From Bacteroidales bacterium (lineage in GTDB: Bacteria > Bacteroidota > Bacteroidia > Bacteroidales > UBA3824), in NCBI GenBank assembly GCA_016286055.1, contig JAEERW010000002.1, positions 136,458 to 200,457 on the forward strand: a stretch of 64,000 bases of DNA, read 5' to 3'. The translations under genes and the position numbers were made by a program. Below are positions 1 to 64,000 of this stretch, one piece after another (the stretch's first letter is position 1; every line of letters begins with the position of its first letter). The notes beneath the pieces were generated by a model. That model saw only the letters and a list, made by a program, of their open reading frames with translations, was not told where the DNA came from and made no database searches.

Positions 1-2467
1 GTAGACCGTCGGAGAAAAAGAAACATTTTTCTCCGGGGGCAAACTTGATTTCATAGTTGTCAAATAGTTTCTCATCTCTGCCTTTGCGCGGTGGTTTTCC
101 GCCTATGGCTTGCATTGTGCCTTTATATTGTATAAGCTCTCGTTGAGAGTTGAGATAGTACAATGGCCTATGTGCACCAGAGAAATGGAGTATACCAGTC
201 TCAAAGTTAATTTTACATAAAGCAATATCCATGCCATCTCGTGCCTCTTGTTCGTCGCTATCTTGTTTTAAAGTTTTGCGGACTCCAAGGTGAAGCTGGT
301 CGAGAACCTGTCCTGCGTGTAGGTTGTCGGCGTGGTCGGCTATACTGTTGAGGTTGAAATATCCAATAAATGAGAGCAATGCTCCCGGTACGCCGTGTCC
401 AGTACAATCTACTGCAGCTATATAAATATTTCCATCTTTTTCAAAAAACCACGGGAAGTCGCCGCTGACAACGTCGCGCGGACGGTAGAACATAAAGAAC
501 TTGGGTAGTTTCTGCTCGATGTCGTCGAGGCTTGGTATAATGGCCGACTGTATTCGCTGGGCGTAGTTGATACTCTCGGTAATACTCTTGTTCTTTTCTT
601 CGATTTCCAACTCGATAAGTTTGCGCTCGGTGATATCGCGTGCCACAAACAATATGGTTTCGAGTTCTTTTTCTTTGTTGTACTCGGGGATGGCGTTGAA
701 CTGGATTATGCGCTCCTCGCCTTCGGCAGATGGGAAATTGGTTTCGTTTTCGTACATCTGCTGGGTTTGCATCACTTGCACGAGAGCATCTTTGAATGTA
801 GCGGCTATTTTGTCGTTCAGTGCTACGTCGTCGATTTGCTTTTGGAGCATATCTTGTTTTTTGAGACCTGTGAACTGCTCTGCCACTGGGTTGACGTAGA
901 AGAACTTGCCGTCGGGACTCAATCGTGCGATCATATCCAAAGAGTTTTCCGACAATGCTTGCATCTCGCCTTGCATACGCTGTGCCTTTTCGGCTATCTT
1001 GCGTACGGTGATGTCGCGGGTGTTGAAGATAATGCCTTGTATAGCAGCATTGTTGAGGAGGTTGCGCCCTGTGGCTTCGAGCCACAACTGTTCGTCGTCG
1101 CTTTTCTGATACTGATATTCGAAAGTAACGGGGAAGTCGGGCGATTCAAGAAGACGGGTGAACACCTCTTTGAATTTATGTTTGGAAACGTCGTCAAATT
1201 TTTCGTAAGCGCTCTTGCCCACAATATAATCTGGGTCGTAACCAAGAATGTTTTTTGCCGATGGGCTTTCGTATGTTACAATACCTGTTTCGTCGTAGAT
1301 AGAGATAACCTCGGATGCGTTTTCGAGAAGTGCGTACTGACGTTTTTGTCCACGTTCCACCTCTCGGATCTGCGCCTCCAACTGTTTGTTGGTGTCTTGT
1401 AGCTCGAGCTGGGTCTTGCGCATTTCGTCGGCATTCTTGCGGAGTTCCTCTTCGTTTTTCTGCAGAAGCTTGGTCATTTCCTGGGCTTCGCGGAGGAGTT
1501 TCTCGGTCTGAGTGTTAACCTTGAGGTTGAAGATGGTTTGCGCAATAATCTGGCTTACTTCCTTAATAAGGCGTAGGGTTTTGTCGGGCATGTCGTCGTT
1601 GAGCGATGCAAACTCGATAACGCCTTGCAACTTTTCGTCGCTGATTAGCGGAGAAAGCAAAAGGGTTTTGGGTTTCTTGTCGCCAAGTATTCCAGAACTA
1701 ATGGTGATGTAATCGTCGGGAATTTCGCGGCGGTAGATGATGTCGCGTTCAAAAGCGGCTTGTCCTACAAGTCCGATACCGATTTTAAACTCTTGTGTGA
1801 TATATTTTTTGCGGTTGTAGGCGTAAGTTGCAATGTTTACAAGTTTTTCGTTGTCGTCGTCGTATAGGTAGAAAGCGCCTTGAACAGCGTTGATATATTC
1901 TATAAGGTTGATAATGGTTTCGTAGGCAAGTTCGCTTATGTTGTTGCGCTGACGGAGGATGTCGCCTACGATTTCCTTTCCTTTGGCAATCCAGTTTTGC
2001 TCGTTTTCACGCTGTGATGTTGCCACAAGGTTGTTTTTCATTATAAGGAGCGAGCGTCCGAGAAGGTCGTCTTTGTCAATTTCGCTAGTATCAAAATAGA
2101 GGTCGCCTTCTCCAATTCGCTTAGCAATCATGGAGTTTCGTGTAAAAATCTCGTTCTTTTCGGCGAGCATGCGTTCGAGGGCTTCGTTCTGACGGCGGTT
2201 TTTACGGGCGAAATAGTTGAAAATGGCACCTATAACAAATGGAGCGAGGTCGATAATCCAAAGCATGTCGGAACCTCCTGTTTGAGCGGCAATAATATTA
2301 GCAAGAGAAAACTCTTGCCCTCTCAAAAACAGTAATGTGGCTCCGACAGGAAACAGCAAACCTATAACAAAGCCCAAAATGGTGTTGTACATCACCAAAT
2401 TGTTACCGGTCTTTGCCTGCTGAGTTTTGTCGTCCTCGTCTTCTATGTAGGTAGCGTTGTCTGCCAT
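1..2467 (-). CDS. Membrane-anchored GAF/PAS sensor fused to a SpoIIE/PP2C-family serine phosphatase (3' end runs off the window)
   Basis: Not in the supplied ORF track because it has no stop inside the window. My own translation from ATG 2467 (MADNATYIEDEDD...) stays open to nt 1. It has two N-terminal hydrophobic helices and a GAF-like block (ATYAYNRKKYITQEF..GLVGQAAFE..GVIEFASLN). A coiled coil and PAS-like blocks follow, then PP2C/SpoIIE motifs (YAQRIQSAIIP, RPRDVVSGDFPWF, AAVDCTGHGVPGALLS). Confidence 0.8.
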   Translation of the reverse strand, partial: MADNATYIEDEDDKTQQAKTGNNLVMYNTILGFVIGLLFPVGATLLFLRGQEFSLANIIAAQTGGSDMLWIIDLAPFVIGAIFNYFARKNRRQNEALERMLAEKNEIFTRNSMIAKRIGEGDLYFDTSEIDKDDLLGRSLLIMKNNLVATSQRENEQNWIAKGKEIVGDILRQRNNISELAYETIINLIEYINAVQGAFYLYDDDNEKLVNIATYAYNRKKYITQEFKIGIGLVGQAAFERDIIYRREIPDDYITISSGILGDKKPKTLLLSPLISDEKLQGVIEFASLNDDMPDKTLRLIKEVSQIIAQTIFNLKVNTQTEKLLREAQEMTKLLQKNEEELRKNADEMRKTQLELQDTNKQLEAQIREVERGQKRQYALLENASEVISIYDETGIVTYESPSAKNILGYDPDYIVGKSAYEKFDDVSKHKFKEVFTRLLESPDFPVTFEYQYQKSDDEQLWLEATGRNLLNNAAIQGIIFNTRDITVRKIAEKAQRMQGEMQALSENSLDMIARLSPDGKFFYVNPVAEQFTGLKKQDMLQKQIDDVALNDKIAATFKDALVQVMQTQQMYENETNFPSAEGEERIIQFNAIPEYNKEKELETILFVARDITERKLIELEIEEKNKSITESINYAQRIQSAIIPSLDDIEQKLPKFFMFYRPRDVVSGDFPWFFEKDGNIYIAAVDCTGHGVPGALLSFIGYFNLNSIADHADNLHAGQVLDQLHLGVRKTLKQDSDEQEARDGMDIALCKINFETGILHFSGAHRPLYYLNSQRELIQYKGTMQAIGGKPPRKGRDEKLFDNYEIKFAPGEKCFFFSDGL

Positions 2468-2529
2468 ATTTTGTGTTAAAATAGCGGTGCTAAATTAAGG
2501 AATTTATGCTTAACATTATCTATTTTGTG

Positions 2530-5385
2530 TCAATTTTTTGCTCCAGTACCAAAACTTTTTATCCATTCCCTGTATTTAAGGTCAACTGGGGTAGTTTTGT
2601 CGTTTTCGGTTTCGTTTCGTGTTTTTTCTAATTCGTTATTTTGTATAGTTATATTTTCTACTGTCTGTTTGTCGTGAGCAATCTGCTCTAACATTTCTTT
2701 TTCTCTGTTTCTCAAACTGTTAACCAAAGCCTCCATTTCGGCAAGGCGTGTTTTAGTGTCGTTGAAACTGAGTTCGAGGTCGGTTTCTGCGTTTTCTGCC
2801 TTGAGCAGGCGTTCGTTAAGTTCGGCCTCGGTTTCGTGCGATTCGCCAAGCTGTTTCTCAAGCTCTTCGGTTTTATTGGTGGCTTGTTCGAGCCTTGCCC
2901 TGAGGTCGGTGGTTTGTATGCCAGCCTCTGCCAACTGCGACGACAACCGCTCGTTCTGAGTTTTTAGCTGTGTCACCTGATTCATGGCCTGCTCCTCTAT
3001 CTCCTTGTGCTTGGTGATGTCGATAGCGGTGTAAAGTATTTTAAGAACCTTACCTTTGGCGTCCTTTACGGGCGTGTACTGGTTGATAAGCCAGATGTCC
3101 TTTCCTGTGAGCTTGCTCTTACGTTTCACGGTCATCTGGTATAAGTTTCCTTCGCAAACATTTTGCCACAAAGTCTTAAACTCGTTGATTTCTTCTTCGG
3201 GAATGAAGGTAAGAATGTTTTTGCCTTTTGTTTTTTCGTAGTCGTAGCCCATTGTGATAATGTGCTTGGTGTTGGCGGTGAGCAGGTTGCCTTCTACGGT
3301 GTACTCTGCCTTCATCATAGTCTCGTCGATGGCGGTCATGATACCAGCCATTTCGATACGGCTCTTCGCCATCTTTTCCTGAGTTGACATGAGCACCTCG
3401 GTTTTTTCGAGCGATTCAGAAAGCAGTCGCTTGTTCTTTTCCTCGATTGTTTTCTGCTCGGTGATGTCGTTGGCGATGTATAGGATTCGCACCACATGGT
3501 TTTCGGCGTCGAAAATAGGTGTGTACTGTGTGAGCAGCCAGATGGTTTCGTTGAATTTGTTTTTCTGTTTTAGAGTGGTTTGGTACGATTGTCCCGAACA
3601 GATGTTTTGCCATACCATGTCGAAGTTTTCGAGATTATCTTCTGTAATGATATTCTTGATGTTGCGTCCAATAAGCTCGTCTTTGCGGTAGCCGAGTGCC
3701 GAAAGGAATTTTTGGTTTGCCGACATAAGGCGGCCTTCGGGATCGATCTCGGCCTTTAACATGGTTTCGTCTACGGCAGAAAGAATACCCGACATCTCTG
3801 CCTCACGTTTTTGGGCTTCGTCGCGGGCAGTTTTCATATCGTCCATAGTTTTGCGGAGCTCAGCCTCTCGAAGCACAAGTTCGTCAGATTTTTTCTGCGA
3901 TTCTTGAAGAAGGTCGGCTGTGCGGGCGTTGATACGTAGCGACGACAAGGTTGATGCAATACTGTCGCCAAGCTGCTCCACAAACTGTATTTCGTATTTT
4001 TTTAACAGATTGAATGATGCGAGCTCTATTACGCCGAGTATCTTTTCTTCTGACTTAAGAGGAACTATCAGCAGACATTTCGGTTTGGCGTCACCAAGCC
4101 CCGACTCAATATCCATATAATCATCGGGAACGTCTGTAATATATAAGGTGTTCTTTTCGAGAGCGCACATACCTATAAGACCGTCGCCAAGGGGTATGTG
4201 GCGTGTGAGATATTTCTTGCGGTCGTAGGCGAATGCTGAAAGCATGTCTAAGAAGATGTTTTTGGGATCGGTGTCATCGAGGATAAACAAACCACCCTGA
4301 CCGGCGTTGATATAGTGCACAAGGTTTTTGATCACCTCGTCAGACAGAATGGTGATGTTTTCGTTGTTGTGGCGCATTATGTCACCGAATTTTGCAAGAC
4401 CCTGAGTAGTCCAGTTACGCTGCTCGTCTTCGAGACGGCGGAGGCTCTGTTCTTTTTCAGATGCCGAAAGGCGCTCGCTCAGGTCGATAAGCGATTTTGC
4501 CATTGAACCGTCGGGTGCGTTAAGATTTGTGTCGGTTTGGTAGTTGCCTTTGAAAATTTCGTTTGAAAACTCGGTGAGTTTCTTAAAGTTGTCGGCTGTA
4601 CAATTAATAAGTCCGTTGAGTTTTCCAATCTCAGTCTGGTCTTCTTTTAGGCGGACGTCGGGAACTGCACCAGTGTTCAGCACCTTTACAAAGTCTTGCA
4701 TCGATGCAAAACTGATTTTCAGATATCTGAACACGTAGAATGCGATAAACACTATAAGCGCAAACATAGGCAGCGAGAGCAACGCGAGCGAAATTCGTAG
4801 GCCAACGATTTCGCGCCGGATAGAGGTGTCGCTGACAGAAAGTTCTTTCTGATGAGCAAGGTACATGCGGTCGATGGTTTTCCGAATGTCGTCGAAAGCG
4901 CTCACTTCCTTTACGCTGAGCAACTCGCGCGCAGCCTCGGGACGGTTGTTGATTATAAGTCTGATAATGTCCTTATTGACGTTTTGATATATCACAAACT
5001 CGTTTTTGAAGCGGTCTAAGAGCTTAACCTCCTCGCTTGTGGTAAGGCTGTTGGCAGTTAGGGCGTTTTCGTATTCCTTAATTCTTACCTCGTAAAATTG
5101 TTTAAACTTGTTGTGATGGCGCTGAATGGTAACCACATCGCTGCCGGTTTCGATAAGGGCGTGGTTCTGAATTACAAGCCCATAAACTTCTTCGGCGAGT
5201 GAAAAGAGGGGATAAATGCCCGAACTTTGGGTGTCGGAAAAATATTCTACATGATCTTTTACGTTTCCGAACGAAACCACTGCATATATACAGAAGAAAA
5301 GAATATAAGCCGACACCACTGAAAATAGTAGTATCAGTTTATTTCTAATATCCAATCTGTCAAGTATTTGATGTATTTTTCCCAT
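2530..5385 (-). CDS. Membrane sensor with helical ectodomain (MCP-N-like), linker, GAF, two PAS-like domains and a long acidic coiled coil; no recognisable output domain
   Basis: 951-aa ORF. Order is TM1, a ~170-aa helical segment, then TM2 (LALLSLPMFALIVFIAFYVF). The GAF block is paralogous to that of the downstream gene (FAYDRKKYLTRHIPLGDGLIGMCA..GVIELASFN). There are two PAS-like blocks (..WLLTQYTPIFD.., ..WLINQYTPVKD.., each ending DIT..K). The last ~150 aa are Glu/Leu-rich heptads. I saw no HisKA, HATPase, GGDEF or MCP-signalling motifs. Confidence 0.7.
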   Translation of the reverse strand: MGKIHQILDRLDIRNKLILLFSVVSAYILFFCIYAVVSFGNVKDHVEYFSDTQSSGIYPLFSLAEEVYGLVIQNHALIETGSDVVTIQRHHNKFKQFYEVRIKEYENALTANSLTTSEEVKLLDRFKNEFVIYQNVNKDIIRLIINNRPEAARELLSVKEVSAFDDIRKTIDRMYLAHQKELSVSDTSIRREIVGLRISLALLSLPMFALIVFIAFYVFRYLKISFASMQDFVKVLNTGAVPDVRLKEDQTEIGKLNGLINCTADNFKKLTEFSNEIFKGNYQTDTNLNAPDGSMAKSLIDLSERLSASEKEQSLRRLEDEQRNWTTQGLAKFGDIMRHNNENITILSDEVIKNLVHYINAGQGGLFILDDTDPKNIFLDMLSAFAYDRKKYLTRHIPLGDGLIGMCALEKNTLYITDVPDDYMDIESGLGDAKPKCLLIVPLKSEEKILGVIELASFNLLKKYEIQFVEQLGDSIASTLSSLRINARTADLLQESQKKSDELVLREAELRKTMDDMKTARDEAQKREAEMSGILSAVDETMLKAEIDPEGRLMSANQKFLSALGYRKDELIGRNIKNIITEDNLENFDMVWQNICSGQSYQTTLKQKNKFNETIWLLTQYTPIFDAENHVVRILYIANDITEQKTIEEKNKRLLSESLEKTEVLMSTQEKMAKSRIEMAGIMTAIDETMMKAEYTVEGNLLTANTKHIITMGYDYEKTKGKNILTFIPEEEINEFKTLWQNVCEGNLYQMTVKRKSKLTGKDIWLINQYTPVKDAKGKVLKILYTAIDITKHKEIEEQAMNQVTQLKTQNERLSSQLAEAGIQTTDLRARLEQATNKTEELEKQLGESHETEAELNERLLKAENAETDLELSFNDTKTRLAEMEALVNSLRNREKEMLEQIAHDKQTVENITIQNNELEKTRNETENDKTTPVDLKYREWIKSFGTGAKN

Positions 5386-5713
5386 CGTTCGGATTGTGGT
5401 TTTCTACTTGTTGCGCCCGTTATAATTTTTTATGTTAGCATACTTTTTTCTCAAAGTTCAAATTTATAAAAAAAAATTATTTCCAAGCCGCAATTTTTTC
5501 TGTTTTTATAACTTTTTTTCTAAAAAAAAATATAACTGCCTATTTGTTAATGATATACATTACAAAAAAAATCTCGTTATATATCATTTAGTCTTTTTCA
5601 AAAAACATGCCTTTTGTACAAAATTGATTTTTTTTGAGGCATTTTGACAAATAATTTTGATAAAGACGAAAAAAAATGTTTTATTCGCACAGTTTTTATA
5701 ATACATAAGTTAG

Positions 5714-6565
5714 ATGGAGATTTCGCAGCAGGACATATTCTTATTGTGCCAGACTTTTCGTAAAGTTTCTGCATACGACTTTTCTGACTATTCATACAAA
5801 TCGCTCTATCGGCGTGTTGAAAAAATCCTCACCGACAACAATATCACTATCGAAACTCTGATTGAAAACATCAACAAAGATTACAACTACTTAGAAAACA
5901 TTGTAAATCAGATAACAGTAAACACCACCGAGCTGTTCAGAGATCCGGAAGTGTGGATTGCGGTGAGCAACCTCATCCAGCAGCGTTTTGCCAACGCCAA
6001 GCACATAAGTATCTGGCATCCTGGATGTAGTTCGGGTCAAGAGGTGTACTCAATGCTTATGCTGCTCAACGAAATCAATATGTTTGACCGTGCATCGGTA
6101 TTCGGCACCGACATCAACGAGGATGTGCTCGATACCGCTCAACACGGACGGTATAAATATGTGGACATAAAAGAATACCAGCCTAATTTCAACGCCGTAA
6201 TAAACTGCAACCGCAACGAAGAAGATTTTGTACCAATTTCAAAATACATACTCTCTTTTCCTCAGCGAGGATACTTGCAGATTGTGCCATGGCTTGTAGA
6301 TAAACCCGTTTTTGCCAAGCACAACCTCGTGGGCTGCGAATCTTTCCTCGACAGGAAATTTGACATCATTATGTGCCGAAACGTGCTGATTTACTTTAAC
6401 CACGAGCTGCAGAACAAAATAATCGACTTTTTTTACAACAAACTTAACGACAACGGGCTGCTGATTATCGGTAGGCAGGAGAGCATTTACGGTATGCATT
6501 CTGACGGATTTGAGAAGTTAGGACCTCTATATTCAAAAAAGAATAGGAAGTCTAATTTCTTCTAA
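5714..6565 (+). CDS. cheR: CheR-type protein-glutamate O-methyltransferase
   Basis: 283-aa ORF with a CheR N-terminal helical region and SAM-methyltransferase motifs (TELFRDPEVW, ISIWHPGCSSGQEVYSMLMLL, FDIIMCRNVLIYF). Confidence 0.85.
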   Translation: MEISQQDIFLLCQTFRKVSAYDFSDYSYKSLYRRVEKILTDNNITIETLIENINKDYNYLENIVNQITVNTTELFRDPEVWIAVSNLIQQRFANAKHISIWHPGCSSGQEVYSMLMLLNEINMFDRASVFGTDINEDVLDTAQHGRYKYVDIKEYQPNFNAVINCNRNEEDFVPISKYILSFPQRGYLQIVPWLVDKPVFAKHNLVGCESFLDRKFDIIMCRNVLIYFNHELQNKIIDFFYNKLNDNGLLIIGRQESIYGMHSDGFEKLGPLYSKKNRKSNFF

Positions 6566-6702
6566 TTGTATCAACAACACAATCAAAAACGCAAAAAAAC
6601 GTTTTTAGGAAAAGATTCTGCATGTAAAAAAAAATTGGCATTTTTATTGCTTTTGCTTTTATGAAACCATTTATTTACGACAATTATATATTACATTTAT
6701 AA

Positions 6703-7524
6703 ATGAAAAAAAGAACGACCATATTATCATCATTACTCATGGCAGCAGCTCTTTGCTCCAACAGTTATGCCCAAACAAGCTTTACCGTTGAGCCACAAAC
6801 CGCATGCACAGGTTCGCCAGTAGGGGTTACCAACACATCTTCGGGCAGTTTCCAGTTTGCCCATTTCGACTTTGGAGACGGAACCGACACTTACGGCGAC
6901 AACCTACAACACATTTACACCTCCGCAGGTGAGTACACTATCACCATGTGGTTGCTCAACAACGATGGTACTAAGACCGCAACTATTTCGCAAAATGTGA
7001 AAATAGATGACACCCCGACAATAGAAATTGCCGACTCTAAAACCATGTCGCAGATCACAGTTACCAGCAACCAAAACGTTTCGTACGAATGGTATCTCGG
7101 CAAAAAGAAATTAGACAACACCAACAATCCCCTATTCTACTACGAAAGCGGCAACTATTCGGTAATAATAAAAAACTCAAGCGGATGCACCGCTACTGCG
7201 GAAATCAGGGTAACAGCTCAAGATGCCGAATCGGCCGACAACACAATCATCAGCGTGGCTAACAATGTGATAACGCCAGGAGTGAAAGACGGAATCAACG
7301 ATGTGCTATTTATCACCGACGTGGCCGACTACGAATATCCATGTGTTGTAAAAATTTTCGACAAACGCGGCAAAATCGTTTACACAAACAATGAATACAC
7401 CAACACAAACGGTTTTCAAGGCAACGACAACGATGGCAACGAATTGTTTGCCGGAACATACTACTACGTTATTAAAAGCCAGGGACGCAAAGGTGTCACC
7501 GGATTTGTGGACATAATCAGATAA
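6703..7524 (+). CDS. Secreted PKD-domain protein with T9SS type B (gliding-motility-type) C-terminal sorting domain
   Basis: Signal peptide (..AALCSNSYAQ) and a PKD-like motif (FDFGDGT..HIYTSAGEYTITM). The C-terminal ~90 aa fit the type B CTD pattern (NVITPGVKDGINDVLFI..IFDKRGKIVY..GTYYYVIKSQG..GFVDIIR). Confidence 0.7.
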   Translation: MKKRTTILSSLLMAAALCSNSYAQTSFTVEPQTACTGSPVGVTNTSSGSFQFAHFDFGDGTDTYGDNLQHIYTSAGEYTITMWLLNNDGTKTATISQNVKIDDTPTIEIADSKTMSQITVTSNQNVSYEWYLGKKKLDNTNNPLFYYESGNYSVIIKNSSGCTATAEIRVTAQDAESADNTIISVANNVITPGVKDGINDVLFITDVADYEYPCVVKIFDKRGKIVYTNNEYTNTNGFQGNDNDGNELFAGTYYYVIKSQGRKGVTGFVDIIR

Positions 7525-7535
7525 CTATCAGCAAG

Positions 7536-9023
7536 ATGACAAAGAGAATAATCATAGCTACGGCATTTATGGCGGCCCTATCGGCAACGGCGCAAGAGAC
7601 ATATTTCAGAGGTCTGAATTACGCCGACAGATTTTCGGTGTCGCCAGCTTTCGCAGGATTCAACGGCAACGACGAAGCGTTCGTATCGTACCGCCGCAAT
7701 ATGCTCGGTATCGAAGGCGCGCCCAAAAACCTAAAATTAGACGTCAACGGCGACATTATGAACCAAAACGCTGGATACGGAATAGACATCACAAGCGAAA
7801 AAGCTGGCAACTTCACTAACCTTGCCGCTTCGATTTCTTACGCATACCATATCCAAATCAGCGACGACATTAACCTCAGCCTCGCTGTATCTCCTACAAT
7901 TCTGCGTTCGTCGTACAATCTGGGCAAAGCCACTACTTTCGGTGCTCAAACCGACCCCGTTTTTCAAAACGAAGCAGGATTGTCGGCTACGGCATTCGAC
8001 GCAGGAGTGTCGCTAATGTTCAATTACGCAGGACTTTATGTGAGCGCCAACATGCCACGAACCATATGCGGTGATATGAAATTCAACAACGGAATATACA
8101 ACTCCGACCGTGTGTTAAACAGCGAGATATCATACGCATTGCCAGCCGGAAACTTCACCATAGAACCTATCGCCGACATTTCGTATGCATTTAAAGGCGG
8201 ATTGGACTACAAGGCTACTTTGGCTGCAAAATACAATCAAAGAGCCTGGCTTACAGTATCTTACTCTTCGCAATACTGGGTAGGCGTAGGTGCAGGATTG
8301 GCAACAGGAAGCCGTGTGGTGGTAGGATATCTCTACGAAACAGGAAACTCCACAGTAGCGAGCAACTGCTCGGGCAATCACGAAATTTATGTGGGATTCT
8401 GCATCTCTAAAAACCAGAAACGCAAAGAGCCCACAGCATTTGCCGACGACGACTGCGGAGGCAGTGCTCCTGTGATTCAAAACAACAACAATTCAGACCT
8501 CGAACGCAAGCTCAAAGACGAAATCCGCAACCGCGAAAACGAAATTAAACGCTTGGAGGATGTTATCAAGAGCTATCACAGCGGCGAAACTGGAAACGTA
8601 ACACCACACACGCCCTCCACCAACATTCCCGCCAACAACGCTCCCCAACCAGAAAACAACACGCCGAGCAGATCGTCGGGATGGCTGCCCCCTGAGCCTT
8701 TTTACAATGTGGTGTTCGCTTACGGAAACGCCAAACTATTTCCCTCGTCACATGCAGAATTAGACCACTGCATCAACACAATGAAAAAAACCGAAGGCAG
8801 AAGGGTGCTGATTATAGTATACACCGACGAATTGGGATCGGCCGATTACTGCAGAATACTATCTACACAACGTGCCGAAGCAATCAAAAAATACTTTGAG
8901 AGCAAAGGAATACCAAGCAACAACATAGAAATCGAAGGCAAAGGTCGCAGAGTGTCGGGATCAAACATCACCCCGGAACAGCGTGTTGGATTAAACCGTG
9001 TAGAATACTGCTGGAGCAAATAA
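7536..9023 (+). CDS. PorP/SprF-family T9SS outer-membrane protein fused to a C-terminal OmpA-like peptidoglycan-binding domain
   Basis: The N-terminal ~300 aa fit the PorP/SprF pattern (FSVSPAFAGFNG..VSYRRNMLGIEGAPKN). An Asn/Pro-rich coiled linker follows. The C-terminus carries an OmpA_C motif (VVFAYGNAKL..LIIVYTDELGSADYCRILSTQRAEAIKKYF). The gap to the upstream type B CTD gene is 11 nt. Confidence 0.75.
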   Translation: MTKRIIIATAFMAALSATAQETYFRGLNYADRFSVSPAFAGFNGNDEAFVSYRRNMLGIEGAPKNLKLDVNGDIMNQNAGYGIDITSEKAGNFTNLAASISYAYHIQISDDINLSLAVSPTILRSSYNLGKATTFGAQTDPVFQNEAGLSATAFDAGVSLMFNYAGLYVSANMPRTICGDMKFNNGIYNSDRVLNSEISYALPAGNFTIEPIADISYAFKGGLDYKATLAAKYNQRAWLTVSYSSQYWVGVGAGLATGSRVVVGYLYETGNSTVASNCSGNHEIYVGFCISKNQKRKEPTAFADDDCGGSAPVIQNNNNSDLERKLKDEIRNRENEIKRLEDVIKSYHSGETGNVTPHTPSTNIPANNAPQPENNTPSRSSGWLPPEPFYNVVFAYGNAKLFPSSHAELDHCINTMKKTEGRRVLIIVYTDELGSADYCRILSTQRAEAIKKYFESKGIPSNNIEIEGKGRRVSGSNITPEQRVGLNRVEYCWSK

Positions 9024-9031
9024 CAAACACT

Positions 9032-9529
9032 ATGAGCAAGATTGTAAAAATATTAACCATAATGATATGCGCACTGTCGATATCACACGCCGGAGCACAG
9101 AGCCTGAGCGGAAGCCGTACCGTGGCTGCTGCCAACACAGTGAAAACCGCCCGACACACATGCTCGTATGTGGTAGCTGGAGGAGGACTCACCACTTTCG
9201 CCACTTTGAAAGCTAAAAAAGAAAACACCCAGCAAAACAACGACCCGAAATCAACCGTCGACAAAAACGTGGTTGAAACCACCCTCTACCCTAACCCATT
9301 TACCGATTTTGCCACAGTAAAATTTGGAATCAAACCCGATGCCCCTGAGCCTAAAATCACCATCACCGACGGCTCTGGTCGCTCTATCTATCCAAAATTC
9401 TCTATTACCGAACAAACAGAAAAGTATATGACGGTAATTATTACTACAACAAACTTAAAACAAGGACGTTACATTATAAGGATAATATCTGGCGACAAAA
9501 TAGCCGCCATAAAAGCAATAAAATTATAA
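9032..9529 (+). CDS. Small secreted protein consisting mostly of a T9SS type A C-terminal sorting domain
   Basis: 165 aa. It has a signal peptide (..SISHAGAQ) and a C-terminal type A CTD pattern (TLYPNPFTDFATVKF..ITITDGSGRSIY..LKQGRYIIRIISGDK..). The gap to the upstream gene is 8 nt. Confidence 0.6.
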   Translation: MSKIVKILTIMICALSISHAGAQSLSGSRTVAAANTVKTARHTCSYVVAGGGLTTFATLKAKKENTQQNNDPKSTVDKNVVETTLYPNPFTDFATVKFGIKPDAPEPKITITDGSGRSIYPKFSITEQTEKYMTVIITTTNLKQGRYIIRIISGDKIAAIKAIKL

Positions 9530-9541
9530 AACCGAACTACC

Positions 9542-11296
9542 ATGAGCAAGAACAGCATAACCAAAAGCATTATAACCGCGGCAATAATATCGCTTGCCAC
9601 AGGCGTATCTGCACAGCAGTTGCCAAACTCGTTTAACTATCAGGCGGTAGTTAACGCCGAAGACGGTTCGCCCGTTGCCGCTAAAAAAATAACCGTGGAA
9701 GTATCAATTTTACAAGGCACCGACTGCGACGAAAGCAACTCTTGCCCTGTACTGTGGCAAGAACTCCACTACCCCACCACTAGCGACTTCGGAATGTTTT
9801 CGATAGAGATAGGCTCGTCTTCCGCCACCAACACTTACGGCGGCTCATGTGCTCAATATAGCGACATCGACTGGCTCGACGTGTCGCAAGGATATTATTA
9901 CCTAAAAGTTAGAGCCGATTTTGGGGAATCAGAAAATCTCAACAGCCTTAGCAATTTAGGCACCACCAAATTTTCTGCAGTGCCATACTCTCTGGTGGCT
10001 CAAAAAGCTGATTTTGCTACAAATGCTACAAATGCTACTAACGCCACCAATGCCACAAACGCTATTAATGCTAACACTGCAACCTCAGCCACCACTGCCG
10101 CCACCGCTGACGAAATCAACACAGATGCAAACGGCAAGATACCAAACAAACTAGCGCAGCTCGCTGATGTAGACCTTACTGGAATACAAGCAAATCAAAT
10201 ATTAGTATACGATGGCGCAAAATGGACACCAAAAAACGCCACATCTTCAACTCAAGGTGCTTCGGTATTAAACGAACTCGGTGACGTAACAATTAGTTCT
10301 CCCGCAAATGGACAAGTACTCACCTACAACTCATCATCAAGCAAATGGGAAAACAAAGCCGCCACATCTTCCATCACCAAACTTCAACAACTTACAGGCG
10401 ACGTCAACATAGGCTCCACGATTAACGAAGGCGATGTTCTTACATACACCAGCGGAAAATGGACCAACTCTGTTCCACCAAGTTGGGAAAAAGCAGGAAC
10501 CAACAACATCAAATACACCAAAGGCAATGTTGGCATTGGTAGTGTCAGCAATCCCGACAAATTGCTTGTGGTTGCATCAGCTGATGGATCAACCAAATTA
10601 GATGGCGAATCTATTGTAATGTCAGAAGGCAGAATTGCAATGAGTAGCGGTTCGGCAGAAGGAGCGGGTTCTATCGCTAGCGGTTCCGGATGTAGGGCGG
10701 TGGGCTCAAACTCCATAGCTGTGGGAGAAAGCAACTTAGCATCACAAGAGCACGCCGTACTATTTGGCAAAGCATTGACAAGTTCAAGCTCAAACCAATT
10801 AGTAGTAGGAATTGCTAACGATCCATCAGATGTTGGGTTATTTGTTGTTGGAGGAGGAGACGCAAACGCTTCAGTAAGAAAAAACGCTTTTTCTGTTTCA
10901 AAAACTGGCAATATCATCTACGCGGGAACCATAAATGGATCCTCCGACCGCCGCTTAAAAACCAACATCACACCGCTCGAAAAATCGCTCGACAAAGTGA
11001 TGAAACTCAACGGTGTAACATTCAACTGGGACCAGTCGGTGAGTCACAATGTAAACGCTTCCACCACACTGCAATACGGATTTATAGCTCAAGAGCTTGA
11101 AAATATTATTCCCGAACTAGTAAGCGACGGACCCGACGGATACAAGACAGTCAATTACATTGGCGTAATTCCCGTGCTTACTCAGGCCATCCAAGAGCAA
11201 CAGCAAGAGATTGAGCAACTTAAAGACGAAAACAAAAAACTCAACGAAACAGTTGAAGCTCTCTTGAAACGTGTTGAGGCTTTAGAAAAGAAATAA
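9542..11296 (+). CDS. Tail-fibre-like surface protein with C-terminal peptidase S74 intramolecular-chaperone domain and terminal coiled coil
   Basis: 584 aa with a signal peptide and an ATN tripeptide repeat. The S74/endosialidase-chaperone pattern starts at GSSDRRLKTNITPLE..LNGVTFNW..YGFIAQELENIIPELV..YKTVNYIGVIPVLTQAIQEQ. A heptad tail follows (EIEQLKDENKKLNETVEALLKRVEALEKK). I recognised no T9SS CTD. Confidence 0.8.
   Translation: MSKNSITKSIITAAIISLATGVSAQQLPNSFNYQAVVNAEDGSPVAAKKITVEVSILQGTDCDESNSCPVLWQELHYPTTSDFGMFSIEIGSSSATNTYGGSCAQYSDIDWLDVSQGYYYLKVRADFGESENLNSLSNLGTTKFSAVPYSLVAQKADFATNATNATNATNATNAINANTATSATTAATADEINTDANGKIPNKLAQLADVDLTGIQANQILVYDGAKWTPKNATSSTQGASVLNELGDVTISSPANGQVLTYNSSSSKWENKAATSSITKLQQLTGDVNIGSTINEGDVLTYTSGKWTNSVPPSWEKAGTNNIKYTKGNVGIGSVSNPDKLLVVASADGSTKLDGESIVMSEGRIAMSSGSAEGAGSIASGSGCRAVGSNSIAVGESNLASQEHAVLFGKALTSSSSNQLVVGIANDPSDVGLFVVGGGDANASVRKNAFSVSKTGNIIYAGTINGSSDRRLKTNITPLEKSLDKVMKLNGVTFNWDQSVSHNVNASTTLQYGFIAQELENIIPELVSDGPDGYKTVNYIGVIPVLTQAIQEQQQEIEQLKDENKKLNETVEALLKRVEALEKK
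10016..10108 (+). repeat. Imperfect 9-nt tandem repeat encoding (Ala-Thr/Ile/Asn-Asn/Thr)n inside the tail-fibre-like gene
   Basis: The sequence reads gctacaaat gctacaaat gctactaac gccaccaat gccacaaac gctattaat gctaacact gcaacctca gccaccact gccgccacc. Synonymous variation occurs between units. Confidence 0.85.
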
Positions 11297-11299
11297 TAG

Positions 11300-11833
11300 T
11301 TATATATTTTTGCTGATGAGTTGGAAAACATGTTCGTCTTTCCAACCATCGGCAGAAAGATGCCATTGCTTGAACACCCCGCACTCTACAAACCCAAGCG
11401 ATTTAAAGAGTGCTATGCTCGCAGCATTATCAGAAAATACGCGGGCATACAATTGGTGAAAATGCAGATAATTAAAACAATAATCAATTAAAAGATTCAT
11501 AGCATTGGTGGCAATTTTTTTGCCACGCGCCGACGGCTCGTTTACCGAAATGCCCACAGCAGCACGCATATCAAACGGCTCAAAATCAAATACATCTACC
11601 AAACCGACTGGCAAAGTCAGAGCATTGCTCTCTATTACAAAACGAAACTGACGCATTTCGTATATATCGCGCTGTGCCGAATCGTTGATATAATTGGTAA
11701 GGGCGAATTTTGAATACGGCAGGGTAGTGTAACTCACGTCCCAAATTGTCGGATCGTTTTCCCACTTATAAAGAATATCAATGTCGGAGGGTTCAAGCGG
11801 GCGGAGGGTTACAATATCGTTTTTAAGCAACAT
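11300..11833 (-). CDS. GNAT-family N-acetyltransferase (RimJ/RimL-like)
   Basis: 177 aa with the typical layout (LRPLEPSDIDILYKWENDP.. and GKKIATNAMNLLIDYCFN..LHQLYARVFSDNAASIALFKSLGF). Confidence 0.75.
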   Translation of the reverse strand: MLLKNDIVTLRPLEPSDIDILYKWENDPTIWDVSYTTLPYSKFALTNYINDSAQRDIYEMRQFRFVIESNALTLPVGLVDVFDFEPFDMRAAVGISVNEPSARGKKIATNAMNLLIDYCFNYLHFHQLYARVFSDNAASIALFKSLGFVECGVFKQWHLSADGWKDEHVFQLISKNI

Positions 11834-11845
11834 GGTTTCAATGTG

Positions 11846-12385
11846 TTAAATATCGGTAAGACCTTCGGGAATAGATATTTTTATTGTTTTGGAGTCCTCA
11901 TCAGCATTGAGCACCTCAATAGCCAAAAGCGGAATCAGAATCTCCTTTGCGCCGCCGTCAACCACCAAGAGCGGATTGCCCGGAATATCGTCAACGCCTT
12001 TGATCGTACCAAGAATAACATTATTTTGGTCGTATGCGGTATAATCTTCATACTCAAACACCTCTTCGTCTTCCTCTGCAATATCAAGGCTTTCGGTGAG
12101 GGCATACACGCTGCAACCGATAAGCTTAGAGGCGTTTTTCTGCGATTTAATAGTTGAAAATCGAAGCGACACAGTCTTTTTGTTATAAAAAACCGAGTCG
12201 TCTTCAATAAAGAAAGGAACCAAGTACCCGTCGATATCAACGAGCACAGGTTCCTCAGTAATAATTTCAAGGAATGGTGATTCAAGATTAAGAACCACGC
12301 CTCCGTTGCTTCCTAAATAGTTGTAGATAGTGGCAATTTTGGTAAGGTTGCCACGATCCAAATACTTATTCGGCTTTAGGTTCAT
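11846..12385 (-). CDS. rimM: 16S rRNA processing protein RimM
   Basis: C-terminal PRC-barrel pattern ([26 protein letters not shown]). The position immediately downstream of rpsP is classic. I moved the start to ATG 12385 ([18 protein letters not shown]..), because the longer track ORF overlaps rpsP with an Arg/Lys-rich artefactual extension. Confidence 0.8.
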
Positions 12386-12920
12386 CAGCGGGAGCTTCTG
12401 TTGCTTGTGCTTCTGTAGCCTCACTTGCAGCATCAGCTTCGGCTTTAGCAGCAGCCTCAGCCTCAGCTTTCTTCTTGCTAATTTCAGCAAGCTTAGCTTC
12501 CTTAACTTTGCTTTCAGCCTCTAAGCGTTTAGCATTGTCAGCTTTCTTTTTGCTGTCGGCGCTTTCTTTAACGGCGTTGAGCTTGTTTTCTTTGTTTTTG
12601 AGCCACTCGTTGAATTTAGCCTCGGCTTGAGCCTCGGTGAGAGCGTTTTTCTTAACGCCACGCAACAGGTGGTCTTTGAGGAGCACTCCCTTGCTCGAAA
12701 GGAGCGTTCTGCAAGTGTCGGTAGGTTGAGCGCCTGTCTGAATCCAATACAATGCGCGGTCGAACTTGATGTCAACCTGTGCAGGATTGGTGTTAGGATT
12801 GTAAGTTCCTACTTTTTCAATGAATCGGCCATCTCGTGGCGCTCTTGAGTCGGCAACTACTATCGAATAGTATGCGTAGCCCTTCTTACCGTGTCTTGCT
12901 AATCTAATTTTAACAGGCAT
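12366..12920 (-). CDS. rpsP: 30S ribosomal protein S16 with Lys/Ala/Glu-rich C-terminal extension
   Basis: [42 protein letters not shown].. is an unmistakable S16 N-terminus. The ~90-aa charged tail is typical of Bacteroidota. Confidence 0.95.
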
Positions 12921-12963
12921 GATGTTTTTGTTTTTGTAATTGTTATATAAAAATTTTCGGCTG

Positions 12964-12971
12964 CAAAATTA
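12964..12971 (-). promoter_or_regulatory. Bacteroidota-type -7 promoter box TAATTTTG upstream of rpsP
   Basis: The reverse complement of caaaatta matches the TAnnTTTG consensus. It lies 44 nt upstream of the rpsP ATG. Confidence 0.55.
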
Positions 12972-12976
12972 CACTT

Positions 12977-13897
12977 TTATTTTGTATCTACAAATATTTT
13001 TAGCGAAGATGATAAAATTTTTACTTCCAAAGGCGTAGTGCCCACAAGTTCACCGTCGAGTTCTATGTCGATTTGTTTATTATCTATCGACTCAATGAGG
13101 CAGGATATGGTTTTGCGGTAAAAGATTTTGTCGGCAAAGACGAACTTGCATTGGCGTACTTTGTTGATCTGTGCCATAAATTTGGGAAACGACAGTTTTT
13201 TGATAAAAACAATATCCAACAGTTCGTCGTTGATTTCTGAATGCGGAGAGATACCGAATCCACCGCCAAAATACTTTCCGTTGGCAACGCACATTACAGA
13301 CATAGGCCCATCAACGGTATAATCCTCGGTAGTAAGCCTTACTTTGATTTGGGGAGGGGCAAACATAGTGGCCACGGCCGACATTATATAAGCCATAGTG
13401 CCTGGAAATTTCTTGGCAAACCTTTCAGCCTTTGATATAACGGAAGGTCCAAGCCCTATGTCGCAGGTGTTTATAAAGTAGCGTGAAGTTTGTTCACCGC
13501 TGTGATTGACGTATTTAGCATTGGCAACATCGGCAATGATATAATCTTCGTTGTTGATTTTTTCAATCAGTCGTTTATAGTTGAATCCAGCATGGATAGT
13601 GCGCGAAAGGTCGTTGCCAGTACCGAATGGAATCACTGCCATAGCTGGTAACCTTGAAATGTCGGCATTGTCGACAACTATGCCGTTGACCACCTCGTTG
13701 ATTGTGCCATCGCCACCTACGGTTAGGATTGTATCAACACCATCGGCTACCGCCTGTTTGGCAAGCATTGTGGCGGTGTCTTTTTCGGTAATATAACTCT
13801 TCAGATCAAATGTAGAGGCGAAATTATGCTCAATCTCTTCCTTCATCTGTGCTGCGTGTTTGTTTTTGCCGCAGATTATGGCTGTTACTTTTTTCAT
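12977..13897 (-). CDS. Diacylglycerol-kinase-family lipid kinase (YegS/BmrU-like)
   Basis: 306 aa with the DAGK catalytic motif (ILTVGGDGTINEVVNG) and PFGTGNDLSR. Confidence 0.8.
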   Translation of the reverse strand: MKKVTAIICGKNKHAAQMKEEIEHNFASTFDLKSYITEKDTATMLAKQAVADGVDTILTVGGDGTINEVVNGIVVDNADISRLPAMAVIPFGTGNDLSRTIHAGFNYKRLIEKINNEDYIIADVANAKYVNHSGEQTSRYFINTCDIGLGPSVISKAERFAKKFPGTMAYIMSAVATMFAPPQIKVRLTTEDYTVDGPMSVMCVANGKYFGGGFGISPHSEINDELLDIVFIKKLSFPKFMAQINKVRQCKFVFADKIFYRKTISCLIESIDNKQIDIELDGELVGTTPLEVKILSSSLKIFVDTK

Positions 13898-14634
13898 AGG
13901 ACAAATGTTTTGAGTAATAGTGTTCCTTCGCTCAGTTCTGCATAGGGCGATGATTTAAACCAAACGCCAGTGTTTATGTATGTTACATTGTTGTCAAGAG
14001 GATATTCCACGGCGCAATGACGATGCCCAAAGATATAATAATCGGCGTTAATTTTTGGCATTATTTCGCGGATATGCTCCACAAGCCACTCTTTTTCGCC
14101 GTGAAATTCTGGACTGCGCTCGTAGGCGTTGCGGCTTAGCGACCATTTGCTACCTAACCACAGCGCAAAATTTGGATGAAGCAAATTAGAAAACATCCAC
14201 TGCAACAGTCGGTTGGTAAAAATAGCCTTCATTATCTTGTATTTGCGGTCGTGATGTCCGAGTCCGTCACCGTGACCAAGATAGAGTTTTTTACCCTGAA
14301 TTTCAAATAGTTGCGGTTTACGAATTATCTCCGCTCCTATCTCGTCGGCTAAATAATGGTATGCCCAAATATCGTGGTTGCCTGTAAAAAAATATAGTTT
14401 TGTGCCGTTATCTACCAATTCGGCAAGTTTGGCAAGAAATTTTACAAAGCCCTTTGGCACAGCACGTTTCCATTCGTACCAAAAATCAAATATATCACCC
14501 AAGAGAAACAATTGCTGTGCGTTTGGCTTAATAAAATCGAGCCAAGCGATAATGCGGCGTTCTCTTTCGAGCGAAATTTCCCTATTGGGTGCTCCAAGAT
14601 GAAAATCCGATGCAAAATAGGCTTTGTCTTTCAC
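13894..14634 (-). CDS. lpxH: UDP-2,3-diacylglucosamine hydrolase
   Basis: Calcineurin-like metallophosphoesterase motifs (FASDFHLG, LLGDIFDFWYEW, GNHD, GHGD, GHRH). The track ORF begins at a TTG overlapping aroC. A GTG at 14634 (MKDKAYFASDFHLG) or a TTG at 14640 is more plausible, so the start is uncertain. Confidence 0.8.
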   Translation of the reverse strand: MKDKAYFASDFHLGAPNREISLERERRIIAWLDFIKPNAQQLFLLGDIFDFWYEWKRAVPKGFVKFLAKLAELVDNGTKLYFFTGNHDIWAYHYLADEIGAEIIRKPQLFEIQGKKLYLGHGDGLGHHDRKYKIMKAIFTNRLLQWMFSNLLHPNFALWLGSKWSLSRNAYERSPEFHGEKEWLVEHIREIMPKINADYYIFGHRHCAVEYPLDNNVTYINTGVWFKSSPYAELSEGTLLLKTFVL

Positions 14635-14647
14635 ATTCAATAATTTA

Positions 14648-15643
14648 CTATTTTGTAAAAACCCTCTTTGCCGTTTGCGCCACAAGACTGAGGTCGGCAA
14701 GGGCAATGGCTGCCGCAGCCTCTAAAACGGGTGGCACACGAAGCACGATACATAAATCGTGACGACCTTGAATTACAAGCGGTTCCACTTTTCCGTCTTT
14801 TATATTAAAGGTATCTTGCGACAAAGAAATGCTTGGCGTTGGCTTAACTGCCACACGAAAAACAATAGGATTGCCGTTGGAAATGCCGCCGTTGATACCT
14901 CCTGCGTTATTGGTTTCGGTGCGTCCGTCGGCATCAATAATATTGTCGTTGTTTTGGCTACCGGTCATTTTGGCTACATTAAACCCTGCGCCAAACTCAA
15001 TGCCCTTGATGGCAGGAATTGAAAAAGCCATTCTACTAATTTCGGATTCTACCGACGAGAAAAATGGTTCACCCAAGCCCACAGGAACGTTATTAATGGT
15101 ACATTCTACAATGCCGCCAATGGAATCGTGAGTTTCAACTGCCTTAGCCACAGCAGATTCGATATCTTTGCTGCCGCCCACTTCTAATATTTGGGCGTTG
15201 ACATTCATAGGCGCGATGATTTTTTTGGCAATTACACCTGCCGCCACAAGACCGAGCGTTATGCGACCCGAGAAATGTCCTCCGCCGGTGTAGTCGTTGA
15301 AACCGCCATACTTAACACGTGCCACAAAATCGGCGTGACCTGGGCGCGGATGGTCGAACAATTGCGAATAATCTTTGCTCTTGGTGTTGTTGTTATGAAA
15401 CAGAATAGTGATGGGCGCACCTGTGGTATGTCCTTGAAATACGCCGCTAACTATCTGCGGAAGGTCGTCTTCTTTGCGAGGTGTGGTGCCTTTTGCACCT
15501 GATTTTCTACGGGCAAGGTCTTCGGCAAAATCGTCTTCGGTGAGCGGAATACCAGTCGGACAGCCGTCTACGCAGCATCCAAGTGCCACTCCGTGCGATT
15601 CGCCAAATATCGACACCTTATATATATTACCTATTGTGTTCAT
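14648..15643 (-). CDS. aroC: Chorismate synthase
   Basis: N-terminus IFGESHGVALGCCVDGCPTGIPL, plus RPGHADF and GGGHFSGRIT motifs. Confidence 0.9.
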   Translation of the reverse strand: MNTIGNIYKVSIFGESHGVALGCCVDGCPTGIPLTEDDFAEDLARRKSGAKGTTPRKEDDLPQIVSGVFQGHTTGAPITILFHNNNTKSKDYSQLFDHPRPGHADFVARVKYGGFNDYTGGGHFSGRITLGLVAAGVIAKKIIAPMNVNAQILEVGGSKDIESAVAKAVETHDSIGGIVECTINNVPVGLGEPFFSSVESEISRMAFSIPAIKGIEFGAGFNVAKMTGSQNNDNIIDADGRTETNNAGGINGGISNGNPIVFRVAVKPTPSISLSQDTFNIKDGKVEPLVIQGRHDLCIVLRVPPVLEAAAAIALADLSLVAQTAKRVFTK

Positions 15644-15783
15644 CTGGTGTTAATAATGTGTTTGTAATGCAAAGAAAAGTGTTTTTTTTGTTTTTTTCAA
15701 TAAAATGCTTAAAAAAAATGCAGTTCCGTTGCTTAAAAGCGAAACTGCATAATCTTAACTATCAAACTATTATCACTATTTAT

Positions 15784-17607
15784 CTATCTTCTACGTTTTT
15801 TGCCACCGCGGAAAAAGTCGTCGGCTTCGGCTTTGTGGCGGCGACGGCTGCGGCTCTCGTTGTCGCGACGACGCTCTTTGTGTTCCTTGCGGTCTTTGCG
15901 TTTTTTGCCGTCAAAATCTTTGTTGCGATCGCTATCTTTTTCGCGTCCTTCGTGTGCGCCGGTGGATGATGCTACCTCAACCGAAATTTCACGACCGTCG
16001 AAGTTTGCACCGTTCATTGCGTCTACAACCTCTTTCTCGTGGTCGGTGTCAACCTCAAAGAATGAGAAATTGCGCATTATATCTATCTGACCTATAATAA
16101 CATCGCGGTTGTTGACAATGCGGTTTGTAAAGCCCATCATCTTGGCAGGTGTAAGGTCGTCTTTGGTGCCGAGACTTACAAAAAGGCGAGAATATTTAAC
16201 CTTTTCGCGGCGGAAACTGCCTTTCTCTTTGCCGCCCCTGTCGCGTTTACCTTTTTCGCGGCGACCTTCGCTTTCGGCAGATGCGTCCACATTGATGTCG
16301 GATGCGTTGCGGTAATAATCAAGAAAACGGTTAAACTCCATCGAAACAAATTTCTTGATAATATCCTCGCGGCTCATATCGGCGAGTTTTTCGGCAATGC
16401 GTTCCTCAAAAACCGAAATTTGTTTTTCGTCGATTTCTACATTGCGCATTTTGTCGATAAGGTCCATCAACTGTATCTCGCAGATTTCCTTACCGTTAGG
16501 AACTGGCTTCTGCTCAAATTTCTTTTTGCAAATGCGTTCAATATCTTTAAGTTTGCCTTTTTCTTTAAGGTGGATAATCGAAATTGAAATACCCGAACGG
16601 CCTGCGCGACCAGTACGTCCGCTGCGGTGGATATAAACCTCAGGGTCGTCGGGGAGGTTATAATTAATAACGTGTGTAAGTTCGTTAACGTCTAAACCAC
16701 GGGCAGCCACGTCGGTAGCCACAAGTATTTGCAGGTGCTTGCTGCGGAAACGCTGCATAACGTTGTCGCGCTGAGCCTGCGAAAGGTCGCCGTGAAGGGC
16801 ATCGGCATTGTAACCATCTGCCATCAACTTATCTGCCACCTCTTTGCACTCCATACGGGTGCGGCAGAATACTATGGCATAAATATCGGGGTTGACGTCG
16901 GCAATACGTTTGAGAGCCTCGTAACGGTCTTTGGAACGTACCATAAAGTAATGATGCTCAACGTTTTCGGCACCAATATTCTTTTGGGCAACGGCAATTT
17001 CCTCAGGGTCTTTCATATAACTGTGCGCCATACGCTCAATGTCAGCGGGCATAGTGGCAGAAAAGAGGAAAGTGCGCTTTTCTTGCGGAGTTTCGGCAAG
17101 GATAGTATCAAGATCCTCTTTGAAACCCATACTCAACATCTCGTCGGCTTCGTCTAATACAAGCCACTGAATAGTGTTGATTTTTAAGGCTTTACGTTTC
17201 ATCAAGTCGATAGCGCGACCCGGAGTGGCAACCACTATTTGAGCACGTTTTTTAAGCGATTTAATCTGAGTTTCGATGCTTGCGCCACCGTAAACAGGCA
17301 CGATTTCAAGACCTTTGAGATACTTAGAATAGTTTTTCAAGTCGCCAGTAATCTGCAAACAGAGTTCGCGTGTTGGACAAAGCACAAGCAACTGAGTATC
17401 TGCAACATCAACATCAAGCATATTAAGCACGGGCAAACCAAAAGCGGCGGTTTTGCCTGTACCTGTTTGTGCGAGAGCGATAAGGTCGCGGTTTTGTGTT
17501 GTGATAAAAGGGACGGTCTTCTCCTGAATGGGGGTAAGGTTTTCAAAACCCATTTCAGTAACCGCATCGATAATTTGCTTTTTCAAGCCGGTTTCTTCGA
17601 ATGTCAT
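15784..17607 (-). CDS. deaD: DEAD-box ATP-dependent RNA helicase (DeaD/CsdA-like) with DbpA-type RNA-binding domain and Arg/Lys-rich tail
   Basis: Q-motif, AQTGTGKTAAF, DEAD (VLDEADEML), SAT and HRSGRTGRAG motifs. The C-terminal tail is basic (RKDRKEHKERRRDNESRSRRRHK). Confidence 0.9.
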   Translation of the reverse strand: MTFEETGLKKQIIDAVTEMGFENLTPIQEKTVPFITTQNRDLIALAQTGTGKTAAFGLPVLNMLDVDVADTQLLVLCPTRELCLQITGDLKNYSKYLKGLEIVPVYGGASIETQIKSLKKRAQIVVATPGRAIDLMKRKALKINTIQWLVLDEADEMLSMGFKEDLDTILAETPQEKRTFLFSATMPADIERMAHSYMKDPEEIAVAQKNIGAENVEHHYFMVRSKDRYEALKRIADVNPDIYAIVFCRTRMECKEVADKLMADGYNADALHGDLSQAQRDNVMQRFRSKHLQILVATDVAARGLDVNELTHVINYNLPDDPEVYIHRSGRTGRAGRSGISISIIHLKEKGKLKDIERICKKKFEQKPVPNGKEICEIQLMDLIDKMRNVEIDEKQISVFEERIAEKLADMSREDIIKKFVSMEFNRFLDYYRNASDINVDASAESEGRREKGKRDRGGKEKGSFRREKVKYSRLFVSLGTKDDLTPAKMMGFTNRIVNNRDVIIGQIDIMRNFSFFEVDTDHEKEVVDAMNGANFDGREISVEVASSTGAHEGREKDSDRNKDFDGKKRKDRKEHKERRRDNESRSRRRHKAEADDFFRGGKKRRR

Positions 17608-17724
17608 TTTGTATAATTATTTTAGATGAAGAGCCTTTCCCCTGTAATAAAAAGGCAACTGCCCTCTCACCCAAAAAATTTTCGACACGGGGAAACGCTC
17701 GAAATATTCCTTAAATTGCGGCTG

Positions 17725-17732
17725 CAAAATTA
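17725..17732 (-). promoter_or_regulatory. -7 promoter box TAATTTTG upstream of deaD, implying a leader of roughly 110 nt
   Basis: The reverse complement of caaaatta matches TAnnTTTG. It is embedded in a 14-nt string (TAATTTTGCAGCCG) identical to the one upstream of rpsP. Confidence 0.5.
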
Positions 17733-17928
17733 GAGATTATTTTATCTTTTTGAAAATCGGAATGTTAAATAAAAAAGATTTTTGGGTTAATGAATACCCC
17801 CCTCAATCACCACCATCTCTACTTCGTAAATTACCAATACTAATTCTATTTTCCGCAAATATACCTCACTTTCACATAACGACAAAACAAAACTCCATAT
17901 TTTTACCCTATTGGCTCAGTTATTAAAT

Positions 17929-18001
17929 CGGATAGTTGGCTGTAACTATAAAAAATTTCATAGTTACAGCCAACTATTTTTAAAATAAGTGGCTGTAACT
18001 A
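17929..18001 (+). repeat. 73-nt direct repeat copy 1 (perfect 18-bp inverted repeat, 10-nt loop, plus a third GGCTGTAACTA half-site)
   Basis: The stem arms are atagttggctgtaactat (17932-17949) and atagttacagccaactat (17960-17977). 70 of 73 nt are identical to copy 2 at 19473-19545. Confidence 0.9.
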
Positions 18002-18011
18002 ATATTTTTTG

Positions 18012-18019
18012 TATATTTG
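18012..18019 (+). promoter_or_regulatory. -7 promoter box TATATTTG upstream of the AAA ATPase gene
   Basis: Matches TAnnTTTG and lies 26 nt upstream of ATG 18045. Confidence 0.5.
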
Positions 18020-18044
18020 CAGCGTGGTATCAAAACTTAATATT

Positions 18045-19466
18045 ATGGCAAAACTTATAGGAAGGCACTCAGAATCAGCACAGTTAGACGAAATAATGAA
18101 GTCAGATAATCCAGAGTTTGTGGTAATTTTTGGTCGCAGAAGAATTGGCAAGACTTTTCTCATAAACCAATATTTTGGCGACCATTTTACATTCAAACAC
18201 ACAGGATTAGCCTACAAAAACAAGAGAGAGCAATTACAAAATTTTGGCGAAACACTCCGCAATTTTGGTTCTAAATTATGCCCCGACCCAAAAGATTGGC
18301 GAGAGGCGTTTGCTATGCTGCGCACACTTTTGGACAATACCAAATCCAAAGGCAGCAAAAAGGTTGTCTTTATTGATGAATTGCCCTTTATGGCTACACC
18401 CAAAAGCGGATTGATAACTGCATTGGAACATTTTTGGAACGACTACGGCTGCACTCAAAGCAATCTTGTGCTAATTATCTGCGGTTCTGCTACTTCGTGG
18501 ATTGCAAAAAACATCATTAAAAACAAAGGCGGACTGCACAACCGCATTACGCGAAGAATCTACCTCCGACCTTTTACTGTGGGCGAATGTAACGAATATT
18601 TTAAGTCTAACAACATAATATTCAGCCATAAAGACAATTTGGAATGTTATATGGTGATGGGCGGCGTGCCATACTACCTCAGTATGATAGAGCGCGGCAA
18701 AAGTCTTGCACAAAATATCGACCAAATGTTTTTTAGGCGACAAGGTAAACTTTATGATGAATTTGATTCTCTTTATTCGTCGCTGTTTGAAGAGAGTGCA
18801 TCGTACATCAAAGTGATTGAGGCCATTAGCAAAAAAAACAAAGGACTTTCGCGCAAAGAGATTATTAAGGCAACAGGATTGCCCGACGGTGGCTCGCTGA
18901 CCAAAATACTTGAAGACCTCGACAACTGCGATTTTATACGCAAATATCAGAATATCAACAATAAAGAGCGTAACAGTTTGTACCAATTAACCGATTTTTA
19001 CTCGCTATTTTACTATAAGTTCATTAAAAAATACGGCACATCCGACAAGGATTTTTGGACATTGCAACTAAACACGCCTGTGCACAACTCGTGGGCGGGT
19101 TATGCCTTTGAACAATTTTGCTTACTACATATCAGCGCAATAGAAAAGGCACTCGGCATATCGGGCATTCAAACCCGCGTATCGTGTTGGCAATCACAAA
19201 AAAGCGAAAACGGCGCACAAATCGACCTCGTAATATCTCGTGCCGACAATATTGTAAACATCTGTGAAATAAAGTTTTGGGACACCCCATACACCATTAC
19301 AAAAAAATATCACGCCGAATTAATGAACAAAATAGAAACCTTCCGTACCGAAACAAAATGCCGTCAAGCCATACATCTTGTAATGATAACTACCTACGGC
19401 ATAGTGCGTAACGAGTATTCCGACATTGTGCAAAAAGAGATAACAATGGAAGATTTTTTTGAATAG
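18045..19466 (+). CDS. AAA+ ATPase of the archaeal-ATPase/DUF234 type
   Basis: Walker A (IFGRRRIGKTFL) and Walker B (KVVFIDELPFM) motifs. The overall ~470-aa layout includes a C-terminal DUF234-like region (..IDLVISRADNIVNICEIKF..). I moved the start to MAKLIGRH.. at 18045, downstream of the promoter box. Confidence 0.7.
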   Translation: MAKLIGRHSESAQLDEIMKSDNPEFVVIFGRRRIGKTFLINQYFGDHFTFKHTGLAYKNKREQLQNFGETLRNFGSKLCPDPKDWREAFAMLRTLLDNTKSKGSKKVVFIDELPFMATPKSGLITALEHFWNDYGCTQSNLVLIICGSATSWIAKNIIKNKGGLHNRITRRIYLRPFTVGECNEYFKSNNIIFSHKDNLECYMVMGGVPYYLSMIERGKSLAQNIDQMFFRRQGKLYDEFDSLYSSLFEESASYIKVIEAISKKNKGLSRKEIIKATGLPDGGSLTKILEDLDNCDFIRKYQNINNKERNSLYQLTDFYSLFYYKFIKKYGTSDKDFWTLQLNTPVHNSWAGYAFEQFCLLHISAIEKALGISGIQTRVSCWQSQKSENGAQIDLVISRADNIVNICEIKFWDTPYTITKKYHAELMNKIETFRTETKCRQAIHLVMITTYGIVRNEYSDIVQKEITMEDFFE

Positions 19467-19472
19467 AACAAT

Positions 19473-19545
19473 CGGATAATTGGCTGTAACTATAAAAAAT
19501 TTCATAGTTACAGCCAACTATTTTTTAAATACGTGGCTGTAACTA
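19473..19545 (+). repeat. 73-nt direct repeat copy 2; probably also the terminator hairpin for the convergent ATPase and GT9 genes
   Basis: The same hairpin (19480-19493 / 19504-19517) is followed by tttttt. Its last 3 nt form the GT9 stop codon. Confidence 0.9.
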
Positions 19546-20532
19546 TTCGCCAAGTATGCGGGAAACTATGCTTTCGGGGGTGATGGCGGTGAGGCATTTG
19601 TAGGGGGTGCTGAGGCGACATTCTTTGTTGCCATAAACCGAACAAGGACGGCAGGGAAGGTCTACTTGCACCGCATCGTCGGGGTTTTGGTTAAAACCAA
19701 GGAAACCGGCTGCTGGATGCGTGGCTCCCCAAACCGACACCGCACGTGTGCCTACAAGCGAGGCGAGGTGCATATTGGCGCTGTCCATCGAGAGCATACA
19801 ATCGAGGTCGGCAATGAGGTTGAGTTCGTTGGCAAGTCCGCCCGAACGCCCTACAAGACTCTCTACATTGGGATATTTGTCTTGCCAAGCGTCTAAAATT
19901 GCCTTTTCTTTGTCGCCAAAACCAAAGAGATAGATTTTCAAACCCTTTGAAGAGAGTATTTCAACCACCTTTTCCATCGTTTCCAAAGGCAGAATCTTGC
20001 CCTTGTGAGCGGCAAAGGGGGCGATGCCAATTTTGCCTGTTTTTTCTGACTGCGATTTTGTGGGATAATCCAACTCAAAATCAAATCCGAGACGTTTTAG
20101 CACATCGTGGTAACGCTCAAAGGTGGTTTTGAGAGGGTTGCAATTAACCGCACCCTTTTTGGTAAGGCGGCGTTTGTCGGCGCGACCTTTGTTGATTTTT
20201 TCGGTTTTGATACCCGCCAAAAATGTGCGTATACGCAGATAATGCGTACGAAGCACATCGTGAAAATCGGCATAAGCGTCAATTTTCATCTCCTTGATTT
20301 CGCGGAAAAGCCGGTTAAGACCCGACATTCCTTTGTAATCGTTTTTAAGGTCGATGCCCACAAACTTAACATTCTGAGGCAGGCGTGCAAAAATAGGTGC
20401 AAAATTCTTGCGGCTTAGAAACACAATTTCCAAACCGCTATATTTTTTTGCCAACGAATACACCACGGGCACGCACATAGCCACGTCGCCCATAGCCGAA
20501 AAGCGCGTTATCAGCAACCTTTTGATTTCCAT
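19543..20532 (-). CDS. Glycosyltransferase family 9 (LPS heptosyltransferase-like)
   Basis: 329 aa with GT9-like features (LLITRFSAMGDVAMCVPV.., ..DSANMHLASLVGT..VSVWG.THP). Confidence 0.75.
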   Translation of the reverse strand: MEIKRLLITRFSAMGDVAMCVPVVYSLAKKYSGLEIVFLSRKNFAPIFARLPQNVKFVGIDLKNDYKGMSGLNRLFREIKEMKIDAYADFHDVLRTHYLRIRTFLAGIKTEKINKGRADKRRLTKKGAVNCNPLKTTFERYHDVLKRLGFDFELDYPTKSQSEKTGKIGIAPFAAHKGKILPLETMEKVVEILSSKGLKIYLFGFGDKEKAILDAWQDKYPNVESLVGRSGGLANELNLIADLDCMLSMDSANMHLASLVGTRAVSVWGATHPAAGFLGFNQNPDDAVQVDLPCRPCSVYGNKECRLSTPYKCLTAITPESIVSRILGE

Positions 20533-21137
20533 TATTTTGCGCCGTAGAGTACGGGGTTGAGGTTGGGGTCGTTGTACATTTTCATTTGTTTGTAAACTTT
20601 CATATACTTACGTCCCGCTGCAATATCGTCTAAAAGTTGGTCGATGGCTGTGCCGAGGTCTTTTTTCTGCTCCAAAAGAACGTTCAACTTATTCTGACAC
20701 TGAGCCTTATGGTCGGCAGAAACATCGGTGCGACTTACCTGCTCTTGCATATGATAAATTTTGAGAGCAAGAATGCTAAAACGGTCGACAGCCCAAGCCG
20801 GTGATTCTGTGTTAATTACAGCGTTGTCGGCAATTTTTACATCTTTATATTTATCAAGAAAATAACTGTCGATAAGTTCCACAAGGTCGGTGCGGTCTTG
20901 GTTGCTCTTGTCGATACGGCGTTTGATTTTGAGCGCCTCTACGGGGTCGATTTCAGGGTTGCGGATAATGTCTTCCAAATGCCACTGAACGGTGTCGATC
21001 CAGTTTTTGAGATAAAGGTAATACTCTATTGTCTTCACTTTAAAGGGGTTGGCGATGGGAGTGTCCACATCGTCGTATTTGTGGTAGTCGGCAATTGACT
21101 GCTCGAATATTTTCCAAGAATTTTCGGTAAATGTCAT
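20532..21137 (-). CDS. Conserved hypothetical protein (possibly DUF4254 family, often next to GT9 genes in Bacteroidota)
   Basis: Clean ORF with a 1-nt stop/start overlap with the GT9 gene. The family call is from memory only. I moved the start to ATG 21137, because the track's TTG start lies inside the TACATTTG promoter box at 21162-21169. Confidence 0.45.
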   Translation of the reverse strand: MTFTENSWKIFEQSIADYHKYDDVDTPIANPFKVKTIEYYLYLKNWIDTVQWHLEDIIRNPEIDPVEALKIKRRIDKSNQDRTDLVELIDSYFLDKYKDVKIADNAVINTESPAWAVDRFSILALKIYHMQEQVSRTDVSADHKAQCQNKLNVLLEQKKDLGTAIDQLLDDIAAGRKYMKVYKQMKMYNDPNLNPVLYGAK

Positions 21138-21199
21138 AACTATATGTTTTAAAAATTGCTGCAAATGTAACGAAAAAAATCAAAATATGCAATCAGGCT

Positions 21200-22087
21200 T
21201 TATTTCTGTCCCCAAATTTGGGTGATGCCGCCGTAAGAGTCGGTTCTGCGGTCGCGGAAATAGGGCCAGATGCGGCGGACGGTGGACATTTGGTTGAGGT
21301 CGATGTCGGCGTATACGATTTCTTCTTTGTTTAAAGAGGCTTGTGCAATGATTTCGCCCTGAGGACCAGCCACAAACGAACTGCCCCAAAAACAGATGCC
21401 TTCGCTGTGCTCTTCGTGTTTTTCAAAGCCCACACGGTTGACAGCCGCCACAAAAATACCGTTGGCAACGGCGTGCCCGCGTTGCACTGCTATCCACGAA
21501 TCGCGCTGACGGTTGCCGTCTTCGCCTTCCTCGCTCGGAAGCCAACCTACCGCCGTGGGATAAAATAGCACTTCGGCACCTTGCATAGCGGTTAACCGTG
21601 CAGCCTCGGGAAACCATTGATCCCAACAGATTAGCACGCCAATACGTCCAAACTTAGTGTCGTGAGCCTTGTAGCCGAGGTCGCCCGGGGTGAAATAAAA
21701 TTTTTCGTAAAAGCAGGGGTCGTCGGGAATGTGCATTTTGCGGTAAAAACCTGCCATTGAGCCGTCGGCATCTAAAATCATTGCGCTATTGTGGTATACG
21801 GCGGTGCTGCGTTTTTCAAAAAATGGAACCACTATGGCGCAACCGAGTTGGGCGGCAAGTTTTGAAAAAGTCTGATACGAGGGTCCGTTTTCCACCTCCT
21901 CGGCAAAGTCAAAATAGTCGATATTCTCGCTCTGACAGAAGTAAAACGAGGAGTATAGTTCGGGCAAACAGATTACATTTGCGCCCTTACGTGCTGCCTC
22001 GGTAATGTACTCAACGCACTTGGCGGTGTTGGTTTGGCGGTTGCCGTCGAGGTTGAGTTGCACTAATGCTATTTTGTATTTATTCAT
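21200..22087 (-). CDS. aguB: Carbon-nitrogen hydrolase, N-carbamoylputrescine amidase-like
   Basis: Nitrilase-superfamily layout (ICLPELY.., ..GVLICWDQWFPE..). The agmatine deiminase gene lies 1.4 kb away. Confidence 0.75.
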   Translation of the reverse strand: MNKYKIALVQLNLDGNRQTNTAKCVEYITEAARKGANVICLPELYSSFYFCQSENIDYFDFAEEVENGPSYQTFSKLAAQLGCAIVVPFFEKRSTAVYHNSAMILDADGSMAGFYRKMHIPDDPCFYEKFYFTPGDLGYKAHDTKFGRIGVLICWDQWFPEAARLTAMQGAEVLFYPTAVGWLPSEEGEDGNRQRDSWIAVQRGHAVANGIFVAAVNRVGFEKHEEHSEGICFWGSSFVAGPQGEIIAQASLNKEEIVYADIDLNQMSTVRRIWPYFRDRRTDSYGGITQIWGQK

Positions 22088-22689
22088 TTTAAAGTATTAT
22101 CAATCAAAGTTATAAGTTTATCCAAATCCTCTGGACGGTTGGGGAAATTTAGATTGTCGATGTCAACAGTAAGGATTTTACCAAGTTTATAGTTTGATGT
22201 CCACTTTTCGTATTTTTCGTTGAGGCGGGTGAGGTATTCGGGACTAATGCCCTGCTCGTAAACCCTGCCACGTTTGCGGATTTGTTCCAAAAGTGTTGAC
22301 ACATTGGCTTTGAGGTAAATAAGAAGGTCGGGCGGCGAAATGAGCGAACTCATTTTTTCAAACATTCCGAGATAGTTTTCAAAATCACGAGTATCCAACA
22401 GGCGCATATCGTGAAGGTTTTCGGCAAACACATACGCGTCTTCGTAGATGGTGCGGTCTTGAATAACGTTTCGACCCGACTTGCGGATGTCGATAATCTC
22501 GCCCAAACGGCTCTGCATAAAGTAAATCTGCAAGTTAAACGCCCAACGCTCCATATCCTCGTAAAAGTTGTTGAGATAAGGATTTGCCTCGGCATCCTCA
22601 AAATGCGCCTCCCAATTGTAGTGTTGGGCAAGAAGGTTGGCAAGTGTGGTTTTGCCCGAACCAATATTTCCTGCAATTGCTATGTGCAT
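22084..22689 (-). CDS. Deoxynucleoside kinase
   Basis: P-loop IAIAGNIGSGKTTL, plus ..RWAFNLQIYF.. and DRTIYED motifs typical of the dCK/dGK family. Confidence 0.85.
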   Translation of the reverse strand: MHIAIAGNIGSGKTTLANLLAQHYNWEAHFEDAEANPYLNNFYEDMERWAFNLQIYFMQSRLGEIIDIRKSGRNVIQDRTIYEDAYVFAENLHDMRLLDTRDFENYLGMFEKMSSLISPPDLLIYLKANVSTLLEQIRKRGRVYEQGISPEYLTRLNEKYEKWTSNYKLGKILTVDIDNLNFPNRPEDLDKLITLIDNTLK

Positions 22690-22802
22690 AGTTATCAGTC
22701 TTTTATAATATGTTAGAATATAGGTTGAGTAACAGTTTTAATGTTTGGTAAAATTAATAAATAGATTTTATAAAACGGATTTTTCTTGAAAAGATTTGTT
22801 TA

Positions 22803-22810
22803 TAAATTTG
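22803..22810 (+). promoter_or_regulatory. -7 promoter box TAAATTTG upstream of rpe
   Basis: Matches TAnnTTTG and lies 19 nt upstream of ATG 22829. Confidence 0.5.
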
Positions 22811-22828
22811 CAAAAAATTTTTTTCGAG

Positions 22829-23503
22829 ATGAACACAAACAAAATATTGGTCTCTCCGTCGATTTTGGCGGCCGACCACGCAAATATTCAGCAAGAAATC
22901 GAACGCGTTAACCGCAGCGGTGCCGACTGGGTGCACGTAGACATTATGGACGGTGTTTTTGTACCTAATATGTCGTTTGGATTCCCAATTGTGAAAGCCA
23001 CAAAAAAACATTCGCAACTTCCTTTGGATGTGCATCTTATGATTGTTAATCCGCAAAACTACATTCAGGAGTTTATTAATGCGGGTGCCGACATTCTTAC
23101 CATTCATTACGAGGCAGTTACACATCTTCACCGTGCTATCTGGCAAATCAAAAACGCCGGAGTGAAGGCTGGTGTGGCACTCAATCCGTCAACACCCGTT
23201 TCGATGCTCGAAGAAATTATCCAAGATGTGGATATGGTGTTGATTATGACCGTTAATCCTGGATTTGGCGGACAAAAGTTTATCGAAAACTCGTATTCTA
23301 AGATTATGCGCTGCAAAGAACTGATACTCAAACGAAACAGCCAAGCATTAATAGAAGTAGACGGCGGAGTGGAGAGCCACAACGCAGCCAAACTGATTAA
23401 TGCGGGAGTGGACGTGATGGTGGCAGGCAGTTATATTTTCGGCGCAAAAGATTACGCCGAAAACGTTAAACTGCTAAAATATCCTATTGAAAACGCTATC
23501 TAA
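22829..23503 (+). CDS. rpe: Ribulose-phosphate 3-epimerase
   Basis: SPSILAADHANI..VHVDIMDGVFVPN..DVHLM..MTVNPGFGGQKF..EVDGG. Start set at MNTNKILV. Confidence 0.9.
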   Translation: MNTNKILVSPSILAADHANIQQEIERVNRSGADWVHVDIMDGVFVPNMSFGFPIVKATKKHSQLPLDVHLMIVNPQNYIQEFINAGADILTIHYEAVTHLHRAIWQIKNAGVKAGVALNPSTPVSMLEEIIQDVDMVLIMTVNPGFGGQKFIENSYSKIMRCKELILKRNSQALIEVDGGVESHNAAKLINAGVDVMVAGSYIFGAKDYAENVKLLKYPIENAI

Positions 23504-24542
23504 GTTCGTGACTGAGGCAGTGGAGCGAGCCTAAGCCCCAAATAATGTCGACACAATGGATGCCTATCACCTTGCGGTCGGGAAACTGACTTGCAATGAT
23601 GTCGAGGGCAATTCGGTCGTTGGGGTCGTTGAATGTAGGCACAAGCACAGCATTGTTGGTAATTAAGAAGTTGGCGTAACTTGCCGGTAGTCGAAGATTG
23701 CGGAAACATACTGCGCCGGGCATTGGAAGTTCCACAATTTTGATGGGTTTGCCATTTTCGAGACGTGCTTTTTTCAACCGCTTGTAGTTGTCTTCAAGTG
23801 CGGCATAGTTAACATCGTCGGGGTCGTGAGTGCGGCAGAGAAGCACTGTGGAAGGATTTACAAAACGGCAGAAATCGTCGATGTGTCCGTGAGTGTCGTC
23901 GCCGTTGATGCCTCGACCAAGCCAAATAACATTGGTAACGCCAAAATATTTTCTAAATATCTCCTCGTAGTCCTTTTTGGTAAAGCCGGGATTGCGCACT
24001 TGCTCGGTATCGCTCATAAGGCATTCTTCGGTGCAGAGTAGTGAACCACAGCCGTTTACATCAATTGCTCCTCCCTCCAAAACCACTCGGCGGCGGTTGT
24101 AGACAGGTTGCAAAAACGGTTCTTCGAGAACTTTGGAAATAAACTGCGGCACAAAATCGTCGGCACGGCAGTAAGTGTATCGCGCCCAATTGTTGAACTT
24201 AAAGTCAAGAATCACAGGCTTTTGGTTCTCGTCCAACACGGTGATAGGACCACTGTCGCGCATCCACACACGGGGAGCGGAATATTCCACCATATTGATT
24301 TCGGGCATATTGGCGGCAGAATCTTCGAGCATCTGAGTTACAATCTCGCGATGTTCGGCATCTGCAACCAACAGAGTAACAGGCACATTAAACGAAAGTT
24401 TCTTAACAAACTCCACAAACGCCCATTTTACGGTGTTGAGTTTTCCGGGGAAGTCCTTGCTGTTGTAAGGAAACAGGATAAGAACCGAACGCTGCTGTTC
24501 CCATTCGGCGGGAAGTCGGTATTGGTGGTTTTCTACTTGCAT
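23496..24542 (-). CDS. aguA: Agmatine deiminase
   Basis: Motifs of the Porphyromonas-type peptidylarginine/agmatine deiminase family (WMRDSGPI, EGGAIDVNG, DTHGHIDDFCRF, GSLHCLSHE). Confidence 0.85.
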   Translation of the reverse strand: MQVENHQYRLPAEWEQQRSVLILFPYNSKDFPGKLNTVKWAFVEFVKKLSFNVPVTLLVADAEHREIVTQMLEDSAANMPEINMVEYSAPRVWMRDSGPITVLDENQKPVILDFKFNNWARYTYCRADDFVPQFISKVLEEPFLQPVYNRRRVVLEGGAIDVNGCGSLLCTEECLMSDTEQVRNPGFTKKDYEEIFRKYFGVTNVIWLGRGINGDDTHGHIDDFCRFVNPSTVLLCRTHDPDDVNYAALEDNYKRLKKARLENGKPIKIVELPMPGAVCFRNLRLPASYANFLITNNAVLVPTFNDPNDRIALDIIASQFPDRKVIGIHCVDIIWGLGSLHCLSHELR

Positions 24543-25576
24543 TTTTTGATAACGTTTTGTGCCAATGATTCAAAATACTGAGCCTGAATGCTGTTGCCAT
24601 CGAGCACCGCAGGACGACCGTTGTCGCCGCTTTCGCAAATACTCTGAACAAGAGGCACTTGGGCTATAATGTCGATACCGTATTTTTCAGAAACAGCCTT
24701 GTTGCCCTCTTTGCCAAATATATAGTACTTATTATTAGGCAGTTCGGCGGGCGTAAACCAAGCCATATTTTCTACAATGCCAAGAATTGGAATGTTGATT
24801 TTGTCGTTGCGAAACATATTTATGCCCTTTACCACGTCGGCAATTGCCACCTGCTGAGGTGTGGAAACAATGATAGCGCCTTTAAGCGTAATATTCTGCA
24901 CCACAGTAAGATGAATATCGCTTGTACCGGGAGGAAGGTCGAACAAGAGGTAGTCTAACGCACCCCAGTCGCCATCGTTGATAATCTGGTTGAGCATATT
25001 CGACGCCATAGGTCCGCGCCAGATAACAGGACTTTCGGGGTCAACGAAAAATCCCATCGAGAGTATCTTAACGCCATATTTTTCAACGGGAACAATCCAA
25101 CTTTTTTCGCCCTCTTGACGCACGCCAGGATGCTCGTCTTCTACTCCAAACATTTTGGGAATAGATGGACCAAACACGTCGGCATCAATTAATCCCACGT
25201 TGTAGCCTTGCTTGGCAAGTGCGGCAGCGAGATTTGCGGTAACGGTGCTCTTACCTACCCCACCCTTGCCCGACGATACGGCGATAATGTTTTTAACGTC
25301 TTTCAACGGGACGGTTTTTTCGACTGGCTGAGGAGTATCCTCCTCCACGTAGGTTTCCACATTGATTTCGGGGTTGAGTTGGTTTTGAATCACCTGACGG
25401 ATAGCCTTGCGAAAAGAGTTTTGAAGCGGCTTAACGGCGTGGTTAATTTTAAGATAAACCTCCACACCGTTTTGTGTAATAGCCACACGGTCTACAATAC
25501 CCGACTCCACTATATCCTTGTGGTTCTGCGGGTTGGTAATGTTTTTTAAAACTGATAAAATATCTTGCTCTGTCAT
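24533..25576 (-). CDS. mrp: Mrp/NBP35-family Fe-S cluster carrier ATPase
   Basis: N-terminal DUF59-like region, the deviant Walker A SGKGGVGKST, and ..DLPPGTSD.. . Confidence 0.9.
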   Translation of the reverse strand: MTEQDILSVLKNITNPQNHKDIVESGIVDRVAITQNGVEVYLKINHAVKPLQNSFRKAIRQVIQNQLNPEINVETYVEEDTPQPVEKTVPLKDVKNIIAVSSGKGGVGKSTVTANLAAALAKQGYNVGLIDADVFGPSIPKMFGVEDEHPGVRQEGEKSWIVPVEKYGVKILSMGFFVDPESPVIWRGPMASNMLNQIINDGDWGALDYLLFDLPPGTSDIHLTVVQNITLKGAIIVSTPQQVAIADVVKGINMFRNDKINIPILGIVENMAWFTPAELPNNKYYIFGKEGNKAVSEKYGIDIIAQVPLVQSICESGDNGRPAVLDGNSIQAQYFESLAQNVIKKCK

Positions 25577-25596
25577 TTTGATAATGGGTATTTCAT

Positions 25597-26040
25597 TTAT
25601 TTAGGAATTGCGCGAACTCTGTCGGGTCTTACAGCACGGATGTTTTGCAAAAGTCGGTAGTCTTTGAAATTGTTGGTTACAATAATGCTGCATTTTTGTT
25701 TTCGTGCCAACACATACTGCACATTATCTTCAATATCTGCCCCAGTTTCGATTAAAGCGCAATCAATATCTTTGTTTGTAAAGTCTATGATATTAAACCG
25801 ATGCTGCAAATTATGAACTATATTTATAATATCTTGATTAGTTTTTTTCTTTTGATAAAAAGATATTAATTGTGCTACACTAAGAGAGGATATATATAGG
25901 CGTTTGCCAATTAATGAACACAGATAGTGAAGACACTCAGAGTCTTTTTGAAATCGGGCATCGCCACTATATGCACCTATTAAGACATTGGTGTCGATAA
26001 AAATATGGTTGGGATTGAACGAATATGTGTTTTGCACCAT
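25597..26040 (-). CDS. PIN-domain protein (VapC-like toxin candidate)
   Basis: IFIDTNVLIGAY near the N-terminus and an acidic residue pattern further on. I chose ATG 26040, which lies 1 nt after the upstream gene's TGA (TGAtATG junction). Confidence 0.6.
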   Translation of the reverse strand: MVQNTYSFNPNHIFIDTNVLIGAYSGDARFQKDSECLHYLCSLIGKRLYISSLSVAQLISFYQKKKTNQDIINIVHNLQHRFNIIDFTNKDIDCALIETGADIEDNVQYVLARKQKCSIIVTNNFKDYRLLQNIRAVRPDRVRAIPK

Positions 26041-26041
26041 A

Positions 26042-26221
26042 TCAGAAAGCCAAATGAGGAAATTGTTTCTTTTCTTCATCGGTTAGCGTACTAACCAAAC
26101 CGGCAGTCCAAATACCCACCAATTCTTCAATTAACTTCTTGCGTGTAAGTCCGTTCTTTTTTAAAAGTAACTCCACTACGCCTTTCCGTTCTTTTTCTAT
26201 TTGTCTATCTAATTCGCTCAT
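26042..26221 (-). CDS. Small helical protein, candidate antitoxin of the PIN gene
   Basis: 59 aa starting from MSELDRQIEKERKG.. . It is tightly coupled to the PIN ORF. A TATTTTTG box lies at 26242-26249 just upstream. Confidence 0.4.
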   Translation of the reverse strand: MSELDRQIEKERKGVVELLLKKNGLTRKKLIEELVGIWTAGLVSTLTDEEKKQFPHLAF

Positions 26222-26293
26222 AATGATTACCAATTTTTTAGCAAAAATAAAAAAAATGCCATAATTGTGCAATAGTTACAACAATAAATCCAC

Positions 26294-27544
26294 CTACTTT
26301 TTCTCCTCAATATACGAATCCTTAAAGCCGAGCATATACAGCACGCCGTCCATACCGATCGACGAAATCGACTGCTTGGCGTTTTCCTTTACCTTGGGTT
26401 TGGCGTGGAATGCTATACCCAGACCGGCGCAATTAAGCATCGGAAGGTCGTTGGCACCGTCGCCAACGGCAATAACTTGTTGAAGGTTAAGGTTTTCGAT
26501 TTGGGCAATAAGTTTGAGAAGTTCGGCTTTGCGTTTTCCGTCAACAATTTCGCCCACATAGTTGCCAGTGAGTTTGCCGTCAACGATTTCGAGTTCGTTG
26601 GCATACACAAAATCGAGGTTGAACTTCTGTTTGAGATAGTTGCCAAAATAGTTGAAACCGCCGGAGAGGATGGCGATTTTGTAGCCGTATTGTTTAAGAA
26701 TTTTGAGAGTGCGTTCTGCGCCTTCGGTGATAGGAAGATTTTCGGCAATCTCTTTCATAACGCTTTCGTCCAAGCCTTTGAGCAGCGACACGCGACGTTT
26801 GAAACTTTCGCAGAAATCAATTTCGCCACGCATAGCCGATTCGGTGATGGCTTTTACCTGATCGCCCACGCCCGCACGCATTGCAAGTTCGTCGATAACT
26901 TCGGTTTGAATAAGTGTGGAATCCATATCGAAACATACCAAACGGCGGTTGCGGCGGTAGAGGTTGTCCTCTTGAAAAGAAATATCGTAGCCTTGTTCGC
27001 GCGAAAGACGCATAAACTCGCTCTGCAACAGCGGTTTATCCTTTGGTGTACCACGTACCGACATCTCCACACAGGCACGGGTAAGATGCTGTTCGCCATT
27101 GTCGATTAATGGAATACGTCCTGTAAGACGAGTGATGGCATCGATATTAAGGCTTTGTTCGGCAAGCACTTTCGACACGTCGGCAATAAGTGCGGCAGAA
27201 ATTTTGCGTCCGAGGAGGGTTACAATATAGCGGTTTTTGCCCTGCATCGACACCCATTTTTCGTATTCGGCAATCGACACCGGCGAAAATCTTACTTGCA
27301 CGCCCATTTCGCTCGAAGAAAAGAGCATCTCTTTTAATATGTTTCCCGACTGGCTTTGGTCGCTGATAAACATTATGCCAAGCGACAGCGAGTTGTGAAT
27401 ATCTGCCTGTCCAATGTCAAGGATTGTGGCACCGTATTGTGCTATAATTCCTGCAAGGCGCGATGTAAGCCCCGGCTTGTCTTCGCCAGTAATCGCCGCC
27501 ATAATAATTTCCTTATTTTCAAGGTTATCTGAAAGGTTTTCCAT
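26294..27544 (-). CDS. serB: Phosphoserine phosphatase SerB with N-terminal ACT-like regulatory domains
   Basis: HAD motifs (VCFDMDSTLIQ, ..SGGF.., VGDGANDLPML). The N-terminal ~190 aa are ACT-like. Confidence 0.85.
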   Translation of the reverse strand: MENLSDNLENKEIIMAAITGEDKPGLTSRLAGIIAQYGATILDIGQADIHNSLSLGIMFISDQSQSGNILKEMLFSSSEMGVQVRFSPVSIAEYEKWVSMQGKNRYIVTLLGRKISAALIADVSKVLAEQSLNIDAITRLTGRIPLIDNGEQHLTRACVEMSVRGTPKDKPLLQSEFMRLSREQGYDISFQEDNLYRRNRRLVCFDMDSTLIQTEVIDELAMRAGVGDQVKAITESAMRGEIDFCESFKRRVSLLKGLDESVMKEIAENLPITEGAERTLKILKQYGYKIAILSGGFNYFGNYLKQKFNLDFVYANELEIVDGKLTGNYVGEIVDGKRKAELLKLIAQIENLNLQQVIAVGDGANDLPMLNCAGLGIAFHAKPKVKENAKQSISSIGMDGVLYMLGFKDSYIEEKK

Positions 27545-27620
27545 TATTTATTTTGCTTGCGTATGGTTGACAAAAATATGAATAAATATTGGATATCCCA
27601 CAAATGTATTTTGAAATTAA

Positions 27621-27668
27621 CAAAAAAATAAAAATCCGAACGCTGAACGGGGTTCAACATCCGGATTT
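27621..27668 (-). terminator. Probable rho-independent terminator of the GH8 gene
   Basis: Imperfect hairpin aaatccgaacgcTGAACggggTTCAacatccggattt. On the minus strand it is followed by a U-run (plus-strand aaaaaaa at 27622-27628). Confidence 0.5.
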
Positions 27669-27707
27669 ATATGATAATGATGGCAGGAGCGTACACGAGG
27701 TACGCCC

Positions 27708-29405
27708 CTACAATGCCAATTTGAATGATTTGCCGTTGATGATTACCACAAATACTCCTGATTTGGCGAGGGAGATTTCTTCGCGTGATGATTTTGTTGT
27801 AGATGTTGCTATTGTGCGGCCTTGGAGGTCGATGATTTTGTATTTGGTGTCGGGAGCAGAGGCAATAAAAATGGTGCGGTTTGACGACCAGACTTTTACG
27901 CTTGGAGCGTTGTCGACTGAAGATACCGGAGTGGGCGGATTTTCAGGGTCGGGGTCGGGATCTGGATCTGGATCTGGGTCTGGGTCAGGATCGGGTGTGG
28001 AGTTTGATTTAGGTTTAATTGTTACACGATACAGCTGACCTTCTTCATAAGAATAAATGGTAGTTTCTTCGGTGTAGGTAACGCCGTTGTAGACGTTGGC
28101 GGTGATGTTCTTAGTCTTGATATCTGGCTTCGGTTTCCAAATCTTGAAACTGCCGCAGAGGTGGAGCATTGCCATATAGTGCACTATTCCGTCGTAGTAG
28201 CGGTTAGACCCCATTATTGGCTTTGCATCCCAGGCCATTTTTAATACCTTAGTGACCAACTCATTATAATCGGGGTCGCCGAGCAAAGCATACGTTGCCA
28301 CAGCGTTTGCGCCAGCTTGACCGATGGTAAACGAGCCTTCAGGTTCAGTGCCGTCCCAGTTGAAGCGAGAATGCTTGTAATTATCATTATCAAAGAAGTC
28401 GGTAATGAGTTTTGCTATTTTTGTCTGACGTTCAGCATCAACGCCAAACAAATAATAGTCCATACCATAATTCATTGGACAGCGAATGGCATCATAAGCA
28501 TACCGTATTGAATTACTGCTATATGCATAATGCGGTGTGCCATCAAAGTTGCTGTAATCGGAGAATAAGCCAGACTTCGAATTGGCGGAACGGTAAATGT
28601 GGTCGCGCGTAGCCGCAGTTGCCTTTTTCCACTTGTCATTGTTGGTTTTTGACCAGCGGCCAAACAAATCAACAAATGCAGGGAGGCTGTAAGACGGGTC
28701 GCTCCATGAGTTGTTGCCCTCAGTAGGCTGAAATGTTATGACATAAGATTGTTCGTTGAACAAAGAAGCATTTGAGCCCTTCCAGCATGATTTCAGTATA
28801 GCCTGTGCATCATTCATATAATCAGCGTTGTTCCATCGGTTAGCTGCAAAAAGCAACGACATCATATAGTAAACTTCGGCATCGGGAGCATTTCCTTTGT
28901 CTGATACGGTGCCATCACGGTTTGCATGCCAAGAGAAGTAACCATTGCCACCCATTTCAGGGTCGTGCCACAGATGAAGTTTCGACCATTGCCATAGTTT
29001 GTCGAACTCGTCCTTGTGGCCAGTCTGTACGGCTATCATCATTCCATACGCCATACCTTCGGAACGGACGTCGTTGTTGACGATATCAACTATATTTGCG
29101 CCATAGCGGTCTTCGTAGTAGATAGTCCTATCAACAACACCACCGAAATAGTGATTCCAAAGTTGATCAAGTTTGGCTTGAATTTCTTCGTCGGTCTTGC
29201 CCAGGTAGGTTTTAAACGGGCTCTCGTATTTGCCAGTGTAATATGCACCAGAATAGTTAGTTTCCTCGGTAGTGGGCCCGAAGTATGCTCCGTCTGGGTC
29301 AAAGAAATCTGAGTGGTTTATCGGTATCTGTGCTGACAAATGCGCTGGGGAAAATGCACATAAGCACACCACCGCCATAATTGCGTAAAAGTTTGTTTTT
29401 TTCAT
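27708..29405 (-). CDS. Glycoside hydrolase family 8 enzyme with Pro-Asp linker and probable T9SS C-terminal sorting domain
   Basis: Signal peptide plus GH8 motifs (VRSEGMAYGMMIAVQ, APDAEVYYMMSLLFAANRW). A (PD)8 linker follows. The final ~65 aa are CTD-like (KYKIIDLQGRTIA..GVFVVIINGKSFKLAL). Confidence 0.8.
   Translation of the reverse strand: MKKTNFYAIMAVVCLCAFSPAHLSAQIPINHSDFFDPDGAYFGPTTEETNYSGAYYTGKYESPFKTYLGKTDEEIQAKLDQLWNHYFGGVVDRTIYYEDRYGANIVDIVNNDVRSEGMAYGMMIAVQTGHKDEFDKLWQWSKLHLWHDPEMGGNGYFSWHANRDGTVSDKGNAPDAEVYYMMSLLFAANRWNNADYMNDAQAILKSCWKGSNASLFNEQSYVITFQPTEGNNSWSDPSYSLPAFVDLFGRWSKTNNDKWKKATAATRDHIYRSANSKSGLFSDYSNFDGTPHYAYSSNSIRYAYDAIRCPMNYGMDYYLFGVDAERQTKIAKLITDFFDNDNYKHSRFNWDGTEPEGSFTIGQAGANAVATYALLGDPDYNELVTKVLKMAWDAKPIMGSNRYYDGIVHYMAMLHLCGSFKIWKPKPDIKTKNITANVYNGVTYTEETTIYSYEEGQLYRVTIKPKSNSTPDPDPDPDPDPDPDPDPENPPTPVSSVDNAPSVKVWSSNRTIFIASAPDTKYKIIDLQGRTIATSTTKSSREEISLAKSGVFVVIINGKSFKLAL
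27946..27996 (-). repeat. Hexanucleotide microsatellite encoding the (Pro-Asp)n linker
   Basis: gggtcggggtcgggatctggatctggatctgggtctgggtcaggatcgggt has a 6-nt period with wobble variation. Confidence 0.9.
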
Positions 29406-29493
29406 TTGGTTAAGTGTTTAAATAATAAAGTGTAATTAGCTGATGCAAAAATGAAAAAATTTTTCCAAAAACACAAACTATTTGCAATAAAAT

Positions 29494-32400
29494 TTATTTA
29501 GCCACCGGCAGCGTAACTATAAACGTGGTGCCTTTGCCAACTTCCGACTCAAACGAGATGTCGCCTTTGGCATTGATTATAATGTTTTTGCACATGGCAA
29601 GACCAAGTCCGCTGCCGCTACTCTTGGTGGTAAAACTCGGAGTAAAGAGTTTGCCCTTAATTTCGTCGGGTATGCCGCAGCCGTTGTCTTTTATTTTTAC
29701 TGTAAGCTTGCCGTCGGCAGTGGTGAGCGAAACGTGGATTTTGCCCTTGATACCGTCGGGAATAGCCTGTGTAGCGTTTTTGATAAGGTTGACAAACACA
29801 CGCGAAATTTGCTCTTTATCTGCCACAATGGTGATGTTGCTATGTCCGCCCAAGTCGGATGTTATCTCCATATTCTCAGTATTGGTAAAGAGTTGAACCA
29901 CATTTGAAAGGGTCTCAACCACATTAAACGGACTTTCGTCGGGTTTGGGCATTTTGGCAAAATTAGAGAATCCCGTGGCTATCGACGACAGCGTATCTAT
30001 CTGTTGTATAAGGGTATTAGAAACCTTTTCGAGTTTGTCGTCGAAGTCGGCATCGTGGTTTTGATGACTACGTATTAAGAACTGAATGCTCAGTTTCATA
30101 GGTGTGAGCGGATTCTTGATTTCGTGGGCAATCTGTTTTGCCATTTCGCGCCATGCGCTTTCGCGTTCGCTCTTGGCAAGTAGGGCGGCACTCTCTTCGA
30201 GTTTTTCCACCATATTGTTGTATTCCGAAACCAACTGACCTATTTCATCCTTGCGGCTGTATTCAATTTTTTCGTGCTTTTTGCCAAGTTCTACCTTCTC
30301 CATCATGTTCTGAATCATACGGATAGGATGTACCATACGTTCCGACAATACTACCGCTATAACTATGCTCAGCAGCATCAGCACCACAAATAGGTTGGTA
30401 AGCGACACTATAATGGTGGACAGTTCGCGCTTCATAACGTCTGGTTTAGAGAAATACGGCAGGTTGATATATCCCATAAGAGCATCGCGCGAATTGTAAA
30501 ACGGAATATAAGCCGATGTATAGCTCATATTGCCGATAGTCTCTTCTTGAATATAGTTGGCTTTTGATCCAAAAACAAGAGTTTTAAGGGCGTTGCCATT
30601 AATTTGCGTACTCAAAAGTCCCTTCTTAAACAACTCCGGACGAGAACTGCCATTGAGCGCACCATCTGGACCATAAATATTTACATCAGTATAAAACACA
30701 TGAGCGGTTTTTGTCAAATATTCATCAAGAGCGGTGTTAAATTCGGGGTTTTGTTTGGATACAAACGAAGCCGAATCACCGTAAGCTTGTTCTATGTGCA
30801 TATACACGCTCTTCATTTTATCGTTGATTTCAGCAGCATTGTCTTGTTGAAATTTTTGTGTATTAAAGTAAGCCATTCCCAAGCAGATAAACACAAACGC
30901 CACCACAAGCACGAGGCACACGGACCCCACAAGACGCACTTTAAGTTGCGAACGATACTCATCCATTTTGTGCTCCACTATCACTTTAATAGTAATGCAG
31001 ATCAACACCAGCATAGTATAAGCCACAAACAGATAGGCAAACGACACAAGATAGTCGATAAAACCAATCTCTTGGCGTGAAATCACCACAATATCGCTCT
31101 TGTTTTTGTAAACAGTATGCACATATCCTTCGTAGCAAAACACAGCCGAAGAGTCGTTGGAATTGCGCAGTTGCTGTGCAAACAATTCGTCGCCTAGGTC
31201 GTAAACGAACGACCCGTGCTGCTTGGTTTTGCGCCCATTGCGGTATTTGGCATAGTTGCAATCCTCAAGGAGCGACGACTGCATTTCGCCATTGAGCAGC
31301 AGTTCGGGATAACCGAAATCCTGAGGCACAGGTTTGTCGTCGAGACGTATAATAATATAATATGGTGTGTCGCCCACATTGGCGCGGAGTTGACCAATGT
31401 AGCTGATACCGCCATCGGGATTGTCGATAAAATAAAAATCAGAACCCGTGATTTCGCTACCGTACTTGGCAATTGTTTCGGCGGTTTCGTTCTGCATAGA
31501 TAGAAAAGGAACGCCCGGAGTGGCCTCAAACACTTTTACCGAAAGGTTGTATTTGTTCCAATATCCATTAAAGTGCCATTTTTGAAGATAATCGTAAACA
31601 CGGTTGCCATTTTTTACGTCGGCAGCAAGATAGTCGGCAACAAGTGCGTCGCCAGATATTTCGGAAGTAAAATCCTGAAGAAGTAGTTCCGCTATATTGT
31701 CGTGCTCGTCTACCGCCGCCATCACTTGCTCTTCGCTAAGATGCTGCTGTTTTTGCTCTGCAGTATGCGTAATAACCAACGACGAGAGCGCCGCACTCAA
31801 AAATATCATAAACATATAACGATATATACTGTTTGTGGCATTGGCATAGTGCATTAAGCAAGCCGACAACACTATTGAAGCCACATAAACCATAGTGGCG
31901 CACAAAAAAGTATGGTCCGACAGCAGCGACAGCAAAGCCGCAACAATGCCCGCTGATGCTACAATAATAAGAGCCTTGCGGATATCGCGTTTGTTTATCA
32001 GCGACACATAAGAGGTGATTTTTACTATTGCATATATCAACGAAGCAAAAACAAATGCAAAAATACCTATACTTGCCACACTAAACACATTGAGGGCAAA
32101 CACGTTGGTAAGTTGATACGGTATTGCAGAATCTGCGATAAGTGATTCGAGCACCGAATGAAACGACACCACAACGTAAATACCTATAGCAGCAACCGCA
32201 AAGAAGAAACATCCACGGGTAAACTCTGTCCAAGATTTGATTCGTTCGCCAAGTTTTACATAATCAGCAAGTTTTAACACTGCAACTATCACAAACAGCC
32301 AAACCATAGAGTTGATAAGCAAATCGCCAAAAGTAGGGGACAAAAAACCGCCTTGGAAATACATCGGGTCAAAAAAGTCGAGAGTATAAACATTTGGTGG

Positions 32401-33195
32401 CAGTTTATAAGCCATTGATACAATACGCACCACTATGGTGGCGAATATTATACCACATATTTTCAACGAATTGCCAGCAGTTTGAGCAAGAGTGCCGATA
32501 TACTGCAGCAAAAACAACAAGAGAAACAGAAGTCCAGCCAAAAACAAAATGCCAACAGAAGTATAGTCGGCAGCATCGTTGTCTACCTCGTTGAGCGGTA
32601 CAAGGGTGAAAATATATTTGCCCTCTTTATCCTGAATATCAAAGCCATACGATAAAGTAATAGGCGACAGTTTAAATGTGGGACTGATATGGAATTCGGG
32701 CACGAAACTCTTACTAAGGTATTTATTTTCAATACTATACTCATTTTTTAAGAGTATAAGCCCTACATAAATGGTTTTATCCTTAGTTACGGTGCGGATT
32801 TCGTACCAACCATTGCTCAGGTGTGCAATACGGTTGTTAATACCTGATTGTGAATATAGTTTGTTAATCGGAGATTTGTTATCGCTCCAAAAACGAAGAG
32901 TATCATTCTCAAAAACAAAAATAGAAATACCTTGATTTTCAAGTTCTTTGAGGTTTTCTTGCAAAACGTATATAGAGTTTTCCCTAACAATGCCGTTGCC
33001 TGTCTCCACCATCGAACGCACATTAGCAATTATGCTGTCGGTGCGGCTTTCTTTTTCGTGTAGCACTTTTGATACACGGTTCACGTCCACGTCGTAGGTT
33101 TTCAACCCGCTCAGGTACGACTGTAACGCAGAAGCCACCGCAAACAGTATTACGGCATAAACCAAAAATTGTATCTTTTTAAACTTCTCTTTCAC
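29494..33195 (-). CDS. Very large multi-TM sensor histidine kinase (NtrY-like HisKA/HATPase core); no response regulator adjacent
   Basis: 1233 aa. The H-box is WREMAKQIAHEIKNPLTPMKLSIQFL, with N/G boxes (NLIKNATQAI, DNGCGIP, GSGLGLAMCKNII). The N-terminal 900 aa contain many hydrophobic helices separated by two large loop domains. Confidence 0.8.
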   Translation of the reverse strand: MKEKFKKIQFLVYAVILFAVASALQSYLSGLKTYDVDVNRVSKVLHEKESRTDSIIANVRSMVETGNGIVRENSIYVLQENLKELENQGISIFVFENDTLRFWSDNKSPINKLYSQSGINNRIAHLSNGWYEIRTVTKDKTIYVGLILLKNEYSIENKYLSKSFVPEFHISPTFKLSPITLSYGFDIQDKEGKYIFTLVPLNEVDNDAADYTSVGILFLAGLLFLLLFLLQYIGTLAQTAGNSLKICGIIFATIVVRIVSMAYKLPPNVYTLDFFDPMYFQGGFLSPTFGDLLINSMVWLFVIVAVLKLADYVKLGERIKSWTEFTRGCFFFAVAAIGIYVVVSFHSVLESLIADSAIPYQLTNVFALNVFSVASIGIFAFVFASLIYAIVKITSYVSLINKRDIRKALIIVASAGIVAALLSLLSDHTFLCATMVYVASIVLSACLMHYANATNSIYRYMFMIFLSAALSSLVITHTAEQKQQHLSEEQVMAAVDEHDNIAELLLQDFTSEISGDALVADYLAADVKNGNRVYDYLQKWHFNGYWNKYNLSVKVFEATPGVPFLSMQNETAETIAKYGSEITGSDFYFIDNPDGGISYIGQLRANVGDTPYYIIIRLDDKPVPQDFGYPELLLNGEMQSSLLEDCNYAKYRNGRKTKQHGSFVYDLGDELFAQQLRNSNDSSAVFCYEGYVHTVYKNKSDIVVISRQEIGFIDYLVSFAYLFVAYTMLVLICITIKVIVEHKMDEYRSQLKVRLVGSVCLVLVVAFVFICLGMAYFNTQKFQQDNAAEINDKMKSVYMHIEQAYGDSASFVSKQNPEFNTALDEYLTKTAHVFYTDVNIYGPDGALNGSSRPELFKKGLLSTQINGNALKTLVFGSKANYIQEETIGNMSYTSAYIPFYNSRDALMGYINLPYFSKPDVMKRELSTIIVSLTNLFVVLMLLSIVIAVVLSERMVHPIRMIQNMMEKVELGKKHEKIEYSRKDEIGQLVSEYNNMVEKLEESAALLAKSERESAWREMAKQIAHEIKNPLTPMKLSIQFLIRSHQNHDADFDDKLEKVSNTLIQQIDTLSSIATGFSNFAKMPKPDESPFNVVETLSNVVQLFTNTENMEITSDLGGHSNITIVADKEQISRVFVNLIKNATQAIPDGIKGKIHVSLTTADGKLTVKIKDNGCGIPDEIKGKLFTPSFTTKSSGSGLGLAMCKNIIINAKGDISFESEVGKGTTFIVTLPVAK

Positions 33196-33267
33196 TTTAT
33201 ATGTTGTTTCTGTGTTTCAAGGTTTGTATTTGCAAATGCCTTGCCAACAATTCACAGTTATCAAAAA

Positions 33268-33741
33268 TTATTCGTGATGGTAGGGTTCGTTGTTGATGAT
33301 GGTGAATGCGCGGTATAGCTGCTCCATAAAAATCAGGCGCACCATCTGATGCGAGAAAGTCATCTTAGAGAGCGAGATTTTCTCGTCGGATTTTTGATAT
33401 ACCTGATTGTCAAAACCATACGGACCGCCTATTATAAAGGTGATGTCCTTGTTTTGGAGCGAGATTTTTTTGGAAATGTACTGCGAAAACTCCATCGAGG
33501 TGAACTCCTTGCCGTGTTCGTCTAAGAGTATGCGCACCGACGACGTGTCGAGATACGGCATAAGCAACTCACTCTCTTTCTGTTTGATGGTGTCGAAGGG
33601 CATATTAGCGGTATTCTTCAAATCTTTAAGCACCACAAACTCAAAAGGGATATACTTTTTTATCCTTTTTTCGTATTCGGCGCAGGCATCCACAAGGTAT
33701 TTTTCTACCGTGCGGCCTACTACCACAAATCTTATTTTCAT
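33268..33741 (-). CDS. rlmH: 23S rRNA (pseudouridine1915-N3)-methyltransferase RlmH
   Basis: MKIRFVVVGRT..YEKRIKKY..IGGPYGF..LSLSKMTFSHQMVRLIFMEQLYRA. Start set at ATG 33741 (157 aa). Confidence 0.9.
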   Translation of the reverse strand: MKIRFVVVGRTVEKYLVDACAEYEKRIKKYIPFEFVVLKDLKNTANMPFDTIKQKESELLMPYLDTSSVRILLDEHGKEFTSMEFSQYISKKISLQNKDITFIIGGPYGFDNQVYQKSDEKISLSKMTFSHQMVRLIFMEQLYRAFTIINNEPYHHE

Positions 33742-34001
33742 TTTTTGTTGTTCCTTGTCTAATAAACTTGTCTTGTTTGCTGCGTTTGATGTGCAAATAT
33801 AACAAAAAATAAAATGCCAATTCAAAAAAAGGACAATTTTCCTATCATTCAAAAATTGTGATACCACTCTGCCTTATCAGCGCTAAAAAGTTCAAAAAAG
33901 AGATTGTCGTAACTACGAATTTGTGCAAACGACAAATGTGTAATCGCTAAAAAAAATATTAAGAGAATTATCTTTTTACCCATAAATAAATACCTACGTC
34001 G

Positions 34002-34454
34002 TTATAGTTTATCTTCATATGATGGATACATTTTCATATTTTGCATCGTAGGAGTAGGCGGATAAGGGATGGAGTATTCAAGCTTACCAAAATCTGCGCC
34101 AGTCATACTATATCGAAGCAAAATATTATAAGTTTCAAGTGTATATTTAAGACCATATTTACTAAGAGTGTCTTTATTTATAATAAAATATTGAATAGTA
34201 TCTTTTAATTTCTCACATTCATAATCCGATTCAAAGACAATAGCTGACTTGTCGTTTGGTATAGACTGCGCAGCTTGTTTTTCCTCAACAATTGCAATTG
34301 TGTCTGAATTGTAAAAAGCAAACACATAAATAGTATCTCCTGTATTATTAGATAATTGTACGATATAATCGCCTCCACATACAGAATTCCAATAGTCATT
34401 GCAAGATACCAAAAGCAACATGATTACACAAGAAATAGAGAATTTGAATTTCAT
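34002..34454 (-). CDS. Small lipoprotein, paralog C of a three-member family (candidate immunity protein)
   Basis: Lipobox LLLVSC. The C-terminus (LLRYSMTGADFGKLEYSIPYPPTPTMQNMKMYPSYEDKL) is shared with 35188-35670. Confidence 0.6.
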   Translation of the reverse strand: MKFKFSISCVIMLLLVSCNDYWNSVCGGDYIVQLSNNTGDTIYVFAFYNSDTIAIVEEKQAAQSIPNDKSAIVFESDYECEKLKDTIQYFIINKDTLSKYGLKYTLETYNILLRYSMTGADFGKLEYSIPYPPTPTMQNMKMYPSYEDKL

Positions 34455-34483
34455 ATTACTAAATAATATACAATGCGTATCAT

Positions 34484-35158
34484 TTATTTTACAGTATTAA
34501 TCATATTTTCGTTTTTGGGAATAATCTCATCTGTCTTTCGAAAATGCGGTGAATTATTCTTAATTCTATAAATATTGGGAACTGGCACATAATTAAGCTC
34601 AGACAATTGATGTTCAGAAAAATTGCGAAAGAAATCAGATATTTTGATAGATTTTTTATCAAAATAATAAAGAGTATTATTTTTAACATACAATAATCCT
34701 GGAATTAGATAATTCGAGAATGAACGGCAATACAAAATTGCATCAGGATTACAAGCTAATATACGTTTTAATATTTTTTTATTACATTCAAAATATCTTA
34801 TATCAGACAATCCCCAATCAAAACTTGCTATATACATTAATTTGCTTTTGTCATCAACATAAGCCATAGAGTAAACAATGCAACTGTCTACGACTATTCT
34901 GTTATAAATACTAACATCGTCCAAACTATCTTTTAAATTCACAAAAAGAATTGATATTAAAGGATTTGCATTGTATTTTGACCTGTCGAACCGCTCATTA
35001 TGAGTGATTATAGCAGATTCGTCAATCAACGAATCGATTGCCGGAATATAGGCTCGCTTTACTTCATCAGAATTAAATCTCAAAATAGTCTCCAATGATT
35101 GACCATAAACCGAGCAACCTAATAGTGTTAAAAGTATAGCTATCAAGATAGGTTTCAT
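34484..35158 (-). CDS. Secreted or lipoprotein of unknown function
   Basis: 224 aa with signal/lipobox LTLLGC. The ORF is AT-rich and I recognised no motif. Confidence 0.5.
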   Translation of the reverse strand: MKPILIAILLTLLGCSVYGQSLETILRFNSDEVKRAYIPAIDSLIDESAIITHNERFDRSKYNANPLISILFVNLKDSLDDVSIYNRIVVDSCIVYSMAYVDDKSKLMYIASFDWGLSDIRYFECNKKILKRILACNPDAILYCRSFSNYLIPGLLYVKNNTLYYFDKKSIKISDFFRNFSEHQLSELNYVPVPNIYRIKNNSPHFRKTDEIIPKNENMINTVK

Positions 35159-35187
35159 ATTATAATTGACATTGACATAAACAAGAC

Positions 35188-35670
35188 CTATTCCGTTTCC
35201 TTAATAATCTCCTCATACGGCGGATACATTTTCATATCCTTCATAGCAGCGGAAGGGGGATAGGGAACCGTGAATTGGAGATTAATAATATCATCACCAG
35301 ACAAATCATAACGAGTTAACACTTTATAGTTTTTACAAATGTCTAACCACGAGCAAATATAATAAATTTCTTCGTCCAAAATGAAAACTGAAAATGTGTC
35401 CGTTGAAGATATAGCGTTTGCTTTCTTTTGATTCCAATATTTAAAAATATAAGAGTTGCCAGGTTTTAATACCCTCGTAGACTTTTCATAGATAGAATAG
35501 TCTTCATTTATTATAGTGTCGTTCTCTCTGAGGTCAAAAAAAGAATAATCTTGGATTAAAATTATATTTTTATCAGACATATTTTTAATTGATGCATTAT
35601 TGGAATCAAAATATTCTTTTTTGCATCCCGAACATAATAATAGGACAAACAATACAATCAATAACTTCAT
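35188..35670 (-). CDS. Small lipoprotein, paralog B (candidate immunity protein)
   Basis: Lipobox LLLCSGC. The C-terminus is YICSWLDICKNYKVLTRYDLSGDDIINLQFTVPYPPSAAMKDMKMYPPYEE. Confidence 0.6.
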   Translation of the reverse strand: MKLLIVLFVLLLCSGCKKEYFDSNNASIKNMSDKNIILIQDYSFFDLRENDTIINEDYSIYEKSTRVLKPGNSYIFKYWNQKKANAISSTDTFSVFILDEEIYYICSWLDICKNYKVLTRYDLSGDDIINLQFTVPYPPSAAMKDMKMYPPYEEIIKETE

Positions 35671-35681
35671 AGCTTAATGTG

Positions 35682-36131
35682 TTAAAATTTTATTATACGC
35701 ATTTTATTCATTTCACTTGTGGGTGGAAACTCCACAACTAACGGATAGTTGTGGAGTTCCTTAAGTATGAGTATATCTTCTTTTGAAAGTACATATATAT
35801 ACAAAAACATTTGTTTATCAGTTATATCAGACCAAGAATAATTCAGACATGTTTTTTTATCAATTATGAATAATGCAATACTATCATTTTCCCATATTTG
35901 ATCTAATTCAATCAGGCTGTTTTTTGTCTCGTTAGGTTTCAATGTGCATCTAAAAGTATTCTCAGAGAAGATATAAGGCATTACAGTGTCTGCATAATGC
36001 AATTTGGTTATAATGTGCACGGTGTGTTCCGATGTATTTTTGAAATACAATGTTTCAGGTTCTTCGTCCATATATAAATGGCAACCCGAAAAAACAAGAA
36101 TCGATAAAAACAGAAAAATTTTAAAATCCAT
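35682..36131 (-). CDS. Small lipoprotein, divergent paralog A, overlapping the Rhs stop by 11 nt (candidate cognate immunity protein)
   Basis: I chose the start at ATG 36131 (MDFKIFLFLSILVFSGC). The C-terminus (LNYSWSDITDKQMFLYIYVLSKEDILILKELHNYPLVVEFPPTSEMNKMRIIKF) aligns with paralogs B and C. Confidence 0.55.
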   Translation of the reverse strand: MDFKIFLFLSILVFSGCHLYMDEEPETLYFKNTSEHTVHIITKLHYADTVMPYIFSENTFRCTLKPNETKNSLIELDQIWENDSIALFIIDKKTCLNYSWSDITDKQMFLYIYVLSKEDILILKELHNYPLVVEFPPTSEMNKMRIIKF

Positions 36132-39100
36132 AAGTCGGGTATGTTGAATAAATTGACCAATAATTGCCGAAATAATCTCGACTGTATGCACTTGCCTCTC
36201 GTTCAAACCAACGTTCACGATGTGATCCATATTTTGGATTTTTAGCATCTAACAAACTTGGAATTCCAATATTGAACAAATACGCAAAACCATAGTGCCT
36301 GCCTTGAATTGTATGACCATACTCGTGCATAAATAAACCGTCGTGAGATGATTTTAAATATGATTCGAAATCTGTTTTAACATAATCTTTAATATTTATG
36401 TTAATAAAATTTCCAATTGTAATGCCATCATTTTTATCGGAATACTCGTCAACACAAAATGTAGCACCATCATAATAGTCCACACGGTCAACTTTGCCGA
36501 TGATATTCCGTATATGTGAATACATATTTCCTAACCCAGTTTGAAGAGATTCCCATGAGTATCTTGAGTTCCAATGCCAGAAGTTTTTAGCTCGAAACAT
36601 ACCCTTATCAATTTGAAATGCATTGCAAATTTTTTTATCGTAGTTTTTCGATGGTATAGAAAGTGCAAACAATGTGCCTTGAAATGGCATAAGCCCTGAT
36701 GCCGTAATGGTAGTGAACAATCCTGTTGCAGCAGTAGCGGTAGCACAGACTGTAACGCAAAACGATACAGGGTCAAGTAGAAACGCGCCGAGAATCCATG
36801 GTTTCCATTTTTCCCCGCTCGGGTCGGTATACTTGAGCGGATTATTCAAGCAATAAGAGTAACGATTGAAGTTCTGAGAGTTCTCCCAATCCTGTACAAA
36901 TGGGTCAGGGGCGAGAAAACGACCAACAAGAGGGTCGTACATTCTGCCGCCCATATCAATAATATCGAACGACGGATAATGCTGATGCACACCGCAGTAG
37001 CCTCGGGTGAACGCGGTAGTGCCTGTGGTTATGGTGCGGTTGCCAAAGGCATCGTAAGATGCCTCAAATGTCGGAGTGGCTTCTTGGTACAAAGTGGTGA
37101 TGCTGCCGAGGTGGTCGGTGAAGACCGTCTCTAACTTCTTGCCACCCAAGGGGTCAATAACGTACACGCCTACTAAACCGTCTGGCGAGTTTATGTAATG
37201 TGTTTTTTGATATATGCCGTAGCCGCCAAGTTCTTCGTAATTAGGAAGAAAGTACTGCGTAATCTCCACACCGAGTACGTTCCGTACCGATTTACGGCGG
37301 ATGTGGTCGGCGTCGTATTTGAACGAAATGCTTGTTTCGGATTCGTCGCTGTACTGAACAGTAATATACTTGGTTTTGTTAAAAGGTGTATAATCAATCT
37401 CTTGCAGAGGATTGATTATCAAAGTGTCGGTGTTGTCTACCGACTCCAAGGCGTGCGGACGTTTGCGGAAATACTCATAATTTCCCAAGCCAGTTTTAAA
37501 CAAGATGTTTCCGTTTTCTGAATAGTCAATATCGGTAACATCATGTCCATTGGTAATTTTTATCAGACGGTCGGCTGGGTCGTATTCGAATGATTCGGGT
37601 TCGGGAAACATCCCGCTCCGGCTCATCAGGTTGCCAGTCTTGGTGTCAAATTTATATGTCATTGTTTTCAACATCGCATCTTCGTACATCATTGTTGTGG
37701 AGACTGGGAAGCCGTATTTGTCGAACGATTGTGTTTTAATGTATTTTCCGTTGATTTCGGCAGAGCGTTCAAAGAGGCTCGAAGATGTGAGTTTCCACAC
37801 GGACATGGCATCCAACTGTATTTCGGTAAGATTGCCTAAATCGTCGTATGTGTAATATTCCGTTGTGCCATCGGGGAACGATTTTGATTCTAAAAGTCCA
37901 TCCTTGTTGTACGCAAAATGGTAGACATATTCGCGTGCTCCGATAGTGTAAGTCTCAGATTTTACGCGGTTTAGATTGTCATATTCGTATTTGGTGGCGA
38001 TATCTCCAAATTGTTTCTTTGTAAGTTTTCCATAGTCATCGTATATATATAAGGTGTTCTCGTCGCCGCTGACACTTTCTGTCAATTGACCGTTTTGATA
38101 AACATTTTCGGTGATGTTGCCTTCCGCGTCGGTCTGTTTTAAAATGTTGCCCCAAACATCGTATTCATATTTAGATACACCTGCGTCAGGGTCGGACAAT
38201 AGGATACGGTTGCCAACTTCGTCGTACTCCAACCTATATTCTGCGCCGGCGGCGTTGATTGCCACAGGCTTGGAGTCAGAATTGTAAGTGTATGCAATTG
38301 TTGCGATGCCGTCGTCGATTGAAAGCAAGTTACCGAATACGTCGTATGTCTTCAAGGTCTTCCTGCCGTCGGTTTCGGTTGTCACGGTGTTTTTGGTGTA
38401 GGTGTATTTTGTAACCGCGCCGTTTGTTCCTGTATGCTCAATGATACGGTTCTGATTGTCGTACACATAACTTTCGTTAAATTCGGTGTCGCCGTAGAGC
38501 GTTTTAGTTTTTATTATGTTTGAAAACTTGTCGTAAGTGTTATAAACCTTTATTTCTACACCGCCTTCACCAACGGTTTCGGTCAGGGTCTTACGTCCGA
38601 GTATGTCGTACCATTGTTTCTGCCACGGAGCGGCAGTTTGCTGAGAAAGAATGAAATAAAACTGTTCTTTGCTTTCGCCCCATCCCTTTTCGGTGGTTGT
38701 GATTGTGCCGTCGGGATATTGTGTTTTTATCAGATTACCCCAATTGTCGTATTTGTATGTGGTTATAAGCGGATTGTTTTGATTTGATATGTCAGTTTCG
38801 GTGGTTAGTCTGCCTAAATCATTGTAGCCGTATTTGATTACGCGATTTTGATTGTTGTCGGTTTTAGTTACGAGTTTTTGTTTTTCGTAGGAGCAATCGG
38901 TTGTAAATTTTTCCGCATTGTCGCCGTAAATATCTGTGTGTATGACGTTTCCATATTCATCGTATGTATATTCTGTTGATACTTGCTTTAATGTGCCGTA
39001 ATTGTCAATTTGTTTTGTTAATGTGCCGGTGATGGCATCATATTCAAAGTGTTTTTGAGTTACAAAACCTTTTGGGTCGTCAGGTGCTTTTTGGATATAG

Positions 39101-41844
39101 GTTGAAAGATGCGGCTGCCACATTCCGCCAGCCATCACGTAGTCGCCATAATATTGCAGTTTGTAATATCCATCGGGATAATGGGTTTCTGTATTTTCTA
39201 AATATCCGTGTTCGGTGTTGTATGTGTTTTGAGTAACTACTACATCACCGTATATGTCTGTATTTTTGATTTTTGACGGATATGTAAAAAAGTTTTTGCC
39301 ACCCAAATCGGTAATGCTATATTCGGTTTCGGTTGTGTTAACAAGCGTATCGTGTCTAATTGTTTGAGTGATTTTTACAGGAGTATAATAATCTGTATTC
39401 CACGAGTTTACCTCAGTTGTAGATATTTCGCCAGTATATTGGTTTTCATAAACTATTTTGTTGAAGCCGAGAAGACCTTTACCTTGTACATTAGCGGTAA
39501 GGTTATAATATTTATAATTTTTGATAATATTGTCAGTAATTCCGTTGATTTCTTCCGAAGAACTTACCACTGCCAACGGCGCAGCAACATCAATCAACGG
39601 GTAGGTCTGATTTTTACCTTTTTGGTAGAAGTTTTTGTTGGTGAGAAAAGTATAGTTGAACGTCGTGGCAGAGAAACAATCTTGTATCAAATTTATTTTA
39701 TTACAGAATGCTTTGTAATTAGAATTGTAATATATATGCCATTTTGGATTATCCTCATTATTCCAATTAAAAAGACAATTGTTACCATAGTTTATAAGTT
39801 CGCGAATGCCGTCACCATTGAAATCGCCAACGGCAAAGTTTGAGTTATAGGCATCGCTTTCGTTGTGAGATGTAGTTTTCTTCCATTCTGTTAGTTTTTT
39901 GCCGTCGGATTTCAACCATAAGGTTTGAGTATAGTCATATACACCCCACGGACTTGACCACATATCATCTTCTTTGTGATACTGTCCACGGGTGGATACA
40001 ATGTCGGATTTTCCGTCCAAGTCGAAATCCAAAATCTGCAAGTCAAACCTGCCGTTGTCGTGACCAGTAAAACCTCGGTCGTAAAAATCTGTTGTAATGG
40101 CGATTGTCTGTTCGAAACCGCCATGTCCTTTATTCATTAAAAAATACCAGTTCTTGTCGTCAGTTTCGGTGTAGACAAAATCTAGCAACCCATCACCGTT
40201 GAAGTCGCCTGAACGGATGATGTAGTATCCATTTATGATGCCTTCAATGTCGGTTTTATTGCTATCGGGGAAATAACCGTCGCCGTCGTTGTATAAAATA
40301 GTGTAGCCCTTTTTGCTAAATATTATGACATCAACAGTGTTGTCGCCGTTGAAGTCGGCGGCAAACATATCCTTAGGCTCTTGCGAAAGATAAAACTCAA
40401 AATCGGAATCGCCGTCTGCCGAAACTAATTTTGCGTTATACCGACCATACTCGTTCTGCTTTTTTTCTACGTAAAAAATTTGCGTTTTGCCATTGCCCTT
40501 GAAATCAGCAAAAGCAAGCGCAGGCATTTCGCTGCAATGCAAGTTGTACCAACGGAAATCAAATATTTGTGCATTTTCGTAGAACCGAAAACCAATTTGT
40601 TCCCAATGACCTTTGGCAACATTTAAACAAGGTATAATTAATTCGTTAGAGCCATTCCCGTTGAAGTCGCCAAAAACGAAACTATTACCTTTTTTAATAT
40701 CGTCCAAAGGTGTTTCAGATTCAATAAAATCTTCTCCCCTGTATGCAAAAACAAATCTGTCGTCTTTTATTAACGTTTCATAAAAAATCACCTTGTTGAT
40801 AAAGTATGTTATATTACCTACCTTTTGTGGAGAAACTAAGATTATGTCGTCCAAACCGTCGGCGGTAATGTCCCCTGTTATTACCATCTGTTCGTAAAAG
40901 TCAACCGGATAGGATATGTCGCTTGCTGAAAAATTAAAAATATCAGGTTCAATATCATCTAAGACATTATGGATGCCTATCCAATTAAATTTGACAGGAG
41001 GTAAGGATTCGCCTTCCGTGTTGGTCTTAGTGATTGCCGACAACCGCGAATAGCCGTCGTTGTCAACGTATGTTAAGTGATATGTATAAATATCTTTGTT
41101 GTAACACTTTACTAATATATCTTTTATACGCTCTTTTAATTCTTGTGGGTGTCCGAAAAAATTACCTTTTACAATATCAGAACGCTGTTCATATTCAAAT
41201 TTGATTTCGCACGTATAACTAAAATCATTGTTAGTATAAACGATACTTTTGGGCATAGTTACAAAAACAGACTGATGGTAGTCGTATAATATAAAGTTGC
41301 CAAAGTTATCTTCAACCTTAGCCAAGTTCCATACCGCAGGTTTTTGCCAAATAATGTCGATATTAGACGACATACCATAACCGTAATAAAAGATTTTTCC
41401 ATCCTTTTTCATTTTGAAATACCTTTCATCAGGGTAGTAGGTGATTTCGGCTGTAAGGTCTCCTTCCAATGTATATTTGTTAGTAGGAACTTTGATAAGC
41501 CGCTTGCCATCCAATAAAAAATCTTCGCCGTGGTTAAAATCAATGCCGGAAGCCATTCCGTCAAAATAAATAGTCTTATTAGTTCGTGTTATTGAAGAAA
41601 AACCGTCTAACATAAAACCAACACCCAAAATGCCGTTTCCACTAATACTGTTATAATTGAGTGATACAGATGGAAACAATCCGTTAGTGCCTTCGGGAAT
41701 CTCAATAGGCAGCGAAAAAACAGCATTGCCCAATTCGCCAACGGTTACCGTGCTGGACAACTTACCCACAGAATATTTGTTATTCTGAGCTATTGCAGAG
41801 ATACTTATCAGTGCGATTAATATGCTTAACAAAGCCTTCCTCAT
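36121..41844 (-). CDS. Secreted SpvB-like / FG-GAP / RHS-repeat protein with Rhs core and a C-terminal hydrophobic + HExxH (zincin-like) toxin module
   Basis: 1907 aa with signal peptide (..SISAIAQ). The SpvB-like block is FSLPIEIPEGTNGLFPSVSLNYNSISGNGILGVGF. Seven FG-GAP/VCBS-like motifs are present (e.g. GDFNGDGLLDFV, LDFDLDGKSDIV, GDFNGDGIRELI), along with many YD repeats (YTYDEYGNVI, YKYDNWGNLI, YEYDVWGNIL...). The Rhs core end is GRMYDPLVGRFLAPDPF..NRYSYCLNNPLKYTDPSGE at nt 36811-36825. A 229-aa C-terminal module follows, with HEYGH at nt 36313-36327. Confidence 0.85.
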   Translation of the reverse strand: MRKALLSILIALISISAIAQNNKYSVGKLSSTVTVGELGNAVFSLPIEIPEGTNGLFPSVSLNYNSISGNGILGVGFMLDGFSSITRTNKTIYFDGMASGIDFNHGEDFLLDGKRLIKVPTNKYTLEGDLTAEITYYPDERYFKMKKDGKIFYYGYGMSSNIDIIWQKPAVWNLAKVEDNFGNFILYDYHQSVFVTMPKSIVYTNNDFSYTCEIKFEYEQRSDIVKGNFFGHPQELKERIKDILVKCYNKDIYTYHLTYVDNDGYSRLSAITKTNTEGESLPPVKFNWIGIHNVLDDIEPDIFNFSASDISYPVDFYEQMVITGDITADGLDDIILVSPQKVGNITYFINKVIFYETLIKDDRFVFAYRGEDFIESETPLDDIKKGNSFVFGDFNGNGSNELIIPCLNVAKGHWEQIGFRFYENAQIFDFRWYNLHCSEMPALAFADFKGNGKTQIFYVEKKQNEYGRYNAKLVSADGDSDFEFYLSQEPKDMFAADFNGDNTVDVIIFSKKGYTILYNDGDGYFPDSNKTDIEGIINGYYIIRSGDFNGDGLLDFVYTETDDKNWYFLMNKGHGGFEQTIAITTDFYDRGFTGHDNGRFDLQILDFDLDGKSDIVSTRGQYHKEDDMWSSPWGVYDYTQTLWLKSDGKKLTEWKKTTSHNESDAYNSNFAVGDFNGDGIRELINYGNNCLFNWNNEDNPKWHIYYNSNYKAFCNKINLIQDCFSATTFNYTFLTNKNFYQKGKNQTYPLIDVAAPLAVVSSSEEINGITDNIIKNYKYYNLTANVQGKGLLGFNKIVYENQYTGEISTTEVNSWNTDYYTPVKITQTIRHDTLVNTTETEYSITDLGGKNFFTYPSKIKNTDIYGDVVVTQNTYNTEHGYLENTETHYPDGYYKLQYYGDYVMAGGMWQPHLSTYIQKAPDDPKGFVTQKHFEYDAITGTLTKQIDNYGTLKQVSTEYTYDEYGNVIHTDIYGDNAEKFTTDCSYEKQKLVTKTDNNQNRVIKYGYNDLGRLTTETDISNQNNPLITTYKYDNWGNLIKTQYPDGTITTTEKGWGESKEQFYFILSQQTAAPWQKQWYDILGRKTLTETVGEGGVEIKVYNTYDKFSNIIKTKTLYGDTEFNESYVYDNQNRIIEHTGTNGAVTKYTYTKNTVTTETDGRKTLKTYDVFGNLLSIDDGIATIAYTYNSDSKPVAINAAGAEYRLEYDEVGNRILLSDPDAGVSKYEYDVWGNILKQTDAEGNITENVYQNGQLTESVSGDENTLYIYDDYGKLTKKQFGDIATKYEYDNLNRVKSETYTIGAREYVYHFAYNKDGLLESKSFPDGTTEYYTYDDLGNLTEIQLDAMSVWKLTSSSLFERSAEINGKYIKTQSFDKYGFPVSTTMMYEDAMLKTMTYKFDTKTGNLMSRSGMFPEPESFEYDPADRLIKITNGHDVTDIDYSENGNILFKTGLGNYEYFRKRPHALESVDNTDTLIINPLQEIDYTPFNKTKYITVQYSDESETSISFKYDADHIRRKSVRNVLGVEITQYFLPNYEELGGYGIYQKTHYINSPDGLVGVYVIDPLGGKKLETVFTDHLGSITTLYQEATPTFEASYDAFGNRTITTGTTAFTRGYCGVHQHYPSFDIIDMGGRMYDPLVGRFLAPDPFVQDWENSQNFNRYSYCLNNPLKYTDPSGEKWKPWILGAFLLDPVSFCVTVCATATAATGLFTTITASGLMPFQGTLFALSIPSKNYDKKICNAFQIDKGMFRAKNFWHWNSRYSWESLQTGLGNMYSHIRNIIGKVDRVDYYDGATFCVDEYSDKNDGITIGNFININIKDYVKTDFESYLKSSHDGLFMHEYGHTIQGRHYGFAYLFNIGIPSLLDAKNPKYGSHRERWFEREASAYSRDYFGNYWSIYSTYPTYGF

Positions 41845-42236
41845 TCTTTCAAAATTTTATAAGTTTTGTCAGAAATGTTTAACAAATATATTCCGCTTGG
41901 CAGATTTGTCAAATCTATATTATTACTCTCCATCAAATCGTTTATTGTCAAGACAATACGTCCGAACAAATCAATAATTACAGCCTTATGAACTTCTTGT
42001 TGATAAAGTTCGATTTGCAAAAAATCTTTAACCGGATTTGGGTAAATTTTTACAAACTCATCCTGAATTACAGACTCTTGAATGTCTGCAATAGAAGTTT
42101 GAAGTTCTGGCTTGGGCAGGTCAACAAAACGTAACACCCTTGCCCCGTTGTCGTTATAATCGAATGTAACTTTTTGGGCATAAGATATTTTGCACAAAAA
42201 CAACACTACGAGTATTAGTGTAGCAGTATATTTCAT
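41841..42236 (-). CDS. Mini-protein: signal peptide + one YD-repeat-like strand + T9SS type A C-terminal sorting domain
   Basis: Start set at MKYTATLILVVLFLCKISYAQ. The mature N-terminus KVTFDYNDNGARVLRF resembles the YD repeats of the downstream Rhs gene. The CTD pattern is KIYPNPVKDFLQIEL..IIDLFGRIV..LPSGIYLLNISDK. The stop overlaps the Rhs ATG (ATGA). Confidence 0.65.
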   Translation of the reverse strand: MKYTATLILVVLFLCKISYAQKVTFDYNDNGARVLRFVDLPKPELQTSIADIQESVIQDEFVKIYPNPVKDFLQIELYQQEVHKAVIIDLFGRIVLTINDLMESNNIDLTNLPSGIYLLNISDKTYKILKE

Positions 42237-42252
42237 AGTTAGTAGTTTTTTG

Positions 42253-42260
42253 CAAAAATA
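42253..42260 (-). promoter_or_regulatory. -7 promoter box TATTTTTG upstream of the mini-protein/Rhs operon
   Basis: The reverse complement of caaaaata matches TAnnTTTG. It lies 17 nt upstream of ATG 42236. Confidence 0.45.
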
Positions 42261-42449
42261 GATAAATAATGAACGTAGCAACGCTACTCTTTGTTAAAAA
42301 ACGTTAACAATTAATACCTTACATATTTTATCCCAGCCTCACAAACTTAACACTCAGATCCATTTAGAAGATGGACACATCGTCGTATCAATGTAACACT
42401 TTAATCAAAAATAAACAACCTCTTAACGTGTAAAAATCAAAAAAAATTC

Positions 42450-42457
42450 TACTTTTG
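42450..42457 (+). promoter_or_regulatory. -7 promoter box TACTTTTG upstream of uvrA
   Basis: Matches TAnnTTTG and lies 14 nt upstream of ATG 42471. Confidence 0.5.
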
Positions 42458-42470
42458 CAAAGTTTTATCA

Positions 42471-45380
42471 ATGATAATTGCCAAGTTGGAAAATTCAGAT
42501 AACATAGCAGCAGCAGAATCGCTCGACCTCGAAAATATCCACGTGTACGGCGCACGTGTACACAATCTTAAAAATATCGACGTTACCATTCCGCGCAACA
42601 AACTTACTGTGGTAACAGGACTTAGCGGCAGCGGCAAATCGTCGCTGGCATTCGACACCATTTTTGCCGAGGGTCAAAGACGTTACATCGAAACTTTCGA
42701 TGCCTACGCACGTCAGTTTCTCGGTGGTTTGGAGCGTCCCGACGTGGATAAAATCACTGGTCTAAGCCCCGTTATCAGCATCGAACAGAAATCCACCAAC
42801 AAAAATCCGCGTAGCACAGTTGGCACTATTACAGAGATTTACGACTTTATGCGTCTCTGGTTTGCGCGTGCGGGCGAGGCTTATAGTTACCTCAGCGGCA
42901 AAAAAATGGTGAAATACACTTCTGATCAGATACTTGCGCTCATTACCGAACGATATGGAGGCAAACGTGTAATTGTTCTCGCCCCCGTGGTGCAGGGTCG
43001 CAAGGGTCATTACCGCGAACTGTTTGAGCAAATACGCCGAAAAGGTTACGTACAGGTGCGTGTAGACGGTGTGGTAAAAGATATTATCGTAAATATGAAA
43101 ACCGACCGCTACAAAACTCACAACATAGAGATAGTAATCGATAAGTTGGTTGTGCCCAAAGACGGCGCAGCGGGCGGAGGAATGGAGCGTGTAAAATCGT
43201 CGATTAACACCGCTATGCAGTTTGGCAAGGGCATAATTATGCTTATGGATGCCGACACTGGCGAAACAAGATATTACAGCAGGCTTTTGATGTGTCCCGA
43301 AACAGGACTTTCGTATGCTGAGCCTGCTCCCAACAATTTTTCGTTCAACTCGCCCACAGGATGCTGTCCACGGTGCAAGGGTTTGGGTTTTGTAGATATT
43401 ATCGACGTACAAAAGGTGGTTCCCGACCGCACTCTCAGCATCAAGAAAGGCGCAATTGTACCATTGGGCAAATATCGCGACAATTTTGTGTTCCGTCAGT
43501 TGGAGGCAATTGCCGAGCGCGATGGTTTTTCGCTCGACACACCCGTGCAAGACCTTCCGCCCGAAGCGTTAGACACTGCGCTCTACGGTTCGGCAGAGCC
43601 TGTAAAGATGGAGTGGCTTAGGATGTACGGCTCAGGTTCGTCCACCTACGACGGCATTATTAAATACCTCGAAAACGCTGTTGACGACGACACCAACGAA
43701 GACATTGCTCAAAAATACTCCACTCAGGCAGTTTGTCCCGAATGTGGCGGAATGCGTCTCAACCGCGAGGCTCTTAGTTACCGAATTGCCGACAAAAACA
43801 TTGCGGAACTCTCCACTATGGACATTGCCGAATTGTCGCAATTTTTGCAAAACGTTGATTCTCAACTATCTCCCAAACAGAAAGAGATTTCATCCGAAAT
43901 ACTCAAAGAGATAAAAAACCGTGTGGGCTTTATGCTCGATGTGGGTTTGGATTATCTCAGTCTTTTCCGTCCAGCACAGACACTTTCGGGCGGTGAGGCT
44001 CAGCGCATTAGACTTGCCACGCAGATAGGTTCAAAACTCGTAAACGTGCTTTATATTCTCGACGAGCCAAGCATCGGTCTTCATCAGCGCGACAACGACA
44101 AGTTAATATCTTCGCTAAAAAAACTCCGCGACGAGGGCAACTCCATAATCGTGGTGGAGCACGACAAGGATATGATTAAAAATGCCGACTTTGTTATCGA
44201 CATTGGTCCTGGCGCAGGTCGTCTCGGTGGTTTTGTTACTGCCGAATGTGAACCCGCTATGCTCAAAGACAAAGATACGCTCACAGCCAAATATATTTCG
44301 GGCGAATTAGATATTGAGGTTCCAGAAAAGCACCGCGAAGGCAACGGCAAGTTTATCGAACTCAAAGGCGCAACTGGCAACAACCTCAAAAACGTTGACC
44401 TTAAAATTCCGCTCGGCAAACTTGTGCTTGTAACAGGCGTTTCGGGTAGCGGCAAGAGTACGCTCATCAACGAAACCCTCCGTCCGATACTCACAAAGCA
44501 TTTTTACCGCTCTCTGCAAGAGCCATTGCCCTACAAGAGTATTTCGGGACTGGAAAATATCGACAAGGTGATAGAGGTAAACCAAGAACCCATTGGACGC
44601 ACACCGCGCTCAAACCCCTGCACCTACACCAACATTTTCAGCGACATCCGTCAACTTTACGCTGAACTTCCACAATCTAAAATTATGGGATTCAAGCCAG
44701 GAAGGTTTTCGTTTAACGTTAAGGGCGGACGCTGCGAAGATTGCCAAGGAGCAGGCGTTAAGACTGTGGAGATGAATTTCTTGCCCGATGTCTACGTAAA
44801 ATGCGATGCTTGCAACGGTCGCCGCTACAATCGTGAAACTCTTGAAGTTAAGTTTAAGGGCAAATCAATTTCCGATGTTTTGGATATGACCATCAACCGT
44901 GCTTGCGAGTTTTTTGAGAATGTGCCCAAGATATTAAAAAAACTCCGCGCACTGCAAGATGTTGGTATGGGCTACGTAACTCTCGGTCAGGCTGCCACTA
45001 CCCTATCAGGCGGCGAGGCTCAGCGTATAAAACTTGCTGCCGAACTATCCAAAAACGACACTGGCAAAACACTTTATATATTAGACGAACCCACCACAGG
45101 TCTGCATTTAGAAGACATCCGCATACTTATGAACGTGCTAAACAAACTCGTGGACAAGGGCAACACCGTGGTAATCATCGAACACAATTTAGACGTTATC
45201 AAAACCGCCGACTATATCATCGACCTTGGTCCTGAGGGCGGACGTCGCGGTGGCGAAATCATTGTGCAAGGTACTCCCGAAGAGATTGTAAAACAAGGAG
45301 TTGGATTTACTGCGCAATACCTTGCCCCAGAATTGAAGGCTGCGGCAGAATACCGCACACGTCAGTTGTCAAAACAATAA
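42471..45380 (+). CDS. uvrA: Excinuclease ABC subunit A
   Basis: 969 aa with two ABC modules (GLSGSGKSSLAF, GVSGSGKSTLI, and LSGGEAQRI twice) and zinc-finger CxxC pairs. Confidence 0.95.
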   Translation: MIIAKLENSDNIAAAESLDLENIHVYGARVHNLKNIDVTIPRNKLTVVTGLSGSGKSSLAFDTIFAEGQRRYIETFDAYARQFLGGLERPDVDKITGLSPVISIEQKSTNKNPRSTVGTITEIYDFMRLWFARAGEAYSYLSGKKMVKYTSDQILALITERYGGKRVIVLAPVVQGRKGHYRELFEQIRRKGYVQVRVDGVVKDIIVNMKTDRYKTHNIEIVIDKLVVPKDGAAGGGMERVKSSINTAMQFGKGIIMLMDADTGETRYYSRLLMCPETGLSYAEPAPNNFSFNSPTGCCPRCKGLGFVDIIDVQKVVPDRTLSIKKGAIVPLGKYRDNFVFRQLEAIAERDGFSLDTPVQDLPPEALDTALYGSAEPVKMEWLRMYGSGSSTYDGIIKYLENAVDDDTNEDIAQKYSTQAVCPECGGMRLNREALSYRIADKNIAELSTMDIAELSQFLQNVDSQLSPKQKEISSEILKEIKNRVGFMLDVGLDYLSLFRPAQTLSGGEAQRIRLATQIGSKLVNVLYILDEPSIGLHQRDNDKLISSLKKLRDEGNSIIVVEHDKDMIKNADFVIDIGPGAGRLGGFVTAECEPAMLKDKDTLTAKYISGELDIEVPEKHREGNGKFIELKGATGNNLKNVDLKIPLGKLVLVTGVSGSGKSTLINETLRPILTKHFYRSLQEPLPYKSISGLENIDKVIEVNQEPIGRTPRSNPCTYTNIFSDIRQLYAELPQSKIMGFKPGRFSFNVKGGRCEDCQGAGVKTVEMNFLPDVYVKCDACNGRRYNRETLEVKFKGKSISDVLDMTINRACEFFENVPKILKKLRALQDVGMGYVTLGQAATTLSGGEAQRIKLAAELSKNDTGKTLYILDEPTTGLHLEDIRILMNVLNKLVDKGNTVVIIEHNLDVIKTADYIIDLGPEGGRRGGEIIVQGTPEEIVKQGVGFTAQYLAPELKAAAEYRTRQLSKQ

Positions 45381-45384
45381 TAAT

Positions 45385-46302
45385 ATGCGTAATACTAAAA
45401 CAATAGGCTACCTTTTGGCGGCATTCTCAGTACTTGTATGGGGTGTAACATTTGTATCTACCAAGGCATTGCTTACAGATTTTTCGGCGTTGGAGATTCT
45501 TCTCTACCGTTTTGTGGCGGCATATTTTGCGTTGTGGATTATCCGTCCAAAGGTTGAAAAAATAACTCTGAAAGAAAACCTGATGTTTGCCCTCGCGGGT
45601 CTGTCAGGCGTGGTGGTGTATCAGTTTGCCGAAAACGCCGCACTTAGTTACACCGCTTGCAGCAATGTTAGCATAATAGTATCGCTTTGTCCGATGCTTA
45701 CGGCGGTAATTGCGCAGATTTTTCTTAAAGAACGGCACATCAACACCTTTTTTATAATAGGCTTTGTAATTGCAATAACGGGTGTGGCAATGGTGAGTCT
45801 CAACGGCATTGGCACATTGGAATTTAACCCCAAGGGCGACCTTCTTGCATTCTTTGCCGCCGTATGTTGGGGATTTTATTCGCTGTGCGTTTCGGTAATC
45901 AACCGTCACAAATACGATTCGATATGCAGCACCCGACGCATATTCTTCTATGCGCTGATATTTATGATACCGTGGGTTTTGTTTGGCACCAAGGCAAGTC
46001 CCGACAGTCCGTCGTATTTCACCTTCGACGCCGACACCAACATCAGCCGCTTCTCGTCGCTCGCCAACATCTTCAACACATTGTTTCTCGGCGTAGTGGC
46101 ATCGGCATTATGCTTTTGCGCATGGAACAAAGCATGCAACATCATCGGCACGGTACGCATCTCCGCCGGTATCTACCTCATCCCCGTAGTCACCATCCTC
46201 TTTGCCCACATCTTCCTCGGCGAAAACCTATCCATCATGGGTGGAGTTGGTGCGGTTTTGGTTATTGCAGGATTGTTTTTGAGTGGGAGGAAACACGTGT
46301 AG
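45385..46302 (+). CDS. DMT-superfamily (EamA-like) transporter
   Basis: 305 aa with about 10 hydrophobic helices in two EamA-like halves. Confidence 0.75.
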   Translation: MRNTKTIGYLLAAFSVLVWGVTFVSTKALLTDFSALEILLYRFVAAYFALWIIRPKVEKITLKENLMFALAGLSGVVVYQFAENAALSYTACSNVSIIVSLCPMLTAVIAQIFLKERHINTFFIIGFVIAITGVAMVSLNGIGTLEFNPKGDLLAFFAAVCWGFYSLCVSVINRHKYDSICSTRRIFFYALIFMIPWVLFGTKASPDSPSYFTFDADTNISRFSSLANIFNTLFLGVVASALCFCAWNKACNIIGTVRISAGIYLIPVVTILFAHIFLGENLSIMGGVGAVLVIAGLFLSGRKHV

Positions 46303-46330
46303 AGACGCGCCATGGCACGTCTCTACACGT
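46295..46330. terminator. Perfect 13-bp hairpin between convergent genes (bidirectional terminator candidate)
   Basis: The arms are acgtgtagagacg (46295-46307) and cgtctctacacgt (46318-46330). The hairpin overlaps the EamA stop codon and ends 3 nt before the rhomboid stop. Confidence 0.6.
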
Positions 46331-46332
46331 AA

Positions 46333-46917
46333 TCAATAATACTCCGCATCGTCTCTATTGGTTCTTCTATAAAATCCATCCGAGGGAACATTGCGGAAAA
46401 AGTATGCAAGGGCTACGCCAGAAATGAGTCCAAAGAGATGCGCCTCCCACGATACATCGGGACTATTAGGGAAAATTCCCCACATTACGCCTCCGTATAT
46501 CAGAAATATAGGTATCGCCACCAATAGCGATTTGAAACTCTTGCGCACTACGCCGCTCGCCAAAATAAATCCTAATAGGCTGAATATCACGCCACTCGCA
46601 CCTATATGGTAACTCTCACCACGGGCAAAGAGCCATATCAAAAATCCGCCCATCAAGGTAGAAAGAGTCCATACTCTGAATGCCAAGTTCTCATAAAAAA
46701 ACAGCAGTACGAGCGTTAGCACAAACACAGGAATGGTGTTGGCTGTGATATGCTCATAGTCGCGATGGAGAAACGGAGCGCAGACAATGCCCCAAAGACC
46801 TTCCTGTGTGCGGGGAAGAATGCCGTAAGAGTTGATAGATTCGGGAGCAATACGGCTGATACCGAATATTATCCACATAAGTGCCACAATAGAAGCGGCA
46901 ATGGTGAGTTTTTTCAT
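46333..46917 (-). CDS. Rhomboid-family intramembrane serine protease
   Basis: Six helices, with the catalytic GASGVIFSLLG and HLFGLISGV motifs. Confidence 0.8.
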   Translation of the reverse strand: MKKLTIAASIVALMWIIFGISRIAPESINSYGILPRTQEGLWGIVCAPFLHRDYEHITANTIPVFVLTLVLLFFYENLAFRVWTLSTLMGGFLIWLFARGESYHIGASGVIFSLLGFILASGVVRKSFKSLLVAIPIFLIYGGVMWGIFPNSPDVSWEAHLFGLISGVALAYFFRNVPSDGFYRRTNRDDAEYY

Positions 46918-47000
46918 ACCTAAATTATTTGCGTTAATAACGGTGCTAAGTTACAAAATTTCGTTTTAATACGTTTCTATTCGCTTTATTTTTTGTTATA

Positions 47001-47036
47001 AAAAAAGCAAGCACTCCGTTTGCGGGGTACTTGCCT
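47001..47036 (-). terminator. Rho-independent terminator of fba
   Basis: On the minus strand an 8-bp stem (gcaaguac/gugcuugc) is followed by a U-run. Confidence 0.55.
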
Positions 47037-47063
47037 TTATATTAATTCGTGTAGTTAAAAAGA

Positions 47064-48062
47064 CTACAATTTGTCGTTAGAGCCGAGTACGTTCACGATT
47101 TTGTGGATGTACATCTTCTTCATGTTCTCGCGAGCGGGTTTGAGATACTGACGAGGATCGAAGTGAGAAGGATTCTCTGCCAAGTATTTGCGGATAGCGG
47201 CTGTCATAGCGAGACGAGAGTCAGAGTCGATGTTGATTTTGCAAACAGCTGACTTAGAAGCCTCACGGAGCTGCTCCTCAGGAATACCTACTGCATCGGG
47301 AAGTTTGCCGCCATACTTGTTGATTGTGTCAACTTCGTCTTGGGGAACAGAAGATGAGCCGTGGAGAACGATCGGGAAACCAGGAAGTTTCTTTTCGATT
47401 TCGTGGAGAATGTCGAAAGCCAATGGAGGAGGAACGAGCTTGCCGGTTTTGGGGTCGCGTGTGCACTGTGCAGGAGTAAATTTGTAAGCACCGTGCGATG
47501 TTCCTATTGAGATAGCGAGCGAGTCGCAACCTGTACGCTGCGAGAAGTCGATAACTTCCTCGGGTTTGGTGTAGTGCGAAACAGCAGAAGAAACTTCGTC
47601 TTCAACGCCAGCGAGAACGCCAAGTTCTGCCTCAACGGTAACGTCGTATTTGTGAGCGTAGTCAACCACTTTCTTAGCAAGAGCGATGTTCTCTTCGTAA
47701 GGAAGCGAGCTTCCGTCGATCATTACTGAAGAGAAGCCCATGTCGATACAATCTTTGCAGAGCTCGAAAGTATCACCGTGGTCTAAGTGAAGAACGATTT
47801 GAGGGTTGGGGCAACCAAGTTCTTTTGCGTATTCTACTGCGCCCTGAGCCATATAGCGGAGGATTGTAGCGTTAGCGTAGTTGCGAGCGCCTTTTGAAAC
47901 CTGCATAATAACAGGAGATTTTGTTTCAACTGCGGCTTGAACAATAGCCTGCATTTGTTCCATTGTGTTGAAGTTGAAGGCAGGAATAGCATATCCGCCT
48001 TTTACTGCTTTGGCAAACATTTCTCTGGTGTTTACCAATCCTAATTCTTTGTATGAAACCAT
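47064..48062 (-). CDS. fba: Class II fructose-1,6-bisphosphate aldolase
   Basis: MVSYKELGLVNTREMF..AIPAFNFNTMEQ..HLDHG..GTSHGAYKF..LHGSSSVP. Confidence 0.95.
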   Translation of the reverse strand: MVSYKELGLVNTREMFAKAVKGGYAIPAFNFNTMEQMQAIVQAAVETKSPVIMQVSKGARNYANATILRYMAQGAVEYAKELGCPNPQIVLHLDHGDTFELCKDCIDMGFSSVMIDGSSLPYEENIALAKKVVDYAHKYDVTVEAELGVLAGVEDEVSSAVSHYTKPEEVIDFSQRTGCDSLAISIGTSHGAYKFTPAQCTRDPKTGKLVPPPLAFDILHEIEKKLPGFPIVLHGSSSVPQDEVDTINKYGGKLPDAVGIPEEQLREASKSAVCKINIDSDSRLAMTAAIRKYLAENPSHFDPRQYLKPARENMKKMYIHKIVNVLGSNDKL

Positions 48063-48088
48063 TGATGTGTATGTTTATAAATTATGTT

Positions 48089-48508
48089 TTATTCGTTATC
48101 TTTAACTCCAAGCCATTCAACAGCCTCGCGGCGAGTATTAAAGCACTTGTATGCAATGTCGGTAACAGCCCCTTTGAGAAGTTGTTCGTTGCTCATACCC
48201 ACAAAGAAATCAACAGACTGAACCACAGCGCATTTTTTTAAGTTGGCTCTTTGTCCGCCGCTTAATAGCATACTAAACACCCATTTCTGCATATTCTCGT
48301 CATAAACAACGCCACGGTTAGTTTGGTCGGCAAGGTAATAGTCGGCCTGAGTAGAGGCTAATCCGTCGGCAATTTCAGTAATCACCTCTCTTACATACTC
48401 ATCAGATAAATCGTCTTCAAAACTAGTGGGTTTCCATTTGGTACCTAGCACTTTGGTTTCTTCGTCGTATGTTATCTTTACATATTCGTCGTCTTTTATT
48501 ACTTGCAT
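48089..48508 (-). CDS. Small cytoplasmic protein of unknown function, paralog 1 (SpoIIAA/STAS-like fold suspected)
   Basis: 139 aa. It shares the pattern Y..I.YDE......+WK...S......E.V..+ITEI......+...Y.+A+Q......Y....Q+WV......AN+...A.+.S.+....MSN+Q+..........F....A+.W+ with the next gene. Confidence 0.5.
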   Translation of the reverse strand: MQVIKDDEYVKITYDEETKVLGTKWKPTSFEDDLSDEYVREVITEIADGLASTQADYYLADQTNRGVVYDENMQKWVFSMLLSGGQRANLKKCAVVQSVDFFVGMSNEQLLKGAVTDIAYKCFNTRREAVEWLGVKDNE

Positions 48509-48590
48509 TTTGTATAGGTAGTTGGTGTTACTAATTATTTGGCGAAATTATAAAAACTCCATTAAAAAAAATAATTTCTCTGCATTTTTT

Positions 48591-49004
48591 TTATTTTTCT
48601 AAATTCATCCATCTTAATGCCGCAGATTCATCGGTAAAAGTAGCAACTTTTATTCCATTTTTGTTTTCCACCTCTCCTATCATTTGGTCGTTGCTCATAG
48701 ATACTGATATGTTGTCAGATTCTATGGTGGCCACATACTCCACGTTGGCGGCGCAACTTGCCTTGTAGAGACTCTCTGCTACCCACCGCTGAATATCAAC
48801 CGAATATGCCACTTCCTTGTCTTTCTGATTGGCTATATAGTTTTTAGGACGGCTCATCACAAGTTTTTGACAAATGTCAGTGATAATAGACTTTACTACT
48901 TCGGAATCACTAATTTCGCTGCTGTCTTGTTTCCAACGGGTTTTGAATAGTGATTGTGCCTCATCGAACGAGATGGTGATGTATTGGTCGTCGCGTAAAA
49001 TCAT
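48591..49004 (-). CDS. Small cytoplasmic protein of unknown function, paralog 2
   Basis: 137 aa, colinear with 48089-48508 (tandem duplication). Confidence 0.5.
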   Translation of the reverse strand: MILRDDQYITISFDEAQSLFKTRWKQDSSEISDSEVVKSIITDICQKLVMSRPKNYIANQKDKEVAYSVDIQRWVAESLYKASCAANVEYVATIESDNISVSMSNDQMIGEVENKNGIKVATFTDESAALRWMNLEK

Positions 49005-49163
49005 TTGGTTTACCTTTTTAAGATGAAAAATTTATTATTTGCATAGTTTTTTCTGTCAGTAGTAAAGATACGGAATTTTAAAAAAAAAGTCAATCTTTTT
49101 GGTAGAAAAAATAAAAAAAACAAAAAAAAGCCCTTAGGAAGGTTATCATTTTAAAAAAAGTCA

Positions 49164-49171
49164 TATATTTG
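49164..49171 (+). promoter_or_regulatory. -7 promoter box TATATTTG upstream of the GH94 gene
   Basis: Matches TAnnTTTG and lies 41 nt upstream of ATG 49212. Confidence 0.45.
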
Positions 49172-49211
49172 GCGATAAATGCATATCAATAAAAATTACT
49201 CTATCAAAACA

Positions 49212-51701
49212 ATGCAATACGGACATTACGACGACGAAAACAGGGAGTATGTAATCACTAATCCCGCTACACCTTGGCCGTGGATCAATTATCTCGGCAA
49301 CGAAGACTTTTTTTCTTTAATCTCCAATACCGCAGGAGGATACAGTTTTTATAAGGATGCAAAATTCCGCCGCATCACTCGCTACCGCTACAACGGTATT
49401 CCTATGGACAATGGCGGACGATATTTCTATATCAACGACAATGGAACCGTGTGGAATCCCGGTTGGAAGCCATGCAAAACCCCGCTCGATTTTTATGAGT
49501 GCCGCCACGGTATGAACTATACTATTATAAAAGGTGTGAAAAACGGCATTGAGGCTTCGGTGCTCTTCTTTGTTCCCCTAAAAACTTGGGCAGAGGTGCA
49601 GAAACTCACTCTCAAAAATACCTCCAACGAAAAGAGAACTATCAAACTTTTCTCGTTTCAGGAATGGTGCTTGTGGAATGCCGCTACCGATATGGAAAAT
49701 TTTCAGCGCAACTTTTCTACCGGCGAGGTTGAAATCGACGGCTCGGTTATCTATCACAAAACAGAATACAAAGAACGCCGCAACCACTACGCATATTACT
49801 CTGTAAATGTGCCTGTTAACGGTTACGACACCGACCGCGAATCGTTTATCGGACTTTACAACGAACTTTCTGCCCCTCAATGTGTTACAGCAGGCAAACC
49901 ATCTAATAGTCTTGCTCACGGATGGAGCCCCATTGCATCACATTATATCGAGGTAACTCTTAATCCCGGCGAGGAGAAAAACTTCATCTTCCTTCTCGGA
50001 TATGTGGAGAACGAGCAAAACGAGAAATTCGACGACGCAGAGATTGCCCGCAAACAGAGCGGCGAACTTATCACATCGCAGGCGTCAGACCGCACCTTAT
50101 TAAATAAGAAGAAAGCAAAAGCCACTATCGAGAATTTCTCTACCGTGGAGGCTGTTGATGCCGCTTTTGCCGAGCTCCGCAAGATGTGGGACGAACTTTT
50201 GGACAAATTTGTACTTGAATCGTCTGACGAGCGTCTCAACCGTATGGTCAACATCTGGAACCAATATCAATGTATGATTACATTCAATTTCTCGCGTTCG
50301 GCATCGTTCTTCGAGAGCGGCATAGGTCGTGGAATGGGTTTCAGAGATTCAAACCAAGACCTCGTGGGATTTGTTCATCAAGTGCCTTCGCGCGCACGTC
50401 AGAGAATTATCGACATTGCGTCCACACAGTTTCCCGACGGTGGATGCTACCACCAGTATCAGCCCCTTACCAAACGTGGCAACAACGATATTGGCGGCGG
50501 ATTCAACGACGACCCTATGTGGCTGATTTTCGGCACAGTGGCATATATCAAAGAGACCGGCGACTTCTCTATTCTCAACGAGCAAGTGCCGTGGGACAAT
50601 AAACCCGGCTCGGAAGTTTCTCTATTTGAACACCTTAAAATATCGTTCAACCACGTGGTTGAGAACCTTGGTCCTCACAAACTGCCCCTTATCGGTCGCG
50701 CCGATTGGAACGACTGTCTCAACCTCAATTGTTTTTCTTGGGATCCTAACGAAAGTTTCCAAACCACCGAAAACAAAACCGAAGGCTCTAAGGCTGAGTC
50801 GCTTATGATTGCAGGTTTGTTTGTAGTCTGCGGTAAGGATTATGTAAACCTCTGCCGTCAACTGAGCCGCACCGACGAGGCTTGTCGCGCCCAAAAATAT
50901 GTCGACGAAATGATTGAGGCTGTTAAGCAGCACGGCTGGGATGGCGACTGGTATCTCCGCGCATACGATTTTTATGGCAACAAGATAGGCTCTAAGGAAA
51001 ACGAGGAGGGCAAAATCTTTATCGAAAGTCAGGGCTGGTGCACAATGGCGGGCATAGGCTTGGAAGACGGTATGGTAGACAAGTCGCTCGATTCGTGCAA
51101 AAAATATCTTGACAGCGAACACGGTATGGTGCTCAACAACCCCGCCTACACCACCTACCACGTAGAAATGGGCGAAATTAGCTCTTACCCAGCAGGTTAC
51201 AAGGAAAACGCAGGTATTTTCTGTCACAACAATCCTTGGGTGATAATTGGCGAAACCGTTGCAGGACGTGGCGACGACGCTTGGGAGCATTACACCAAAA
51301 TTTGTCCCGCATATATCAAAGACCAAACTTTGCACAAAGTTGAGCCTTACGTTTACTCGCAGATGGTAGCCGGCAAAGACGCCGCACGTCCGGGCGAAGG
51401 CAAGAACTCTTGGTTGACAGGAACCGCCGCTTGGAACTGGTACACAATTACTCAGTTTATCCTCGGCATCAAGCCCGACTACAAAGGGATTTTGATCGAC
51501 CCATGCGTTCCAAAAACGGCAAAATCGTTCAAAATTACCCGAAAATTTCGAGGCGCAACCTACGAAATTGAGGTTTTCAACCCCTCCGGCGTGCAAAAAG
51601 GCGTAAAAGAGGTTTTGGTGAACGATAAAAAAATAGAAGGAAATATTGTTCCCATAGCCAAAAACGGAGAAAAAATTATAGTAAAAGTAACAATGGGCTA
51701 A
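49212..51701 (+). CDS. GH94 cellobiose/cellodextrin (or chitobiose) phosphorylase
   Basis: N-terminus [56 protein letters not shown]. The size (~829 aa) and ..[10 protein letters not shown].. are typical of GH94. Start set at 49212. Confidence 0.85.
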
Positions 51702-51770
51702 AAAATCAATTTTTTTTAAAAAAAAAGTAAAAAAAATGTGATTTTTGTTATGTACATAACAATATTTACG

Positions 51771-51778
51771 TATATTTG
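51771..51778 (+). promoter_or_regulatory. -7 promoter box TATATTTG upstream of the histone-like gene
   Basis: Matches TAnnTTTG and lies 69 nt upstream of ATG 51847. Confidence 0.45.
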
Positions 51779-51846
51779 TAGGCGTGAAAGGTGAACAAAA
51801 ACTCATCAATCATATAATAACGACAAACTTTAAAACATCAAAAAAA

Positions 51847-52023
51847 ATGGAAGAATTAGTAAAAAAAATCGAAGAACTTAGCGCTGCATTCTTGAAAGAC
51901 GCTAAAGCACAGGTAACAAACGGAAACAAAGCTGCTGGTCAGCGTGCTCGCAAAAATTCATTGGAAATTGAAAAATTGACAAAAGAATTCCGCAAAGTAT
52001 CTATCGAAGCTGCTAAAAAGTAG
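51847..52023 (+). CDS. Histone H1-like small basic DNA-binding protein
   Basis: 58 aa (MEELVKKIEELSAAFLKDAKAQVTNGNKAAGQRARKNSLEIEKLTKEFRKVSIEAAKK). This matches the small Bacteroidota histone-H1-like family as I remember it. Confidence 0.65.
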   Translation: MEELVKKIEELSAAFLKDAKAQVTNGNKAAGQRARKNSLEIEKLTKEFRKVSIEAAKK

Positions 52024-52043
52024 TTTTTAACTATTACCTTTAA

Positions 52044-52081
52044 AAATAAACCACGAATTTTTACAAGTTCGTGGTTTATTT
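52044..52081 (+). terminator. Rho-independent terminator after the histone-like gene
   Basis: 14-bp stem aaataaaccacgaa / ttcgtggtttattt with a T-rich 3' side. Confidence 0.65.
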
Positions 52082-52109
52082 GTTTAATCACAGTTGTAAA
52101 TTTTCAACC

Positions 52110-53303
52110 ATGTTCAGATTGTTGCACACTTCCGACTGGCATTTGGGCAGGAAAATAGCAGGATACGACCGCAGCGCAGAGTTTGAGGCGTTTTTTGAAT
52201 TTCTGGAACGCACCATTGCCGAGCAAAAACCAAACTTGATGATGATTTCGGGCGACGTGTTCGACACTGGTGCGCCGTCGAACGAGGTGGTGAGGAGATA
52301 TTGCTCACTGTTGGTAAGACTTCACGCACTTTTCCCTGATTTGCAAGTGGTTATCACATGCGGCAACCACGATTCACCCTCATTTTTGAATATCCACGCC
52401 GAAGTGTTGGAATATTTTTCGGCAAAGGTGATAGGCAGCGTGGAGTATCAGGAAACAGAAATCGACTGGCAAAAGATGGTTTCTGAAATAGTGTCAGACG
52501 GCAAACCCGCCGCAATATTATGCTCCGTGCCGTATCTGCGTAGCGGCGACCTTAGGCGTTTGGGCGAAAATGCAACTATAAAAGACTTTTATACAAAACT
52601 TTACGCATTTGCCGACAATGTGCGTGCGGGTAGCAACATACCAATCATAGCCACAGGACATTTCACCGCCACAGGCGTAACTTCAAGCGACGGACTACCA
52701 ATAGTAGGCAAGTTGGAAGGCGAAGTTACCGACAATTTTCCGCCGTTCGACTATATAGGTCTCGGACACATTCACCGCGCTCAACATTGTGGCAACCGAC
52801 AGAATATCAGATATTCGGGAGGACCTTTGGCATTTGGTTTTGTAGAAAACCGTCAAAACAAGTCAGTAACCTTAGTAGATTTTGAAGGTAGCAAGTTGAC
52901 AGAGATAAGGCAGATAGACATTCCGCAAATTGTTGATTTGATGATAATTCCGGCAGAACCCGGCGACATTGCTGATGTGGAGCAAGCCTGCCGTCAACTG
53001 CCCGACAACAAAGATGCTTTTCTGGAAATCAACATAAAAAACGAGTTCAAGACACCCGAAAACAAAAATCTGATTATCAACGAGTTTCTGGCTGGGAAAA
53101 AGGCTCGTTTTTGCAATTGGCACATTCAAAAAGCAAAATCGGCAAACGTCCAAGAGTCTGACAATGTGCAATATACCACGCAGGAATTTAAAAACACCGA
53201 CCCATTGGAGGTGATTTCTCAAATCTTCCGTCAAAAGACATCTGGTGATTTAGACACCAAATATATTTCAATGCTGAAAGAAATAATCGAAGACCGCAAA
53301 TGA
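52110..53303 (+). CDS. sbcD: Exonuclease SbcCD, nuclease subunit D (Mre11-like)
   Basis: MFRLLHTSDWHLG..ISGDVFD..CGNHDS..GHF..GLGHIH. Start set at 52110, after the terminator. It overlaps sbcC by ATGA. Confidence 0.85.
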   Translation: MFRLLHTSDWHLGRKIAGYDRSAEFEAFFEFLERTIAEQKPNLMMISGDVFDTGAPSNEVVRRYCSLLVRLHALFPDLQVVITCGNHDSPSFLNIHAEVLEYFSAKVIGSVEYQETEIDWQKMVSEIVSDGKPAAILCSVPYLRSGDLRRLGENATIKDFYTKLYAFADNVRAGSNIPIIATGHFTATGVTSSDGLPIVGKLEGEVTDNFPPFDYIGLGHIHRAQHCGNRQNIRYSGGPLAFGFVENRQNKSVTLVDFEGSKLTEIRQIDIPQIVDLMIIPAEPGDIADVEQACRQLPDNKDAFLEINIKNEFKTPENKNLIINEFLAGKKARFCNWHIQKAKSANVQESDNVQYTTQEFKNTDPLEVISQIFRQKTSGDLDTKYISMLKEIIEDRK

Positions 53304-56300
53304 AAATCCTGAAAATCAACATAAAAAACCTTGCGTCGATAACCGATGCACAAATTGATTTTACGGTAGAGCCGCTAAAATCGTCGCACCTTTTTATTAT
53401 ATGCGGCGAAACAGGCGCGGGCAAAACCACTATCACCGACGCCGTGTGCCTTTCGCTCTACGGGCAGACACCAAGGTTTGCCGACACATCAAGCGACAAG
53501 CTCGAAATTCTCGGTACCGACGGAAAAGATGGAATAACCGTTTCCGACAAGCGCAACTTTATGCGCAAAGGCACTGCCGATGCATTTGCCGAAACCATCT
53601 TTGAGGGCGACGACGGCAAAGTGTACATGGCAAAATGGGAGGTGCACAAGGCCAACAACAAAACCGACGGAAAACTGCAAGGAAGCAAAAATACTCTTTA
53701 CAGCATTATCAACGGCGAGTTTATACCTGTTACAGAGAAAGTTAAGGAGTTTACCGAAAAAATTACCGAACTCACCGGTTACGATTATCAGCGTTTTGTA
53801 CGCTGCGTGCTGCTGGCTCAAAACCAATTTTCAAAGTTTCTCGCCGCCAAAACCGACGAAAAAGCCGACATATTGCAAATGCTCACAGACACGTCGGTGT
53901 ACGAAACCATCTCGATGCGGATATTCGAGCGTCAGCGTGCCGAACGCGAAAAACTTGAAAATCTGAAACTTAAACTTGGTGAACTTACCCTGCTCACCGA
54001 TGAGCAAATCAACGAGCGAAATCAAACCATTGCGGAATGCATCCGCCGTGAAACCGAATTTCAAAAGCAAATAGATAAAATACAACAACATATCAATTGG
54101 TTTACTCAACAGACAAACCTACAAGAAAAAGTAAAAGAATCAGAAAACCAACATCTTGCCGCTCTTGAAAACCATCGCAACGCCGAGCCTCTACGCATTG
54201 AGGCGGAGGCTATCAAAATTGCTGTTGAAAAGTTCAAAACACCCTTTGAAAATCTTGATCGCTGCACCGAGGCTTACAAATCTGATTGTAATGATTTTTG
54301 CGAAGAGTTTGACGACACCACTCTGAAAAACAAACCATACAACCAATTTGCCGACTATCTTGCAGATGTAAAAAATACTCTTACCACTCTCCAAAACCAA
54401 ATTATATTATTAAAAAACAACGAAAACAAATACCAAAATATACAGAGCATCACCGCCAAATTAGACAGCATTATAAAAATTAATCGCGACATAGAATCCA
54501 CTCAGGCGCAAATCAAAGGTCTACAAGACAACATCACGGCACAAACATCTGTTCTATCAGCCACCAAAGCGCAGTGCGATAAGAAAAATGAGGAGATAGC
54601 AATTCTTACAAAAAATTATAATACCGAAAACACCAAATTGCAAGGCTACAACCTTACCGAACTGCAAGCCCATCAAAAAAACGCCAACGAACAAATACGC
54701 ATTCTCGATGGAGCGGTAGAGGTGTTTAAAAACATCGACAACATAAAAAACGACATAGCCGCTCTTAAACAGCGCTACGATGAAAAAAACAAGCGCAGCA
54801 TACTGCTAACCACAGCCATAGCGCAAAACACCGAAAAATTGAAACTTGCCCAACAAGCCGCAGAAACCGCAAAGGAGAGTCTAAACAACCTTTTGAAAAT
54901 ATCCTCCGCCGACCTAAAAAAAGCGCGTATGAGCCTCCGCGAAGGCGAGGAATGTCCATTGTGCGGTTCGAAAAATCACCCATACTGCACAGGAGGCGAA
55001 CAGATTATCGACAATATGCTACTATCAGTCAAAGAGTTGGCCGCGCAAAAAGAATCCGAACTAAACGCCATAGCCAACACCCTGAGTGCCGACCAAAAAC
55101 TCCTTGACGAAATCAAACCCGAAATCGAAAGACTTGTCAATAAAGATATTCCCGAAAAACGTCAGGTATTGGAACGTGAATCTGCAAGAATTGAGAAAAT
55201 TAGAATATTTTTCAAATTTGAAAAAGAGTCCGACGTGCGTGCCGAAGTAGACCGCAAATCTATTGCACTTGCCGCCGAAAAAGAGGAGATTGAAAAATCA
55301 ATTGCGCTTTATACTCGTCAACGTGAGATAGTTGACAATCTCAACAAACAGATTGAAATTCAGAAAGAATCGTTGCAAAAACTCACCAACCAAGCCAACG
55401 ATGTCGACAAAAAAATCGCCACATTCAAGGCAAGTTCTGTGGAAATGCAAAAAATTGTAGAAAAAATTTCAACAGAAAAATCATTAATTATAAGCGAGTT
55501 GTCGCAATATTTTACCAACAACGAAAATATCAACACCAACGCCGCTGCCATTAGGTCGGCTTTGATAGAGGAGACCCGCCATTACACTGAATTGAAAGAT
55601 AATATTTCTCTTCTGGAAAAACAAACGGCGCAGTTAAACAACATCCGCAAGCGTGTAGACGAGATTTACCAATGCAACAGCCTCATTAACAATCTTATAG
55701 AACAGGAAAACATCCGCGATCCTCGTTTCAATTTCACCACAAGCAAAATTCAATTGTATCTACAACTTACTCAGGTTCAACGCGATGCCAAAGAGCAACA
55801 TCTCCGCCAATTGGACAACAAGTTGATTGAAACCGAATCAAATCTCAAAACATCTCGCGAAAACTTAGAAAAACACAACACTGCCCACGACCGTCCATCG
55901 CAAGAACTTAATATTGAGTCACTTCAAAACCTCAAAGTGGAAACCTCCAATCAACAGAAACAAAACATCGCCCTAAAAATCTCTGCCGAAAAAGACATTG
56001 AAGAAAATAGTCGCAAAAAATCTGATTATCAAAAACTTGAATCAGAAATTAATGTTCAGCAAAAGGTTTTCAACGATTGGGACTATCTAAATTATCATTT
56101 TGGCTCAAAAGATGGCAAACTGCTCAAACGAGCCGCGCAGACCTTCACGCTCAAAATCCTATTGGAACACGCCAACCAACGGCTTGCCAAACTTATGCCC
56201 CGTTACCGCTTTTTATCACCGCAGGGCACGCTCGACATCTTGGTCAACGACTGCGACGAAAACGCTGTTCGCCCAGTGTCGTCGGTGTCGGGAGGCGAAA

Positions 56301-56575
56301 GTTTTATGCTTTCACTCACATTGGCGCTCGGTCTCAGCGATATGATGCAGGCGGGCAAAGGTAGCGAAACCCTATTTGTGGACGAAGGTTTTGGCACATT
56401 AGATTCTACCAACCTTCAAAAAGTAATATCAATGCTCGAAAAACTCCACCTCCAAGGCCGCAAAGTAGGCATTATCAGCCACGTAACCGAACTCAAAGAG
56501 CGCATCTCCACAAAAATCAGCGTTGAAAAATGCGCCGGCGACAATACGAGGAGTGTGGTAAGGGTGGTGGGATAG
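53300..56575 (+). CDS. sbcC: Exonuclease SbcCD, ATPase subunit C (Rad50-like)
   Basis: Walker A ICGETGAGKTTI, a ~800-aa coiled coil with a CPLCGS zinc hook, the signature SGGESFMLSLTLALGLS, and Walker B LFVDEGFGTLD. Confidence 0.85.
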   Translation: MKILKINIKNLASITDAQIDFTVEPLKSSHLFIICGETGAGKTTITDAVCLSLYGQTPRFADTSSDKLEILGTDGKDGITVSDKRNFMRKGTADAFAETIFEGDDGKVYMAKWEVHKANNKTDGKLQGSKNTLYSIINGEFIPVTEKVKEFTEKITELTGYDYQRFVRCVLLAQNQFSKFLAAKTDEKADILQMLTDTSVYETISMRIFERQRAEREKLENLKLKLGELTLLTDEQINERNQTIAECIRRETEFQKQIDKIQQHINWFTQQTNLQEKVKESENQHLAALENHRNAEPLRIEAEAIKIAVEKFKTPFENLDRCTEAYKSDCNDFCEEFDDTTLKNKPYNQFADYLADVKNTLTTLQNQIILLKNNENKYQNIQSITAKLDSIIKINRDIESTQAQIKGLQDNITAQTSVLSATKAQCDKKNEEIAILTKNYNTENTKLQGYNLTELQAHQKNANEQIRILDGAVEVFKNIDNIKNDIAALKQRYDEKNKRSILLTTAIAQNTEKLKLAQQAAETAKESLNNLLKISSADLKKARMSLREGEECPLCGSKNHPYCTGGEQIIDNMLLSVKELAAQKESELNAIANTLSADQKLLDEIKPEIERLVNKDIPEKRQVLERESARIEKIRIFFKFEKESDVRAEVDRKSIALAAEKEEIEKSIALYTRQREIVDNLNKQIEIQKESLQKLTNQANDVDKKIATFKASSVEMQKIVEKISTEKSLIISELSQYFTNNENINTNAAAIRSALIEETRHYTELKDNISLLEKQTAQLNNIRKRVDEIYQCNSLINNLIEQENIRDPRFNFTTSKIQLYLQLTQVQRDAKEQHLRQLDNKLIETESNLKTSRENLEKHNTAHDRPSQELNIESLQNLKVETSNQQKQNIALKISAEKDIEENSRKKSDYQKLESEINVQQKVFNDWDYLNYHFGSKDGKLLKRAAQTFTLKILLEHANQRLAKLMPRYRFLSPQGTLDILVNDCDENAVRPVSSVSGGESFMLSLTLALGLSDMMQAGKGSETLFVDEGFGTLDSTNLQKVISMLEKLHLQGRKVGIISHVTELKERISTKISVEKCAGDNTRSVVRVVG

Positions 56576-56633
56576 ATTTATACGCCACACACTTTATTTT
56601 TATTATCGGCGTTAATGTAAAAAACGACTATTT

Positions 56634-57500
56634 ATGAAATTAAGATTATTAGTAATTTTGGTTTTGGTGGCAGTGTCGGGTGTGAAGGCACAAGCCCCGT
56701 TTCAATCGCGACCCACAGCGTATACCGTTGACAACAAGACATTTGAGTTTGCTCTCTTTGCGCCTACTCGTTATGGTTTTTGCAAAAATACCGAAGTGTT
56801 TTCGAGCGTGTTGGCAGATTGGAAACTACCTAACATCGGTATCAAACGCCTTTGGTTTACCAAAGAGGCAAAACGCGACGACGGATTTTTCCGCAGCCGC
56901 AGAATATATTTCGGCACACTCCACAATTTCGACTATCCAAAAATGTTTTTTGAAACTGTTCAGGACAAAAAGCCGAAACTCATTGCCGATACTTGCGTTG
57001 TACCTAACGTGCTGACAATGAAAAACGAAGCCCGTGCCACTATCCTTCTCAAAAACAAAACCTCGTGCGATGCCGGAAACTTTTTGCTCACCGTGCGTGC
57101 CGGTGTTAAAAACTCGTTTAAACTGAGCAAAGATGCCACTATGCCACCCATCAATAAGGCTCTATGGTACAGAGAATCTGTGGTTTGCCTCGATACAATA
57201 GTTTGGTTTGTGGGTGCCGATTTGGACATTCATTTCAACGACCGAATAAATATTCTTGTAGATGCCGACTTTTACTCTGTGGATTGGGACGTAAAAGCTT
57301 GGAGCGGCGAAAACAAAGTGTTTGTGTACGGATATTGCGGACAAAACCGCAGAATATTGGCACAGGCAGGTTTCAAAGTGGCTTACGGACCTGTTTTTGA
57401 CGAATTTAAAACCTTGATTTTGCCTATGATAGATATATCGTATTTCTTCGCTCCCAAAAAAGCACGCGAAAAAGGATTGTTTGATAAGAAGATGTTTTAA
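56634..57500 (+). CDS. Secreted protein of unknown function
   Basis: 288 aa with signal peptide (..AVSGVKAQ). I recognised no motif. Confidence 0.4.
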   Translation: MKLRLLVILVLVAVSGVKAQAPFQSRPTAYTVDNKTFEFALFAPTRYGFCKNTEVFSSVLADWKLPNIGIKRLWFTKEAKRDDGFFRSRRIYFGTLHNFDYPKMFFETVQDKKPKLIADTCVVPNVLTMKNEARATILLKNKTSCDAGNFLLTVRAGVKNSFKLSKDATMPPINKALWYRESVVCLDTIVWFVGADLDIHFNDRINILVDADFYSVDWDVKAWSGENKVFVYGYCGQNRRILAQAGFKVAYGPVFDEFKTLILPMIDISYFFAPKKAREKGLFDKKMF

Positions 57501-57594
57501 TGCAGAATTTATATTTGGAATTTAACCTTTTTTAATTTTTGGCGTTTAATTTGCAAAGAAACAAACATCGACAACAAATTATATAAATCAAATT

Positions 57595-58998
57595 ATGATG
57601 AAAAAAAGTTTTTTAGCGGCAAGTATCATTGCCTTAGCCGGAAACGCTTTTGCCGGCGGTTATCTTACAAACACCAACCAAAGTATCTATTTTCTCCGAA
57701 ATCCTGCCCGTGATGCCTCCATCGGTATCGACGGCGTTTACTACAATCCTGCCGGTGCAGCCTTCTACAACGACGGTTTCCATATTCAGTTCAACTGGCA
57801 GAATGCTCATCAAAAACGTGATGCGTATGCAAGTTATCCCATCCCTGTTTTGCCTAGTCCTCTTTTCAAATACAACTTTGGCAATCCCTCTCCAAACGAG
57901 GATGGCGGACGTGAATTTACAGGTCGTGTAGATGTTCCTATCCAACCATCTTTGTTTGCCCTTTATAACACCGGCGATTGGAGTTTTCAATTTGGCTTCG
58001 GCGTAATCGGTGGCGGAGGAAACTGCGAATTTGAGCACGGCGTAGGTATGTTTGAGGCTCTTGTAGGCAGCAAGGCTCTCGCCGCATTGGGCAAAGAAGG
58101 TTTTGGCGGATACTCTATGGAGGGTTACGTAAATGGCAAATCGTATTATTTTGGAGGTACATTTACTGTTGCCCGCAAATTATCTGAAAAACTGAGTGTT
58201 TCGCTTGGTCTCCGTGGCATTTATGCTACCAACAACTATACAGGACACATCAAAAATATAAAGTTTGGTATGCGTACAGGACTCGCAGATAATCCCCTTG
58301 TAGTAATAGACCAAACACAGAATCCTGCTCTCGCCGACCTCGAACTCGACTGCGACCAGAAAGGTTTTGGCATCGCTCCTATTATCGGTCTCGACTGGAA
58401 GGCTGCCGACTGGGTAAACATTGCAGCAAAAGTTGAATTCAAAACCAAACTCCGTGTAGAATCTGAGGCTCACAACAATGCCGCATTTGACGCATTGGCT
58501 GGTTCTAATCCCGCATTTGCAGCATACACCGACGGTGCAAAAACTCCTTGCGACATGCCTACCATCGCTGCTATCGGCGCTCAGTTTATGCCTACCGAGG
58601 CTTTGCGTTTAAATGTTGGCTATCACCACTACTTCGACATGGACACCAAACAGTGGACAAAAGATATGGTTGGCAACACCAACGAGATTGTTTTTGGTGC
58701 TGAATACGACATCAGCGAGATGTTTGAAATCTCTGCCGGATTGCAGCGTACTATCTACGACCAAACCGACGATAACATTTCGGATATGAGTTTCAATATG
58801 ACAAGTTTCTGCTATGGTTTCGGTATCGGTGTAAGAGTTTCTCCTGCTATCAAACTCAACGCAGCATATTTCCAAACATTCTACGATGATTACAATAAAA
58901 CAGAATATTTGGATCCTGCAAATACAATGGTAAAATCAACAACAAAATACAGCCGTACCAACCGCGTAATTGGCTTGGGTATCGACATCAGTTTCTAA
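57595..58998 (+). CDS. Outer-membrane beta-barrel protein, possibly FadL/OMPP1/TodX-like transporter
   Basis: Signal peptide, alternating beta-strand pattern and a C-terminal ..GLGIDISF. The N-terminal GGYLTNTNQSIYFLRNPARDAS..YYNPAG resembles the hatch region of FadL-like proteins. The family call is tentative. Confidence 0.5.
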   Translation: MMKKSFLAASIIALAGNAFAGGYLTNTNQSIYFLRNPARDASIGIDGVYYNPAGAAFYNDGFHIQFNWQNAHQKRDAYASYPIPVLPSPLFKYNFGNPSPNEDGGREFTGRVDVPIQPSLFALYNTGDWSFQFGFGVIGGGGNCEFEHGVGMFEALVGSKALAALGKEGFGGYSMEGYVNGKSYYFGGTFTVARKLSEKLSVSLGLRGIYATNNYTGHIKNIKFGMRTGLADNPLVVIDQTQNPALADLELDCDQKGFGIAPIIGLDWKAADWVNIAAKVEFKTKLRVESEAHNNAAFDALAGSNPAFAAYTDGAKTPCDMPTIAAIGAQFMPTEALRLNVGYHHYFDMDTKQWTKDMVGNTNEIVFGAEYDISEMFEISAGLQRTIYDQTDDNISDMSFNMTSFCYGFGIGVRVSPAIKLNAAYFQTFYDDYNKTEYLDPANTMVKSTTKYSRTNRVIGLGIDISF

Positions 58999-59027
58999 GT
59001 AGATTATGATGTTTTAATATAAAAGAA

Positions 59028-59062
59028 AACCCTAAGGTAAATGCCTTAGGGTTCTTTTTTTT
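59028..59062. terminator. Hairpin terminator between the convergent OMP gene and accD
   Basis: 10-bp stem aaccctaagg / ccttagggtt followed by cttttttttt, with an A-rich 5' side for the opposite strand. Confidence 0.65.
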
Positions 59063-59073
59063 ATTGATAGTAA

Positions 59074-59913
59074 TTACATCATCATTTTAATAAGCCTTGC
59101 AAGAGTGCTGCGGAGTTCTTTGCGCTGCACGATATAATCTAAGAAACCGTGCTCCAAAAGAAATTCGCTACTCTGGAATCCTTCGGGAAGGTCTTTGCCA
59201 GTAAACTCGCGTATAACTCGCGGACCAGCGAAACCAATCAACGCGCCGGGCTCAGCCATATTGATGTCGCCAAGCATTGCAAACGATGCCGAAACGCCGC
59301 CGGTAGTGGGGTTGAGCATTACCGAAATGTAAGGAAGTTTTGCGTCGCTCAATTGAGTAAGTTTTGCCGATGTCTTAGCCATCTGCATAAGCGAAAACGC
59401 GCCTTCCATCATACGTGCGCCACCGCTACGGCTCATTATCACAAGCGGAAAACCGTTTTTGATACAGTAGTCAACACTGCGGGCAATTTTTTCGCCAACA
59501 ACCGAACCCATTGAACCGCCAATAAACTCAAAATTCATACAGTCGATAACCACACCACGACCATCAATTTTGCCTGTGGCGGCGGTGATAGCGTCGTGCA
59601 AGTTGGTAGACTTGATAGCCTGCTCAATGCGGTCGGTGTATTTTTTGCGGTCGGTAAAGTGGAGCGGGTCGCCGCTCTTGATATTGCCGAAGAGTTCGGT
59701 GTATTTAGAGTCGTCGAAAAGCAAGTTGAAATACTCTTCGGTGGTTATTCTTTCGTGATAACCGCACTCGCACACGCCGAGATTCTCTTTTTGTTCTTCG
59801 GTGGTGACAATTTTTTTGCACTGAGGGCACTTATACCAGAGTCCCTCTTTGATTTCTTTTTTGTCTTTGGTCTCAGTGTTGATACCTTGTTGTAAACGAT
59901 TAAACCATCCCAT
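59074..59913 (-). CDS. accD: Acetyl-CoA carboxylase carboxyltransferase beta subunit
   Basis: N-terminal Zn-ribbon (CPQCKK..CECGYH) and the carboxyltransferase motif (..[21 protein letters not shown]..). Confidence 0.9.
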
Positions 59914-59980
59914 TTTTCGATAAGTTTAAGACACCCTACTGCCGAATTCCGTTCCGCATTTCAAGTGTCGGAGTTTGCCG

Positions 59981-59988
59981 CAAAGTTA
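59981..59988 (-). promoter_or_regulatory. -7 promoter box TAACTTTG upstream of accD
   Basis: The reverse complement of caaagtta matches TAnnTTTG. It lies 68 nt upstream of ATG 59913. Confidence 0.45.
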
Positions 59989-60097
59989 GGGTTTTATTTT
60001 TGAATAAAAAAATTTATTTCACGTCAATCGTTTCGCCGCTATTAATGCTTGGTTTTTTCATAGTGAGAAATATTTATGGTTTCAAGGGCAAAGATAA

Positions 60098-62965
60098 TCA
60101 TTTTGTTTTCTTGGTAAAATATCCGGGGTTTGATTCGCCGCCGTCGATATGGGCGTAGTCAGAGTCGGTATGGTCTTCGTCGAATTTTGTTCCTTTTCCG
60201 CCGACAAGGTTGGGGCAATTTCTAAACATATCTTCGGAATCTTCTATGTTGCTTGTATTCCAACTGTCACCCACATAGATTGTTTTAAGGTTTTTACAAT
60301 TCCTGAACATGCCCCTAATATCAGTAACCGTACCTGTATTGAAACCGCTGACATCAATGGCAGTAAGGGTTTCACAATCCAAAAACATTTCATACATATC
60401 AGTAACATTTCCTGTCTTGAACCCGCTTACATCAAGGCTTGTCAGGTTTTTACAACCACAAAACATAAAACTCACATCAGTAACACTATCTGTATTGAAA
60501 CCGCTGACATCAAGGCTTGTAAGGCTTTCACAACCCTCAAACATACCACGCATATTAGTAACATTTCCTGTATTGAAACCTCTGACATCAAGGCTTGTCA
60601 GGTTTTTACAACCCCTAAACATACCACTCATATAATTAACATTTTCTGTATTGAAACCGCTGACATCAAGGCTTGTAAGGCTTTTACAACCCGAAAACAT
60701 ACCATTAATTTTATAAACATTATCTGTATTGAATCCGCTGACATCAAGGTTTGTAAGGCTTTCACAACCCTGAAACATAAAACTCATATCAATAACATTA
60801 TCTGTTTTGAACCCACTGACATCAAGGCTTGTCAGATTTTTACAACCCACAAACATATCATGCATATCAGTAACATTCTCATTATTAAATCCGCTGACAT
60901 CAAGGCTTGTAAGGTTTATACAATCATAAAACATCCAAGTCATACTAGTAACCTTATCAGTATTGAAACCGCTGGCATCAAGGCTTGTCAGGTTGGCACA
61001 GCCCCAAAACATTCCATTCATATTAGTAACATTTCCTGTATTGAAACCGCTGACATCAAGGCTTGTAAGGCTTTCACAACCCTGAAACATTTCCATCATA
61101 TTAGTAACATTCTCAGTTTTGAATCCGCTGACATCAAGGCTTGTCAAATTCCTACAATCCTCAAACATACTACGCATATCAGTAACCTTCTCAGTATTGA
61201 AACCGCTGACATCAAGGCTTGTAAGGCTGTAACAATAAGCAAACATACCATTCATATCAGTAACATTTTCAGTATTGAACCCGCTGACATCAAGGCTTGT
61301 AAGGCTGTTACAATAATAAAACATACCATTCATATCAGTAACATTTTCAGTATTGAACCCGCTGACATCAAGGCTTGTAAGGTTTTCACAACCCTCAAAC
61401 ATCCCATGCATATCAGTAACATTTTTGGTATTGAATCCGCTGACATCAAGGCTCGTAAGGTTTTCACAATCCTCAAACATCCCCCACATATTAGTAACCT
61501 CCGACGTGTTCAAGTTTTCTTTTATGCCTATGATGGAAGTAAGGTTTTCACAATCTTCAAACCAACGCCTACAACTTTTAGGTCTGTATTCTTTAAACGA
61601 ATTGTCAAATACAACTGTTCTGATTTTGTTTAATACAGGATCCCATTCTTTACATTCAAAACCGAATCTGGTTTTTACCAAATTTTCCACATGATACGCC
61701 CCTTTCGGCTTTTTATCATTATAATAAAAAGTCAGAGTGCTGTCTTTGAATACGGCGTATGCCTCGGGTTGAGATGTCTTGGTAAAATATCCGGGGTTGG
61801 ATTCGCCGCCGTCGATGTGGGCGTACTTTACATCAGTGTGGTCGTCGTCGTATTTTGTTCCTTTTCCGCCGATAAGGTTGGGGCTATTGTTAAACATATA
61901 TTCGGAATCTGTTACATTGCTGATATTCCAACCGTTACCGACATAGATTGTCGTAAGGTTTCTACAACCATAAAACATACCCTTCATATCAGTAACATTT
62001 TCAGTATTGAAACCGCTGACATCAAGGCTTGTAAGGCTGTAACAATAAGCAAACATAAAACTCATATCAATAACATTATCTGTTTTGAACCCACTGACAT
62101 CAAGGCTTGTCAGATTATAACATTCATAAAACATACACGCCACATCAGTAACACTATCTGTGTTGAAACTGCTCACATCAAGGCTTGTAAGGCTTTCACA
62201 ACCCTGAAACATACCACGCATATTAGTAACCTTATCAGTATTGAAACCGCTGACATCAAGGCTTGTAAGGTTTTTACAACCCAAAAACATATCCCACATA
62301 TCAGTAACATTTTCAGTATTGAAACCGCTGACATCAAGGCTTGTCAGGTTTTTACAATCATAAAACATAGAACTCATATGAGTAACATTTCCTGTATTGA
62401 AACCGCTGACATCAAGGCTTGTTAGTTTTGAACAACCCAAAAACATAGAAGTCATATTAGTAACCTTATCAGTACTGAAACCGCTGACATCAAGGCTTGT
62501 CAGATTATAACATCCCCAAAACATCCCACGCATATTAGTAACCTTATCAGTATTGAATCCGCTGACATCAAGGCTTGTAAGGTTTTCACAATCCGAAAAC
62601 ATCCCCCACATATTAGTAACCTCCGACGTGTTCAAGTTTTCTTTTATGCCTATGATGGAAGTAAGATTTTCACAACCTGCAAACCAACGACTACAACTTT
62701 TAGGTCTGTATTTTTTAAACGAATTGTCAAATACAGCGGTTTTTATTTGGCGGCATACAGGTTCCCATTCTTTAACGTAAGAATCACCACCGTGATCCAA
62801 TTGTATCGTTACCATTTTTTCCACATCATAAGCCCTTTTCGGCTTTTTATCATTATAATAAAAAGTCAGAGTGCTGTTTTTGAATACGGCGTATGCCACT
62901 TTTTGCGAAAAGGCATCGATACATAGGAATAGTAAAAGAATCAACAGGAGGCTTGTTTTTTTCAT
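60098..62965 (-). CDS. BspA-type leucine-rich-repeat surface protein (26-residue repeat / DUF285-like), made of two complete modules fused in frame
   Basis: 955 aa with a signal peptide. There are tens of repeats of the type NLTSLDVSGFNT.NVT.M..MF.GC. . The module end GGKGTKYDDDHTDVKYAHIDGGESNPGYFTK occurs internally and a near-identical end GGKGTKFDEDHTDSDYAHIDGGESNPGYFTK at the C-terminus. Confidence 0.85.
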   Translation of the reverse strand: MKKTSLLLILLLFLCIDAFSQKVAYAVFKNSTLTFYYNDKKPKRAYDVEKMVTIQLDHGGDSYVKEWEPVCRQIKTAVFDNSFKKYRPKSCSRWFAGCENLTSIIGIKENLNTSEVTNMWGMFSDCENLTSLDVSGFNTDKVTNMRGMFWGCYNLTSLDVSGFSTDKVTNMTSMFLGCSKLTSLDVSGFNTGNVTHMSSMFYDCKNLTSLDVSGFNTENVTDMWDMFLGCKNLTSLDVSGFNTDKVTNMRGMFQGCESLTSLDVSSFNTDSVTDVACMFYECYNLTSLDVSGFKTDNVIDMSFMFAYCYSLTSLDVSGFNTENVTDMKGMFYGCRNLTTIYVGNGWNISNVTDSEYMFNNSPNLIGGKGTKYDDDHTDVKYAHIDGGESNPGYFTKTSQPEAYAVFKDSTLTFYYNDKKPKGAYHVENLVKTRFGFECKEWDPVLNKIRTVVFDNSFKEYRPKSCRRWFEDCENLTSIIGIKENLNTSEVTNMWGMFEDCENLTSLDVSGFNTKNVTDMHGMFEGCENLTSLDVSGFNTENVTDMNGMFYYCNSLTSLDVSGFNTENVTDMNGMFAYCYSLTSLDVSGFNTEKVTDMRSMFEDCRNLTSLDVSGFKTENVTNMMEMFQGCESLTSLDVSGFNTGNVTNMNGMFWGCANLTSLDASGFNTDKVTSMTWMFYDCINLTSLDVSGFNNENVTDMHDMFVGCKNLTSLDVSGFKTDNVIDMSFMFQGCESLTNLDVSGFNTDNVYKINGMFSGCKSLTSLDVSGFNTENVNYMSGMFRGCKNLTSLDVRGFNTGNVTNMRGMFEGCESLTSLDVSGFNTDSVTDVSFMFCGCKNLTSLDVSGFKTGNVTDMYEMFLDCETLTAIDVSGFNTGTVTDIRGMFRNCKNLKTIYVGDSWNTSNIEDSEDMFRNCPNLVGGKGTKFDEDHTDSDYAHIDGGESNPGYFTKKTK

Positions 62966-64000
62966 ATCTTAATATATTTATGGTTTATTTTGTTTTCTTG
63001 GTAAAATATCCGGGGTTTGATTCGCCGCCGTCGATGTGGGCGTAGGAGGCGTCGATGTGGTTTTCGTCGTATTTTGTTCCTTGTCCGCCGACAAGGTTAT
63101 GGCAACTGTTAAACATATATACGGATTCTGTTACATTGCTGATATTCCAACCGTTACCAACATAGATTGTTTTAAGTTTTTTACATTCAGCAAACATCCA
63201 CCGCATATCAGTAACATTTTCTGTCTTGAACCCGCTGACATTAAGGCTTGTAAGGTTGTGACAATCGTGAAACATAACAGACATATCAGTGACATTCTCA
63301 GTATTGAAACCGCTGACATCAAGGCTTGTAAGGTTTTCACATCCCCGAAACATCCAACTCATACCAGTAACATTCTCAGTATTAAATCCGCTGACATCAA
63401 GGCTTGTAAGGCTTTCACAACCCTCAAACATTTTCATCATATTAGTAACCTTATCAGTATTGAATCCGCTGACATCAAGGCTTGTCAGGTTTATACAATC
63501 ATAAAACATAGAACTCATATCAGTGACATTTCCTGTATTGAAACCGCTGACATCAAGGCTTGTAAGGTTTTTACAACCATTAAACATCCAACTCATACGA
63601 GTAACCTTATCAGTATTGAAACCGCTGACATCAAGGCTTGTAAGGTTTTCACAACCCTCAAACATTTTCATCATATTAATAACCTTATCAGTATTGAATC
63701 CGCTGACATCAAGGCTTGTCAAATCCCTACAACCATAAAACATACCAGCCATATCAGTAACCTTATCAGTTTTGAAACTGCTGACATCAAGGCTTGTAAG
63801 GCTGTAACAATAAGCAAACATACCAGTCATACCAGTAACCTTTTTAGTATTGAAACCACTGACATCAAGGCTTGTAAGGCTGTTACAATTATAAAACATA
63901 TAACTCATATCATAAACTTTATCAGTACTGAAACCGCTGACATCAAGGCTTGTAAGATTATAACATCCCAAAAACATCCCACGCATATTAGTAACCTTAT
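60280..64000 (-). repeat. 78-nt-period coding tandem repeats (LRR units) spanning both BspA-type genes
   Basis: The string ccgctgacatcaaggcttgt recurs every 78 nt (e.g. atcaaggctt at 60431 and 60509). Confidence 0.9.
62985..64000 (-). CDS. BspA-type leucine-rich-repeat surface protein (5' end beyond window edge)
   Basis: It has the same 26-residue repeat and the same C-terminal GGQGTKYDENHIDASYAHIDGGESNPGYFTKKTK. The frame is open to nt 64000. Confidence 0.85.
   Translation of the reverse strand, partial: KVTNMRGMFLGCYNLTSLDVSGFSTDKVYDMSYMFYNCNSLTSLDVSGFNTKKVTGMTGMFAYCYSLTSLDVSSFKTDKVTDMAGMFYGCRDLTSLDVSGFNTDKVINMMKMFEGCENLTSLDVSGFNTDKVTRMSWMFNGCKNLTSLDVSGFNTGNVTDMSSMFYDCINLTSLDVSGFNTDKVTNMMKMFEGCESLTSLDVSGFNTENVTGMSWMFRGCENLTSLDVSGFNTENVTDMSVMFHDCHNLTSLNVSGFKTENVTDMRWMFAECKKLKTIYVGNGWNISNVTESVYMFNSCHNLVGGQGTKYDENHIDASYAHIDGGESNPGYFTKKTK

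Follow-up and report, generated by a model that had tools for sequence, protein, structure and literature searches.

The window, the whole 64-kb stretch of DNA that was analysed, contains a minus-strand operon consisting of a mini-gene, a 1907-aa Rhs ORF and four small genes, with rlmH and uvrA as its flanks. This tight arrangement had been proposed in a first-pass annotation and was confirmed, as was the identity of the two flanking ORFs by Pfam and NCBIfam matches. The coupling claimed for the first two genes could be read directly from the sequence: the stop codon of the mini-gene (41841–42236; 131 aa) overlaps the start codon of the Rhs gene (36121–41844) by ATGA. (All operon coordinates refer to the minus strand.) Between the Rhs stop and the first small gene there is an 11-nt overlap, and the gaps between the small genes are 11, 29 and 29 nt, as previously described. 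A putative −7 box, TATTTTTG (42253–42260), lies 17 nt 5′ of the mini-gene ATG and matches the Bacteroidetes −7 promoter consensus, TAnnTTTG. A scan for sigma-70 promoters and terminators was uninformative, the sigma-70 consensus being unsuited to a Bacteroidota host. The GC content falls to 0.29–0.31 from the toxin module (36810) on through the genes 3′ of Rhs. No direct or inverted repeats marking the edges of an island were found; the repeats detected were coding repeats, with one DNA family (D2) coinciding with the FG-GAP/VCBS region and two others (D1 and D3) with the YD-repeat shell of the Rhs protein. The operon had been described as inserted between rlmH and uvrA. In favor of this, distant relatives carry the mini-gene/Rhs pair at other chromosomal sites, but in a related strain the same interval is filled.

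Translation of the Rhs ORF yielded the expected 1907 aa. As read from the sequence, its N-terminus, MRKALLSILIALISISAIA followed by QNN, fits the cleavable Sec signal peptide previously assigned to it (aa 1–19; 41788–41844), with putative cleavage between AIA and Q, and a similar signal peptide starts nearly all Rhs homologues. The SpvB/TcB-like N-terminal region that follows (aa 20–319; 40888–41787) is kept across the Rhs family. Its Pfam SpvB match (aa 38–89) scored 32.4 bits, above the cut-off, and covers profile positions 4–54 only. The FG-GAP/VCBS β-propeller region (aa ≈320–700; 39745–40887) has matches to FG-GAP_3 and FG-GAP, and GDFNGDG-type motifs occur at aa 324, 392, 496, 546 and 673. 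The YD-repeat shell (aa ≈701–1596; 37057–39744) carries matches to RHS_repeat and YD_repeat_2x, and TEN_YD-shell appears in its precomputed Pfam annotation; RHS_repeat (PF05593) scored 117.8 bits and TIGR01643 scored 87 bits. Directly before the toxin lies the Rhs-associated core (aa 1597–1678; 36811–37056), which ends in NNPLKYTDPSGE and was matched at aa 1597–1677 by NCBIfam Rhs_assc_core (TIGR03696) at 55.3 bits, against a cut-off of 32.5. From the conserved core motif, the core end is presumed to be an autoproteolysis site. The SpvB-like N-terminus, FG-GAP motifs, YD repeats and Rhs core end named in the first-pass annotation were thus all recovered with scores above the cut-offs. TcdB_toxin_midN had no Pfam match in the window protein, yet was matched by many homologues.

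The variable C-terminal toxin (aa 1679–1907; 36124–36810) consists of a hydrophobic leader of ≈55 aa, rich in small residues, followed by an HExxH...E metallopeptidase-like domain. In the putative zinc-binding catalytic motif, HEYGH (aa 1840–1844; 36313–36327), the H, E, G and H are invariant across nine toxin homologues, as are Q169, G174, Y177, S185, E203 and A206 (C-terminal-domain numbering). Queried with the toxin tail and with each of the four small gene products, Pfam and NCBIfam gave nothing meaningful up to E = 10, and a profile search of PDB sequences gave a motif-level match only, to the active site of the ColH M9 collagenase (E 0.04). Foldseek comparison of the toxin model with the PDB returned nothing significant, the top hits being M48-like peptidases at E ≈ 0.3; a fold match was obtained to a crAss-like phage protein annotated as 'Vgr2b binding protein' (E 4.7e-4). 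The toxin is a putative, unclassified HExxH...E metallopeptidase, its probable activity and target compartment being indicated by the motif, by co-variation and by analogy.

Some 120 homologues of ≈2000 aa have a conserved core end and, after it, unrelated tails of 190–350 aa; the core end NNPLxYxDPxG, again with unrelated tails, was counted in 105 homologues. The Pfam matches in these tails include antibacterial domains of known type, such as Tae4 and lysozyme, while the tail at locus L007 is PD-(D/E)xK nuclease-like in appearance. When the rlmH–uvrA interval was compared with that of the related strain (locus L071), the DNA was 90.6% identical up to exactly position 36811, the last codon of the Rhs core, beyond which the two diverge through the toxin and the genes 3′ of Rhs. 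Such a break at the core boundary is the classic pattern of polymorphic-toxin cassette exchange, and the expected C-terminal variability was thus seen in this interval. Together, the domains, the homologue tails and the L071 break bear out the description of the protein as a Sec-dependent, fused TcB/TcC-like cocoon with a variable C-terminal module. Two other searches gave few sequences: a genome-collection scan with a three-sequence N-terminal alignment, which makes for narrow patterns, returned two loci, and a word-indexed protein search with Rhs aa 1–330 returned two fragments. A relative found by the genome-collection scan is a Bacteroidales MAG from goat abomasum.

The four small genes had been described as encoding secreted proteins or lipoproteins. 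Three of them encode paralogues of one lipoprotein family, whereas the remaining one encodes a secreted or lipoprotein-like protein of 224 aa (34484–35158) that is unrelated to the other three, with no Pfam or NCBIfam family match and no similarity to the lipoprotein immunity family. The 149-aa lipoprotein next to Rhs (35682–36131; lipobox VFSGC) is probably the cognate immunity protein, judging by its position and by analogy, and its 160-aa paralogue (35188–35670), with a C-terminal PYPPxxxMxxMKMYP, is a probable candidate for an additional or orphan immunity protein. The third paralogue (150 aa; 34002–34454) is 53% identical to the product of the first gene 3′ of the L071 Rhs, and is therefore probably an orphan immunity protein against the L071 toxin variant. 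Where the tail is of the HExxH type (the window, L004 and L071), members of the lipoprotein family lie 3′ of it, but no member follows the other tails: of the two proteins encoded after the L007 tail, one lacks a signal peptide and the other starts with a hydrophobic segment, and the genes 3′ of the L014 Rhs encode proteins without signal peptides. Since the paralogous lipoproteins co-vary with the toxin, they are probably immunity proteins. A precedent for an HExxH toxin that acts in the periplasm and is countered there by a periplasmic protein or lipoprotein is VgrG2b, whose C-terminal zinc-metallopeptidase is a periplasmic antibacterial toxin neutralized by PA0261; the immunity protein is periplasm-facing, and in Enterobacteriaceae it takes the form of a lipoprotein (Wood et al. 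2019, PMC6899460). However, the window toxin has no detectable sequence relationship to VgrG2b, which was not among the PDB fold matches and rides the T6SS spike.

From its N-terminus onward, the mini-protein has four parts: the signal peptide, a hairpin formed by one YD (Rhs) repeat, the linker, and a C-terminal sorting domain (CTD) of T9SS type A. The hairpin, which we propose to be a 'handle', forms the mature N-terminus (aa 21–38, QKVTFDYNDNGARVLRFV; 42123–42176), and was modeled by AF2 with strands at residues 23–27 and 33–38 (pLDDT ≈87). Conservation is highest here: the residues A/QKVTFDY..G.R..R (the slash marking the cleavage site) are invariant among the close family. The linker (aa 39–61; 42054–42122) is predicted to be disordered, without secondary structure (pLDDT 54–67), and varies in length and sequence across the family. 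The CTD (aa 62–131; 41844–42053) was matched by Por_Secre_tail (PF18962) at 52.8 bits (cut-off 27) and by TIGR04183 at 46.8 bits (cut-off 23), and AF2 predicted a β-sandwich for it (pLDDT 93–98). The closest PDB folds are all T9SS CTDs (8qb1, 8glk_D, 8glj_D, 8gl6_D, PorZ and PorU), including CTDs solved within translocon complexes. The low pTM of the whole model (0.55) is consistent with independent modules. With a Sec signal at the N-terminus and a type A sorting domain at the C-terminus, the mini-protein has the makeup of type A T9SS cargo. The Rhs protein, in which the toxin occupies the C-terminus, had no Pfam or NCBIfam CTD match anywhere. The first-pass annotation had seen no delivery machinery at the locus and had left the export of the Rhs protein unexplained for that reason; neither statement can be upheld, given that the coupled mini-gene, to which the annotation had assigned no identity, encodes a YD repeat joined to a T9SS sorting domain that scores above both cut-offs.

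An exhaustive profile search was used to survey the family. Among the best 148 cluster representatives, 127 are 110–210 aa long, and in 109 of these small representatives the motif [YF]x[YF]DxxGNR stands directly after the signal peptide. We define the YD-handle/CTD family by a length of ≈130–160 aa and by four consecutive elements: a signal peptide, a [YF]x[YF]DxxGNR-type repeat that opens the mature protein, a linker, and lastly the type A CTD. The window mini-protein has this architecture with a degenerate motif, FDYNDNGAR in place of YxYDxxGNR, that it shares with its clade. At metagenome loci gathered with a three-sequence Prevotella-type N-terminal alignment, a mini-gene adjoins the SpvB-Rhs gene in ≈48 of ≈52 informative cases, and the 43 mini-proteins that were recovered by script fall into 10 clusters at 50% identity. 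The 4-nt start/stop overlap recurs in relatives of the window locus in three other chromosomal contexts. In Prevotella and Carboxylicivirga the mini-gene adjoins an Rhs gene whose product is just 27–30% identical to the window protein, and in Vicingaceae it lies 3′ of Rhs. Runella and Lacihabitans have YD handles joined to different, Ig-like C-terminal modules rather than to a recognized CTD. An adjacent type A CTD mini-gene was missing at metagenome loci L060, L062 and L065 and in two Cytophagales genomes, and no mini-gene was present at a high-GC Rhs locus that was not Bacteroidota-like in appearance. The YD/CTD mini-protein thus represents a large family conserved beside SpvB-Rhs genes in several Bacteroidota orders. 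At L071, a 131-aa CTD mini-gene with the same ATGA overlap lies within the 90.6%-identical block while the toxin tail differs, indicating that the adaptor is part of the constant delivery module.

Other parts of the T9SS were found in the window outside the Rhs operon. A PorP/SprF-family outer-membrane protein with an OmpA-like domain (7536–9023, plus strand) was matched by TIGR03519 at 126.1 bits (cut-off 90.55). It is accompanied by a type B CTD cargo (6703–7524) and, at 9032–9529, a further stand-alone protein with a type A CTD, the latter encoded directly 5′ of a fibre-like protein that ends in a self-cleaving S74 chaperone. By analogy, the CTD protein and S74 fibre appear to be an independent counterpart of the mini-protein/Rhs pair. 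The presence of PorP/SprF together with type A and type B CTD cargo within the 64 kb is evidence that the genome uses the T9SS, whose core genes (gldK/L/M/N, sprA, porV and porU) would lie beyond the window. The claim that the window contains no PAAR, VgrG, Hcp, TcA or TpsB gene withstood a family scan of the ORFs with 180 aa or more, all but four that are overlapped by others, together with six of the nine isolated ORFs of 70–180 aa; the EamA, rhomboid and FBP aldolase ORFs were covered by precomputed Pfam annotation only. Likewise, no TPS domain or TpsB transporter, as expected for two-partner or CDI systems, was matched in the window, and no PAAR, VgrG, Hcp or TcA was present in the flanks of 12 distinct gene-called loci (near-identical assemblies being counted once). 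Delivery by T6SS, TcA or TpsB was rejected, since no supporting gene was seen in the regions scanned and the signal peptides speak against it.

We propose, with somewhat better than even confidence, that the operon encodes an antibacterial Rhs toxin that is exported by Sec and then passed to the T9SS by a YD-hairpin/CTD adaptor acting in trans. The Rhs protein would lack a sorting domain of its own because its C-terminus is a toxin that is cleaved and enclosed in the shell, and the CTD would instead be supplied by a separate protein. In the periplasm, the YD hairpin of the adaptor would dock on the β-shell of Rhs by strand augmentation. A precedent for strand addition in trans is the single shell that the two chains TcB and TcC build together, and their joining may be a comparable mode of docking. 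(The structure models are of single chains.) The CTD of the adaptor would then engage PorV and SprA and bring the complex through the outer membrane. The short YD peptide left by PorU-type processing may stay anchored at the surface and hold the cocoon there. When a competitor is met, the toxin, a putative metallopeptidase, would enter the periplasm or envelope of the target with its hydrophobic leader first. Siblings would be shielded by the periplasm-facing lipoproteins, one of them cognate and the others orphans directed against the variants of neighbors. Counting against export by this route, the Rhs cocoon, once folded together with its propeller, may exceed the width of the SprA lumen; the degenerate handle of this clade and the loci that lack an adjacent mini-gene count against it as well. 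The T9SS does transport folded and very large proteins (PMC9251779). No precedent for trans-CTD or 'piggyback' export was found in the full-text literature searched, and the T9SS substrates described there all carry their own CTD.

The size of the cocoon would be no obstacle if the mini-protein were an ordinary surface T9SS cargo that merely tethers a cocoon released by another route, such as outer-membrane vesicles or lysis of a subpopulation, an explanation that we consider unlikely. The linkage to Rhs and the YD-handle data also fit it, and the handles on Ig-like modules in Runella and Lacihabitans suggest a primary role in docking, with export secondary. Canonical Tc toxins are reported to be freed by lysis, without a secretion system (PMC10847048). 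However, a surface hook could meet a periplasmic Rhs only if both cross the outer membrane, the operon has no vesicle or lysis genes, and the translational coupling and strict co-inheritance favor assembly prior to export. A role confined to the producer, in which the mini-protein, for instance, caps or chaperones the folding shell or acts as a regulator, with the CTD serving for disposal, strikes us as improbable. An open edge of the folding sheet could be covered by a single YD hairpin, and searches of Pfam, NCBIfam and the literature gave no function for stand-alone CTD mini-proteins; but a full, conserved sorting domain on a tether is costly for mere disposal, and the S74 fibre in the window shows the same logic with an unrelated cargo.

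The target might also be an animal host or eukaryotic microbes, as in Tc-like virulence, in which case the lipoproteins would not be immunity proteins. The relatives of SpvB/TcB classically act on eukaryotes, and protozoa and fungi abound in the ruminant gut community that is the source. Against this, the lipoprotein family tracks the toxin type, with unrelated genes 3′ of the L007 and L014 tails, the window shows an orphan-immunity pattern, and homologues carry Tae4 and lysozyme tails, making a eukaryotic target quite improbable. Even less credible to us is a conventional partner elsewhere in the genome, be it a T6SS(iii) and its adaptor or a translocator of the TcA type, that would make the mini-gene incidental. 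In its favor, TcB-TcC has the same SpvB/FG-GAP/Rhs architecture and docks on TcA through its propeller, and the inspection covered 64 kb of the genome only. However, both the Rhs protein and the mini-protein have Sec signal peptides, which are absent from T6SS and Tc components, PAAR, VgrG, Hcp and TcA are lacking in the window and around the 12 loci, and the conservation and coupling of the mini-gene are too strong for an incidental role.

Export through a trans-acting adaptor, the reading we prefer, would set the locus apart from the systems it most resembles. T6SS Rhs effectors such as RhsA of P. protegens, and WapA of Bacillus, share the YD-repeat shell and a core ending in DPxG, and Rhs polymorphic toxins in general share the exchangeable C-terminal toxin, the immunity and orphan immunity genes that follow it (probable ones in the window), and the break at the core boundary. 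Unlike those effectors and WapA, the window protein has a Sec signal and SpvB/FG-GAP regions rather than PAAR/prePAAR or a cell-wall anchor, and its conserved partner is a T9SS CTD mini-protein, with no VgrG or Hcp nearby. The BC components of Tc toxins (Photorhabdus TcdB2-TccC3, Yersinia YenBC) share the FG-GAP propeller, the RHS shell, a presumably encapsulated C-terminal toxin and, as a partial match, SpvB. In the window protein, however, B and C are fused in one chain with a signal peptide, no TcA was seen, and the probable immunity genes indicate bacterial targets; Tc release is reported to be by lysis rather than by Sec and T9SS (PMC10847048).

A published parallel is in Apibacter, where SpvB/TcdB-type rhs genes adjoin T9SS type A sorting-domain genes and were considered probably T9SS-linked rather than T6SS effectors (Steele and Moran 2021, PMC8125069). 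Both the pairing of genes and the inferred T9SS link are shared with the window, but the Apibacter work concerns Flavobacteriales bee symbionts rather than a ruminant-gut Bacteroidales, and reports adjacency only, without the mini-protein architecture, YD handle, breadth of the family or mechanism. The adjacency of rhs and T9SS genes is thus already in print, whereas no description of the YD-handle/CTD architecture was found in the literature searched. TANFOR toxins share the Sec signal, the Bacteroidetes hosts and neighborhoods rich in T9SS CTDs, and were hypothesized, without experiment, to be T9SS substrates lacking their own CTD; their delivery domain differs, and the CTD neighbors are large SprB/PKD/Fn3 proteins rather than a YD mini-adaptor (Jana, Salomon and Bosis 2020, PMC7073777). 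In the Tat 'hitchhiker' mechanism (HybO/HybC, PaoABC), a signal-less protein is co-exported with a signal-bearing partner (PMC4273604); the analogy is mechanistic only, with membrane, machinery and signal all different from those of the proposed T9SS adaptor.

Sec-dependent SpvB/FG-GAP/Rhs proteins are very common in Bacteroidota, and some gut-metagenome clusters have more than 1000 members. We know of no demonstrated export route or function for them. Two papers (PMC7073777, PMC8125069) raise a part for the T9SS in interbacterial antagonism as an open hypothesis. For this question the YD-hairpin/CTD mini-protein offers a testable entry point, since a 130-aa gene with a 9-residue motif is open to deletion and mutation. 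It also yields a specific structural prediction, that the shell gains one hairpin, and a bioinformatic marker for locating such Rhs toxins. More tentatively, and with somewhat less than even confidence, we suggest that the T9SS exports or displays proteins without a sorting domain by means of small, dedicated CTD adaptors in trans, and that the YD repeat inserts in the Rhs shell. If so, the prediction of T9SS substrates, which now relies on a CTD within the cargo, would change, and engineered cargo could be sent through the T9SS. Such a 'split sorting signal' would be a general answer for proteins with occupied or self-cleaved C-termini, such as Rhs toxins and S74-chaperone fibres, and the T9SS would be a widespread means of delivering interbacterial weapons in Bacteroidota, including the Prevotella-type lineages of the human gut.

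The rlmH–uvrA interval holds six closely packed genes on the minus strand, flanked by rlmH (33268–33744) and uvrA (42471–45380, plus strand). Re-examination of the window reproduced the coordinates of the first-pass annotation, its intergenic gaps (11, 29 and 29 nt) and its placing of an upstream mini-gene in ATGA overlap with the start of the Rhs gene (36121–41844, minus strand, 1907 aa). This is a genuine Rhs polymorphic toxin locus, and domain searches bore out the TcB/TcC-like anatomy previously proposed for it. A Sec-type signal (MRKALLSILIALISISAIA|Q) is followed by an SpvB-like N-terminus (Pfam, 32.4 bits, matching only about 50 positions at the start of the profile), FG-GAP/VCBS repeats, RHS repeats (117.8 bits) and an Rhs-associated core at aa 1597–1677 that terminates in NNPLKYTDPSGE. 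Contigs with an identical locus were found in several metagenome assemblies, and one relative is a “Bacteroidales bacterium, goat abomasum”. No window protein scanned matched the PAAR, VgrG, Hcp, TcA or TpsB families, in agreement with the absence noted earlier. By these features the protein fits neither the Tc toxins (it has a signal peptide, and no TcA was found among the window proteins scanned) nor the T6SS Rhs effectors (no PAAR or VgrG among them).

The earlier view that the locus had no visible delivery machinery missed the mini-gene (41841–42236, minus strand), which encodes a 131-aa T9SS type A sorting-domain protein, recognized by both PF18962 (52.8 bits, cut-off 27) and TIGR04183 (46.8 bits, cut-off 23). 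Within its close family, conservation peaks outside the sorting domain, at the mature N-terminus, where A|QKVTFDY..G.R..R makes up a single YD (RHS) repeat. A structure model built from a 56-sequence alignment showed a signal helix, a β-hairpin (residues 23–27 and 33–38, pLDDT about 87), a disordered linker (39–61, pLDDT 54–67) and a β-sandwich (62–130, pLDDT 93–98). The overall pTM was only 0.55, as expected of two modules joined by a tether. The top PDB fold matches were T9SS C-terminal sorting domains (CTDs), including mirolase (8qb1, E 5e-4) and the NucA, FspA and RemA CTDs solved within T9SS translocon complexes (TM 0.70–0.75), with further matches to PorZ and PorU. Searched exhaustively with a profile, 1.84 billion representatives yielded 261 proteins at E below 1e-10. 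Among the best 148 representatives, 127 were 110–210 aa long, and 109 of these short proteins carried [YF]x[YF]DxxGNR immediately past the signal peptide, a motif with a chance occurrence within 80 residues on the order of 1e-5. In two 180-aa homologues (P0005 and P0006), the linker and the first part of the CTD are duplicated internally.

T9SS substrates need a folded C-terminal domain (PMC9251779). Beyond the architecture, linkage and cassette behavior observed here, we infer docking and export steps as follows. The C-terminus of the Rhs protein would be a toxin, cleaved and enclosed, and the CTD would thus be supplied on a separate polypeptide, the mini-protein, acting as an adaptor. Its YD hairpin (the “handle”) would dock on the Rhs shell through β-strand addition, and the CTD would bring the complex to PorV/SprA. 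Once the CTD is removed, the short YD peptide may stay surface-anchored, displaying the cocoon for contact-dependent attack. The full-text literature searched contained no precedent for T9SS export with a CTD in trans. Possible size limits of the translocon are a weak point of adaptor-mediated export.

The pairing of mini-gene and Rhs gene recurs widely. Two further chromosomal sites carry mini-gene homologues (63% and 49% identity), each of which overlaps the start of an SpvB/FG-GAP/Rhs gene by 4 nt. The full-length Rhs query found at least 280 relatives; the 120 listed were mostly about 2000 aa, nearly all with a signal peptide, and their named sources were Prevotella, Dyadobacter, Runella, Lacihabitans, Carboxylicivirga, Vicingaceae and Tenuifilaceae. 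The Rhs proteins of Prevotella and Carboxylicivirga are 27–30% identical to that of the window, and 15–25 nt upstream of their genes is a gene of 144–155 aa, whose product combines a signal peptide with YTYDAAGNR or YTYGASGNR and a type A CTD. A Vicingaceae MAG has its gene for YSYDASGNR plus CTD 480 nt downstream of Rhs. A Prevotella-type N-terminal alignment, used to scan metagenomes, brought up 56 loci. Upstream sequence was informative for about 52, and about 48 of these contained a YD+CTD ORF of 132–160 aa terminating −21 to +34 nt from the Rhs start. Script-based recovery yielded 43 mini-proteins, which group into 10 clusters at 50% identity. Three assemblies of one relative (L004, L005 and L006) have the Rhs gene broken into an 88-aa SpvB piece and a 1859-aa remainder (about 10393–16261 in L004), which is probably a genuine frameshift or pseudogene of that population.

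The pairing is not universal, which is a weak point of the adaptor model: three metagenome loci (L060, L062 and L065) lacked a YD+CTD ORF upstream of Rhs, and two Cytophagales genomes had no type A mini-gene adjoining Rhs. In Runella (L013, 12391–13221) and Lacihabitans (L074, 10324–11124), a gene that follows or overlaps the Rhs stop starts with a signal peptide and a YD-type motif (LTYDANGNR and EYDLNGNV) fused to a Cys-rich Ig-like region, with no recognized CTD. Judged from these two genera, the YD handle seems to be a portable module for docking on Rhs. Laminin_G_3 proteins come after both genes. Downstream of Rhs in Dyadobacter luticola, a 185-aa protein (L012, 13861–14418) with a degenerate motif, VTFEGNGTR, and a sub-threshold match to TIGR04131 (type B CTD; 23.7 bits, cut-off 35) may be a type B counterpart of the adaptor. 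At a high-GC locus that does not appear Bacteroidota-like, a 117-aa lipoprotein-like ORF (L075, 3651–4004) overlaps the start of the homologous SpvB/FG-GAP/Rhs gene; neither a YD motif nor a CTD was found upstream of Rhs there, and this ORF may represent a different type of partner outside Bacteroidota.

The operon is a polymorphic toxin locus, and the variable C-terminal module posited by the first-pass annotation was evident at both protein and DNA level. The core end NNPLxYxDPxG is common to 105 Rhs homologues and is followed by unrelated tails of 190–350 aa. In a related strain (L071) with the same uvrA...rlmH interval and an 81% identical Rhs protein, DNA identity to the window is 90.6% over the stretch that runs from position 47000 to 36811 and stops exactly at the last core codon. 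Over the toxin tail and downstream genes the resemblance is essentially gone, and it returns at rlmH. GC content falls from about 0.45 to 0.29–0.31 over this cassette. The 131-aa CTD mini-gene of L071, with the same ATGA overlap, lies within the conserved block, which places the proposed adaptor in the constant delivery module rather than in the cassette. When the first about 120 aa past the core were surveyed in Rhs homologues P0019–P0138, 85 of 105 tails opened with regions dense in small-xxx-small (glycine-zipper-like) motifs, and a transmembrane-grade hydrophobic stretch occurred in 38 of 105. This opening part may serve toxins that are otherwise unrelated as a common leader for membrane entry. 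Elsewhere in the window, a PIN-domain protein (25597–26079, minus strand) follows a small overlapping ORF (26042–26272, minus strand) in what looks like a VapBC-type toxin–antitoxin pair, also present in L071.

The toxin tail (aa 1679–1907) had no match in Pfam or NCBIfam. Eight of its homologues sit on Rhs scaffolds only 26–32% identical overall, and one on an 81% identical scaffold. The invariant residues (H162, E163, G165, H166, Q169, G174, Y177, S185, E203 and A206) make an HExxH...E (gluzincin-type) signature. The model has a low-confidence, helical hydrophobic leader and then a confident core (pLDDT 85–90). A fold search of the PDB gave nothing significant, the best hits being M48-like peptidases (E about 0.3). 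At motif level, the ColH M9 active site was matched (E 0.04), and there were matches to uncharacterized phage proteins (E 6e-6 to 5e-4), one annotated “Vgr2b binding protein”. The four small secreted or lipoprotein genes described downstream can be specified further: three (149, 160 and 150 aa) are paralogous lipoproteins with a terminal PYPPxxxMxxMKMYP. The same family is found behind the Rhs genes of L004 and L071, which have the same toxin type, and unrelated proteins behind those of L007 and L014, which have other tails. Signal peptides are absent from the proteins after the L014 Rhs and from the first after the L007 Rhs, while the second has just a hydrophobic N-terminal segment. In a Prevotella locus with the same toxin type, the next gene encodes a similarly sized lipoprotein that is only marginally similar. 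VgrG2b/PA0261 is an experimental precedent for a periplasm-acting HExxH toxin with periplasmic or lipoprotein immunity (PMC6899460); by analogy, and from the tail and lipoprotein data, we infer a putative envelope-acting metallopeptidase with lipoprotein immunity. The fourth downstream gene, the last lipoprotein of the operon (34002–34454, minus strand), is 53% identical to the first downstream gene of L071, the pattern expected of an orphan immunity gene, indicating a candidate orphan-immunity array.

No core T9SS genes were visible in the window. It does encode a PorP/SprF-family T9SS protein fused to an OmpA-like domain (7536–9023, plus strand; 126 bits, cut-off 90.55) and, immediately upstream, a PKD + CHU_C (type B CTD) cargo (6703–7524, plus strand), so the source organism evidently uses T9SS. 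A type B cargo beside a PorP/SprF protein is the usual pairing. A second stand-alone CTD protein (9032–9529, plus strand; 165 aa) consists of a signal peptide, about 65 aa and a Por_Secre_tail (33.8 bits). Its gene is 12 nt upstream of that for a 584-aa fiber-like protein with a signal peptide (9542–11296, plus strand). Ending in a Peptidase_S74 self-cleaving intramolecular chaperone, this is a further cargo that could not bear a CTD at its C-terminus. The pair is an internal parallel supporting the trans-CTD logic, and suggests that such adaptors serve any cargo with an occupied C-terminus. The window also encodes two large PARCEL/DUF285 leucine-rich-repeat (BspA-like) surface proteins (60098–62965 and 62985–63986, both minus strand), and no CTD was detected in the larger (60098–62965).

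The adjacency of rhs and T9SS sorting-domain genes is already known: SpvB-type rhs genes adjoin sorting-domain genes in Apibacter, for which a T9SS association was suggested (PMC8125069), and an analogous hypothesis exists for TANFOR toxins (PMC7073777). The YD-repeat handle of the mini-protein, its breadth and the mechanism are not in those papers, and no experimental work was found in the literature searched. As a toxin/immunity cassette the locus is ordinary; its interest lies in offering a concrete adaptor model, open to testing, of how T9SS could deliver Rhs toxins.

Follow-up and report, generated by a model that had tools for sequence, protein, structure and literature searches.

A 131-residue mini-protein that combines a signal peptide, a single YD-type beta-hairpin, a flexible linker and a type A T9SS C-terminal sorting domain (CTD) is encoded directly 5' of the gene for a CTD-less, signal-peptide Rhs toxin in the 64,000-nucleotide stretch of Bacteroidales DNA analysed here (hereafter the window). 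We infer, with slightly better than even confidence, that it serves a two-part Rhs toxin as a detachable subunit for T9SS sorting and anchoring, which would bind the Rhs protein, be exported together with it and anchor it to A-LPS. Its architecture, its genetic linkage and its tracking of the Rhs shell, described below, are as expected of such an in-trans delivery subunit. The mini-gene region includes the following features:

41841-42236, minus strand: mini-gene for the YD-hairpin/CTD protein, 131 aa (ATG at 42236, TGA stop at 41841-43)
42177..42236, minus strand: predicted Sec signal peptide, residues 1-20 (MKYTATLILVVLFLCKISYA, cleaved before Q; sequence, alignment and AF2 helix 2-15)
42123..42176, minus strand: single YD-type beta-hairpin at the mature N-terminus, residues 21-38 (QKVTFDYNDNGARVLRFV; hairpin 23-38, QKVTFDYNDNGARVLRF; alignment and AF2)
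42048..42122, minus strand: flexible acidic/polar linker, residues 39-63 (AF2 pLDDT <50 at 46-52)
41844..42047, minus strand: type A T9SS CTD, residues 64-131 (PF18962, TIGR04183, Foldseek)
42253..42260, minus strand: candidate Bacteroidetes -7 promoter box TATTTTTG, weakly indicated, read from the sequence

The TGA of the mini-gene and the ATG of the Rhs gene share 4 nt (ATGA, 41841-41844), and 43 residues separate the predicted cleavage site (between SYA and QK) from the CTD, in agreement with the overlap and the interval of about 40 residues given in the initial annotation. A 234-nt spacer (42237-42470) lies between the mini-gene and the divergent uvrA and contains the candidate -7 box TATTTTTG, 16 nt 5' of the ATG; the Bacteroidetes -7 consensus is TAnnTTTG. 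Fourteen close homologues of the mini-protein are each about 131 aa long, and the replacement of C15 by G or H among homologues designates the signal peptide, whose pattern is kept across the family, as type I and not that of a lipoprotein. Across the family the linker measures 20-63 aa (median 25) and is rich in E, S, D, T and P. The AF2 model of the window protein has a mean pLDDT of 83.

The sorting domain recognised in the initial annotation stands at the extreme C-terminus and scores above the curated cut-offs of both models, Pfam PF18962 (Por_Secre_tail; residues 64-128, E 4.9e-14, 52.8 bits against a cut-off of 27) and TIGR04183 (residues 64-130 of 131, 46.8 bits against 23). Its predicted fold is likewise that of a T9SS CTD, an Ig-like beta-sandwich of seven strands (residues 62-130, pLDDT 87-94) whose best Foldseek matches (8qb1, 8glk_D, 8glj_D, 8gl6_D and PorZ 5m11) are all T9SS CTDs; the top ones, with target-normalised TM scores of 0.67-0.77, are the mirolase CTD (8qb1) and the CTDs of NucA, FspA and RemA in T9SS complexes.

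The hairpin, predicted with strands at residues 23-27 and 33-38 (pLDDT 84-88), is the best-conserved part of the mini-protein. In the window-subfamily alignment A20-Y27, G31, R33 and R36 are invariant, and the pattern AQKVTFDY..G.R..R is unchanged even at 43% identity. The initial annotation had noted its close resemblance to YD repeats of the Rhs protein; the two Rhs peptides quoted in support (YGYNDLGRLTTET and FAYNKDGLLESKS) are indeed found in the Rhs translation, but the resemblance falls short of significance for the window copy by itself, which has no match to PF05593 or TIGR01643 at E<=1 and whose score against a crude Rhs-shell-repeat profile is reached by 380 of 2000 shuffled sequences. 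Its YD identity is established indirectly, through conservation in the subfamily and through canonical relatives. A 24-residue profile of the window N-terminus searched against 3233 ORFs retrieved, as its top 22 matches, canonical “YxYDxAGNRxxR” mini-proteins exclusively, all in register, the F-D-Y-N-D-N-G-A-R of the window copy being its variant of the motif. Single-repeat matches to PF05593 were obtained for 9 of 24 canonical relatives (best E 0.0026) and to TIGR01643 for 11 of 24 (best E 5.8e-4). The family consensus AQ-x-[IV]-x-[YF]-x-YD-x-[AS]-GNR-x-x-R-x-[IV] is present in 138 of 140 short representatives; together with the window alignment and the AF2 hairpin, it conforms to the YD/RHS consensus Y-x-Y-D-x-x-G-[NR]-[RL]. 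In nearly all members the repeat (Y-x-YD-x-AGNR-x-x-R) begins 3-6 residues past the cleavage site and the order is signal peptide, YD repeat, acidic linker, CTD. Matches of the hairpin profile to the repeats of the shell were weak (at most 11 bits) and variable in position, and so mark out no docking site.

The partner gene is followed by several small ORFs:

36121..41844, minus strand: Rhs polymorphic toxin, 1907 aa (Pfam/NCBIfam matches)
35682-36131, 35188-35670, 34484-35158 and 34002-34454, minus strand: four small ORFs 3' of the Rhs gene (calls in the identical loci L001-L003)

From N- to C-terminus the Rhs protein consists of a signal peptide (1-19), an SpvB domain (PF03534, 32.4 bits against a cut-off of 22), an FG-GAP propeller (FG-GAP_3, 61.4 bits), an RHS/YD shell (PF05593, E 1.9e-34), an Rhs core (residues 1597-1677; TIGR03696, 55.3 bits against 32.5) closed by PLKYTDPSGE (1669-1678, a PxxxxDPxGE motif) and a variable toxin (1679-1907) containing MHEYGH, for which the family search gave no match. 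No CTD was found in it by the Pfam/NCBIfam scan, in keeping with the earlier reading of a signal-peptide protein whose C-terminus is the toxin, and neither the mini-protein nor the Rhs protein matched DUF1795 or PAAR among the same models. SpvB and propeller, repeats, core, variable toxin and small downstream genes together make it a TcB/TcC-like Rhs polymorphic toxin. Its N-terminus matches that of YenB/TcdB1 (E 9e-4), and alignment of the mature N-terminus with that of YenB reveals no obvious absence of a first hairpin. The four downstream ORFs, which also gave no family matches, are by their position candidate immunity or orphan-module genes.

The window copy is a divergent member of a large mini-protein family comprising at least 256 representatives (50% identity) at E<=1e-30, with more than 396 metagenome matches, and spread over lineages from rumen, human gut and termite gut as well as a Flavobacterium. 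The survey of Bacteroidota genomes suggested in the initial annotation brought out a recurrent pair: of the 39 non-redundant lineages that could be evaluated, 35 have an Rhs gene beside the mini-gene, immediately 3' in 30 of them and within 3 kb in another 5. No Rhs gene was seen nearby in the other four, three of which have less than 700 nt of upstream sequence. Among 80 metagenome loci, 47 of the 57 evaluable ones have an Rhs start at -22 to +467 nt from the mini-gene stop. The tight cases show the 4-nt overlap or gaps of 3-30 nt, and in the window family the overlap is preserved in three differing neighbourhoods. Distant members adjoin SpvB-Rhs genes in Flavobacterium, Dysgonamonadaceae and other Bacteroidales. 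At least three lineages display the reversed order, with the mini-gene 3' of the Rhs and immunity genes, which means that translational coupling is not universal. Over these many neighbourhoods and two gene orders, the linkage is far beyond chance. No Rhs partner in the family carries a CTD, and nearly all the complete Rhs N-termini listed open with a signal-peptide-like segment. Variation in the mini-protein follows that of the Rhs shell, not that of the toxin: between the window locus and L004 the identity is 100% for the mini-protein, 96% for the shell and 36% for the toxin, and the toxin has been exchanged in both L004 and L014 with the shell preserved.

In the two-part toxin that we favour, the mini-protein and the Rhs protein would each reach the periplasm through Sec, where the YD hairpin would join the TcB/TcC-like shell by beta-sheet complementation, comparable to the two-chain TcB-TcC shell. 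The T9SS would then recognise the type A CTD of the mini-protein and the complex would cross the outer membrane, after which the PorU sortase would cut off the CTD and attach the new C-terminus to anionic LPS, leaving the Rhs cocoon attached to the surface of the cell or vesicle by a flexible tether of 25-60 residues. A split design would be needed because the T9SS signal must be C-terminal, a position taken in the Rhs protein by a toxin that is cleaved and enclosed in the shell. One difficulty is size. The SprA lumen is about 70 Å wide, the three-turn Rhs cocoon measures 86 x 65 Å and a four-turn TcB/TcC-type cocoon with its propeller exceeds these dimensions, which makes the passage of a folded complex doubtful.

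This difficulty speaks for the mini-protein acting as an anchor alone, an unlikely reading in our estimation, which explains the architecture and the linkage equally. The mini-protein would be exported by itself through the T9SS as an LPS-linked peg whose hairpin captures Rhs protein arriving by vesiculation, lysis or another translocator, and the T9SS would thus set the location of the Rhs protein and not its exit. The long flexible linker fits the role of a tether, and the surface is readily reached by small CTD proteins such as PorA and Fjoh_0547 (PMC7712824). However, no other way across the outer membrane is evident in the loci for a periplasmic protein of 200 kDa, and the closely coupled operon (a 4-nt overlap, or 3-30 nt between the genes) fits assembly before export. 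An improbable role is that of a folding cap or nucleator, the hairpin pairing transiently with the exposed edge of the beta-spiral as this forms, where it would template vectorial folding or block aggregation, before the CTD removes the mini-protein, then a chaperone and not a stable subunit. A YD subtype that is distinct, strongly conserved and placed at the very start of the mature protein would suit this role, as would the co-variation with the shell, but a chaperone needs neither a long tether nor a domain for T9SS sorting, and the CTD is retained in 24 of 24 diverse members scanned and in the representatives matching the full-length profile. There is also little likelihood that the mini-protein only accompanies Rhs loci as a small T9SS surface peptide with a role of its own, for instance what remains after fission of an Rhs or CTD gene, or a peptide serving in signalling or adhesion: the four lineages with no visible Rhs gene and the decayed copies (CTD truncated in L017, frameshift in L021) would accord with it, but a remnant would preserve neither an invariant hairpin, linker and CTD over at least 256 clusters at 50% identity nor adjacency to Rhs in 35 of 39 lineages and two gene orders, and the mini-protein follows the shell rather than the neighbourhood.

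Other genes related to the T9SS occur in the window, where PorP/SprF and both type A and type B CTD proteins are encoded, making it probable that the organism uses a T9SS; the core genes porK/L/M/N and sov/sprA are absent from the window:

6703-7524: CHU_C type B CTD protein
7536-9023: PorP/SprF-OmpA gene
9032-9529: second type A CTD protein, 165 aa

The last of these lies directly 5' of the gene for a CTD-less S74 fibre protein (9542-11296), forming a second possible pair, which hints at a split-CTD principle beyond Rhs. As a tentative generalisation, to which we give well under even chances, the T9SS may export and surface-anchor CTD-less proteins through dedicated mini-proteins, in each of which a tether would join a docking element specific to the cargo to a CTD.

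If the two-part toxin is real, it would provide a secretion route for the signal-peptide SpvB-Rhs toxins of Bacteroidota, which have neither the PAAR/VgrG features of the T6SS nor TcA, and would explain the split signal by the encapsulated toxin at the Rhs C-terminus. It would be, among the literature found, the first in-trans recruitment of a substrate by the T9SS. The succession of signal peptide, YxYDxAGNRxxR, linker and CTD would then be a genomic marker for toxin loci. Under the tentative generalisation above, the YD-hairpin/CTD family, which is plentiful in metagenomes of rumen, human gut and termite gut, would be the Rhs-specific adaptor of a phylum-wide, T9SS- and contact-dependent weapon that Bacteroidota of the human gut, the oral cavity and the rumen would carry, in many cases together with a third component resembling a tail fibre.

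The initial annotation knew of no described T9SS-dependent Rhs route using a separate CTD adaptor. This stands as regards mechanism, since the literature search found no paper on the hairpin or mechanism of the mini-protein and no report of T9SS hitch-hiking, but the adjacency and a suspected T9SS link had already been noted. In P. gingivalis the small CTD gene PGN_1817 lies 5' of the Rhs gene PGN_1818 and a T9SS-Rhs link was proposed (PMC6775972); in Apibacter rhs genes adjoin type A sorting-domain genes and a link was suspected (PMC8125069). Both P. gingivalis ATCC 33277/381 and Apibacter likewise have a small type A CTD gene and an Rhs gene of the signal-peptide SpvB/TcdB type as direct neighbours; the two papers mention the adjacency in passing and neither define a family or its distribution nor describe a YD hairpin or a mechanism. 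PGN_1817, of 145 aa, is listed as the smallest CTD protein of its strain, its function not determined (PMC7712824). Judging from its size, CTD and position, it probably belongs to the mini-protein family, which makes the idea directly testable in the genetically tractable P. gingivalis.

Export of a signal-less cargo with a signal-bearing partner is known from the Tat “hitch-hiker” and peroxisomal “piggyback” routes (PMC9251779); the machinery differs, and the searchable literature yielded no T9SS example. The TANFOR toxins of Bacteroidetes are also CTD-less and have neighbourhoods enriched in T9SS CTD genes, suggesting a non-canonical T9SS dependence (PMC7073777), but their scaffold is TANFOR instead of SpvB-RHS and their neighbours are large SprB-repeat CTD proteins instead of a YD-hairpin mini-protein. 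The accessories of T6SS Rhs toxins (PAAR/VgrG, EagR/DUF1795) offer a functional analogy, as a small protein encoded immediately upstream couples a toxin container to a secretion machine; they are unrelated in sequence and fold and act cytoplasmically on N-terminal PAAR or transmembrane regions, whereas the mini-protein would act in the periplasm through its YD strand and T9SS CTD. A further parallel is the TcB-TcC cocoon (YenB/YenC, TcdB/TccC): with its SpvB domain, propeller, shell, autoproteolytic core and enclosed toxin the partner resembles a TcB-TcC fusion. In Tc toxins two polypeptides build one continuous YD shell, so that providing a YD element in trans has a precedent there; in contrast, the system described here has no TcA translocator, its Rhs protein carries a Sec signal peptide, and the trans element would be a single hairpin with a T9SS signal rather than half a shell.

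The candidate export adaptor and its Rhs partner are encoded one after the other on the minus strand, the TGA of the mini-gene and the ATG of the Rhs gene sharing the sequence ATGA:

41841-42236, minus strand: mini-gene ORF, 131 aa, ATG at 42236
36121-41844, minus strand: Rhs ORF, 1907 aa
36124-36810, minus strand: C-terminal toxin region of the Rhs protein (residues 1679-1907), a hydrophobic stretch followed by MHEYGH (HExxH-like)

[quoted passage not shown] The ORF, the CTD and the gene overlap proposed in the initial annotation were thus all recovered, and the roughly 40 residues announced ahead of the CTD were counted as 43 between cleavage site and CTD. A reading of C15 as a lipoprotein cysteine was rejected because this residue is not conserved in the subfamily alignment. 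The AlphaFold2 model, built on a 24-sequence alignment (mean pLDDT 83), consists of the following elements of the mini-protein:

residues 2-15: helix, signal peptide
residues 23-27/33-38: hairpin, pLDDT 84-88
residues 46-52: disordered stretch
residues 62-130: seven-strand sandwich

The PDB structures that match it best are T9SS CTDs (mirolase, PorZ, NucA, FspA and RemA), those of NucA, FspA and RemA having been solved bound in T9SS complexes. In two variants of the window mini-protein, P0005 and P0006 (180 aa), 49 residues spanning the linker and the beginning of the CTD are duplicated internally.

The resemblance of the hairpin, FDYNDNGARVLRF, to the YD repeats of the Rhs protein, also put forward in the initial annotation, did not reach significance for the window copy alone: the mini-protein has no PF05593 or TIGR01643 match at E<=1, and with a crude profile of 143 strict Rhs-shell YD units the hairpin does not rise above shuffled sequences, 380/2000 of which score as high. 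The only other match of this profile in the window (27604-28038, plus strand) was discarded as a shadow ORF within a minus-strand gene. The resemblance was sustained by the relatives. Among the 14 proteins of the window subfamily (close homologues of the window mini-protein, every one from Bacteroidales metagenome assemblies), A20-Y27, G31, R33 and R36 are invariant down to 43% identity and the hairpin stretch is conserved above the level of the CTD. Small genes of the same layout at two distant SpvB-Rhs loci encode a textbook YD repeat directly past the signal peptide (QQIEYVYDDAGNRTARN and TTITYEYDDAGNRISRR), and a profile of these sequences retrieved 24 further such proteins of 123-187 aa. 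PF05593 matches 9 and TIGR01643 11 of 24 diverse family members, with a best E of 5.8e-4. Conversely, when a 24-residue profile of the mature N-terminus, built from the window subfamily only, was run against 3233 ORFs of unrelated loci, the top 22 matches were all canonical mini-proteins, each aligned on the hairpin following the signal peptide. This indirect evidence from relatives was considered sufficient to assign the window hairpin to the YD type.

Searched exhaustively with a profile, 1.84 billion representatives yielded at least 256 proteins at E<=1e-30. The best 150 matches include 140 short proteins, and in 138 of these a YD motif follows the signal peptide. The family consensus is AQ-x-[IV]-x-[YF]-x-Y-D-x-[AS]-G-N-R-[ITV]-x-R-x-[IV], starting 3-6 residues beyond the cleavage site, and the linker between hairpin and CTD, in which E, S, D, T and P are frequent, extends over 20-63 residues with a median of 25. 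At least 396 relatives were found in a metagenome scan of termite-gut, human-gut, rumen and other samples, and the named sources include Bacteroidales, Dysgonamonadaceae and a Flavobacterium. A contig scan of the genome collection with the window subfamily returned only three rumen MAG species and two loci, L018 and L019, which were dropped as relatives, being CTD-only matches to unrelated large CTD proteins. Decayed mini-genes were observed at L017:8001-8306, cut off inside the CTD (101 aa) at 88 nt from the Rhs gene, and at L021:~480-906, with two frameshifts in poly-A runs and an intact version elsewhere (P0091).

The 4-nt overlap with the Rhs gene is kept by the window subfamily in three neighbourhoods (uvrA, OmpA/purD-type genes and tilS), and in one Flavobacterium and one Dysgonamonadaceae genome 4 nt separate a distant member from the SpvB-Rhs gene downstream of it. 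Among 80 metagenome loci, 57 had at least 900 nt of downstream sequence, and in 47 of these an SpvB-Rhs gene starts -22 to +467 nt after the mini-gene, the gaps being mostly of 3-30 nt. The survey of CTD mini-genes beside signal-peptide Rhs genes suggested in the initial annotation gave a positive answer at the level of lineages, defined at 70% identity: the Rhs gene is immediately downstream in 30 of the 39 evaluable ones, upstream within 3 kb in three, 0.7-3 kb downstream in two and not seen in four, three of which have less than 700 nt of upstream sequence. In lineages of the alternative order, the mini-gene is found downstream of the Rhs and immunity genes. A CTD is absent from every Rhs partner checked, and a signal-peptide-like segment opens nearly all of the complete Rhs N-termini listed.

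Of the two large Rhs genes arranged in tandem on ten human-gut contigs (L075, L076, L079-L081, L085, L087, L088, L094 and L098), the upstream gene closely resembles that of the window (shell E about 1e-190) and the downstream gene has a canonical YD-CTD mini-gene ahead of it; two mini-genes are present at L099. A second module (L102, JAEEGK010021138.1) occurs on another contig of GCA_016295295.1, an assembly also holding the window sequence, where the gene of a canonical mini-protein (YSYDAAGNR, 159 aa) precedes a 1976-aa Rhs gene by 12 nt.

Within the window family, mini-protein and shell (the RHS/YD cocoon) vary together, with paired identities of 100/96, 63/79, 46/59 and 45/56%, and the toxin domain is freely exchanged: at locus L004 the mini-protein is identical and the toxin 36% identical, and at L014 the toxin is unrelated. 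As the mini-protein goes with the shell rather than with the toxin, its identification as an immunity protein was rejected, and this co-variation places it, as judged from sequence, in the conserved delivery part of the system and not in the toxin-immunity part.

The Rhs partner comprises an SpvB N-terminus, FG-GAP and RHS repeats (the latter with E 1.9e-34) and a core domain ending in PLKYTDPSGE, followed by the 229-aa C-terminal region; as stated in the initial annotation, it has a signal peptide and no CTD. Over its N-terminus it matches the structurally characterised TcB proteins YenB and TcdB1, which makes it a TcB-TcC-like fusion carrying a Sec signal. Neither the toxin region nor the four ORFs downstream have a Pfam or NCBIfam match. 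The contig scan of the genome collection with the Rhs N-terminus found zero relatives, and a homologue search with residues 1-700 gave mostly FG-GAP proteins of up to 1200 aa, with no long Rhs and none from P. gingivalis. At L010-L013, four contigs of different samples, the Rhs (L010:10393-16261) is identically split after about residue 83 into an 88-aa SpvB ORF and a 1859-aa ORF, which may reflect recoding or else a frameshift or pseudogene that has become fixed.

The most economical reading of the mini-protein is that of a T9SS signal supplied in trans, and the export adaptor proposed in the initial annotation is the best available explanation of the gene pair. The hairpin would dock on the YD shell of the Rhs protein, the linker would act as a tether and the CTD would provide the T9SS export and sortase signal, so that the two proteins would be co-exported as one T9SS substrate with its signal on a separate chain. 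Such a split would make sense because a T9SS signal must be C-terminal and the Rhs C-terminus is the encapsulated toxin. After PorU processing, a short LPS-linked peptide would remain that may hold the cocoon at the surface. A docking site emerged neither from the YenB/TcdB1 match nor from the SpvB-ORF N-termini or the hairpin profile: the latter revealed no consistent equivalent repeat position marking a docking or swap site in the partner Rhs proteins, and a fusion of the hairpin after the signal peptide of the Rhs itself was found in 0 of 50 distinct SpvB-ORF N-termini. The main physical doubt about co-export is the size of the cocoon relative to the SprA lumen of about 70 Å. For a three-turn Rhs cocoon the dimensions are 86 x 65 Å, and cocoons of the Tc type exceed them (PMC8765631). 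The main rival explanation is that the T9SS exports only the mini-protein, as a peg that captures the Rhs at the surface or on vesicles. A role as a transient folding cap, with the hairpin serving in Rhs folding, is less likely given the universal retention of the CTD and the conservation and linkage statistics, and these also argue against mere co-location of the mini-gene with Rhs loci.

The window contains a second T9SS cluster of four adjacent genes (6703-11296, plus strand):

6703-7524, plus strand: PKD + CHU_C (type B CTD) protein
7536-9023, plus strand: PorP/SprF-OmpA protein
9032-9529, plus strand: 165-aa type A CTD mini-protein without YD motif
9542-11296, plus strand: 584-aa CTD-less fibre protein with NATNAT repeats and a Peptidase_S74 chaperone domain, 12 nt past the mini-CTD gene

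The PorP/SprF and CTD genes of the window make it probable that the organism uses the T9SS, and the last two genes form a second pair in which a mini-CTD gene precedes a CTD-less secreted protein. A recurrent third component of Rhs loci, absent from the window Rhs module, is a fibre-like protein that has a signal peptide, the motif GIGTTxPxxKLxV and repeats resembling the YadA head:

L020:214-918
L023:8910-9995
L024:1495-2493
27 (+6) of loci L026-L105

Its gene ends 3-22 nt ahead of the YD-CTD mini-gene; where the gene order is the alternative one, it directly precedes the Rhs. Three examples tested had no Pfam match. At L046, L033, L091, L103 and L063 the ORF upstream has a match to the S74 region of the fibre protein encoded in the window.

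The initial annotation knew of no described T9SS-Rhs adaptor route; no published mechanism was found, and neither the YD hairpin, the family definition nor T9SS hitch-hiking was found in the literature, but that such genes lie side by side had been noted before in two species. In P. gingivalis 381, the "T9SS-cargo protein" PGN_1817 lies upstream of the largest Rhs gene and a mechanistic link was suggested (Moradali et al. 2019, PMC6775972); it is listed, at 145 aa and with no function assigned, as the strain's smallest CTD protein (Yukitake et al. 2020, PMC7712824), and probably belongs to the YD-CTD family. Most SpvB/TcdB-type rhs genes of Apibacter adjoin type A sorting-domain genes (Steele and Moran 2021, PMC8125069). 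CTD proteins with YD repeats in cis exist too, as the 423-aa PGN_1767/PG1798 of P. gingivalis is annotated as an "RHS repeat protein" (PMC7712824), and proteins combining signal peptide, SpvB, propeller and RHS were filed under a "TcdB/TcaC export pathway" (Zhang et al. 2012, PMC3482391). The YD-CTD mini-gene is a real and conserved feature, and it belongs to an Rhs module of two and often three genes that is widespread in Bacteroidota and essentially uncharacterised.
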